NCBI GenBank assembly: GCA_964496765.1 | Contig: CAZCAP010000001.1 | Coordinates: 63,609 to 95,608 of the forward strand | Origin: an uncultured archaeon | GTDB taxonomy: Archaea; Iainarchaeota; Iainarchaeia; Iainarchaeales; CSSED10-239 | Direction of reading: 5' to 3' | DNA: 32,000 nt | Part shown: piece by piece, positions 1-32,000 of the stretch | Layout: each line of letters opens with the position of its first letter | How positions within the stretch are numbered: position 1 is the stretch's first letter | Notes under the pieces: model-generated | The model's input: the letters and a program-made list of their open reading frames with translations, nothing else | Told to the model about the DNA's origin: nothing | Databases searched by the model: none | Position numbers and translations under genes: made by a program

Positions 1-759
1 ATGCTTATAACCACCTTTTTCAATTTGATCAAGAGACATTCTAATTTCTTCAATCCCCCTATCAATTATTTTATTAAGATCCAAAAGAGAATTTATTTCA
101 TAACCTTCTTTTGTAACATCTACAATCTCATCATCCAATAAATAAACAACCTTTTTTGTGTATTCTAAAAGAGCAGAAACATCAGATGCAACAAAGTACT
201 CACCAGGATTATTTCCAATACCAAGCACAACAGGAGAACCACGTCTAGCAACTATGATTTCCTGTTTATCTTTATGCATAACAAGTAATCCAAAGGTTCC
301 AACAACCTCTGATAGTGCTTTAATGACTGCATCTTTTAGGTTTCCTCTATAGAACTTTTCAATTAAATGAGTAAGAACCTCAGAGTCTGTGTCACTAATG
401 AACCTATGCCCTTCCATTAGCAATAGCTTTCTAATGGACTCATAGTTTTCAATAATTCCATTATGAACAATGGAGATAGATGATGAACAATCAAAATGAG
501 GGTGTGCATTTTTTTCACTAGGAATACCATGGGTTGCCCATCTTGTGTGCGCAATTCCAATGGTTGATTTTAAATTTTGTTTTTTAAGTTTTGCTTCGAG
601 CTCTGTAATTCTACCTTTTGTTTTAATTGTTTGAAGCTGATTATTAATGGAAACTGTAATCCCACAGGAATCATAGCCCCTGTATTCTAATCTATAGAGC
701 CCTCTAATGAGAATAGGAATTACATCCTCTTTTCCAATATATCCAATAATTCCACACAT
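1..759 (-). CDS. glmS: Glutamine--fructose-6-phosphate aminotransferase (GlmS), N-terminal glutaminase part. Partial: the gene's 3' end lies beyond the left edge.
   Basis: The minus-strand ATG at 757-759 gives MCGIIGYIGKEDVIPILIRGLYRLEYRGYDSCGI... This is the Cys2 Ntn-amidotransferase start typical of GlmS. The frame stays open to position 1, ending ...EKGGYKH at the junction to the SIS half. It is absent from the supplied ORF track because it has no in-window stop. Confidence 0.9.
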   Translation of the reverse strand, partial: MCGIIGYIGKEDVIPILIRGLYRLEYRGYDSCGITVSINNQLQTIKTKGRITELEAKLKKQNLKSTIGIAHTRWATHGIPSEKNAHPHFDCSSSISIVHNGIIENYESIRKLLLMEGHRFISDTDSEVLTHLIEKFYRGNLKDAVIKALSEVVGTFGLLVMHKDKQEIIVARRGSPVVLGIGNNPGEYFVASDVSALLEYTKKVVYLLDDEIVDVTKEGYEINSLLDLNKIIDRGIEEIRMSLDQIEKGGYKH

Positions 760-781
760 AACTATATTATTAATAAGAATT

Positions 782-796
782 AGATTTATAAAATCT
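782..796 (-). promoter_or_regulatory. Archaeal TATA-box-like element upstream of glmS
   Basis: agatttataaaatct, ~30 nt upstream of the ATG at 759. It belongs to a recurring (A)GATTTATAAATAGAT-like intergenic motif. Confidence 0.35.
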
Positions 797-801
797 ATTT
801 T

Positions 802-1428
802 TTAATCAAATTTGGATTGATTAAAATAATTAAAATAATATGCAATAAAATTATGTGCTGAATGAGCAAGTGCAATCAAAATTAGGTTTGGATAAAGCAT
901 ATACATGGTAGCCAGAAGAATGCCTTCTAGGAAAACCATTAATAGATCAACTATTGTATGCCTATAAATTATATGCAATAGCATGAACAAGAACGCATTA
1001 ACAAGAACCACAACTATTGCTGAGAGGAACACATTATGAAGAAGAGGTATTAGGAAAGATCTGAATAGAAATTCCTGTAGAAAGCTTATTGGAATAAAAC
1101 CCCAAAGAAGATGCTGGTTTGTCCACCAATGTATTTTGTGATCCTTTCTTAGTATATTTCTAGAGATTACAATCAATAGAATAGATATTGCAATTGTGAA
1201 TATTAAATAAGGAAGTAAATCCTGAGTGAAGTTATCAAGCCTGAATCCAATATCCGCAAGACTCCAATTCTCAAGAAGTATAATGTTAATTGCGATTATA
1301 GTTATTCCTGTTAAAGCATAAAATCTATACTTATACTTAACAAGATTAAAGTAAAATAATAATGGTGGAATAACAAACAAGCAAATAATCGTAAGTATGT
1401 CCATTACTATTGGATTATATATTATCAT
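802..1428 (-). CDS. CPBP-family (CAAX/Abi-type) intramembrane glutamic endopeptidase
   Basis: A 208-aa polytopic membrane protein carrying the three CPBP motifs: LQEFLFRSF (EExxxR), FMLLH (FxxxH) and AHSAHNF (HxxxN). Confidence 0.75.
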   Translation of the reverse strand: MIIYNPIVMDILTIICLFVIPPLLFYFNLVKYKYRFYALTGITIIAINIILLENWSLADIGFRLDNFTQDLLPYLIFTIAISILLIVISRNILRKDHKIHWWTNQHLLWGFIPISFLQEFLFRSFLIPLLHNVFLSAIVVVLVNAFLFMLLHIIYRHTIVDLLMVFLEGILLATMYMLYPNLILIALAHSAHNFIAYYFNYFNQSKFD

Positions 1429-1471
1429 AGGGCATCTAACTCACATGTATTCTAATATAACTTGGTGAAAT

Positions 1472-1487
1472 AGATTTATAAATAGAT
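1472..1487 (-). promoter_or_regulatory. Archaeal TATA-box-like element upstream of the CPBP protease gene
   Basis: agatttataaatagat, ~45-55 nt upstream of the ATG at 1428. Confidence 0.35.
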
Positions 1488-1529
1488 TATATATTTTAAA
1501 AAAAAGAAAAAAGAAGGTAGTTAATTAAA

Positions 1530-2630
1530 TTAACTACATTCAGCTGGTGTTGCTGAACCAGTTCCATCATATCCAAATCCTGGAGCTGGTGTATCTGTTG
1601 ATAATTGGATGCTACATTCAGATGGTGCGGTTGTGAATGCTGCACATACTCTGTCCAAGATTCCCTGTGGACTTCTTGGCATGTTATCAACCTTTATTCC
1701 ATTAATAACTGTTGTTGGAGATCCTGCTACTCCAAAGGCCTTGTTTTCTGCATCATATATAGCAAACTGTGGTTCATTTGCTGTAAGTCCATATGTAGCA
1801 TCTGTTTCTGCAACACATGCATTTAATACACTTGTATCGAAGCCTTCCTTTGCAACACATCTATCTGTGTTTGAGTCTTCTAAGAAACAACTTAAATAAT
1901 CATAATATTGTGTTGGATACTTTTGTTGAATACAATATTGATTAATTTGTTCGTTTGTTTCTTTTTCTCCATGTAAAGTATAATTAACAAACTTAATTGC
2001 TATATCTGCCTTATCTCCTAATAAATCCACAACTGGAAGAAGACCCTTCTCAATTTGTGTTCCATATGGACAATGTGACATAACATACACATCAATCTTA
2101 GGTTTGTCTACCTTAGGAATAGATGCTGCTTCTGCTTCTGCATTTGCATTAAGTTCTGCTTGTAGTTTAGCAAATTCTGTTTTATAAATTGGTGCTCCTC
2201 CAGGAATAAAAACAATTTCTCCATCAGTTGATGTATAAATATTCATATCCTGTCCTTCAACATTAATTGTAACATTTATAAGACCTCTTTCAAGAACTGA
2301 ACTCTTTAATATAAGTCCTGTAACTGGAAAGTTTTCTTCTAAGAAAGTAACTGTTTGTTCTCCAATTAGGCTTGCATCAGGTGTTATTGAACAAGAACCT
2401 GCATCTGGTAGGTCTCCTGGTAATCCAAATAAACCTGTTAAATTTCCATTATCTGAGTTTGTGTTTGCTGTTAAGAAAAGTATTAATACAACAACAAAGG
2501 CAACTGCTAAAATTGCAGTAGCTATCATCCACATCTTTTCTTTGCCAAAAGAACTCTTCTTTTTTTCATGTTCTTTATGATTAGCTTCATTATGATGATT
2601 TGCATGGTGTTCTGTTTTATTATCTGTCAT
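1530..2630 (-). CDS. Membrane-anchored extracytoplasmic thioredoxin/DsbA-like protein with a His-rich N-terminal tail
   Basis: The N-terminus is MTDNKTEHHANHHNEANHKEHEKKK, followed by one TM helix (MWMIATAILAVAFVVVLILFLTA). It has a VMSHCPYGTQ redox-like CxxG/CPYG site and many further paired Cys residues. The family assignment is tentative. Confidence 0.5.
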   Translation of the reverse strand: MTDNKTEHHANHHNEANHKEHEKKKSSFGKEKMWMIATAILAVAFVVVLILFLTANTNSDNGNLTGLFGLPGDLPDAGSCSITPDASLIGEQTVTFLEENFPVTGLILKSSVLERGLINVTINVEGQDMNIYTSTDGEIVFIPGGAPIYKTEFAKLQAELNANAEAEAASIPKVDKPKIDVYVMSHCPYGTQIEKGLLPVVDLLGDKADIAIKFVNYTLHGEKETNEQINQYCIQQKYPTQYYDYLSCFLEDSNTDRCVAKEGFDTSVLNACVAETDATYGLTANEPQFAIYDAENKAFGVAGSPTTVINGIKVDNMPRSPQGILDRVCAAFTTAPSECSIQLSTDTPAPGFGYDGTGSATPAECS

Positions 2631-2805
2631 AAATTATTCCCCTTTAAATTATTTGATTTAAATCTTAAGTTTTGTATTATATATATTATGAATAAAAAGG
2701 TTTAAAAATAAAAGTATTTAATTAGGAAAAAATTATTAAAAAATATTAATTTTATCCATTTTTATAACTTATTTTTATCCTTTTTAAATTTTATATATTA
2801 TTATT

Positions 2806-4644
2806 TTATAACTCCCTAATTTTTGTTAATGGATAACCAGCATCAAGAAGCTCACCTTCATTATACCCTGCTTCCTTTAAATTTTGAAGTGAATATCCAA
2901 CACTCTTTAAATCTCTTGCACTAAACCCAAGAGACCTAACATCTTTTGCAGTATAGTGAACAACCCTTAGTAATCTTATTCCAACCCCAAGGTTAAACAC
3001 ATCACTAGCTGGATAGCCCGCATTATGTAGTTCCCTTACTGTATAACCAGCATCATATAGTTCAACTGCTAAATAACCAGCCTTTCTCATTGAAGATGAA
3101 GAAAAACCAACTCTTCTAAGCTCTTTAATAGAATAATATCCCTTTAGATCATTTGGAGCATATCCTGCTTGGGACATTTCTCTTGCAGAATAGCCTGCAT
3201 CATAAAATTCTTTTATAGGAATAGCAAGCCCATTAAACTCCTTTGCTTGATATCCAGCAAAATAAAGAGTTGCTAATGAAAAACCAACCTCATATAATTC
3301 CTTTGCTGTGTATCCAACAGAATGAAATTGCTTTGCTGTATATCCAACTGTAATTAAATCCTTAGGAGAAAAACCTGCTTTTCTTAACTCATGAAGAGAA
3401 TATCCTTCCAAGTGAAGATTAAGAGCAGAAAAGCCAGCAACTCTAAAATCATCAATGGCATACCCCATTCCAAACAAGCTTGAAATTGAACAGCCTGCTT
3501 TATATAAATCTAAAAGCCCATAGCCTCCGTCCCTCAATTGAGTACAGGTAATTCCTTCATCAAATAATTCTTTGCTTGTAAATCCATCTTTATAAAGATC
3601 ATTTATTTTATAGCCAAGAGATAATATATCCTGAACTGAATAACCTAGATATTTTAGTTCTCTTGGACTAACCTTGTCCTTTGAAAAGGATTCCATATCA
3701 AGTATATCTTTGATATCATATCCTCCTTCTCTTAATTCTTTTAGGGTAACTCCTGCCTTATACAAAAGTATAGCCTTAATTCCTGCTCCATAGAAATCAG
3801 AAACATTAACACCTAATGAAACAAGATCTTTAATTGAAATGCCTGAATTAATTAGATCATGTAATGTATATCCATTTGAATAAAATGTTTTTAAACTAAA
3901 TCCAGAGCCATATAATTGTTTAACTGTAAACTTACTAGCTATGAATTGCTTGAATGTAAAACCAGTTTTTCTTAATTGAGAAATTGTAAATCCAACAGTG
4001 TATAATTCTCTTAATCCATATCCTGCCTTCTTTAATTCTCTTATAGTAAATATTTTCTTAAAATCTTTTAATTTAAGTTTAGCTCTTTTTAGTTTGCTTA
4101 TTGTATAACCTAATTTTTTTAATTCTCTTAACTTATATCCTAGAGAAATAACTATTCTTAAACTATTACAGGATAATAATTCCTTTAGGTTATAGCCTGC
4201 GTTCTTTAAAGATTTAATAGGAACTCCTGCGTTCTTTAGGCCTCTTGCAGTATATCCTGCATCTCTTAGATCCTTTGGAGAATATCCATTATTGATTAAT
4301 TTTTTAATTGTGAATCTCATTCTAGCTAAAACTTTAGTTTTAACCTTTCCTTTCTTTAAAATTACTAGGGCTTGCTTTAAACCTATCTTCGCATCAATTA
4401 TGTGCTTAATAGTAATTGGCTTAATTATATACCTACTTCTAAAAATGGGTTTAGATGCTTGTCTTTTAAGTTCTTTAATTATTTGTGCTTTTGATAAACT
4501 AGATTTATTTTTCTTAATATTAATTTTATTCTTCTTAATACTTAATTTATTCTTTTTGATATTAAGCTTATTTTCATTTATACTTGTGTTAATTTTCTTC
4601 ATTTGTGCTTTTGATAAACTTATCTTCACTTTCTTTGAAACCAT
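2806..4644 (-). CDS. Tandem decapeptide-repeat protein (49 units) with a Lys-rich N-terminal region; function unknown
   Basis: The long ORF is 625 aa in the track. I prefer the ATG at 4644 (MVSKKVKI...) because AAAGGAGG lies 8 nt upstream. From about residue 130 to the C-terminus I segmented 49 consecutive units with consensus G-[YF]-[ST]-x-[KR]-[ED]-L-x-x-[AV]. Confidence 0.8.
   Translation of the reverse strand: MVSKKVKISLSKAQMKKINTSINENKLNIKKNKLSIKKNKINIKKNKSSLSKAQIIKELKRQASKPIFRSRYIIKPITIKHIIDAKIGLKQALVILKKGKVKTKVLARMRFTIKKLINNGYSPKDLRDAGYTARGLKNAGVPIKSLKNAGYNLKELLSCNSLRIVISLGYKLRELKKLGYTISKLKRAKLKLKDFKKIFTIRELKKAGYGLRELYTVGFTISQLRKTGFTFKQFIASKFTVKQLYGSGFSLKTFYSNGYTLHDLINSGISIKDLVSLGVNVSDFYGAGIKAILLYKAGVTLKELREGGYDIKDILDMESFSKDKVSPRELKYLGYSVQDILSLGYKINDLYKDGFTSKELFDEGITCTQLRDGGYGLLDLYKAGCSISSLFGMGYAIDDFRVAGFSALNLHLEGYSLHELRKAGFSPKDLITVGYTAKQFHSVGYTAKELYEVGFSLATLYFAGYQAKEFNGLAIPIKEFYDAGYSAREMSQAGYAPNDLKGYYSIKELRRVGFSSSSMRKAGYLAVELYDAGYTVRELHNAGYPASDVFNLGVGIRLLRVVHYTAKDVRSLGFSARDLKSVGYSLQNLKEAGYNEGELLDAGYPLTKIREL
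2809..4290 (-). repeat. About 30-nt (10-codon) tandem coding repeat array inside the repeat protein
   Basis: The protein-level periodicity of 10 residues is maintained for 49 units. Three units are 9 aa and one irregular unit is 16 aa. The DNA units are diverged and not identical. Confidence 0.75.
4511..4573 (-). repeat. Three tandem 21-nt units encoding K(L/I)xIKKN heptads in the N-terminal region of the repeat protein
   Basis: Plus-strand units are ttcttaatattaattttattc / ttcttaatacttaatttattc / tttttgatattaagcttattt. They are bracketed by a perfect 20-nt direct repeat, atttgtgcttttgataaact, at 4481-4500 and 4601-4620. Confidence 0.8.
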
Positions 4645-4802
4645 AATCAAAACCTCCTTTAACAAAGAGAAATGCAATGTCATTAATTAATGTTACTTAG
4701 ATAATATATTTATGGTGAAAATAGTTTAAATACCTATCTTTTTCCTAAAAAAGAGGTATTTTTATTTACTTTCGATTATTATATAGATATAAGTGATTAT
4801 TT

Positions 4803-5372
4803 ATGACTGCAACTACAAATGATATTAACTCAAAAGAATTGCTATTAAAGCTTTCTAGAAATTATTCAAAGGACGCTCTTGCAGAGAGGTTCATTAAAAC
4901 AATGATGCAGAAAAGGTTCATGAAGTATCATCCACAAAAACCAGAATTTAATCATCTTAGAACCGTTGTTAAAATTGTATCAAAATACACTAAAAATAAG
5001 GATGTAATTATTGCTACCTGGCTTCATGATGCTGTTGAGGATAAATACATAACCTATGAACAAATTGAAGAAAATTTTGGGAAAAAGGTAGTATACCTAA
5101 TTTATGAACTAACATCAGACAAGACCATAGTTCAAATTATTGGAAAAACAGAATATCTAATAAACAAATTAAACAATATGACAAATGAGGCACTATTAAT
5201 TAAGCTTGCAGATAGGCTTGATAATGTTTCTGATCTTAAAGTTACAGAAAATAGTTTTAAAAAATACTATAGAGAACAAACATTAAACATATTAACTAAG
5301 ATAAATAGAGCTATGCAACCAGAACACATTGCACTTATGAGTAAAATACATGATTGTTTAAATAAAATTTAA
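4803..5372 (+). CDS. HD-domain protein of the RelA/SpoT hydrolase type (small alarmone hydrolase / Mesh1-like)
   Basis: IATWLHDAVEDKYITYEQIEENFGKKVVYLIYELT and IKLADRLDNVSDL match the SpoT hydrolase-domain signatures (HDxxED ... FG..V..LV..vT ... KLADRLhN). No synthetase domain is present. Confidence 0.7.
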   Translation: MTATTNDINSKELLLKLSRNYSKDALAERFIKTMMQKRFMKYHPQKPEFNHLRTVVKIVSKYTKNKDVIIATWLHDAVEDKYITYEQIEENFGKKVVYLIYELTSDKTIVQIIGKTEYLINKLNNMTNEALLIKLADRLDNVSDLKVTENSFKKYYREQTLNILTKINRAMQPEHIALMSKIHDCLNKI

Positions 5373-5434
5373 ATATATGGTTAGAATTGGGGTTCCAAAA
5401 AAAAGAAGACAAACTGAAAAATTCGAATTTTAAT

Positions 5435-6196
5435 TTAACCAATTAGAAGGAGAAGAACTAACATTACTCCAATTCCTAAGATTATTCCCATTAACTGTAA
5501 AAAAGATTTACCTACAGAGGTCTCTTTTTTTAGCTCAGGAATTAAATCAGCGGTTGCTATATAGATGAAACCACCAGCAGTAAATGGAAGAATAAATAGC
5601 ATAAAACCTTGAGATAAGTGTCCAACAATTAATGCAATAACAACACCAAGAATAGAAGTTAGTGCAGTTAAAAAATTCATAATCAATGCTTTTCTTTTTG
5701 TAAAACCACCATGCACAAGAACTCCAAAGTCTCCTAGTTCCTGTGGTATCTCATGAAACAAAACAGCAAGAGTAGTAGCTACACCTAGTGGAATAGAAAC
5801 TAAATAGGTTCCACCTATTACAAGCCCATCAATTAGATTATGAAGAGAATCCCCAATTAGGTTCATGTACACAAATGGATGGGGATGTACTTTGGAGGTT
5901 GGGACATGACAATGTCTCCAATGAATGAATTTTTCAAGCACAAAGAACAATAATAATCCAGATATAAAATAAAGAGAAACATGCAAAGTAAATCCAAACT
6001 CCTTAACCACCTCTGGAAGAAGATGAATAAATGCATCTCCAATTAGTGCACCAGCAGAAAAGGATACAAAGAACAGAAGCAGATTATTCATGCTCTTTTC
6101 TTTTATAAATAAAGTCACAATTCCAATAAGTGAGATAACAGATATAATAAAAACACTAATTATTGAATATAACCAAACAATTAAGATCCCACTCAT
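5435..6196 (-). CDS. ZIP-family divalent metal (Zn/Fe) transporter
   Basis: A 253-aa polytopic protein with HNLIDGLVIGG and FHEIPQELGDFGVL, the paired ZIP signature helices. Confidence 0.9.
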   Translation of the reverse strand: MSGILIVWLYSIISVFIISVISLIGIVTLFIKEKSMNNLLLFFVSFSAGALIGDAFIHLLPEVVKEFGFTLHVSLYFISGLLLFFVLEKFIHWRHCHVPTSKVHPHPFVYMNLIGDSLHNLIDGLVIGGTYLVSIPLGVATTLAVLFHEIPQELGDFGVLVHGGFTKRKALIMNFLTALTSILGVVIALIVGHLSQGFMLFILPFTAGGFIYIATADLIPELKKETSVGKSFLQLMGIILGIGVMLVLLLLIG

Positions 6197-6212
6197 AATA
6201 TCAAATTTAATT

Positions 6213-7409
6213 CTACTTTAAAATATATATCTTTAAAGGAGGAAAACCATTAAACCCAACTGAACTCAAGGTTGGAACATAGGCTCCTGCAGTTAAAACA
6301 TACAACCTATCCCCTTCTTTTAGACCTGTTGGAAGAGTATATTTATAATCCTCATATAGAACATCAAGGGAATCACAGGTTGGCCCTGCTAAAATAATTT
6401 CCTTAGAATCCTTTGAAGAAAGAATTCTCTCAGAAAAGATTGGATATTTAATTGATTCATTAATTGTATCAAATAATCCATTATATATTCCACAATCAAT
6501 GTACACCCATTCATATTGATTAATAATTGATTTCTTGGATATCATAATTACCTCAGTAACAAGAACACCAGAATCTGCAACAATTGATCTTCCTGGTTCA
6601 ACTATAATGGTTGGAAAATTATCTCCGAAATCATCCTTTAATATTCTTGTGATTTCTTTTGTATAGGTATCAATGGATGGAGCAGACTTTAGATAATGTG
6701 CTGGAAAACCACCACCAATGTTTATTGCCTTTAGATCAATCCCATCTGCTTTCACAGAATCAAATAAATACCTACATTGGGACACAGCATTATCCCATTG
6801 TCCAACATCTCTTTGCTGGGATCCAACATGGAAGGATATCCCATAGGGTATCAATCCAAGATTCTTTGCTTCAATAATTAAATGATAAATCATGTCTGGA
6901 TGAGCACCAAACTTTCTTGAGAGTGGCCAATCAGCTTCTCCACCTTCATTAATAATTCTAAAAAACACGTTAGATCCAGGAGCATTATTTGATATTTTTT
7001 TAAGATCAGTAATTGAATCAGAAACAAATAACCTAATTCCTTTTTCATAGGCATATTTCACATCTTCTTCTTTCTTAATTGTGTTTCCAAAGGAAATTCT
7101 ATCTGGAGTAACACCAAGCTTTAATACCTGTTCAAGCTCAAAGATAGTTGCAACATCAAAACAAGAACCCTTACTTGCAAGTAACTCTAGAACTTCAGGC
7201 ATGGAATTTGCTTTTACTGCATAATATATCTTAGCATAGGGCATAAGACGAGCTAACTCATCAAACTTATCTGCAATTTTTCTGAGATCAACAACAAGAA
7301 AAGGAGTTTTCTTATCTTTTGCAAATTCCTTAACATCATTCAACTCTTCTAAAGTCAAATAATCAAATATATTTTTTGAATCCCCATTTCCCATTCTAAT
7401 AATCACCAT
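6213..7409 (-). CDS. PLP-dependent group IV (alanine-racemase-fold) decarboxylase, ornithine/lysine/arginine decarboxylase-like, paralog A
   Basis: Motifs present: YAVKAN (PLP lysine), HVGSQ, GGGFP, EPGR and GPTCDS. The start may be the internal Met6 (7394), given a TATA-like tataaatt at 7419-7426. Confidence 0.85.
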   Translation of the reverse strand: MVIIRMGNGDSKNIFDYLTLEELNDVKEFAKDKKTPFLVVDLRKIADKFDELARLMPYAKIYYAVKANSMPEVLELLASKGSCFDVATIFELEQVLKLGVTPDRISFGNTIKKEEDVKYAYEKGIRLFVSDSITDLKKISNNAPGSNVFFRIINEGGEADWPLSRKFGAHPDMIYHLIIEAKNLGLIPYGISFHVGSQQRDVGQWDNAVSQCRYLFDSVKADGIDLKAINIGGGFPAHYLKSAPSIDTYTKEITRILKDDFGDNFPTIIVEPGRSIVADSGVLVTEVIMISKKSIINQYEWVYIDCGIYNGLFDTINESIKYPIFSERILSSKDSKEIILAGPTCDSLDVLYEDYKYTLPTGLKEGDRLYVLTAGAYVPTLSSVGFNGFPPLKIYILK

Positions 7410-7516
7410 ATATGAATCTATAAATTTTTACTATTTAATCTAAAAAAAAAGAAATTAAATAAAATAATTATATATAAATCTTTATTTAAAGGTTTTTATT
7501 AGGATATTAAAAATGA

Positions 7517-8701
7517 TTATTTTAAAATATAGGCCTGTAGAGGAGGAAATCCATTAAACTCAATGGAGCTATAGGTTGTTGTGTATGCTCCAGTACTAAA
7601 AATATATAGTCTATCTCCTTCTTTTATATCAGAAGGAAATGAATACTTGTAATCCATATACAAAACATCCATTGAATCACAGGTTGGTCCAGCAAGAATA
7701 TATTCTTTCCTATCCTTAGATGAATTTGGGTTGTCTACAAATATTGGATACTTAATTGATTCATTAATTGTTTCAACAAGCCCACCAAACAAACCACAAT
7801 CAACATACAACCATTCATATTGATTTAAAACAGATTTCTTGGATTTCATAACAACTTCTGTTACAATTACTCCAGCATCCCCCACAAGTGAACGCCCTGG
7901 CTCAATAATTATTTCAGGAAGATTTTCTCCAAAGTCTTCAGTTAATCTTCTTGTTATTTCGTTAGCATACACATCAAGTTCATGGGTTGGTTGAAGATAA
8001 TGTGCTGGAAAACCACCCCCAAGATTAATTAATTTCAATTGAATACCATCTGCTTTCACAGAATCAAATAAATACCTACATTGGGAGATTGCTGTATCCC
8101 ATTGTCCAACATCCCTCTGTTGGGATCCAACATGGAAGGATATTCCATAGGGAACTAAACCAAGATTCTTTGCTTCAATAATTAGATGATAAACCATGTC
8201 TGGATGAGCACCAAACTTCTTTGAGAGCGGCCAATCTGAATCTCCTCCTTCTGATAGAATTCTAAAAAACACGCAAGATCCTGGTGCATTTACAGCAAGC
8301 TTCTTAATGTCTGCTGTTGAATCTGAAGCAAATAGCCTAACTCCCTTTTCATAGGCATATCTAATATCTCTATCTTTCTTAATTGTATTTCCAAAAGATA
8401 TTCTATCAGGAGTAATTCCAAGATTTAATAGTTTATTAAGTTCAAAAATGGTTGCAATATCAAAATTAGAACCCCTATCTGCAAGAAGCTTAATTACTTC
8501 CTCATGGGGATTTGCTTTAACCGCATAATATATTTTTGCATAGGGTAGGTTTTTCCTAAGCTCACTATATCTCATATCTATTTTATTAAGATCTAAAATT
8601 AGAAAGGGAGTATTCTTATCTTTTGCAAACTCTTTAATGTTTGTAAACTCATCAAAGGTCATATAATTCAATATAGACCTGGAAGAAGAATCAATTACCA
8701 T
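7517..8701 (-). CDS. PLP-dependent group IV decarboxylase, ornithine/lysine/arginine decarboxylase-like, paralog B
   Basis: Carries the same motif set as paralog A and is collinear along its full length. By eye, roughly two-thirds to three-quarters of residues are identical to A. Confidence 0.85.
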   Translation of the reverse strand: MVIDSSSRSILNYMTFDEFTNIKEFAKDKNTPFLILDLNKIDMRYSELRKNLPYAKIYYAVKANPHEEVIKLLADRGSNFDIATIFELNKLLNLGITPDRISFGNTIKKDRDIRYAYEKGVRLFASDSTADIKKLAVNAPGSCVFFRILSEGGDSDWPLSKKFGAHPDMVYHLIIEAKNLGLVPYGISFHVGSQQRDVGQWDTAISQCRYLFDSVKADGIQLKLINLGGGFPAHYLQPTHELDVYANEITRRLTEDFGENLPEIIIEPGRSLVGDAGVIVTEVVMKSKKSVLNQYEWLYVDCGLFGGLVETINESIKYPIFVDNPNSSKDRKEYILAGPTCDSMDVLYMDYKYSFPSDIKEGDRLYIFSTGAYTTTYSSIEFNGFPPLQAYILK

Positions 8702-8875
8702 GCATACACACCATTATTATGATTGTCAAATTATTATTTTTAATCAAGAATTCGATAAAATCATTTATATATTTTGTTAAACCTAAATTGTTTTTATACA
8801 ATATATATTTAGAAATATATTTAAATCTTTTTATTATGCAAAACCAAAAATCATCTTTTTCCAATAGATTCTATA

Positions 8876-9097
8876 TTAAAATTTCTTAATGGAGCTTCCA
8901 ATTAATATTGCGGCTGTGATTATTCCAGCTGTTAATATAACATAGCCACCATCCAAATTATGATAGCCTGCCCAACCAGCACCAACCTTAATTACCCAGA
9001 TTGAAAATGCAAAGTAAACTATTGCAAGAACAATAAGTAGTAGTGAAGTAATCATTACTCCAACCAAAAAGCCTATTGAATTTAAAAATTTATTCAT
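8876..9097 (-). CDS. Small membrane protein (73 aa), unknown function
   Basis: It has two long hydrophobic segments. It begins 2 nt after the stop of the upstream 192-aa ORF, which suggests co-translation or an operon. Confidence 0.5.
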   Translation of the reverse strand: MNKFLNSIGFLVGVMITSLLLIVLAIVYFAFSIWVIKVGAGWAGYHNLDGGYVILTAGIITAAILIGSSIKKF

Positions 9098-9099
9098 AA

Positions 9100-9678
9100 T
9101 TATCTTTCTCCAACTCTATTCTTATCTGTAATAAATATAAATTTAGCTTCACTTACTAGTTTAAAAAATCTAATTTGTTTCTTCTTTTCCTTTGAATCAA
9201 ATATAATTAGATTCATACCTTCCCACAAAAGGAACCAACCAATTAATTCAAAAATAATTTGAAAAAAGGAGATTGCATTTAAGAATTCCTCATATCTAGG
9301 AAGTATATAAAAGAAAAGAAATATGGCAATAACTCCAAGCCCAATAAATAATGCTCCCTGCCTTACTAATTTTCTTTGTTTGGCTTTATGAACCAGATAT
9401 TCAATATTAAAGAACTCGTTTAATCTTTTCTTGATTGTTAGCTCTTCTTTAACTATTCTTTGCTCCTTTGGGATAACAAACACTATATGATATTTGTCAT
9501 AAACCAATTGCTGATCAACCCTATCAAGCTCAGAGATAAAATCATCTGAGATTGCCTTTGCACTATAGGGTCTTGGATCAAAATCAGAGAATATTTCACT
9601 ATACTTATCTATAGATAGTATTATGGTTTTTATATTACTTTTTTTTGGCTTATTTATCTTCCAAAACATGATTATCAA
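9100..9678 (-). CDS. Membrane protein, unknown function
   Basis: A 192-aa ORF in an AT-rich genome where chance ORFs are short. It has a soluble N-terminal half and two C-terminal TM helices (GALFIGLGVIAIFLFFYIL; IIFELIGWFLLWEGMNLIIF). Confidence 0.55.
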   Translation of the reverse strand: MIIMFWKINKPKKSNIKTIILSIDKYSEIFSDFDPRPYSAKAISDDFISELDRVDQQLVYDKYHIVFVIPKEQRIVKEELTIKKRLNEFFNIEYLVHKAKQRKLVRQGALFIGLGVIAIFLFFYILPRYEEFLNAISFFQIIFELIGWFLLWEGMNLIIFDSKEKKKQIRFFKLVSEAKFIFITDKNRVGER

Positions 9679-9780
9679 CCAATATTATATATACAAATGG
9701 ATATAAATAAATATGTATTTATAAATGTTATAGACAATAAAATACATATTTAAAAAAGAACCAATTTGGAGCTGAGGACT

Positions 9781-10491
9781 ATGGGACTTGCTAAAGGAAT
9801 TAGAAAAATAGTAATTAAAGAAAGAATGAAACTTAGGAAACCAATAGAAAACAAGAAAAATTATACGGTTACACCTAAATACTTTGAGATTGGGGTTTCA
9901 AGAGAATCTAGAGCTCTTCTTGACAAGAACCCAGGATTAATAAAAAGCATACTTACCTTATCAAAAGAAATAGGAGTTATTACAGCAAAGGGAGTAATCA
10001 AGCAATATTCTGATCCAAAAGGTGGGTTTACTCTTGATCTAATTAGTAGAAATAAAATATTCACTCTTGGAGATAAGGCAACAAATGCAATATATAAATT
10101 AAGTTTAAAAAATCATAACCAAAAATACATTGTGGATGTTGGGATATCAAATTATAATTATGTAACCAGATCAGTTCAAACTGATGTAATTAAGAAAGCT
10201 GGTTTCAATGTGGTTGATCCAATTCATGCTGTGCTGGATAAAAAGAATAACAAAGGATTTGCAATTTATCCTGATTTTTCACAAAATTTAAAATCCATAT
10301 CTGAACTAGGTTTATCAAGAAAGATGTACACAGCAATGAAAGAAAAATTAGATGATGTAAACAAGAAGGTAATTCAAACAATTAGGGAACACCACGGAGC
10401 ACTTAATGTTACAGCAGATAGCACAATTAAGATAACTATGGAAAACATTAGAATTGACCCAAAAACAAAGAAGATATTTATTATTTTCTAA
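9781..10491 (+). CDS. Hypothetical basic protein, no recognisable family
   Basis: The track ORF begins at a TTG at 9766. I prefer the ATG at 9781 (MGLAKGIRK...), which is preceded by gctgagg. I recognise no motifs. Confidence 0.55.
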   Translation: MGLAKGIRKIVIKERMKLRKPIENKKNYTVTPKYFEIGVSRESRALLDKNPGLIKSILTLSKEIGVITAKGVIKQYSDPKGGFTLDLISRNKIFTLGDKATNAIYKLSLKNHNQKYIVDVGISNYNYVTRSVQTDVIKKAGFNVVDPIHAVLDKKNNKGFAIYPDFSQNLKSISELGLSRKMYTAMKEKLDDVNKKVIQTIREHHGALNVTADSTIKITMENIRIDPKTKKIFIIF

Positions 10492-10500
10492 ATATTATCT

Positions 10501-10992
10501 TTAGTTTAAAATATATATTGAGATTGTAAGAATTGTTGCAAACAAAACCCATAGAGCATATGGAATTAATAAATATGCAGATACTCTATTAATTTTATAA
10601 AAATAAACTATTGTAAACACTATCAATATCTCTAATATAACTATTTCTATACTTGATATTAATAAGAGATGTGCTTCAAAGAAAAGGTAACACCATAGTG
10701 CATTTAAAAAAAGTTGAATAATAAATAAAATCTTAGCAATATTAAATGTATTTCTTAACTTATGATGAACTTTTGAAATAAGTAATAAATAAAAGGATAC
10801 ACCAATCAAAATAAAAAGAATTGTCCAGGCTATTGGGAAAACAAAGTTTGGTGGTAGAAAGAAGGGTCTATTAATCAGCAAATACCAGGTAGCTGTGTTG
10901 CGTCCAGTAAAAAAAGATCCAATATATGCTGTTAATGCTACTAGAAACACAGACAACAAAAGTGCCTTTAGCTTAAGCTTAACTTTATTCAT
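10501..10992 (-). CDS. tspO: TspO/MBR family tryptophan-rich sensory protein
   Basis: A five-TM, 163-aa protein with TATWYLLINRPFFLPPNFVFPIAWTILF and NALWCYLFF, the TspO signatures (WY..L.kP...PP...F...W..LY; N..W...FF). Confidence 0.85.
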   Translation of the reverse strand: MNKVKLKLKALLLSVFLVALTAYIGSFFTGRNTATWYLLINRPFFLPPNFVFPIAWTILFILIGVSFYLLLISKVHHKLRNTFNIAKILFIIQLFLNALWCYLFFEAHLLLISSIEIVILEILIVFTIVYFYKINRVSAYLLIPYALWVLFATILTISIYILN

Positions 10993-11011
10993 ATCAAAAG
11001 AATAATAGGAC

Positions 11012-11024
11012 AGATTTATATTTG
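11012..11024 (-). promoter_or_regulatory. Archaeal TATA-box-like element upstream of tspO
   Basis: agatttatatttg, ~25 nt upstream of the ATG at 10992. This would imply a leaderless or near-leaderless mRNA. Confidence 0.3.
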
Positions 11025-11064
11025 TATCTTTCGAAACAATTTCTTTAATTATAATATATTAAAC

Positions 11065-12390
11065 CTATCTTCTTCTAAATGGTTTTTTATTAACCGTATG
11101 GGCTCTATCTACATTATGTGATGAGGTTCTTTCTCTTCTTGGAGATGAGAATCTATCCACATGATCTTGACTTCTATCTCTTATGGAAGAATGATTTCTT
11201 TCTCTACCACGTGATGATACTCCACCTCTATTTGAAGATCTATTTCCAGAAGGGCCTCTAATTGGTTTTGTAATAACTAGTAATTTAAAGTTAGGTAATG
11301 TTTTTAGTTTAGCCTTAAAATTATATCCTCTTAGAATTCTTGTAAAATCATTAACCTCACTTGAAGTTATTATGGTTATTGCAAGCCCTTTCTTGCCAGC
11401 TCTTGCAGTTCTTCCAATTCTATGAATATATTGATTATCATCTCTTGGTAAATCAAAATTATAAATATATTCTAAATCATCTATGTGTATTCCTCTTGCA
11501 GAAACATCTGTAGAGATTAATACAGCTGTATTGTGTTTGTGGTATTCTGCTAAAGTGTTTGTTCTTTTGTTTTGCTCTAGCCCACCATGTAACCTAAAAG
11601 CTTCTATTTTGTTTTCCTTTAGATTATGATAGATTAGATCAACCTCTTGTCTTGTATTACAAAAAACAATTGATTTCTTATCTGAATGATTTGATAGTAA
11701 ATCAACTAATAATGATATCTTATTGTGTTGCTTAACAATATAATAATCTTGCAATAGGTTTGTTGGATCAACATATGAATCAATTACAATTCTTTTTGCA
11801 TTCTTAATGTATTCTTTTTCAATTTTAGATACATCTCTTGTAATTGTTGCAGAAAACAAAAGAATTTGCTTTTCTTTTGGGGTTTGCTTGAATATTTTTG
11901 TAATGTCATTGTAAAAGCCCATATCACACATTCTATCTGCTTCATCTAAGATTAGGTACTTAATGTTTTCAAGTCTTAGGTTACCTCTATTCATTTGATC
12001 AAGGAGTCTTCCAGGAGTTCCAACAACTATATCTGCTTTTTTTAAATCTGTTGCCTGCCTACTAATGGATGTTCCTCCAAAAACTGCACAGGTAAATAGT
12101 CCAGTGTGTTTTGAGAGCTTAACTGCTTCATCTAATATTTGATTAGCGAGCTCCCTTGTGGGGGTTACAATTAAAACTTTTATTTTTTTGTCTTGTTTTA
12201 TTTGAGAACCAACACCAGCAAGAAATGCTAATGTTTTACCAGATCCTGTAGAGGATTGTACAATTAAGTTATTCCCAGAAAGTATTTCTGGAATAGATTT
12301 TTTTTGAACTTCAGTTGGTTCAGTGAACCCTTGATGTTCAATTGATTTTAATATATCTTTGTTTATTTTTAGTTTTTCAAATTCGTTCAT
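11065..12390 (-). CDS. DEAD-box ATP-dependent RNA helicase with an Arg/Ser-rich C-terminal tail
   Basis: Q-motif region (GFTEPTEVQ), STGSGKT, PTRELA, DEAD, SAT and HRIGRTARAG are all present. The last ~70 aa are a low-complexity R/S/G tail. Confidence 0.95.
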   Translation of the reverse strand: MNEFEKLKINKDILKSIEHQGFTEPTEVQKKSIPEILSGNNLIVQSSTGSGKTLAFLAGVGSQIKQDKKIKVLIVTPTRELANQILDEAVKLSKHTGLFTCAVFGGTSISRQATDLKKADIVVGTPGRLLDQMNRGNLRLENIKYLILDEADRMCDMGFYNDITKIFKQTPKEKQILLFSATITRDVSKIEKEYIKNAKRIVIDSYVDPTNLLQDYYIVKQHNKISLLVDLLSNHSDKKSIVFCNTRQEVDLIYHNLKENKIEAFRLHGGLEQNKRTNTLAEYHKHNTAVLISTDVSARGIHIDDLEYIYNFDLPRDDNQYIHRIGRTARAGKKGLAITIITSSEVNDFTRILRGYNFKAKLKTLPNFKLLVITKPIRGPSGNRSSNRGGVSSRGRERNHSSIRDRSQDHVDRFSSPRRERTSSHNVDRAHTVNKKPFRRR

Positions 12391-12546
12391 AAATTATTCT
12401 TATCCTATTTTTGTATTTTAAAAGAGTGACTTCTTTTAAATTTTATTATCTCTTCGATTTTAAATTAAGAAAAAGTTACTTCTAGTAATATATAATATAC
12501 TATAGAAAGAATATATAAATATATGGAAAATTCAAAAATCTAGTAA

Positions 12547-13956
12547 TTATAACCCAATTGTATTTTTAAAAGAAACATCTTTTACATATTTTTTAGTGCA
12601 TCTTTCTTTATAGGTATCAATAATTACCTTAAGATATTTTTTATTTAGATTAGATAAATCAGTAACATTGAATTGATTAGAAGTCCAAAGTGGTAAGTAA
12701 TAATTTAATAACCATTCATCCCAACTATTAACCATTTTAATACCATATTTTTTTGGATTATTAGATATAGCACTTCCTGGATAGGGCTTAAACAAGCTAG
12801 GGAGTATAAAATCAACTTGTTTAGTTAAAATTAAGCGCTTAATTTCATTTAAATTTTGGTTAATTGTTTTATTAGTAGTACCTGGAAGTGCAATCATCCA
12901 ATACACCCCAATTAATGCATTAGAATTGTCTCTTATGATTTGCATTGCTTCTTTCATCTGGCTATAACTTAATTGCTTGTTATTCTTATGAAGAACAGAA
13001 TCATTACAATCTTCAACACCCAAGTTAATCAGTTTAAAATTTGCTTCATCCAACTTTCTTACAATTTCTGGTGTGGTATGATTTGCTCTCAAGTCACAAA
13101 CAAAATATAAATTATTTAAATTTGATTTGATAATTGCATTCATTAATTTCACAAATCTGTTAACATCAATGCAAATTATATTGTCTGAAAAATGAATGGG
13201 GGTATTTGGAAGAAGGTGCTTATTTAAAAACTTTAATTCAGCAATAATATCGGTTGTTTTTCTAAATCTTATTGGGCCCTGAAACTTTGCACAAAATGCA
13301 CAATTATATAAACATCCTCTCATATAGGTAATGTTTATATTATAATTATTCAAATCATCATCAAATAAAGAATAATCAGATGTGGGAATGCGTTCATTAC
13401 CCAAATAAGTAATAGATTTATTAATTACAATTCTATCTTTCTGTTTATACCCAATACCATTTATTTTACTAAGAGGTTTGCTTGTTAATAATTTCAGAAA
13501 AGAAATCTCTCCTTCTTCCAAGACTACAAAATCTACAAATTTAGATTTTAAATAAGTTTTAGGATCATTAGTTGGACCTGAACCACCAATTACAACTTTA
13601 ATGTTTGGATTACTTTTTTTAATATTTTTTGCAATGTTTAAAACAATAGAAAGAAAAGGAGATTTTGCGGTTATACCAATATAATCATATTTTTTTATAT
13701 TTGAATTAATTTTATTCAAATCCAAATAATTGCAGTAGTCTATCTTAATACCTTTAATATTCGTTTTAAGATAGGTGCTCAAGGTTAGTAATCCTATTGA
13801 AAAGGTTTTTTTTGTGTAATTTATTACAGATGCACCTTTTGTTTCTGCCCACACATCCTCTAGTTCACACTTAAGCCTATTCAACCTTTCAAAATACTTT
13901 GGTTGAACAAAGGGAACTGAAGGAATATCAATTAAACCAATTCTCAAACAAAACAC
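12547..13956 (-). CDS. B12-binding-domain radical SAM enzyme (class B, methyltransferase-like)
   Basis: The N-terminal Rossmann-like region (IGITAKSPF...VVIGGSGPT) is followed by the GCLYNCAFC CxxxCxxC cluster. It overlaps the upstream gene by 29 nt. Confidence 0.8.
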   Translation of the reverse strand: MFCLRIGLIDIPSVPFVQPKYFERLNRLKCELEDVWAETKGASVINYTKKTFSIGLLTLSTYLKTNIKGIKIDYCNYLDLNKINSNIKKYDYIGITAKSPFLSIVLNIAKNIKKSNPNIKVVIGGSGPTNDPKTYLKSKFVDFVVLEEGEISFLKLLTSKPLSKINGIGYKQKDRIVINKSITYLGNERIPTSDYSLFDDDLNNYNINITYMRGCLYNCAFCAKFQGPIRFRKTTDIIAELKFLNKHLLPNTPIHFSDNIICIDVNRFVKLMNAIIKSNLNNLYFVCDLRANHTTPEIVRKLDEANFKLINLGVEDCNDSVLHKNNKQLSYSQMKEAMQIIRDNSNALIGVYWMIALPGTTNKTINQNLNEIKRLILTKQVDFILPSLFKPYPGSAISNNPKKYGIKMVNSWDEWLLNYYLPLWTSNQFNVTDLSNLNKKYLKVIIDTYKERCTKKYVKDVSFKNTIGL

Positions 13957-14869
13957 CTTTTTTATTATACAATTGATTTCTAGGATCGCAATTTTTACAA
14001 GTTGGTTTCTCTAGTATAGGACTTTTTTTAATTTTAGTGTATATTTTATTTAGATCCTCTTTTTTAAAATTACCAAACAAACAAAAACTATCCGAGTTAT
14101 TATCAAATGAATTACATCTATATATATTCCCATTAATATCTATAAAAATCATTTTCTCGCATATTCTACAAGCATTTTTTAAATAGAACTTCGAAGTATA
14201 TTCTTCACGCTCTAAATTATCAAAATCAATATTTGCTTTAAAATTAAATGAAGAAATTATCTTGGATTTATTTTTAATATTATTATAAATAGTGTTAAAT
14301 TCAATCCATTGCGTCTTAGTTAAATGCAAATCATTATTAAACTTAACTGGAATTAAGTGCCATTCATCTACTTTTTCAATAAAATCAAATTCACTAAATT
14401 TAATAATTTTTTTATAATTAACATTAGTTATAACTGTATTTATTGATGTTTTTATATTCATGCGTTGTGCTTTTTTAATTCCAGAAATAACAATTGTAGT
14501 TAAATTCTTGATTCCTCTATTCTTTGAATGATAATCATCAACACTATCTAAAGAAAAAATGATTCCATTAGGCAACTTATATTTAAATAATTTATCCCAA
14601 TTATCAACTAAAGTGCTTCCATTGGTTATCAACCCAAAATTCAGATTATTATCCTTTAAAAATTTATTTAACAAAGTAAACTTTGGATAGAGAGTTGGCT
14701 CCCCACCAGTGAATATTACATTAGCATATCCTTTACTCTTAAAAAATAAAAGTATATCCAATAATGTATTATACTTAAAATGCTCTGGCTTTCGTTTCCA
14801 AATACTACACATTCTACAATTTGCATTACATTTAGTTGTAAGGCGTATAAATATAATCTTAGAATTCAT
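13928..14869 (-). CDS. Radical SAM enzyme with a C-terminal Cys-rich SPASM/twitch-like extension
   Basis: TTKCNANCRMC (CxxxCxxC) and FTGGEPTLY are present. The C-terminal cysteines are CRICEK...YRCNSF...FCLFG...CKNCDP. Confidence 0.8.
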   Translation of the reverse strand: MNSKIIFIRLTTKCNANCRMCSIWKRKPEHFKYNTLLDILLFFKSKGYANVIFTGGEPTLYPKFTLLNKFLKDNNLNFGLITNGSTLVDNWDKLFKYKLPNGIIFSLDSVDDYHSKNRGIKNLTTIVISGIKKAQRMNIKTSINTVITNVNYKKIIKFSEFDFIEKVDEWHLIPVKFNNDLHLTKTQWIEFNTIYNNIKNKSKIISSFNFKANIDFDNLEREEYTSKFYLKNACRICEKMIFIDINGNIYRCNSFDNNSDSFCLFGNFKKEDLNKIYTKIKKSPILEKPTCKNCDPRNQLYNKKGVLFENWFN

Positions 14870-14872
14870 ATT

Positions 14873-15961
14873 TTATTCATTTATTTTAAACTTTTTAGTG
14901 AAATCAGAATAATCTATAAAGGGCATAAATGTAAACCCTATATGTTTATTCCAAAAATCAGTTGCATCTTGTTTTGTAGAGGCATCAAATTTACCTAGTT
15001 TTTTTATAATTGGTTCTTCAATTAGTGGTAAAGGATAGATCCTTTCAAGAAAAGGATTCTTTTTAAGAAGTTCAATTGCTTGAACCTTATTATTTACAAG
15101 AAACACAATTCTTTGATAAGCAGACGTGTAACTAGGAGCAGTTTTTTGAACTTTAATATATTTATATTTAGTTAATTTATTAATTATTTTGTTCCCATTA
15201 TTAATCCTATCTTCTAATAACAATGTAAAATACTTTAATTGAGGCAATAATACAGCCGCCTGAAATTCAGTCATTAAATTTTTACCACCAATAAATTCAG
15301 AAACAAATACCCTGTCTTTATTTTGAACTAGGCCTGCATGTCTTATTGCCTTTGCATAATCATATACCTTTTTTGATGAAGTTACAAATAGACCTCCATC
15401 TCCACAACTAATGTGTTTACAACTATTAAAACTAAAAGCAGAACAATCTCCAAAAGTTCCAACTGATTTTTTTTTATATTTTGCACCAAATGCTTGTGCA
15501 CAATCCTCGATCAAATAAATTTTGTTTGATTTACAAAAATCACTCACTTCTTTAATCCCTGATGGATTTCCAAATAAATGAACAAAAATTATAGCTTTTG
15601 TTTTCTTGGTTACGCATTTTTTAAGTTCAATCACATCTAAATTAAATGTATTTGGATTTGTTTTACAGAGTACAGGTGTAGCTCCCACATTTAGAATTGC
15701 TTGTGCAGTAGCAATAAAAGTAAAACTGGGGATAATAACTTCATCCCTTTCTTTAATATTTAGTGCTTTAATACACATTTCTAAAGCACTACTTCCTGAA
15801 TTAATTGTTAAACATTTTGCACCAATTAATGATTCACATTTACTTTGTACTTTATTATTAAATTCGTCTCTATAAATATTCCATTTCTTATTATCTATTA
15901 ATTTATTTAGATTTTTTTTAATATCTAGGTCAATTTGATTAAAAACATTAATTATATTCAT
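14873..15961 (-). CDS. DegT/DnrJ/EryC1/StrS-family PLP-dependent sugar aminotransferase
   Basis: NSGSSALE, IIPSFTFIATA, IEDCAQAFGA and FSFNSCKHISCGDGG (PLP lysine context) are typical of the family. Confidence 0.85.
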   Translation of the reverse strand: MNIINVFNQIDLDIKKNLNKLIDNKKWNIYRDEFNNKVQSKCESLIGAKCLTINSGSSALEMCIKALNIKERDEVIIPSFTFIATAQAILNVGATPVLCKTNPNTFNLDVIELKKCVTKKTKAIIFVHLFGNPSGIKEVSDFCKSNKIYLIEDCAQAFGAKYKKKSVGTFGDCSAFSFNSCKHISCGDGGLFVTSSKKVYDYAKAIRHAGLVQNKDRVFVSEFIGGKNLMTEFQAAVLLPQLKYFTLLLEDRINNGNKIINKLTKYKYIKVQKTAPSYTSAYQRIVFLVNNKVQAIELLKKNPFLERIYPLPLIEEPIIKKLGKFDASTKQDATDFWNKHIGFTFMPFIDYSDFTKKFKINE

Positions 15962-15975
15962 AATATTATCACTTC

Positions 15976-16725
15976 TTAAAATGTAGAATCATCTTTATCT
16001 TGCCATTCATTTTCCAGCTTATCTATGTATTCTTGTTTTATTTCAAAATATTTCTTTTGAACAATAGTTAATCCTGCTCCAAATTTGAAATCAAAAGATT
16101 GAAGCTCCATATCTTTTAAAATTTCTAATAGTACCTTTCTTGGGCCACTCCATTTTGGGTTTTTAGACCTACTAATGGTATCATGAAATAAAATTAATGC
16201 ATTTTCTAATAACTTATCCTTAAAAGCACCCCAATCGAATTTAACAAATTCATAAAAATGAGAAGCATCAATACATAATAAATCAATAGAATCTATACCT
16301 TTATAGACATCAGTATTTACAAATTCTTGAGTAGTAAATAAATAATGTTGAATTATATTTCCCACATCAAAACTATTGAACCACTCTTTTGTTTTTTGTG
16401 TATCTTTCCAAAAGTCATCATCCAAAGAAGGATCAATAAAGTAGGCTTTACAATCAATATCATTATCTTTCATACCTTTCGCAATTAAAATTGGTAAAAA
16501 ACCTCTACCTAATCCAATCATAACAGCTATTTTGGGTTTATACAATCTTGCAAATGAATAGTATAACCAACCTAAACCAATATTTTTAGTATTTATGTCT
16601 TTTTCTTCGTTATAGTCATATCGTCCACCAAATGATGGTTCTCCAGCAGCTACTGAGCCCTGTCCAGTTCTATTAGGATAGAGATCCTTATTTGATAAAA
16701 AATTATCTAACCAACTATCTAGCAT
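15976..16725 (-). CDS. Class I SAM-dependent methyltransferase-fold protein (Methyltransf_24 / TylF-CmcI-like)
   Basis: VMIGLGRGF is a glycine-rich motif I variant. LLCIDASHFYEFV and ILFHDT are typical of this subfamily. The assignment is tentative. Confidence 0.55.
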   Translation of the reverse strand: MLDSWLDNFLSNKDLYPNRTGQGSVAAGEPSFGGRYDYNEEKDINTKNIGLGWLYYSFARLYKPKIAVMIGLGRGFLPILIAKGMKDNDIDCKAYFIDPSLDDDFWKDTQKTKEWFNSFDVGNIIQHYLFTTQEFVNTDVYKGIDSIDLLCIDASHFYEFVKFDWGAFKDKLLENALILFHDTISRSKNPKWSGPRKVLLEILKDMELQSFDFKFGAGLTIVQKKYFEIKQEYIDKLENEWQDKDDSTF

Positions 16726-16738
16726 TTATATCACCTAA

Positions 16739-17434
16739 TTAAATGTAATTCCCACCATTTATACTAATTATTTGACCAGTAATGTGCTTTGATTTAATTG
16801 ATAACAAAAAATCTATTAAATCTACTATATCTTCTGGTTCTCCTAATCTCTTCAAGAGGATACTATTTATAATTACATTTTTTTTAATACCCTGGGCCTT
16901 CAAGTTCTCATGTAACAAAGATGTATTTATAGGTCCAGGAGCAATTATGTTGACTCTTGTTTTTGGAGCTAATTCTTTTGCTGCAACTTTAGCAAAGCAC
17001 TCTAGTGCAGCCTGTGTTGGAGCATATAGACTTGATCCAAATGGATTTGATCTTGGTGCAGTTGAAGAAATAAACACTATTGAACTATCTTTATTAAGCA
17101 CAGAACCTAGGTCTTTCAAAACTAACATGTAACTAAATAAGTTTGTATTAAATACATCTATAATTTTTTCATAATTAATATCTACAATATTGGTTAGATC
17201 ATAGTGGGAAGCATTAAAAATAATATAATCAACTGTCTTAAACTTTTGCTTAATTTGTTTAATAAGTTCATTTATTTTTTGTGTGTTTTTTAAATCAAAT
17301 TCAATATAGGTTATATTCTTTTTATTAATCAATCTACTTCTTTGAATAGAAATAATCTTGTTACTTGTTTTATACTTATTTATACAAGCTTTTCCAATTC
17401 CCTTACTTCCACCAAATAACAATATATTCTTCAT
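16739..17434 (-). CDS. Short-chain dehydrogenase/reductase (SDR) with a Y-x-x-x-Q in place of the catalytic Y-x-x-x-K
   Basis: LLFGGSKGIGKA (cofactor loop), NAS, ISST, LYAPTQAAL and NIIAPGPINT are present. The Gln codon CAG (plus 17022-17024) was verified at the DNA level. Confidence 0.8.
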   Translation of the reverse strand: MKNILLFGGSKGIGKACINKYKTSNKIISIQRSRLINKKNITYIEFDLKNTQKINELIKQIKQKFKTVDYIIFNASHYDLTNIVDINYEKIIDVFNTNLFSYMLVLKDLGSVLNKDSSIVFISSTAPRSNPFGSSLYAPTQAALECFAKVAAKELAPKTRVNIIAPGPINTSLLHENLKAQGIKKNVIINSILLKRLGEPEDIVDLIDFLLSIKSKHITGQIISINGGNYI

Positions 17435-18753
17435 CTTTCCACCTTATTATGATAATTTATTTCTTTTTTAAATATAATGTGCTTAAGTATTTTATAAACC
17501 CCATGTATTGCTCCTAGTGATTTATAAAATACACCTAGAGGTATCTCTAAACCAAACAACCTAAGTTTATACACTTTAAAATCTGTATTTTTATTAAGAA
17601 AGTTAATTACACACAAATATCCGCTTAAATAATAAACCCAGACAAAAATAATCAATAACCAGAACAATAAAGCATTATACATTGTAAAAATAATTAACAC
17701 AAATATAACCAAAAAAGGTCGTAATGCCCATTTAATTGCTAAAAACAGATGATTACAGTTTTGTAAAAATGCTATAGATAAAAACTTACTACTTCTTAGA
17801 ATTCTATAGAATGTTAGATTTCCGAAAAACCAAAAAGTGTGTTGCTTATATAATGTAATTAGGCTTTCGGGGGATTCACAATAATCCTCAAAAGGAACAG
17901 GGTAAATTGGAATGTTATTTTTAGTTAAGGTAAAACCAATTTGAATTCCATCTGCAGGCCCAATCTCTGAAAAACCATTAATCCTAGTTAATACTTCCAA
18001 CTTAAAAAATTCTCCGTGCCCCATACAATAGGGAGGAAATCTACTTTTCTTATTTGCTAATATTCTTCTATTGGTTGTAATAAACTGATTAATTTCAAAT
18101 AAATAATTCCACATAGTTTGATAATAGGCATTAGCCAATAGAACAACATTATGTTTAATTTTATGTGAATTTAATAAATAATTCATATTCTGTTGAAATG
18201 CAACTTTTTTATTATCTTGTGTATATTTATAATTAATATATTTCAATGTGTCTAAATCAGGGTGAGAATCAGCATCATAGACCCCAATAAAAGTATGTTG
18301 ATGAGTATTGTTCTTTTTAATATATTCTAATGCTACATTTAATTGATAAGCTCGTTTTTGAGCACTACCAGCATACTCAATAAATTTTACATTTTTAGAT
18401 TTATGTTCTAAAATAAATTTATTTATGAAATCTTTGGTTTTAAGATTATCTTTTTTTCTAGAAGACTCTTTCTTATCTAGAGCAACAATAATTTCAAATT
18501 TGTTTTTTGAGTAATTAAAAGAGGAAATGTGCTTAAGTGTTTTTTCAATTACGTTTTGTTCTCTTAATGCGGGGATAAGAATATAAAAATATACTTTTTC
18601 AATAGTTGATTTTTTTTTAGTTAAAAATTGTTTTCGCTCTTTAAGATAATAGCTAAATGAAACAAATAAACTAATATATCCATTAATAATAAAATAGAGT
18701 ATAATAAATAATCCAACAATTGCAAATGTATATATTAAAACCATAAATAACAT
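17431..18753 (-). CDS. Membrane-embedded family-2 glycosyltransferase, synthase-like
   Basis: It has an N-terminal TM helix and a GT-A core (ILIPALREQNVIEKTL, GSAQKRAYQLN, GVYDADSHPD). KQHTFW resembles the processive Q-x-x-R-W motif. Several C-terminal TM helices follow. It overlaps the SDR gene start by 4 nt. Confidence 0.7.
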   Translation of the reverse strand: MLFMVLIYTFAIVGLFIILYFIINGYISLFVSFSYYLKERKQFLTKKKSTIEKVYFYILIPALREQNVIEKTLKHISSFNYSKNKFEIIVALDKKESSRKKDNLKTKDFINKFILEHKSKNVKFIEYAGSAQKRAYQLNVALEYIKKNNTHQHTFIGVYDADSHPDLDTLKYINYKYTQDNKKVAFQQNMNYLLNSHKIKHNVVLLANAYYQTMWNYLFEINQFITTNRRILANKKSRFPPYCMGHGEFFKLEVLTRINGFSEIGPADGIQIGFTLTKNNIPIYPVPFEDYCESPESLITLYKQHTFWFFGNLTFYRILRSSKFLSIAFLQNCNHLFLAIKWALRPFLVIFVLIIFTMYNALLFWLLIIFVWVYYLSGYLCVINFLNKNTDFKVYKLRLFGLEIPLGVFYKSLGAIHGVYKILKHIIFKKEINYHNKVER

Positions 18754-18821
18754 AGATTAATAAGTATTATAAATTATTTGTATATGATGAAAAACCTTAG
18801 ATAACACAAGTAAATATAGAA

Positions 18822-18926
18822 TCCCTCCTCCCAGATTCGAACTGGGGATCTACCGGTCACTGCCTTTCTTCTCAGTGTTTACATAAAGTCTACAGCCGGT
18901 CGCACTAACCGCTGTGCTAAGGAGGG
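18822..18926 (-). tRNA. tRNA-Tyr(GUA) with a 32-nt intron at the canonical 37/38 position (intron 18858-18889)
   Basis: Manual fold: acceptor CCCTCCT/AGGAGGG (C1:G72), D arm GCAC/GTGC, anticodon stem ACCGG/CCGGT, loop CTGTAGA, T arm CCCAG-TTCGAAT-CTGGG. The intron forms helix-bulge-helix-bulge-helix (CTGT/GCAG central helix, 3-nt bulges AGA and TGA, outer helix CTTT/AAAG). No CCA is encoded. Confidence 0.9.
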
Positions 18927-19000
18927 ATTTATTCCTTAATAAAATACGGTTATATAATATATTATAAAGACAAAAAGGTATATAAATAGATTTCTCATAA

Positions 19001-19012
19001 ACTATTTATAGG
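19001..19012 (+). promoter_or_regulatory. Archaeal TATA-box-like element upstream of the GNAT-like gene
   Basis: actatttatagg, ~30-35 nt upstream of the ATG at 19040. A second element, ggtatataaatagattt (18977-18993), faces tRNA-Tyr. Confidence 0.3.
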
Positions 19013-19039
19013 AAAATAGAAAAATATATAGTGAAATAA

Positions 19040-19648
19040 ATGAAAAAAGAATACACAGGAATAACCTATAAAAAAATAGATTATTCAAACAAGAGAGAAT
19101 TAACACTAGACTTGCTTAAACAAATCTATGAAATAAATGAATTAATTAATAAAGATATAATACCATTTCATAGATATGCTACTGCTCTTCAAACTAAACT
19201 TGGAAATGAAAAAAACAATCCTGAATGTTTCTATCTTGCTTTTAAAAATAATGAACTAATTTCGGGAATAGAAGGTTACTTTACAACAAAGGATCATTTC
19301 CATATAAATCATGGGTTCACTAGGAAAGAATATCAGAGAACAGGAGTTGGAACCAAAATTCTAATAAGAACTGTAGCTGATTTACGTGTACACCATAATG
19401 TTAAAACAATTGATGCAGTAATACACTCAGATGGTTTTAATATTGTCACAAAAAAGATAACAGGGCTTTACCCAATTAATAAAGAAAAAACAATCTATAG
19501 AATAAATAAATCAAATAAATTCAAATATGAATTTAAATCAGAACCAGAGATAGGAACAACGCACAAGAGAAATACAATTACAGTAAATAAAAATAAGGTA
19601 TCTAGATTTGAACTTATTAAAAAATTATTTAAAGGCAAAAGAAAATAG
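19040..19648 (+). CDS. GNAT-like N-acetyltransferase domain protein (tentative)
   Basis: FTRKEYQRTGVGTKILIRTV resembles GNAT motif A (Q/R-x-x-G-x-G/A). The rest is unrecognised. A TATA-like actatttatagg lies ~30 nt upstream. Confidence 0.45.
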   Translation: MKKEYTGITYKKIDYSNKRELTLDLLKQIYEINELINKDIIPFHRYATALQTKLGNEKNNPECFYLAFKNNELISGIEGYFTTKDHFHINHGFTRKEYQRTGVGTKILIRTVADLRVHHNVKTIDAVIHSDGFNIVTKKITGLYPINKEKTIYRINKSNKFKYEFKSEPEIGTTHKRNTITVNKNKVSRFELIKKLFKGKRK

Positions 19649-19649
19649 T

Positions 19650-20084
19650 TTAACTCTTACCTATAATTTTTTTTAATTGTTTCTTTCGTGCTGGAAAAAT
19701 TATTCCATGATAACCTATAATAAATCCTTTTGTAACCAAATACTTCTCAGTTAGGTAAACTACATATGCTTGAGCAAGAGCAGCCTTTAAATCTTTATGC
19801 ATATCTTCTACGAGAAGAGCAATGATTATCTTTTTTGTTTTTGCAGAATTAACGTCTGTAAAGAACTTAGCAGGTTCCTGTGCCATTAAACTTTCTGTAT
19901 CCTTACTAAATTTAGTAATATCTATTATTTGTTCAAGATATTCTTTTATTTTTGTATTGGTTGAAATTTGAATAGCAGCTAAAAATTCAACAATATCTGT
20001 TTTAGTAACCTCTGGAGTAATCTTCATTTTTTTAACAGAAACAAATCCTTTTAAATTTGAAACAAATTGTATATTTTCTTCCAT
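19650..20084 (-). CDS. Hypothetical protein (144 aa)
   Basis: The only support is ORF length in an AT-rich context and its convergent packing 1 nt from the neighbouring stop. No motifs were recognised. Confidence 0.45.
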   Translation of the reverse strand: MEENIQFVSNLKGFVSVKKMKITPEVTKTDIVEFLAAIQISTNTKIKEYLEQIIDITKFSKDTESLMAQEPAKFFTDVNSAKTKKIIIALLVEDMHKDLKAALAQAYVVYLTEKYLVTKGFIIGYHGIIFPARKKQLKKIIGKS

Positions 20085-20169
20085 ATTTTATCATTCCTTT
20101 TTTAATTCATATTATAAATTATAATTATCTTTATTTAATCATAGAAATAAATGTTTATATTCCTTGTGG

Positions 20170-20754
20170 TCACTTCTGTTTAAAGCATTTAGTACATCTT
20201 GCTTGATAGATATCTGTCCCACCAATGACCACAGTATCTGTTTGATGTCCTTTTCTATAGGTTTTTGTTGCTGCTTCACCACAATTATTGCAAACAGCAT
20301 CAAGATGAATCACATAATCAGAAATTGCCATTAAAAAACCAATATGATTTTTCCCATCTTTAAATGGAAATGGATCTCCAAGATAGGTTTGATTTAATCC
20401 GCTAGTAAATACATTAATTCCTTGACTTGTTAATCTTTTAATAACATCAAGAATATCTGATTCAAAGAATTGAACCTCATCAATAAAAATATTTTTTAAT
20501 GATTGTTCTTTATTATTTGCATTAGAAAAATATGTAGAGCATATTTGATAGATCTCTTCTGATGTTTTCACAATATTTGCAGGGATTGCTCTCCCATCAT
20601 GATTAACAACCTTCTCTTCTGAATATCTATGATCAATAAATGGTTTAAAGAGAAAAGATTTTCTTCTTCCAATCTCTTCTCTTGAAAATAGTCTTAGAAG
20701 TTCAGTTGTTTTCCCTGAAAACATTGGTCCTGTAATTGTAGTGAGCTTACCCAT
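20170..20754 (-). CDS. tdk: Thymidine kinase (TK1-type)
   Basis: GPMFSGKTTELL P-loop, IDEVQFF, and a C-terminal zinc-ribbon pair (CNNCG...ARCTKC). Confidence 0.95.
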   Translation of the reverse strand: MGKLTTITGPMFSGKTTELLRLFSREEIGRRKSFLFKPFIDHRYSEEKVVNHDGRAIPANIVKTSEEIYQICSTYFSNANNKEQSLKNIFIDEVQFFESDILDVIKRLTSQGINVFTSGLNQTYLGDPFPFKDGKNHIGFLMAISDYVIHLDAVCNNCGEAATKTYRKGHQTDTVVIGGTDIYQARCTKCFKQK

Positions 20755-20767
20755 AATTTATCATACA

Positions 20768-21502
20768 TTATTTAATTTTTTCAAAACTTGCTTTATCTAA
20801 AATAAATTTATACCCTGGCATTGGAACAAAACGCGTTTTAACTCCAAAATAATTATTTAAAATTTCAAGATAAACTTTTGTAGGAGGCATTTTATTTTTA
20901 ATTCTTAATTGCATTAAATCAAATTTTTTCTTTGTATATAATTTTTCACGTAATAATCTTTCAAATAAAATGCGTTTTTTAACCATATTATAAAATGCAT
21001 AGTCATTCTTAAGTATATTAATTGCTTCTGGATTATTTTTACAATAGGACTCAATAATGTCCTTATCTGTAATTGTATGTTTATATTTTTTATATTCTTC
21101 ATTAATTATTTTATTTGTTTTTTTTGTAAAAGTAAAAAAGGTTCTCCCTATGTTTTTACTTGTTTTTTTATCAATAATTAAAATTCCTTCTATATCTATA
21201 TTTTTAAAAAACAGTTTATCTACATGCCCAGCAATATCTCCAACAGATGGAAGAGCAGGTTTATCATTGAACCTACGGCTAATATGAGAATGATAGGCCC
21301 TATCTTGAAGTTTGCCTAAGTTTAAACTTACGGTCCTTTTATTTCTAATCTTACTTATTTCTTCTAATTCAGAAAATGGAGCATTTTTCTTTGTAAAAAT
21401 AGCTTCTTTTTTAGTTATGTTAGGAGTAGATTCAACAATTTCTTTTGAAGTTCTATATCCAATTGGCTTAACATATTTACTTAGTTTTTTTATTGGAGGC
21501 AT
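20768..21502 (-). CDS. Hypothetical basic protein (244 aa)
   Basis: A long ORF 13 nt upstream of tdk on the same strand. No motifs were recognised. Confidence 0.5.
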   Translation of the reverse strand: MPPIKKLSKYVKPIGYRTSKEIVESTPNITKKEAIFTKKNAPFSELEEISKIRNKRTVSLNLGKLQDRAYHSHISRRFNDKPALPSVGDIAGHVDKLFFKNIDIEGILIIDKKTSKNIGRTFFTFTKKTNKIINEEYKKYKHTITDKDIIESYCKNNPEAINILKNDYAFYNMVKKRILFERLLREKLYTKKKFDLMQLRIKNKMPPTKVYLEILNNYFGVKTRFVPMPGYKFILDKASFEKIK

Positions 21503-21568
21503 AATATCAAATAAAATTAAGAACCAGATATTTTAAAAATAGATTTCTTTTAAATTGTAAATAAAAGA

Positions 21569-21850
21569 GGCTAGTGGTCTGCTATAAGCCGCTTTCTGTA
21601 CTAAATTGGCAATCTGTCTTATGCGGAGGTAAATTTCTCCTTGCACCACACTCTTTCTGATAAATTTTTCAGCAATTCTTGTTTCTCCTCAGTGATTACA
21701 CATCACAGGATAACAGAAACAAGCTGTCCTTTTTCTGTTCAGAAAGCATCCTTTGCAGGATGTTTGTCTTTTTATTAAGGGTGAGCGGACTTTCCTTGTC
21801 TGTTAAACCCAAAGGCTTAACAAGCATGCCAAAACACAAACCACTAACAT
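21569..21850 (-). ncRNA. rnpB: RNase P RNA
   Basis: The minus strand contains ACAAGGAAAGTCCGCTCACCC (CR-I, GGAAAGUCC) and TACAGAAAGCGGCTTATAGCAGACCACTAG (CR-V, ACAGAAnnnGGCUUA). The termini pair as P1 (TTAGTGGTTTG / CAGACCACTAG, two G:U pairs). The region is locally GC-richer and has only mutually overlapping spurious ORFs. The ends are approximate, within a few nt. Confidence 0.8.
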
Positions 21851-21925
21851 ATATATTAAGAGAAAAAGTATATTTAAAGATATTGATTGGAGGACAGTAA
21901 GTACTGTCCAACAAATATAACAATA

Positions 21926-22618
21926 TCACTTATTCCTAATTACTTCATTCACAGCTGAATAAAATCCACCCATAATTACATAAACAATAAATAACAAAAT
22001 AATTGCACCAATATAGTACATTATATTTGCATTTATTCCCAATAATTGTAGGATTCCTAATAATATAGCAACGCCTAATAAATACATTACAAAGTAACCT
22101 ATTAAAAAAAGCATTGAAACTAAAAAGTTTTTTGTCCAAATAGTCTTTAGATTAGATCTGAATGCAAAGAAGTTTTCGAATTTCTTATTTTGGAAATATT
22201 TAACAAATCCAACTAGTTTAATCAACTCTACAATTCCAGCAATAACCATGAATATTGCCATAATTATTGAAACAACTAGTATTAAGGCTGGATTTATTGT
22301 TGGACTTAGTGTAATTAAATAATAGGGAATAAAACCAATTAAAACAATTATTCCTTCAATTATAAAAAATATAATTGATACAAGAATAAACATTCCAGAA
22401 AACTTAAGTATGTTTCCCCAGGTTTTATTATTATATTTATTTAATTTTCCTGTATTAAGTAAACTTGCAAGGAAACCAGTACCTAGAATCAAGATAAGTG
22501 CTGCAGAGATTATTAAAGTAACCTCACTAATTAATGCAAAAAGCATAAGAGCAAAAATAATCCATAAAAATTTGATATTAATATATGGGAAACCAAGTGT
22601 TTTTCTTAAATCAAACAT
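21926..22618 (-). CDS. Polytopic membrane protein, unknown function
   Basis: A 230-aa ORF with about 6 hydrophobic helices. Confidence 0.6.
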   Translation of the reverse strand: MFDLRKTLGFPYINIKFLWIIFALMLFALISEVTLIISAALILILGTGFLASLLNTGKLNKYNNKTWGNILKFSGMFILVSIIFFIIEGIIVLIGFIPYYLITLSPTINPALILVVSIIMAIFMVIAGIVELIKLVGFVKYFQNKKFENFFAFRSNLKTIWTKNFLVSMLFLIGYFVMYLLGVAILLGILQLLGINANIMYYIGAIILLFIVYVIMGGFYSAVNEVIRNK

Positions 22619-22700
22619 ATCTTTTCATTTCTCCTAAATATTTTTTAAATTAGTAAATTCTTTTATTGATTGAAAGTAAAATACGTTGCTTGAAATTTAA

Positions 22701-22773
22701 GTGGACTCTGCGAGACTCGAACTCGCGGCCTCGTCCTTGCAAGGGACGCGATCTACCAACTGATCTAAGAGCC
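22701..22773 (-). tRNA. tRNA-Ala(UGC)
   Basis: Manual fold: acceptor GGGCTCT/AGAGTCC with the G3:U70 alanine identity pair, D arm GATC/GATC, anticodon stem CGTCC/GGACG, loop CTTGCAA, T arm GCGAG-TTCGAGT-CTCGC. No CCA is encoded. Confidence 0.93.
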
Positions 22774-22877
22774 CAATATATAATTTATTGTTGATTTTCT
22801 TACTATATACTAATATAATTATGCTTAAATATATTTATAAATACATCTTATACTAAATAATTTTTTAAAAATCAAAT

Positions 22878-23693
22878 TTAAGGAAATACTAGTTTCCAGC
22901 TTAAACAATTAAATAAAGGTAAAATAAAGATTAATAATAAAAGAATTAATAAAGACAGGATTAAGTAAAAAATGATTTGTTTAACCTTTATTTTCTTTTG
23001 CTTATTTGTTCTTTTAAATGCTTTTCCTAATCTAAAAAAGAGTATTGGAATCAAAAAAGATTGAATAACATAAAAAGTACACCAAATTGATGGAGAGGCT
23101 GTGCAAACATTCACAGAGAAAAGAAAATAACCAACAAAAACATAAATTGCACTAAGAATGAAAGAAATATCTGCAATAGTTAATAAATAAATTAATATTG
23201 TATGCTTTGATTTATCATCTTTAATCTCAGAATTTATTTTGAAAGCACAAATATGCCAATAAATAAAAAAGAACAACCAAACTATTGCCCACAAACCAGC
23301 AGAACTATGTTGCAAATAAAAGCTTGTTGATCCAAAAGTTAGTGGAGAAAAAATTATTTGCAAGGAAACAAGAAAAATAGGAATAATAGCTATCCAACTA
23401 TATATTTTTGTATTTGATAAGATTTCAAGTGATCTAAGAAAGAAATATACAGCACAAATTGAAATTATTAAACCAATTTTGTAGATTATTGTATTATTTG
23501 TTAATAAAGATAAAAATTCAAAAAATTGATGCAATCCAATACATAAAAATATAGCCATTGAAGAATATAAAAATGGTAGTAACCATTTTTTTTCTGAATT
23601 TTCATATTTATTTTTATAATAGAAAAAATAAATTACAGCAGATATTAGAATAATTAAAGATGTGGCTAACTGCACTCCAAGACTATAACACAT
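22878..23693 (-). CDS. Polytopic membrane protein, unknown function, located between the 16S rRNA and tRNA-Ala
   Basis: A 271-aa ORF with about 8 hydrophobic helices. It has its own TATA-like motif at 23713-23727. Confidence 0.6.
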   Translation of the reverse strand: MCYSLGVQLATSLIILISAVIYFFYYKNKYENSEKKWLLPFLYSSMAIFLCIGLHQFFEFLSLLTNNTIIYKIGLIISICAVYFFLRSLEILSNTKIYSWIAIIPIFLVSLQIIFSPLTFGSTSFYLQHSSAGLWAIVWLFFFIYWHICAFKINSEIKDDKSKHTILIYLLTIADISFILSAIYVFVGYFLFSVNVCTASPSIWCTFYVIQSFLIPILFFRLGKAFKRTNKQKKIKVKQIIFYLILSLLILLLLIFILPLFNCLSWKLVFP

Positions 23694-23712
23694 AAGTTAA
23701 TTAATGTAATAT

Positions 23713-23727
23713 AAATTTATAAATAGA
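23713..23727 (-). promoter_or_regulatory. Archaeal TATA-box-like element between the 16S 3' end and the 271-aa membrane-protein gene
   Basis: aatttataaatagat, ~20-35 nt upstream of the ATG at 23693. It is the same motif as at 1472-1487. Confidence 0.35.
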
Positions 23728-23913
23728 TATTGTTTAATTGAAAATAATCTACTCTGATAATAGGATAGAAAATAATAATTATCAGAACTTAGAATTAAAT
23801 TGAAAATCGAAGTTAAGATCTTGTATGTGGAGAAAACTTTCTTTACATTTTTTCTTTGAAATAGACATTTGAGTCATCTCAAAATCAATTTATATTTTGT
23901 ATATAAATTATTT

Positions 23914-25411
23914 AGGAGGTGATCCGTCCGCAGGTTCCCCTACGGACACCTTGTTACAACTTAGTCTGTCTCGCGGGATATAGAATTACTTCGACCTCTA
24001 AAGATTGAAGTTCATCCACACTCCACTCAACTGGCTTGATGGGCGGTGTGTGCAAGGCGCAGGGACATATTCACCGCGCGATAGTGACACGCGATTACTG
24101 GGGATTCCAGCTTCATGAGGGTGAGTTGCAACCCTCAATCCGGACTTGGATTACGTTTCTGTGATTGCCACCCCCTTTCGGGTTAGAGACACATTGTCGT
24201 AACCATTGTATGCCGCGTGTTGCCCAGGACATTAGCGCTATACAGACCTACCTTCGCCCATTCCTTCCTCATTGTTACCAATGCAGTCTTATTAGAGTGC
24301 CTCTCCATCATAAAGAAAGAAAGTAGCAACTAATAATATGGGTCTCGCCCGTTACCTGAGTTAACAGGAAGCTTCGCAGTACGAGCTGACGATGGCCATA
24401 CAGCAGCTTTCAGCGTATCAGGTAAACCCTTCAGATTGACCGTCATCTGGCTGTCAGCCCTGGTGAGATATCTGGCGTTTCATCCAATTAAACCGCAGCA
24501 TCCACCCCTTGTAGTGCACCCCCGCCAATTCCATTAAGTTTCAGTCTTGCGACCATACTTCCCAGGTGGTGGATTTAATGATTTCTCTTCGGCCCTGAGT
24601 TAACTCGTAGTTAACCCAACACCTAATCCACATCGTTTACAGCTGGGACTAACCGGGTATCTAATCCGGGTTGCGCCCCCAGCTTTCGTGTCTCATTGTC
24701 AGATTAGTTCTCGTTTGGCGCCTTCGCCACAGGTGGTCCTCCTAGTATCTTAAGATTCTACTCCTACTCTAGGAATACCCCAAACGTCTCCCTATCTCTA
24801 GTTCTGTCAGTATCTTTTGCAATTCAACTGATTAAGTCAGCTGCTTTCACAAAAGACTTAACAAACCAACTACACACGCTTTAAACCAAATAATGCTGGA
24901 TACCACTCGGGGATTACGTATTACCGCGGCGGCTGGCACGCATATTGCCCCCCCCTTATTCGTATTGTTATCGACACAATACAAAAGCTTACGAATGTAA
25001 GCACTTGGAATTCCTTTATCACGGTTTCCCGCATTGTAAAATTTTCGTAACTGCTGCACCCCGTAGGGCTAGGAACATTATCTCAGTTTCCTTCTCCGGG
25101 CTCCCTCTCTCAAGGCCCGTACAGATCTTCGGCTTGGTAGGCAATTACCCTGCCAACTACCTAATCTGACGCAGTCCCATCTTTTCGCACTTAAATCTAC
25201 ATGACAACTTAAGCCTTTGAAAAATCAATCATTCCAGATTTGATTTTCTATAGAGCATTATCCTTAGTTTCCCAAGTTTTACTCTTCAAAAAGGTAGGTT
25301 GACTACGCGTTACTGAGCCGTTCGCCAAAGTTCATCATGGTTAGAACTTTTAGACTTGCATGTCTTAGTCGAATTCCAATAGCAGTACCCACCAGCAGGA
25401 TCAGCTGGAAT
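23914..25411 (-). rRNA. rrs: 16S (SSU) rRNA, archaeal, complete (~1.5 kb)
   Basis: The minus strand starts ATTCCAGCTGATCCTGCTGG...GGCGAACGGCTCAGTAACGCGT. It contains GTGCCAGCCGCCGCGGTAA, ATTAGATACCCGGTTAGTCC and TGCACACACCGCCCATC, and ends ...GGGGAACCTGCGGACGGATCACCTCCT. Confidence 0.97.
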
Positions 25412-25697
25412 TGGTATTAATTATTATGCACACAAAGATATTTTGTAAATTTGCACAAATTGCTTTTGTTTAGCTATTTGTTTCGTCTTCTCCCAACATC
25501 AGACTCAAAAAAATTTGAGACCTCATCATTATACAAGATCCACAGTTTTACCTAAAATAGATTTAGATAAAAAAGAAACTTGATATTACCTCATTTGAAA
25601 AATTCAAACGCGGTAATATAATAATGGAGTAGAAATGTTTATAAAGGTATATGTCGTTTTCCTCAGAAAAAGAAAGATTTCGGGTAGACCTATAACC

Positions 25698-26177
25698 TTA
25701 TTTAGTTAATTTTTCAAGAAATCTTATTTTTTTAAGATATTTCTTATTTCCTCTTAATAAGTATATATACCTATACATTTTAAGAAGCATTCCTAATTTA
25801 ACAACAATTACCTTATTTTTTTTGTATATTATTGTTTCTCTAAGCCTATAATCTTCAAGAACAGATAAAGCAAGCTTATCATAGGATCCTTTCTTGAAAG
25901 CCATTATATCTATTTCTGTTCCAAACAATTGAAAATCAAATCTTCCACCAGTGTCTGATTTATAATCCTTTGAATTAAATGTAACTTCTTTTATCTTAGA
26001 AAGAACATTATCTATCTTCCTTAAATCTTTATAAAAAATAAATATATCAATGTCATTTGCTATTTTTCTAAGCCCTCTTATCTTTAGAGACAAAGATCCA
26101 AACACAAAATAAGTTATTTTTTCTTTGTTAAATAAATCAATTATAAAAAATAGAGCTTTATTAAAATTTTTCTTCAT
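25698..26177 (-). CDS. Small nucleotidyltransferase-fold protein, Lnu/ANT(2'')-like
   Basis: ITYFVFGSLSLKIRGLRKIANDIDIFI gives the G-S...D-x-D Pol-beta NTase signature, with a third acidic residue in EIDIMAF. The N-terminal KALFFIIDLFNKEKITYFV resembles the lincosamide nucleotidyltransferase LnuA N-terminus as I remember it. Confidence 0.55.
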   Translation of the reverse strand: MKKNFNKALFFIIDLFNKEKITYFVFGSLSLKIRGLRKIANDIDIFIFYKDLRKIDNVLSKIKEVTFNSKDYKSDTGGRFDFQLFGTEIDIMAFKKGSYDKLALSVLEDYRLRETIIYKKNKVIVVKLGMLLKMYRYIYLLRGNKKYLKKIRFLEKLTK

Positions 26178-26185
26178 TGATTATC

Positions 26186-26653
26186 CTAATTTTTTTTATT
26201 TTTAGATAGTATTTCTTTTGCAATTTTTTGTCTTTTCTTAATATCCATTTTAGGCCCAACTAATGTAGTTATATATCCAGGATATTTTTCAAAATAAATA
26301 TTACCTGACAACTCTCCAAACTTGGAATCATCAATTTTGGGCATAGGGTATAATTTAGTATGAATGTGATTTACTCCTTGCCCTTCAAAAACCATTGCAA
26401 CCCTCTTAACCCCTAATCCTTTTTCAAGAATCTTTGCAACCTTCTTTGAAATTAATAGTAACTTTGTATATACGCTAGGAGATAAATCAAAAACATAAGA
26501 ACCATAATGTTCTTTTGTTAATACAAGAGTTGCACCTTTTATATTTGGGTGGGCATCTAAAATAGCAATAAAAATTTTATCTTCATATATGATTGCAGCT
26601 TCAAGTTCCTTCTTTGCAATCTTACAAAACACACAATCAGATTTTTGCTTCAT
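26186..26653 (-). CDS. HIT-family protein with a variant histidine triad (H-I-H-T-K)
   Basis: CVFCKI...IYEDKIFIAILDAHPNIKGATLVLTKEH is the HIT N-terminal half. The triad region reads GQGVNHIHTKLYP, with Lys replacing the third His (verified on DNA). An 8-nt gap separates it from the downstream NTase gene. Confidence 0.75.
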   Translation of the reverse strand: MKQKSDCVFCKIAKKELEAAIIYEDKIFIAILDAHPNIKGATLVLTKEHYGSYVFDLSPSVYTKLLLISKKVAKILEKGLGVKRVAMVFEGQGVNHIHTKLYPMPKIDDSKFGELSGNIYFEKYPGYITTLVGPKMDIKKRQKIAKEILSKNKKN

Positions 26654-26743
26654 AATTGTCCAATAAATATAACACTAACCTTAATAATAAATAGTTTTTT
26701 AAAAAAAAGGAAAAATAAAAAAAGAAAAGTGCTTCATTTAAAT

Positions 26744-26875
26744 TTATGAAGCAGCTTTCTTTCTTAAGTATCTTCTCTCTCTCTTCTTCTCTCTCATCTT
26801 CTTCTTCTTCCATTTCCATCTTTCTCTGGATCTGGTTTTCTTAAACCTACTAGAATCTTTTTTTCTCGTACCCAT
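26744..26875 (-). CDS. Very basic 43-aa peptide, ribosomal protein L41e-like with an N-terminal extension
   Basis: MGTRKKDSSRFKKTRSRERWKWKKKKMREKKRERRYLRKKAAS. The core KWKKKKMRxKKRxRR resembles the eukaryotic/archaeal L41e sequence KWRKKRMRRLKRKRRKMR. It is in a different frame from the acidic 60-aa track ORF 26637-26819. Confidence 0.45.
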   Translation of the reverse strand: MGTRKKDSSRFKKTRSRERWKWKKKKMREKKRERRYLRKKAAS

Positions 26876-27043
26876 TTTTTTCACTTCACATTTTATTAAT
26901 CATTATTTATTTTTGGGAATAGAATACTTTTCTTTGTTTCAGAATAACTTATTGTTTCTTCTTCCCTTTTCATGGTTTATTTTTTTATTTTAAACCATTG
27001 TACATCAACCATCGCCTGTTAATCTGGCGTGCAATTGAGGCTA

Positions 27044-27117
27044 TGCCCCGAATGGGATTCGGACCCATGTTGTCGGCTTGAAAGGCCAAAGTGATTACCG
27101 GGCTACACTATCGGGGC
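27044..27117 (-). tRNA. tRNA-Glu(UUC)
   Basis: Manual fold: acceptor GCCCCGA/TCGGGGC, anticodon stem TTGGC/GCCGA, loop CTTTCAA, T arm ATGGG-TCCGAAT-CCCAT, discriminator A. The T-loop has C at position 55. Confidence 0.88.
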
Positions 27118-27291
27118 ATATATTAACAGCTCTAGATGTAAAATAATAATAAATTACAAAAACAGCCTAATATAATTAAAGAAGCGATTTATTTATATAT
27201 TATTTGTTTTCTATAATATTAAAGGTAATCTAATTATATTTTAAGAAAGTATTAATTTTAACCTAAAACCATGGAGTATGAGTGAAAATTT

Positions 27292-27444
27292 ATGGAAACA
27301 TTAGCAAAAGAAAGAAGATTAAAAAATATGTGGGTTTGCATGGCCTGTAATGGAGTATCACGTGCAAAGCTAAAACCTACTTTTTGTAAAAGATGTGGCT
27401 CCATTAGAATGAGAGCAAAGAAGAAAGGAAAGAGAACAAAGTAA
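27292..27444 (+). CDS. rpl40e: Ribosomal protein L40e
   Basis: METLAKERRLKNMWVCMACNGVSRAKLKPTFCKRCGSIRMRAKKKGKRTK is 50 aa with a CxxC...CxxC zinc ribbon and a basic tail, matching the archaeal L40e pattern (iCmkCnarn...a..CrkCg...lR.K.k). It falls below the track's length cut-off. Confidence 0.8.
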   Translation: METLAKERRLKNMWVCMACNGVSRAKLKPTFCKRCGSIRMRAKKKGKRTK

Positions 27445-27472
27445 ATTTAACTTTGTTTTTTTATTTTTTATT

Positions 27473-28513
27473 TCAAAACCATTTATTTATTGTTCTTTGT
27501 TTATCTTTTTCTTCTCTTGCTTTAATATATTCATCAAGTTGATTCTTTATTCTATCACTTGAGAATCCAGCCTTATTAATTAATATATTTTCAATCTCTT
27601 CTCTTGAAAAACTACCTTTCTTTATTTCAGGAGAAGGAGTTATATTTGGATTTCTAAATATTTTTTCTATTTCTTTATAATTAAATGGAATGTCTTTTCC
27701 TTTTTCTTTCAGATATTCATCTATCTCTTCAAAGGAACTATATTTTTGTACTAACTTATAAGCAGTTTGTGGACCTATACCCTGTACCTTTTCATTAAAA
27801 TCAGTCCCTATTAGGATTGATAACCACAATAATTTATCATAGGTTAGATTAAGTTTAGTGTATATACAATCAGCATGAATAATCTCTGGGCTAACATCAA
27901 CATATACATTTTTATGTGGTATTTTTTTCTTTCCAGAAACAGCAACGTTCTTTAGAAGATGGGGTGAACCAAAGAGAATACAATCATAATCTTGTGAAAT
28001 AGTATAATCAAGCAAATTATTATTTGTTAGATAAGATATTTGAGCTTCTGCTTCTCCAGGAGCATCAATATAGGACAACCCCATTGCAAGAATCAGCTCC
28101 TTTGCTTCATTAATTATCTTAGAATCAATGGTTGCTGCTTGACGAGCAAACTTATTCATGTCCTGTAAATTGCCTTCATCATATGCTTTTTGATAATTTT
28201 CTTTTGCGACTTCTCTTTTTCCTCGTCTATAATCTTTTGTTTGTTTTTTAAGCTCATGACTAACTCCATCAAAAACAAAAGTTATGTGTGGAGTATACTT
28301 TGAAATGTTCATAAACCTATAGAATAAACCAGAATAATGACTTGTTATCTCTCCTCTTTCATTCTTAAGAGGCTCACCATCAATCCCTCTAATGGTTGTA
28401 ACAAATTGAAATAAAACATTATAGGCATCAAAACCTAGTCTCTTATTTTTAAGATTATTTAAATCAAACTTAGTTTTACAGGAATCAATAAGTCCAGAAA
28501 ATGCAATACCCAT
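27473..28513 (-). CDS. fen: Flap endonuclease 1 (FEN-1)
   Basis: MGIAFSGLI... is the typical FEN-1 start, preceded by GGAGAAGAATTT. The XPG-N/I motifs are VFDG, GEAEAQ and DYDCILFG, with a helix-3turn-helix (GTDFN...GIGPQTA). I discarded the track ORF's 16-codon N-terminal extension. Confidence 0.93.
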   Translation of the reverse strand: MGIAFSGLIDSCKTKFDLNNLKNKRLGFDAYNVLFQFVTTIRGIDGEPLKNERGEITSHYSGLFYRFMNISKYTPHITFVFDGVSHELKKQTKDYRRGKREVAKENYQKAYDEGNLQDMNKFARQAATIDSKIINEAKELILAMGLSYIDAPGEAEAQISYLTNNNLLDYTISQDYDCILFGSPHLLKNVAVSGKKKIPHKNVYVDVSPEIIHADCIYTKLNLTYDKLLWLSILIGTDFNEKVQGIGPQTAYKLVQKYSSFEEIDEYLKEKGKDIPFNYKEIEKIFRNPNITPSPEIKKGSFSREEIENILINKAGFSSDRIKNQLDEYIKAREEKDKQRTINKWF

Positions 28514-28591
28514 AAATTCTTCTCCTAACATAATTGGATACAGAAAAGCATTTAAAAACATGCTTATTATATATTATATATAAACAAATCT

Positions 28592-28663
28592 GCATCTATA
28601 GTACAGTGGTTAGTATGAGAGCCCTCCAAGCTTTAGACTCGAGTTCGAATCTCGATAGATGCA
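28592..28663 (+). tRNA. tRNA-Gly(UCC) with C at position 33
   Basis: Manual fold: acceptor GCATCTA/TAGATGC, D arm GTAC/GTAT, anticodon stem AGAGC/GCTTT, loop CCTCCAA, T arm TCGAG-TTCGAAT-CTCGA, discriminator A. Confidence 0.75.
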
Positions 28664-28720
28664 CTCTCAAATTTATATATTATAAGAAATTTATTTTTTT
28701 CTTAAAAAAGGTTTAAAGGT

Positions 28721-29947
28721 ATGAGGCTCAGATTTGCTAAATTTGGAAAAATAAGAGAAAACATTAAATCAACTAGTTCTAGAAAAATAAATAACACATC
28801 AACTAAAGAAAGAATTGCTAATAACACAAGCTTCAGTAGAAAATTAACTTCAACTAGCAATCTATCTATTAAGAAAAAAATACTTGCTGCACAAAAATTA
28901 GCAAAAACATTACCTTCATTAAAACAAAAGGAGCCAGCTAAACCATCTATTAAAAAAAAAATCAAACAAATTAGTAGGCCCCCACTAGTAAATGAACATA
29001 TATCAAAAACTAAAATTAATCCAATTAATAATTTACACGATCTAATTTCTCAAAAGAAACAATTGATTCATAATCACATTGAATGGATATGGACTGAATA
29101 TAATAAAAAAAGGTTAGCCAAAGATAAAAGAATAAGCACAACGATAATTTATGAAACACTAAAAGCAAAAGAACTATTGAAAGAAACAGAACCTCTTGAG
29201 ATAAAAGTAACTAGTCATTATGATGTAGAAATAGAAGAACTAAAGAAAGAATTAAAAGAATATGAGGAAAACCCTGAACGGATTGTATTTAAAATTAAAA
29301 AAGAAGAAGCAAAAATAAGGGACCTTGATGAGAAAATTAAAAAAATAAACCTTCAATCTATTATTGATGAACGTAACATCTTACATAATGAGCTTACGGT
29401 ACTCTCAAAGTTAAACCAAGAACACCATCATCTAAGAGATGAATTTACTAAACAAAAATATGTTCGTGATGGAAAATTGAACGTAATTGCATTACTAAAG
29501 GAAAAGTTAGATTCAATCTGTAAAGAACATAAAGTAACAGGAAGGTTAAAGATAGCATTAAACTCTTTGGTTGATAATTATACAGTTAAATATTTTAAAC
29601 AAGATATAATTAATCACATGAAATATAGAAATCAAAGAATAGATGAACTAGACCTAAAATATTCACAAAAGGAACATGAACTTAAACCATTACTTTTTGA
29701 GAAAGAAAATATTGAAAAAAATATCAATTATCAAAAGAAACATTTACCCGTTCATCAAAGAATTGTAAAAAAATATGAGATAAGAAGAGAAATAGATGAT
29801 CTTGAAGGATTAAGAAGAAGAGAAATAAACCAAATAAAGGTTGAAAAAACAAATGAACAAATCTATTCTCAAAAATTAGATCAAGCAAGAAAATTAGCCA
29901 AAATTGAAAATAGATTATATAAACTTATTAATTATATTAAAAAATAG
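28721..29947 (+). CDS. Lys/Glu-rich coiled-coil protein (408 aa), unknown function
   Basis: The N-terminal ~100 aa are basic, Ser/Thr-rich and low-complexity. Long heptad-like K/E-rich segments follow. No enzymatic motifs were seen. Confidence 0.6.
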   Translation: MRLRFAKFGKIRENIKSTSSRKINNTSTKERIANNTSFSRKLTSTSNLSIKKKILAAQKLAKTLPSLKQKEPAKPSIKKKIKQISRPPLVNEHISKTKINPINNLHDLISQKKQLIHNHIEWIWTEYNKKRLAKDKRISTTIIYETLKAKELLKETEPLEIKVTSHYDVEIEELKKELKEYEENPERIVFKIKKEEAKIRDLDEKIKKINLQSIIDERNILHNELTVLSKLNQEHHHLRDEFTKQKYVRDGKLNVIALLKEKLDSICKEHKVTGRLKIALNSLVDNYTVKYFKQDIINHMKYRNQRIDELDLKYSQKEHELKPLLFEKENIEKNINYQKKHLPVHQRIVKKYEIRREIDDLEGLRRREINQIKVEKTNEQIYSQKLDQARKLAKIENRLYKLINYIKK

Positions 29948-29957
29948 AGGAATTAAT

Positions 29958-30359
29958 ATGAAAGATTGTATATTTTGTAAAATTAAGAAAGAAAAGGTTC
30001 CTTGTCACAAAGTTTATGAGGACAAGGATTTTATTGCTTTCCTGGACATCAATCCAATTGCAAAAGGGCATACTCTAGTTATTCCAAAGAAGCATTTCAC
30101 AAACGTTCTTGATGCTGATGATAAATTACTTAAAAAATTACTTCCAGTGATTAAAAAGATAATGTTGAACCACAAAGAAAAACTTAATTGTGATGGATTC
30201 AATATCCTAAATGCAAATGAAAAAGCAGGCCAACAATCAGTATTCCATCTCCACTTCCATATCATTCCAAGATTTAATGATGATGGGTATAACACATGGC
30301 CAATAACAGGATATGAAAACGAAGATCTTACAGAATTATCTGAAAAATTAAAATTGTGA
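29958..30359 (+). CDS. HIT-family nucleotide hydrolase (Hint-like), canonical triad
   Basis: MKDCIFCKI...VYEDKDFIAFLDINPIAKGHTLVIPKKH...GQQSVFHLHFHIIPR. The ATG at 29958 is preceded by tagagg. I discarded the longer track ORF start at 29904, which overlaps the previous gene. Confidence 0.9.
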   Translation: MKDCIFCKIKKEKVPCHKVYEDKDFIAFLDINPIAKGHTLVIPKKHFTNVLDADDKLLKKLLPVIKKIMLNHKEKLNCDGFNILNANEKAGQQSVFHLHFHIIPRFNDDGYNTWPITGYENEDLTELSEKLKL

Positions 30360-30365
30360 GAAGCT

Positions 30366-30995
30366 ATGCCAATAAACAGAAGAAGTGTACTTTTAAATGA
30401 ATTAAAAAGAATAAAACCAAAAACAAATAATGGAAAACACGTATATGATCTTGATAAAAGACATCTAGTTCTTGATTACAAACACTCACCTTCTAATCCC
30501 ATAGGTAAACCAATATCTCTTAATAGTTTGTCCGCAATTAAAGAAGGATACAAAAGATTAATTCAAATACAAAAACAAAAAAATAAGCAACTTATCTTAG
30601 ACATGGAAACTGCAAACAAGCTGCTTAGAGAGGAAGGAATACCAACAACTAGAGAGAAACCAAGAGAGTACAATCAAGCTATTAGAGAAAAATTAGTGAA
30701 ATCAATATCAGAACATGCAGAACATGAACAAAAAGAATTAAATATAAAAATTAAACAAATTCTTGATAAAACAAAAAGCTCAAGACAATTATTGGAACAA
30801 TATAACAGGCTCCAGGATATTTTAATCTCCAAAATAAACTCTCAATTTAGAACTAGGGGTAAATTAATAGACCCAAGAGGAGAGATATTTAAAAGAAATG
30901 CACTTAGAGAGATTACAACAATTTTAGAAAACACAAACCCAAACAATATACCTACTGCTCTTAATCGTATACAATTAATTATTATTAATTGGTAA
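30366..30995 (+). CDS. Hypothetical basic helical protein (209 aa)
   Basis: The ORF starts 6 nt after the HIT stop. It is K/E/Q-rich and probably helical or coiled-coil. No motifs were recognised. Confidence 0.5.
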   Translation: MPINRRSVLLNELKRIKPKTNNGKHVYDLDKRHLVLDYKHSPSNPIGKPISLNSLSAIKEGYKRLIQIQKQKNKQLILDMETANKLLREEGIPTTREKPREYNQAIREKLVKSISEHAEHEQKELNIKIKQILDKTKSSRQLLEQYNRLQDILISKINSQFRTRGKLIDPRGEIFKRNALREITTILENTNPNNIPTALNRIQLIIINW

Positions 30996-30998
30996 TAA

Positions 30999-32000
30999 AT
31001 GAATAAAAAGAATACAATAATAATTACATGTGTTTTTTTAATATTAACAGTCTATGGATTTACTATGAATGAACAAAAAAATAAATTTGGAAAAGATGTA
31101 TTCCAAGCTCAAGTTGCTGGACATTTCTATCCAGGAACAAGCAAGAACATAATAAAAGACCTAGATTCTTTCTTTAATAAAGCAGAAATGAATTATTCTG
31201 GAGAAGAAGTCTTTGCTCTTATTACTCCACATGCTGGCTACGATTATTCTGGACAAACAGCAATGGATGCATATAAAAAACTTTATTTTTCTCTTATTTT
31301 ATCTAATAAAAATAATTATAATGTAATTGTTATTGGTCCTGCCCACAGGCTCTATTTTAAAGGAATTTCAACTCTTTCTTCCTCTGAGTATCAAACACCT
31401 CTTGGTAAAGTAAAGCTTGATAACACAGAATTAAAAAAATACACTAATGATTCTGCATTCAAAGATGAGCATTCAATAGAAGTGCAAATTCCTTTTCTAC
31501 AATACATATTTAATAAAGCAAATAAAAATCTTACAATCACTCCAATTCTATTGGGGGATATAAATAAATCAGAAACCATTAAGATAGTAAGTGAACTAAT
31601 AGATGAAAACACAATAATCATTGTCTCATCTGATCTTTCTCATTTTAATAAAGATAAAATTGCAAGAGAGATTGATAAAATTTGTATAAATAATATTTTA
31701 TCTGGAGAAGAAGATATTGATGCCTGCGGAGAAGCAGGAATAAATATATTAAACGAACTTGTAGCGAAAGACAAGAACATTAAAAAAGAATTTATTAATT
31801 ATTCAAACTCTGGAGACGTCACTGGAGATAAAAATTCTGTTGTTGGGTATGCTTCCTTTTCCTATTATTATGCATCCAGTGAAAATATATTAATTAAGCT
31901 TGCAAGAAAAGCAATATATGATAAACTATCTAATCAAAAAACAAACAAAGAAGAAATAAAAGAAATTATTCCAAAGGAATACCTAGAAACAAAAGGTGTG
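30999..32000 (+). CDS. Memo-family (AmmeMemoRadiSam system protein B-like) domain fused to an AMMECR1 (protein A-like) domain. Partial: it continues beyond the right edge.
   Basis: VAGHFYPG, ITPHAGYDYSG, DEHSIEVQIPFLQY, SSDLSHF, ACGE and SVVGYASF are Memo signatures. From ~31875, ENILIKLARKAIYDKL...ETKGV is the AMMECR1 N-terminus (normally continuing FVTL). The frame is open to the window end. An alternative start at Met23 (31065) would remove the hydrophobic N-terminus. Confidence 0.8.
   Translation, partial: MNKKNTIIITCVFLILTVYGFTMNEQKNKFGKDVFQAQVAGHFYPGTSKNIIKDLDSFFNKAEMNYSGEEVFALITPHAGYDYSGQTAMDAYKKLYFSLILSNKNNYNVIVIGPAHRLYFKGISTLSSSEYQTPLGKVKLDNTELKKYTNDSAFKDEHSIEVQIPFLQYIFNKANKNLTITPILLGDINKSETIKIVSELIDENTIIIVSSDLSHFNKDKIAREIDKICINNILSGEEDIDACGEAGINILNELVAKDKNIKKEFINYSNSGDVTGDKNSVVGYASFSYYYASSENILIKLARKAIYDKLSNQKTNKEEIKEIIPKEYLETKGV

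Follow-up and report, generated by a model that had tools for sequence, protein, structure and literature searches.

What would an archaeon make with a compact block of six genes that pairs two radical-SAM enzymes with sugar-tailoring enzyme types and a membrane glycosyltransferase (GT2)? The block (12547-18753, minus strand; Table 1) lies within a window of 32,000 nucleotides, the whole stretch of DNA analysed here, which carries a complete 16S gene identifying it as archaeal and is AT-rich (~29% GC). All six open reading frames are present at their coordinates and are spaced by -4, 13, 14, 3 and -29 nt; elsewhere in the window neighbouring genes are mostly 70-420 nt apart, with two junctions at 13 and 16 nt. 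Every domain call in the six genes passes the Pfam gathering score, with the exception of SPASM. An earlier sequence-only reading had described this gene layout and domain content, the AT-rich archaeal host and the operon-like combination of sugar-tailoring enzyme types with a synthase-like membrane GT2, and on these points, the SPASM call apart, it was accurate. Judged by spacing alone, the six genes are probably co-transcribed. The cassette contains no nucleotidyltransferase, flippase or polymerase, and the window contains no other glycan genes.

Both ends of the putative operon carry plausible signals. The interval between the tRNA-Tyr gene and GT2 probably harbours an archaeal promoter, with a TATA-like TTTATAAT box at 18766-18773, for which a promoter consensus scan (49 sites versus 50 expected) is uninformative. 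The box lies 22-29 nt upstream of the second ATG of GT2 (18744), a distance that would fit a leaderless transcript. This ATG aligns with the start of the GT2 in the cassette L001 and may be the true start, yielding 437 aa. At the opposite end, oligo-T runs directly 3' of the last stop codon would form a terminator closing the operon, and a DEAD-box helicase gene follows 156 nt away (start 12390), with an AT-rich promoter-like box of its own at 12489-12511.

Table 1. Features of the six-gene block and its putative boundary signals
Feature	Position	Strand	Length or basis
Membrane GT2 glycosyltransferase	17431-18753	-	440 aa
SDR	16739-17434	-	231 aa
Methyltransferase (Methyltransf_24)	15976-16725	-	249 aa
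DegT aminotransferase	14873-15961	-	362 aa
Small radical SAM, weak SPASM match	13928-14869	-	313 aa
B12-binding radical SAM	12547-13956	-	469 aa
Upstream region, tRNA-Tyr to GT2; putative archaeal promoter	18754-18821	-	sequence reading
Oligo-T runs; putative archaeal terminator and operon end	12525-12540	-	sequence reading

The arrangement recurs beyond this genome. Among billions of proteins, the order GT2, SDR, methyltransferase, DegT and small radical SAM is kept in ~7 independent lineages with unrelated flanking genes, which places the arrangement beyond chance. The five-gene core is unchanged in order in L002, L006, L008 and L010; in L012 the SDR is relocated and one gene is added, and in L001/L021/L022, one of the seven lineages, the SDR is missing. 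The B12-binding radical-SAM gene occurs in only three lineages, all archaeal, and is absent from the other four. The six genes are therefore not all co-conserved, contrary to the initial proposal of a single unit: the conserved unit is five genes plus one, the B12-binding enzyme being a lineage-specific accessory added at the 3' end. An HMM scan of 177 fetched loci found no further cassette and one partial locus (L107). The cassette is not archaea-specific. L008 is bacterial, as indicated by S15_bact (111.6 bits versus a cutoff of 63.65) and PNPase (867 bits versus 525), identities between the window and bacterial cassettes (45-63%) equal those between the window and archaeal cassettes, and the cassette is also found on contigs of 38-65% GC. 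It is a rare, self-contained cassette exchanged between DPANN-type archaea and bacteria. No characterised pathway matches it, as had been anticipated: none of the six proteins reaches an NCBIfam equivalog cutoff, and no publication describing the cassette was found.

The preferred chemistry depends on the small radical-SAM enzyme, which matches Radical_SAM at 76.7 bits and SPASM at 19.4 bits, below the Pfam cutoff of 21.5. Its C14-x3-C18-x-M-C21 and GGEP motifs are invariant, as are four C-terminal cysteines (C234, C252, C291 and C294; CX12GX4C...CX2C). This tail fits a twitch type with one auxiliary cluster and not a full SPASM domain, so that only the twitch half of the original "SPASM/twitch-like" description holds. 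The same layout of four cysteines and one cluster is found in the twitch domain of BtrN. By profile and predicted fold, however, the closest solved relative is BlsE, with BtrN far behind. On BlsE the cassette profile reaches 100 bits (E 1.4e-27), compared with 73 bits on SkfB, 63 bits on a viperin-like enzyme and 22 bits on BtrN (E 5e-4), where the match covers the twitch region only. BlsE (7vob) is also the best Foldseek match of the AF2 model (pLDDT 87), with E 2.4e-16 and TM 0.79/0.76, and BtrN is not in the top 50. Identity to BlsE is only ~18%; the two enzymes have the CxxxCxMC and GGEP motifs in common, and BlsE has cysteines at both twitch-hairpin positions. SuiB, SkfB and anSME are also structural neighbours. 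Viperins and DesII, further close structural relatives, carry out radical eliminations on sugars, and BlsH, the pathway partner of BlsE, is a PLP enzyme. In blasticidin S biosynthesis, BlsE itself is described as a radical 1,2-diol dehydratase (Lee et al. 2022, cited in PMC11117688 and PMC10267522). A reaction of this type in the cassette would be extrapolated from a distant relative.

Some of these matches also invite readings unrelated to glycans. The small enzyme could be a pVip, a viperin of prokaryotes producing a chain-terminating nucleotide in anti-phage defence, given PADLOC pVip matches of 83.8 and 65.4 bits and the viperin-like enzymes among its structural matches. This is very unlikely: of the 262 profile positions only 5-203, the radical-SAM core, are matched, the enzyme ends in a cysteine-containing twitch as in BlsE and not in the pVip region beyond 203, PADLOC matches none of the other cassette proteins, and the gene is strictly linked to those for GT2, the methyltransferase and DegT. 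Still less probable is RiPP maturation, in which a ribosomal peptide would be modified by both radical-SAM enzymes, SPASM/twitch and B12. The occurrence of SuiB, SkfB and anSME among the neighbours and the frequency of B12-binding radical-SAM enzymes in RiPP clusters speak for it, but the tight packing leaves no space for a precursor ORF, no small ORF is conserved across cassettes, the conserved partners are DegT and a membrane GT2, and the best relative, BlsE, is not a peptide maturase.

The DegT protein (DegT/DnrJ/EryC1 family, PLP-dependent; PF01041, 254.8 bits) has an invariant PLP-binding lysine (AFSFNxxK) and an invariant aspartate in ED(C/A)AQ, and is therefore a true aminotransferase as opposed to a His-type dehydratase. 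Its best solved relatives are scyllo-inositol transaminase (7b0d, 154 bits), BtrR (2c7t, 145) and QdtB (139), and the substrates of the top relatives are free cyclitols, not NDP-sugars. The best NCBIfam score is 173.5 bits versus an equivalog cutoff of 375. The methyltransferase (PF13578, 43.7 bits) has a class I SAM-methyltransferase fold, a conserved N-terminal extension of ~60 residues and the conserved motifs IGxGRGF (motif I), FIDPS, ID(A/G)xH and HD; no other cassette member is as well conserved (43-63% identity). It has no NCBIfam match and no sequence match to solved structures. In Foldseek, its AF2 model (pLDDT 92) best matches cation-dependent O-methyltransferases (SafC, CCoAOMT-like, TrmR; TM ~0.6), and O-methylation is most likely on the strength of this predicted fold.

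Conservation is lowest in the SDR (31-43% identity), whose start shares 4 nt (ATGA) with the GT2 stop. The SDR matches adh_short_C2 (128 bits) and adh_short (99 bits), among solved structures it is closest to glucose/ribitol dehydrogenases and FabG enzymes, and the Gly-rich motif, catalytic Ser and invariant Tyr are all present. Its sequence marks it as classical FabG-like and not of the extended NDP-sugar type, and the lysine of YxxxK is not conserved across cassettes (Q/E/R/K/R/Q). That it acts as the oxidase of the postulated toolkit is doubtful.

The B12-binding radical-SAM enzyme (class B; B12-binding 42 bits, Radical_SAM 48 bits, CLYNCAFC cluster motif) overlaps the small radical-SAM gene by 29 nt, or by 20 nt if it begins at TTG 13947 (466 aa), which may be the true start; GGTG lies 6 nt upstream of this codon, which aligns with the start in L002. 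Only two orthologues (52-53% identity) turned up in a database of 5.8 billion proteins, both in archaeal-MAG cassettes. The next relatives are ~30% identical and belong to Patescibacteria by NCBI naming; P0004, the only one read in context, is embedded in a GT4/GT2/methyltransferase glycan cluster. Among solved structures, QCMT/MgmA (9ccb, E 4e-15), a cobalamin-dependent Csp3-methyltransferase, is closest to the B12-binding enzyme.

These assignments bear on the aminoglycoside-like logic proposed earlier, in which a BtrN-type radical-SAM enzyme (or a GenD2-type SDR) would form a ketone for transamination, followed by N-methylation and GenD1-type C-methylation, with the six genes fixed as a set. 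Its attractions are the cyclitol aminotransferases closest to DegT, the BtrN-like cysteine layout together with a detectable BtrN match, and the predominance of C-methyltransferases in the B12-binding class. It nevertheless appears unlikely in view of the far stronger match to BlsE, the lineages without the B12-binding enzyme or the SDR, the unconserved catalytic lysine, a methyltransferase fold resembling O- and not N-methyltransferases, and the absence of a cyclitol synthase.

The GT2 (Glyco_trans_2_3 44.5 bits, Glyco_tranf_2_3 29.4 bits) is hydrophobic over residues 1-35 and 335-386. The seven cassettes all share the invariant PALREQ, DADS (DxD motif), FQQ, PPYCxGHGEF, DGIQ, a C-terminal K-x-E-R, and Q304-H305-x-x-W308, a variant of QxxRW with F/Y/L in place of R. 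The best solved match of its profile is PcManGT (6yv7, E 0.003), and matches to BcsA are weak and fall in the QxxRW/TM region. Taken together, its sequence features are those of a divergent cellulose-synthase-like membrane type. Its single NCBIfam match is PgaC/IcaA (26.7 bits versus 422).

The place of GT2 in the pathway could be early. It might glycosylate a membrane lipid, perhaps scavenged from a host, whose head group the soluble enzymes then remodel (HpnI/HpnJ/HpnK- or calditol-like), with the B12-binding enzyme rearranging instead of methylating. The cassette is self-contained without NDP-sugar synthesis, flippase or polymerase genes, the best relatives of the SDR and DegT use substrates that are not nucleotide-linked, and the substrate of BlsE is a glycoside and not an NDP-sugar (PMC3715490). 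The NCBIfam matches of the B12-binding enzyme, PhpK (92.5 bits versus 600), HpnJ (89.7 versus 578) and a lipid-biosynthesis B12-binding radical SAM (82 versus 360), include two in this direction, but far under their cutoffs; GT2 matches neither HpnI nor any lipid glycosyltransferase model in NCBIfam, and no lipid-related gene is conserved nearby. We give this remodelling a low probability. More doubtful still is a reading as a small biosynthetic gene cluster whose product would be a diffusible, antibiotic-like metabolite of nucleoside or aminocyclitol type. BlsE, BtrR and SafC do come from natural-product pathways, and the rare, patchy, horizontally transferred distribution resembles that of biosynthetic gene clusters. 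Against it stand the strictly conserved, integral-membrane, synthase-like GT2, the lack of a scaffold-forming enzyme, transporter or resistance gene, the reduced-genome archaea among the hosts, and a locus (L009) with methyltransferase and GT2 homologues within a conventional polysaccharide cluster.

Most likely, the operon makes an unusual modified amino sugar, putatively for the cell surface and perhaps, as the sequence-only reading proposed, with a part in host interaction. As to the route, we favour, with moderate confidence, BlsE-like radical deoxygenation followed by transamination and methylation, with cobalamin C-methylation added in archaea and GT2 as the glycosyltransferase. Firstly, the BlsE-like enzyme would remove hydrogen from one carbon of the sugar and expel the adjacent hydroxyl, a radical 1,2-diol dehydration giving a deoxy-keto sugar. 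DegT would then convert the ketone to an amine, the methyltransferase would methylate the product, probably on oxygen, and the B12-binding enzyme, where present, would methylate an unactivated carbon. The SDR would be an optional redox helper. GT2 could transfer the completed sugar to an acceptor in the membrane or at the surface, or could first make a membrane-bound glycoside that becomes the substrate of the other enzymes. The amino sugar at the core of the sequence-only reading is accordingly plausible, whereas its gentamicin/BtrN analogy and its fixed six-gene unit need revision. With the small radical-SAM enzyme closest to BlsE and matched by BtrN in the twitch region only, radical deoxygenation in the style of BlsE and its PLP enzyme, or of AprD4/AprD3, fits the cassette better than the oxidise-then-transaminate logic of gentamicin and BtrN.

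The six minus-strand ORFs recognised in the sequence-only reading lie where it placed them and are as tightly packed as it described, with junctions of -4, +13, +14, +3 and -29 nt from the membrane glycosyltransferase (GT2) gene to the gene for a 469-aa B12-binding radical-SAM enzyme (B12-rSAM). Other neighbouring genes in the window are mostly 70-420 nt apart, the exceptions being two junctions of 13 and 16 nt. The assigned domain types also hold, as all six ORFs contain Pfam domains above the gathering score, SPASM excepted (19.4 bits against a cutoff of 21.5), and the host is indeed an AT-rich archaeon, with a complete archaeal 16S rRNA gene in the window and a GC content of ~29%. A tRNA-Tyr gene directly upstream and, downstream, oligo-T runs followed by a 156-nt spacer and a DEAD-box helicase gene mark the limits of the operon. 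The tRNA-Tyr (anticodon GUA) carries an intron of ~32 nt at the canonical 37/38 position; it scores 54.7 bits in Rfam E-value mode and is missed by ARAGORN and by a gathering-mode scan. Two of the genes may start slightly inside their ORFs. GT2 translation may begin at ATG 18744, which aligns with the start in L001, a related archaeal locus, and has a TTTATAAT box 22-29 nt upstream, a spacing that would suit a leaderless archaeal transcript. B12-rSAM may begin at TTG 13947, which has GGTG 6 nt upstream and aligns with the start in a second archaeal locus, L002. Scans for sigma-70 promoters and hairpin terminators gave chance-level hits only, and two antisense ORFs, both inside well-supported genes, have no Pfam match. 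Just beyond the tRNA, a divergent gene encodes a GNAT acetyltransferase that could N-acetylate an amino sugar; its position beside the cassette is not conserved in any relative.

Positions of features in the window and in related loci
Feature	Sequence	Position	Strand	Basis or remark
GT2	window	17431-18753	minus	Pfam
SDR	window	16739-17434	minus	Pfam
Methyltransf_24	window	15976-16725	minus	Pfam
DegT	window	14873-15961	minus	Pfam
Small radical SAM	window	13928-14869	minus	Pfam
B12-binding radical SAM	window	12547-13956	minus	Pfam
tRNA-Tyr	window	18822-18926	minus	directly upstream of operon
GNAT acetyltransferase	window	19040-19648	plus	divergent
Antisense ORF	window	15606-15875		no Pfam match
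Antisense ORF	window	16782-17132		no Pfam match
Flanking repeat pair	window	12489-12511, 18951-18973
TspO/MBR-family protein	window	10501-10992	minus	downstream of cassette
625-aa repeat protein	window	2806-4683	minus	PF25296, 380 bits
PLP decarboxylase	window	6213-7409	minus	Orn/DAP/Arg type
PLP decarboxylase	window	7517-8701	minus	Orn/DAP/Arg type
RNase P RNA-like element	window	21569-21845	minus	RF00010
16S region	window	22701-25411	minus
tRNA-Ala	window	22701-22774
271-aa ORF	window	22878-23693		no Pfam match
16S rRNA gene	window	23914-25411	minus
HIT-family protein	window	26186-26653	minus
HIT-family protein	window	29904-30359	plus
TruD	L001	833-2071		adjoins cassette
TruD	L021	191-1411		adjoins cassette
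TruD	L002	3079-4338		between GT2 and SDR
TspO/MBR-family protein	L006	13684-14079		downstream of cassette
Integrase, tRNA-Arg, tRNA-His	L008	6593-7914		immediately before cassette
Rearranged cassette with extra gene and neighbouring B12-rSAM genes	L012	1056-8419, 12586-13605		65% GC
Radical-SAM-rich cluster	L147	2598-14169		contig SDBT01006886.1

Several further features of the window lie outside the operon. A compact 277-nt element resembling RNase P RNA occupies an otherwise empty intergenic gap and scores 48.6 bits against RF00010, the bacterial class A model, whose gathering score is 100 (E 3e-12). The 16S rRNA gene has no 23S gene with it in the window and is separated from tRNA-Ala by an unannotated 271-aa ORF, which suggests that the rRNA genes are unlinked. 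The window also encodes two tandem paralogous PLP decarboxylases, a 625-aa protein in which the 'Decapeptide repeat region' occurs in eight stretches, and two HIT-family (histidine triad) proteins less than 4 kb apart.

Related loci were located by searches with the methyltransferase and with the 313-aa radical-SAM enzyme (small rSAM), followed by neighbourhood look-ups, and HMMs built from cassette alignments were run on 177 fetched loci, 80 of them viral and 72 from metagenomes, both sets encoding more distant rSAM relatives. Three of the lineages recovered (L006/L007, L008 and L010/L011) carry GT2, SDR, methyltransferase, DegT and rSAM genes in that order and lack B12-rSAM, and a fourth (L012) carries a rearranged cassette plus one extra gene. 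The B12-rSAM has only two orthologues in a database of 5.8 billion proteins (52-53% identity), both ending the cassette in archaeal MAGs: L001, with the order TruD-GT2-methyltransferase-DegT-rSAM-B12 and no SDR, and L002 ('Candidatus ainarchaeum sp.'), with GT2-TruD-SDR-methyltransferase-DegT-rSAM-B12. Neighbourhood look-up found further copies of the L001 type. Across the 177 loci, the HMMs detected the cassette nowhere else, with the single exception of a partial locus, L107; viral contigs and distant metagenome matches have none, the viral contigs yielding distant rSAM cores only. A scan of ~185,000 reference species with a five-sequence small rSAM alignment found the cassette in just two, the known archaeal MAGs, all other matches being distant and partial. 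These surveys establish that the cassette is rare, that its conserved core comprises five genes, that B12-rSAM is an archaeal add-on and that the SDR is dispensable in one lineage. The operon had been read as a fixed unit of six genes; the five-gene core does recur in the same order, but the full block is not conserved, B12-rSAM being missing from L006/L007, L008 and L010/L011 and the SDR from the L001 type.

The neighbours of the cassette show patterns of their own. The gene for TruD (tRNA pseudouridine synthase D) adjoins the cassette in two loci, L001 and L021, and lies inside it in L002, and the window has tRNA-Tyr as a neighbour instead. The archaeal TruD/Pus7 family acts on tRNA-Tyr, and the pattern may reflect a single ancestral arrangement. 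Both the window and L006, a bacterial-type locus otherwise unrelated to it, encode a TspO/MBR-family membrane protein within a few kb of the cassette on its downstream side. In L012, an additional 339-aa gene without a Pfam match separates SDR and rSAM, and the cassette lies beside a divergent set of B12-rSAM genes that are RiPP-like in appearance, one of them next to a DUF5825 gene; at 20-22% identity, these are not orthologues of the window B12-rSAM. The metagenome locus L147, which packs a DegT-like, three small rSAM-like and three B12-rSAM-like genes together, is a different radical-SAM-rich cluster, separate from the cassette.

Cassette-bearing contigs range from 25% to 65% in GC content and come from both domains. 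L008 is bacterial, as its S15_bact and polynucleotide phosphorylase both score above curated equivalog cutoffs, and L006 encodes a bacterial-type prepilin. Window proteins are 50 and 46% identical to their L006 and L008 counterparts for GT2, 63 and 57% for the methyltransferase, 59 and 57% for DegT, and 50 and 46% for the small rSAM. The window proteins are equally similar to these versions and to the archaeal versions in L001 and L002, which indicates that the cassette has probably been exchanged horizontally between archaea and bacteria. In L008, a phage-type integrase, tRNA-Arg and tRNA-His immediately precede it, and together with the tRNA in the window they hint at insertion as a tRNA-site island. 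This idea is only a lead. Att-like repeats were found neither in L008 nor at the window cassette, where a tRNA repeat was sought at the flanks, and L001 and L002 have no tRNA near the cassette. The sole flanking repeat pair in the window resembles AT-rich promoter boxes, and the window cassette matches its flanks in GC content.

The invariant residues of the small rSAM comprise C14-x3-C18-x-M20-C21, GGEP (55-58), C234, C252, C291 and C294. The C-terminal pattern CX12GX4C...CX2C corresponds to the first half of the SPASM motif plus CX2C, and since only four C-terminal cysteines are conserved, the tail would fit a single auxiliary cluster of the twitch type. A full SPASM domain (PF13186), with seven cysteines in the pattern CX9-15GX4C...CX2CX5CX3C...C and two auxiliary clusters, does not agree with these four cysteines and the sub-threshold Pfam score; of the SPASM/twitch-like tail first proposed, the twitch part stands. 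Structure prediction points to BlsE as the nearest solved relative. The AF2 model (pLDDT 87) matches BlsE (7VOB) best in the PDB by Foldseek, over its full length (E 2.4e-16, TM 0.79/0.76), followed by SuiB, SkfB, viperin-like enzymes, DesII, anSME and MoaA. A profile of seven cassette rSAMs likewise favours BlsE (100 bits) over SkfB (73) and a viperin-like enzyme (63). The BlsE equivalog model TIGR04466 (cytosylglucuronate decarboxylase / 1,2-diol dehydratase) gives 69.8 bits, below its cutoff of 400, yet BlsE is still the best solved relative, and the BlsE-family motifs CxxxCxMC, GGEP and a Cys-bearing twitch hairpin are all present. BlsE itself has cysteines at both twitch-hairpin positions, aligned with those of the small rSAM, and its cluster motif is C31xxxC35xM37C38, with G73GEP (PMC3715490). 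First described as a decarboxylase, BlsE is now presented as a radical 1,2-diol dehydratase in PMC11117688 and PMC10267522 (citing Lee et al., JACS 2022).

Other identities for this enzyme fit less well. BtrN, a twitch-type dehydrogenase with a similar four-Cys layout, had been the expected model, but the seven-rSAM profile reaches only its twitch region (22 bits, E 5e-4) and BtrN is not among the top 50 Foldseek matches, so close kinship is rejected. A role in anti-phage defence as a pVip is also unlikely. Viperin, BlsE and DesII share a mechanism in which a radical arises on a sugar carbon and a vicinal substituent is then lost, and PADLOC does report a pVip match of 83.8 bits. A pVip, however, is recognised by a full-length match that includes the part past position 203, in a stand-alone or kinase-linked context, whereas this match is confined to the radical-SAM core (positions 5-203 in a profile of 262), a twitch domain follows at the C-terminus and the gene is linked to GT2, methyltransferase and DegT. 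The same linkage, as defined by the cassette HMMs, together with the preference of the profile for BlsE, makes RiPP maturation by the rSAM enzymes improbable, SuiB and SkfB matches notwithstanding.

The partner enzymes are of recognisable types. DegT (254.8 bits in Pfam) is predicted to be an aminotransferase and not a ColD/E1-type dehydratase because the Schiff-base lysine is invariant: this K of AFSFNxxK and the PLP-pyridine Asp, the D of ED(C/A)AQ, are kept in all seven cassettes. Among solved structures, it comes closest to aminotransferases for scyllo-inositol and 2-deoxy-scyllo-inosose (154 and 145 bits), a narrow lead for cyclitol enzymes, as the NDP-sugar enzyme QdtB follows at 139 bits. 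The methyltransferase falls within the cation-dependent class I O-methyltransferases by Pfam (PF13578, 43.7 bits against a cutoff of 26.3), by fold (AF2 pLDDT 92; Foldseek matches to SafC, CCoAOMT and TrmR at E ~1e-9 and TM ~0.6, a catechol-type fold) and by its conserved SAM-binding motifs IGxGRGF, FIDPS and ID(A/G)xH. It also has a conserved, family-specific N-terminal extension of ~60 residues; the context of its wider family at one locus, L177, is uninformative. The SDR is of the classical FabG/glucose-dehydrogenase type (128 bits) rather than an extended NDP-sugar SDR and is the least conserved member. Its Gly-rich motif, Ser and Tyr are conserved across cassettes, but the Lys of YxxxK varies (Q in the window, then E, R, K, R and Q), so a full N-S-Y-K tetrad is not kept.

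GT2 belongs to an uncharacterised family of ~440-aa membrane glycosyltransferases, with 483 representatives at E<1e-10 and ~11 at orthologue level. Processive synthase-type GT2s (BcsA, PgaC, HAS and chitin synthase) are marked by D, DxD, (T)ED and QxxRW motifs and a TM channel; the window GT2 has hydrophobic blocks at both termini, a DxD (DAD), an ADG and Q-H-T-F-W, in which Q, H and W are invariant and R is not. Family-specific invariants include PALREQ, PPYCMGHGEF, KxER at the C-terminus and Q-H-x-x-W as a variant of QxxRW. As a single-sequence query it found no solved relative, and its profile weakly matches PcManGT (6YV7), an archaeal 'minimal cellulose-synthase-like' mannosyltransferase, and the QxxRW/TM region of BcsA; PgaC is another weak match. 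B12-rSAM has the class B composition of a B12-binding domain (PF02310, 42.0 bits, cutoff 32.1), a radical-SAM domain (PF04055, 48.1 bits, cutoff 29.5) and CxxxCxxC, kept as CLYNCAFC in 3/3 orthologues. It reaches none of the PhpK, HpnJ, MgmA/QCMT, BchE and GenK-like subfamilies (best scores against cutoffs 92.5/600, 89.7/578, 72.3/360 and 73.8/481), and its best solved relative is QCMT/MgmA (9CCB, E 4e-15), a class-1 cobalamin-dependent Csp3-methyltransferase. The nearest relatives outside the cassette, at ~30% identity, are named Patescibacteria by NCBI; the one relative whose context was read, P0004, sits within a glycan cluster of GT4, GT2, methyltransferase and PMT_2 genes.

Since BlsE, the characterised enzyme nearest to the small rSAM, catalyses radical diol dehydration, the enzyme set suggests, by analogy, a route of radical dehydration, transamination and methylation. 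The small rSAM would dehydrate a vicinal diol of a sugar to a deoxy-keto sugar, and DegT would transaminate this to a deoxy-amino sugar. The methyltransferase would then methylate it, with O-methylation favoured by the predicted fold, and in archaeal versions B12-rSAM may add a cobalamin-dependent C-methylation, although its sequence fits methylation and rearrangement alike. GT2 would install or polymerise the product, or would first make a glycoside that is then tailored. The latter option is favoured because BlsE acts on a glycoside, because the best relatives of SDR and DegT use substrates that are not nucleotide-linked, because the cassette lacks NDP-sugar-forming genes and because its flanks in the window hold housekeeping genes only.

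Read in this way, the cassette could give DPANN archaea and uncultured bacteria a new way of making deoxy-amino sugars. The fullest version of this proposal, which we consider improbable as it stands, is that a self-contained five-gene cassette, exchanged between DPANN archaea and uncultured bacteria that may be of CPR type, makes a new deoxy-amino sugar (C-methylated in archaeal versions) through a BlsE-type radical dehydratase in primary cell-envelope biosynthesis. The sugar would end up at the cell surface or on membrane lipids that the cell has scavenged, with a possible role in episymbiont-host contact. To our knowledge, radical-SAM sugar dehydratases and deoxygenases (BlsE, AprD4, DesII) have so far come only from actinomycete antibiotic pathways. 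A conserved BlsE-like enzyme tied to DegT and a membrane GT2, in bacteria as well as in archaea with reduced genomes, would extend radical sugar chemistry to envelope glycans or glycolipids and, if the proposed role is correct, would establish a novel way to deoxy-amino sugars. Its presence in archaea and bacteria alike would make the cassette a clear example of a surface-modification module passed between domains. Where archaeal lineages carry the B12-rSAM add-on, one step should require cobalamin; no genes for cobalamin uptake or salvage are visible in the window. The self-contained size of five genes suits direct heterologous expression.

The sequence-only reading had matched the gene set to no characterised pathway, and this is borne out: in profile-HMM searches none of the six proteins reaches an NCBIfam equivalog cutoff, and our literature search found no paper describing the cassette. 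The closest known logic is BlsE with its PLP enzyme and the radical deoxygenations by AprD4/AprD3 or DesI/DesII. BlsE has a PLP-dependent partner in blasticidin S biosynthesis. The cassette rSAM, for which BlsE is the best solved relative by profile and fold and with which it has CxxxCxMC, GGEP and the twitch-hairpin Cys in common, similarly has an aminotransferase-family gene beside it, and the deoxy-keto sugar formed by radical 1,2-diol dehydration would serve as substrate for a transaminase. The two differ in that identity is only ~18%, with the TIGR04466 score far below its cutoff, and in that the cassette lacks cytosylglucuronate synthase and the other blasticidin genes; here the rSAM is accompanied by a methyltransferase, an SDR and a membrane GT2, and the cassette occurs in DPANN archaea and uncultured bacteria rather than in Streptomyces. 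In the apramycin (AprD4/AprD3) and desosamine (DesI/DesII) pathways, a radical-SAM sugar elimination is paired with a reductase (AprD3) or a DegT enzyme (DesI). The small rSAM has DesII among its structural matches (TM ~0.6, 12% identity), and B12-rSAM matches AprD4 weakly (21 bits), but these similarities are remote, and gene order and partners are unlike those of the cassette.

The gentamicin and BtrN analogy proposed earlier shares enzyme classes with the cassette and is a poorer fit than BlsE-type logic. Butirosin (BtrN/BtrS) and gentamicin (GenD2/GenS2/GenN/GenD1) systems resemble it in a single twitch-type cluster, in a DegT enzyme that has BtrR among its best solved relatives and in combining a class B rSAM with a SAM methyltransferase at a single locus. 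However, the cassette SDR is of the classical FabG-like type and its catalytic Lys varies, the methyltransferase has an OMT-like fold, cyclitol synthase is missing, B12-rSAM lies outside the conserved core and the BtrN match is weak (E 5e-4). GT2 shares with PcManGT (6YV7), BcsA and PgaC/IcaA a GT-A domain between TM segments, DxD, an Asp at the TED position and Q-x-x-x-W in place of QxxRW; it differs in that E values are only 0.003 to ~2, the R of QxxRW is F, Y or L, and it has signatures of its own (PALREQ, PPYCMGHGEF, KxER).

B12-rSAM shares with the class B enzymes QCMT/MgmA (9CCB), PhpK, GenD1/GenK and HpnJ an N-terminal B12-binding Rossmann domain, a radical-SAM barrel and CxxxCxxC, yet it scores 4-8 times below the family cutoffs and its orthologues occur only in three archaeal cassette lineages. 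HpnJ is a non-methylating member of this class, and remodelling of a lipid head group in the manner of HpnI/HpnJ/HpnK is a live alternative to the deoxy-amino-sugar route. Sugar-tailoring operons with radical-SAM chemistry are already known, and each component here belongs to a well-known superfamily. Set against these systems, the interpretation drawn from sequence is partly supported, and what emerges is a rare radical-SAM sugar cassette of five genes that occurs in both domains and is extended by B12-rSAM in particular lineages only.

Follow-up and report, generated by a model that had tools for sequence, protein, structure and literature searches.

Unlinking of 16S and 23S rRNA genes in a family of Iainarchaeota and a later insertion of a membrane-protein gene between 16S and tRNA-Ala

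The analysis of a 32,000-nt stretch of DNA (the window) from a small lake archaeon of the Iainarchaeota (Diapherotrites, DPANN) reveals a real and well-dated case of unlinked rRNA genes, a type already known. The split of 16S from 23S is family-wide, the insertion of a protein gene (ORF271) behind 16S is genus-level, and the two are separate events of different ages. We place the probability of the whole scheme, comprising both events and the separate transcription units proposed below, at roughly 0.8. On the minus strand, the order in the window is 16S, ORF271, tRNA-Ala(UGC), ORF230, and RNase P RNA, with the following features:

25609..25648, minus strand, 16S promoter-like block (TATA box and AT-rich start region), putative in function, with a near-copy upstream of the distant 23S
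25497..25526, minus strand, conserved hairpin of the 16S leader, tandem GA/GA at its ends (kink-turn or C/D-like)
25483..25540, minus strand, 5' arm of the 16S processing stem, pairing with 23817-23836 in the fold
23914..25411, minus strand, 16S rRNA gene (Rfam RF01959, full length, 1346 bits), single copy in the assembly
23817..23836, minus strand, 3' arm of the 16S processing stem, strict bulge-helix-bulge not predicted
23751..23759, minus strand, ATCAGAC-like short element, present after many family 16S and 23S genes, upstream of the insertion site
23712..23726, minus strand, TATA-like box some 25 nt ahead of the ORF271 start, putative in function, kept in both related species
22878..23693, minus strand, ORF271 (271 aa, about 8 hydrophobic segments), a stand-alone membrane protein (7TM plus one helix) whose family has no name
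22830..22847, minus strand, TATA-like box of tRNA-Ala, predating the insertion
22701/2..22774, minus strand, tRNA-Ala(UGC), the former spacer tRNA
21926..22618, minus strand, ORF230 (230 aa, about 6 hydrophobic segments), a family-specific membrane protein at the old 23S position
21868..21881, minus strand, TATA-like box before RNase P RNA, a candidate promoter element by sequence
about 21570..21848, minus strand, compact RNase P RNA (Rfam E-values, fold, RNA-run contig, synteny within the family)

These features agree closely with an initial annotation, which had placed 16S at 25411-23914 on the minus strand, two membrane ORFs of 271 and 230 aa, a TATA-like box before the former, and RNase P RNA at 21850-21569; gene and strand of its tRNA-Ala(UGC) also stand, while the 5' end, set one base short, moves to 22774. 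Its claim that 23S and 5S are missing was confirmed across the 32,000 nt of the window, and the search elsewhere in the assembly that it had proposed located the sole 23S mid-contig (C6:8137-11121) and the 5S (C9:13846-13962), both between protein ORFs. The assembly is 86% complete, the window holds zero N gaps, and contig C1 has no 23S over the 87 kb that follow 16S. With >1500 bp between 16S and the nearest 23S, the locus falls under the definition of unlinked rRNA genes of Brewer et al. (bioRxiv 10.1101/705046), and it departs from the canonical 16S-tRNA-Ala-23S operon in that tRNA-Ala is followed by ORF230 and RNase P RNA instead of 23S.

Since rRNA ends are frequently misassembled in metagenome assemblies, and since the single RNA-run contig over the 16S end holds just 27 nt on the 16S side, a chimeric assembly at the 16S 3' end, named in advance by the initial annotation as a possible refutation, had to be weighed. 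It is already refuted by the recurrence of the 16S-to-ORF271 junction in two other species, on three contigs independent of one another (L090 and L091, at 85% nucleotide identity, and L173; 83, 173, and 557 nt on the 16S side), of which L173 runs from its 557 nt of 16S through tRNA-Ala to RNase P on one 5-kb contig. Further, the trailer pairs with the leader of the same 16S, and the gene order around the locus is kept across the family. An artefactual unlinking is likewise ruled out by a complete single-contig relative (G005) in which 16S and 23S lie ~140 kb apart. The locus was not found in a same-genus genome (G001, an 85%-complete assembly).

The linkage survey, read partly from 40 fetched loci and drawn mostly from incomplete MAGs, showed 23S to be absent after 16S in 11/11 testable family genomes (in G011 the two lie ~109 kb apart on opposite strands), while 16S and 23S are linked in 55 genomes from 22 other families of the order, the sister lineage included. 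The family forms a clade with support 100 next to a linked sister (G037), and the linkage state requires two changes on the tree, mapping the unlinking to two families independently within an order that is mostly linked. The order ancestor carried a linked 16S-tRNA-Ala-23S with 5S apart, and in the family ancestor 23S left its place through a rearrangement immediately after tRNA-Ala that joined 16S-tRNA-Ala to ORF230, RNase P RNA, thymidine kinase, and tRNA-Tyr. The suggestion of a relic operon with a relocated 23S is thereby borne out. ORF230 occurs in 17/196 genomes, every one in this family, and in most family loci it has tRNA-Ala on one side and RNase P on the other; it gives a weak DUF4013 match (Pfam E 3.8e-4, below cut-off) and has no similarity to ORF271, which excludes the two as paralogues.

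Later, in the genus lineage, ORF271 entered the gap that separates the 16S trailer from tRNA-Ala, where it has been retained under purifying selection. The synteny comparison called for initially places ORF271 behind 16S in L090, L091, and L173, with tRNA-Ala on the same contig in L173, and in ten other family members tRNA-Ala follows 16S by 108-285 nt with no ORF between, which supports the earlier view that a protein gene had been inserted. The 141 homologues of ORF271 and its dN/dS of 0.076-0.098 exclude the other preset refutation, a chance ORF in the spacer. The presence of a protein gene in the spacer stands, and it is less unusual than was first proposed: a TATA-like box of tRNA-Ala itself is found family-wide, and independent insertions occur at the same site, an unrelated 547-aa GLUG/pilin-like gene in G004 and, in a second family (f30), unrelated genes with 1.4-12 kb before tRNA-Ala.

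ORF271 belongs to a closed family (longest member 325 aa) that carries one more helix at the C-terminus; five cysteines are conserved, and an H-Q-x-x-E motif is invariant. Its predicted model (pLDDT 88.6) has a GPCR/rhodopsin-like fold (VIA Z 12.6 to GPRC5D, rmsd 4.0 over 208 residues) and reaches an Atlas TM of ~0.6 against 7TM regions of kinases and GGDEF proteins, a comparison of predicted models at a level that helical bundles often score; a Foldseek search returned nothing at E 0.001 or better. ORF271 may share its seven-helix bundle with the 7TM sensor domains of the HisKA_7TM (PF16927) kind, from which it differs by the added helix and by having no Pfam match: PF16927 hits none of 70 members at E 0.01, nor the window protein at E 10. 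Its homologues also have no fused output domain, with none among 68 representatives and, in a weak test, none among longer proteins. A microbial rhodopsin was rejected, as 70 aligned sequences lack a retinal-binding lysine at positions 200-220 (helix 7). ORF271 probably serves as a sensor in the membrane or binds a small ligand, with no connection to ribosome biogenesis; the odds for a sensor are about even. It was probably acquired laterally, most likely from co-occurring Nanoarchaeota-type archaea: one outside homologue adjoins an AlaRS named Nanoarchaeota. Against this donor it counts that, in an unrooted protein tree, the copies within the genus diverge (75%) as much as they do from the best homologue outside it. 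Retention at the site in at least three species, with synonymous divergence near saturation, could also suit a gene that the family ancestor already had here and that other genera lost, or one working in rRNA/tRNA maturation. Such a history or role is very unlikely, given that a profile search across 195 more genomes of the order (21 of the family and 174 further) did not find ORF271, that close homologues outside the family lie in unrelated gene neighbourhoods, none beside rRNA, and that the protein is a membrane bundle in which no RNA-binding domain was found.

We next consider whether 16S, ORF271, and tRNA-Ala form one precursor. All parts share orientation, and between 16S and ORF271 there are T5 runs only and no clear terminator (hits of a bacterial-type scan were at chance level), so that read-through is possible; ORF271 could then be co-transcribed from the strong rRNA promoter in a 16S-ORF271-tRNA-Ala precursor, from which stem cleavage and RNase P would free it as an mRNA. 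This is improbable in view of the TATA-like box conserved in three species at a distance suggestive of a leaderless mRNA (about 25 nt before the start), of the tRNA-Ala box in all family loci, and of inserts that vary in kind and length, which suggests no special link to rRNA. Because tRNA-Ala has an older TATA-like box of its own and an unrelated gene occupies the site in a relative, 16S, ORF271, and tRNA-Ala are probably separate transcription units rather than an mRNA inside pre-rRNA. A TATA-like box lies 15-90 nt before the first tRNA-Ala in 12/12 family loci (shuffled rate 0.49 each) against 6/48 linked genomes, the 0.49 reflecting how common such words are in locus spacers of 87% AT; the 11-nt pattern of the ORF271 box has 15 genome sites, two in this locus. 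The RNA run, available as assembled contigs, has none over ORF271 or tRNA-Ala, which is not evidence against expression. Under the favoured scheme of separate units, 16S, ORF271, tRNA-Ala, RNase P RNA, 23S, and 5S would each be transcribed from a TATA box of their own. The 23S promoter, copied from the 16S promoter or closely matching it, would keep both outputs similar, and each rRNA would be excised from its own leader-trailer stem. The spacer would tolerate insertions because tRNA-Ala, the sole tRNA-Ala found in the assembly, would no longer depend on the 16S transcript.

The RNase P RNA is identified by conserved catalytic-domain blocks, a long terminal helix (z -3.6), single copy, and abundant RNA (a contig over 21578-21836 at depth ~228), and is syntenic within the family. 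Its Rfam scores (RF00010, E 2.6e-13, 48.6 bits against a gathering threshold of 100; RF00373, E 1.9e-14, 52.5 bits against 84, the only match in the genome) fall below gathering, as do those of family relatives.

The rRNA flanks were compared further. At up to 6 mismatches, the 16S promoter-like block has exactly two genome sites, here and at C6:11318, and the 16S and 23S blocks share 88% identity over 42 nt (other TATA-like sites, best 69%, mean 41%). The leader hairpin, kink-turn or C/D-like in sequence, recurs in 10/10 family and 11/12 linked genomes examined. The 16S stem duplex reaches -37.9 kcal/mol (shuffles -29.9 +/- 3.9, with 2/100 as good) and the 23S stem -65.8 (shuffles -26.8). A strict scan found a 16S bulge-helix-bulge in 0/12 family genomes, an absence that is not family-specific, as 37/54 linked genomes likewise lack one; its loss as a result of unlinking was set aside, there being just two independent clades. 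The ATCAGAC-like element occurs at up to 1 mismatch in 9/14 16S and 6/10 23S trailers (background 23% per 260 nt). A duplex in trans between the 16S leader and the 23S trailer was set aside (9/100 shuffles as good, no matching complement in linked genomes). The lineage-matched promoters and the missing 16S bulge-helix-bulge are only suggestive. It is a tentative and rather doubtful idea that, after the split, co-transcription was replaced by matched 16S/23S promoters evolving together (closer within a genome than across genera) and that the bulge-helix-bulge coupling 16S to 23S processing in linked archaea was dropped.

Unlinked rRNA genes are known in small-genome archaea, as the initial annotation stated, including DPANN (Brewer et al.; Juttner and Ferreira-Cerca 2022, PMC8997704, whose supplement has one Diapherotrites genome among those examined). 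The present case shares with these the clade-wide separation of >1500 bp in a small-genome DPANN lineage, and differs in that the order is mostly linked, the split mapping to two families independently and not to a phylum-level ancestor, and in the protein gene added between 16S and tRNA-Ala. tRNA-Ala remains with 16S here and lies beside 23S in Prometheoarchaeum. In Thermoplasma acidophilum and Nanoarchaeum equitans (PMC7038931, PMC8339473), as here, 16S, 23S, and 5S are all apart and no bulge-helix-bulge is predicted in the 16S flanks; close linked relatives and long leader-trailer stems distinguish the present family, and separate transcription, shown for Thermoplasma, is inferred here. The euryarchaeal-type operon of Haloferax volcanii (PMC7038931) likewise has tRNA-Ala(UGC) after 16S, a 16S processing stem, and a C/D-like leader element. 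As 23S and 5S do not follow downstream here, the Haloferax-type coupling in cis, by which 16S stem processing is tied to the maturation of 23S, cannot operate.

A specialist in ribosome biogenesis would not be surprised by this arrangement, whose class is known; its value is resolution. Unlinking on two separate branches of a mostly linked order argues against one phylum-level DPANN origin, a question (one or several origins) left open in PMC8997704, and a stepwise course becomes visible, own promoters first and spacer gene insertions after. The locus also brings to light an uncharacterised stand-alone 7TM family moving among DPANN and Patescibacteria, and 16S-ITS-23S amplicon methods will miss this family. 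If true, the matched promoters would constitute a dated natural experiment on rRNA stoichiometry surviving unlinking, with the linked sister lineages as controls.

The initial annotation had placed five elements on the minus strand of the window (C1:63609-95608 of a 738-kb, 86% complete metagenome-assembled genome, G000, whose best-matching sequencing runs are lake water metagenomes), and our searches bore out all of these placements. Four were recovered by model searches or ORF calls:

23914-25411, minus strand: full-length archaeal 16S rRNA (Rfam)
22878-23693, minus strand: ORF271, 271 aa, about eight hydrophobic segments (ORF and hydrophobicity calls)
22702-22774, minus strand: tRNA-Ala (Rfam), anticodon UGC by ARAGORN
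21926-22618, minus strand: ORF230, 230 aa, about six hydrophobic segments (ORF and hydrophobicity calls)

The fifth, the RNase P RNA, scores under the Rfam cut-offs yet is significant (E 2.6e-13), has no second candidate in the G000 genome and folds better than 200 of 200 shuffles; a lake metatranscriptome contig covers it at a depth of about 228, with the adjoining protein genes at 0-4. The missing rRNA genes were located elsewhere in the assembly, as a single 23S on contig C6 and a 5S on contig C9, each surrounded by protein ORFs. Three neighboring features were also observed. Directly upstream of the 16S promoter lie two genes (25698-26653, minus strand), first one of the HIT family and then one for a Pol-beta-like nucleotidyltransferase; the HIT gene holds the same position in several relatives. 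A tRNA-Tyr(GUA) with a 32-nt intron (about 18821-18927, minus strand), missed by the default tRNA scan, is syntenic in relatives, and an orphan protein family with paralogues recurs in the family right behind the RNase P RNA and near FEN1 (window 20768-21502, minus strand; contigs L083:878-2314 and L039:9542-10216).

A chimeric assembly at the junction was considered as the alternative to a genuine layout. Low-depth DNA runs yielded overlapping pieces that cover the locus, although the piece over the 16S end, with just 27 nt on the 16S side, is insufficient alone to prove that junction. Misassembly was settled as false because contigs from other species carry the same junction: L090 (JGI) and L091 (ENA), both 85% identical to the window, extend from 83 and 173 nt of the 16S 3' end through the spacer and ORF271 to the region upstream of tRNA-Ala, while the 5-kb L173 (ENA) has 557 nt of 16S (98% identical) together with an ORF271 that is 75% identical in amino-acid sequence, tRNA-Ala, three additional ORFs, ORF230 and RNase P. 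The 16S trailer also pairs with the leader of the same 16S gene. By the rule of Brewer et al. (bioRxiv 10.1101/705046), more than 1500 bp between 16S and 23S, the locus is unlinked, a state prevalent in DPANN according to Juttner and Ferreira-Cerca, who also list an Aenigmarchaeota genome whose rRNA genes have a protein gene between them (PMC8997704). The arrangement is genuine and of an already known class, and our literature search found no publication on this particular family.

Comparison across the order revealed a clean two-step history, in which a family-wide split of 16S from 23S was followed by the insertion of ORF271 in this genus lineage. Across 22 other families, represented by 55 genomes, the 23S lies about 0.1-1.2 kb behind the 16S, nearly always with tRNA-Ala between them; within this family, not one of the 11 genomes whose downstream sequence is long enough has it behind the 16S. 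The distance between the two genes is about 140 kb in the single-contig genome G005 and about 109 kb in G011, where they lie on opposite strands. The 16S tree recovers the family as a clade (support 100) with the linked G037 as sister, and linkage changes twice in it, here and in a second family, f30. The latter is an independent event that retains the order 16S, tRNA-Ala, 23S, with protein genes extending it to 3.6-13.5 kb in L069, L095, L096 and L097, while two more genomes show no 23S nearby. Separation of the 5S is old, since it is already apart from 16S/23S in the linked G036. A conserved replacement block occupies the former 23S position: ORF230 was found in 17 of 196 genomes, all within this family, usually followed by the RNase P RNA, thymidine kinase, a DUF2666 gene and an intron-bearing tRNA, and FEN1 and tRNA-Glu are likewise conserved upstream of the 16S.

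The second step is marked by ten family members in which tRNA-Ala lies 108-285 nt behind the 16S with no ORF in between. A profile built from 70 ORF271 homologues was run on the order's 195 other genomes and detected the gene in none; the sole hit was a fragment riddled with stops (E 2.7e-4). That ORF271 might be a chance reading frame is contradicted by its 141 homologues (up to 87% identity) and by its dN/dS, 0.076 in comparison with the sister species and 0.098 with an outside homologue. Named homologues belong to Woesearchaeota, Nanoarchaeia and Patescibacteria, in unrelated gene neighborhoods, and one of 75% identity adjoins an AlaRS named Nanoarchaeota, its DNA match reaching 31 nt upstream of the start. 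A probable lateral gain by this genus lineage is the simplest reading, with a presumed direction of transfer. In G004 the same site is occupied by a pilin-like gene with GLUG repeats (547 aa), and in G002 an AI-2E transporter follows the 16S, with the tRNA-Ala-ORF230 block on another contig. On the Nanoarchaeota-type contig L051, an alanyl-tRNA synthetase (1940-3628) directly upstream of an ORF271 homologue has 562 aa and apparently lacks the C-terminal part.

The confidently predicted ORF271 structure (pLDDT 88.6) has seven helices, spanning residues 3-225, and an eighth. It is similar to GPCR/rhodopsin bundles, with 208 residues aligned at an rmsd of 4.0, about 10% identity and a best Z of 12.6, and to 7TM regions found in bacterial sensor kinases (TM about 0.6). 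A Foldseek search with the model returned no significant match, no Pfam family matched, and the helix-7 lysine is absent. The ORF271 family conserves an invariant H55-Q56-x-x-E59, D175 and five cysteines, and all 68 representatives are at most 325 aa long. Our best guess, at about even odds, is a stand-alone sensor or ligand binder; nothing points to a link with RNA processing.

In genus g4, the spacer tRNA-Ala has multiplied behind the 16S into three tandem isoacceptors (CGC, AGC, UGC). Four linked relatives (L112, L128, L129, L130) carry inserts of about 50-750 nt at one 16S position, near 741-746, which are probably introns, and several spacer tRNA-Ala genes contain introns too. Archaea lack tRNAs with A at position 34 according to a review (PMC8007984), and such tRNAs occur in this family. 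The tRNA genes observed are as follows:

g4 tRNA-Ala arrays: L040:7897-8278; L037:9367-9839; L046:6063-6516; L080:2130-2563
A34 tRNAs: G000 C5:20306-20388 and C8:1793-1877; L037:9611-9683; L040:8044-8115; L046:6266-6337; L080:2362-2433
tRNA-His(GUG), two copies in the 738-kb G000: C5:599-671; C17:8891-8963
tRNA-Asn(GUU), two copies in G000: C5:33470-33542; C10:20597-20669

Each of the five family genomes checked has tRNA-Leu(AAG); among these, tRNA-Ser(AGA) is limited to this genus (GGA in the other three), and tRNA-Ala(AGC) occurs in g4, which may reflect a stepwise, perhaps little known, spread of A34 to the Ser and Ala boxes. Between tRNA-Thr and tRNA-His, G000 encodes a deaminase of 165 aa (C5:245-523, L137) that carries HAE and CPMC motifs and may be either TadA-like or a deaminase of guanine. 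It was rejected as the explanation of the A34 tRNAs because G005 has tRNA-Leu(AAG) and no PF00383 match (nor was there a match in G008).

Turning to expression signals, the 42-nt promoter-like block before the 16S (25609-25648) has a single further occurrence in the genome, 88% identical and located before the 23S; of 1,935 TATA-like sites, the others average 41% (maximum 69%). Such a word is missing from 16 of 19 linked spacers, the other three matches falling within A-rich runs, and the 23S promoter therefore looks like a novelty of this family. In a set of eight genomes, the 16S block matches the 23S block at 68% identity within a genome and at 55% between genera, and orthologous promoters compared between genera give 57% and 50%. 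When each genus is represented by a single genome, the true pairing comes first or second among 24 permutations; this likeness may stem from concerted evolution, or only from a drift in promoter preference throughout each genus. The leader-trailer stem is strong for the 23S (0 of 100 shuffles as good) and moderate for the 16S (2 of 100), and a splicing endonuclease is encoded in the genome. A strict bulge-helix-bulge is predicted in the 16S stem of 0 of 12 family members, 0 of 6 f30 members and 17 of 54 linked genomes including G037 (mismatched control, 1 of 54). In Haloferax, 23S maturation requires an intact 16S stem in cis, and the motif is absent from Thermoplasma and Nanoarchaeum (PMC7038931). 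Its predicted absence is suggestive and fits unlinking, with two clades being too few and many linked genomes also lacking it. All 12 family loci have a TATA-like box upstream of the first tRNA-Ala (0.49 per locus on shuffling; 6 of 48 linked genomes), which is support and not proof because the loci are related and AT-rich. Further TATA-like boxes lie about 25 nt before the ORF271 start in three species and upstream of the RNase P RNA. The 16S, ORF271, tRNA-Ala, the RNase P RNA and the displaced rRNA genes would probably act as independent transcription units, each with a predicted promoter, and the acquisition of a promoter by tRNA-Ala may have turned the spacer into a tolerant landing site.
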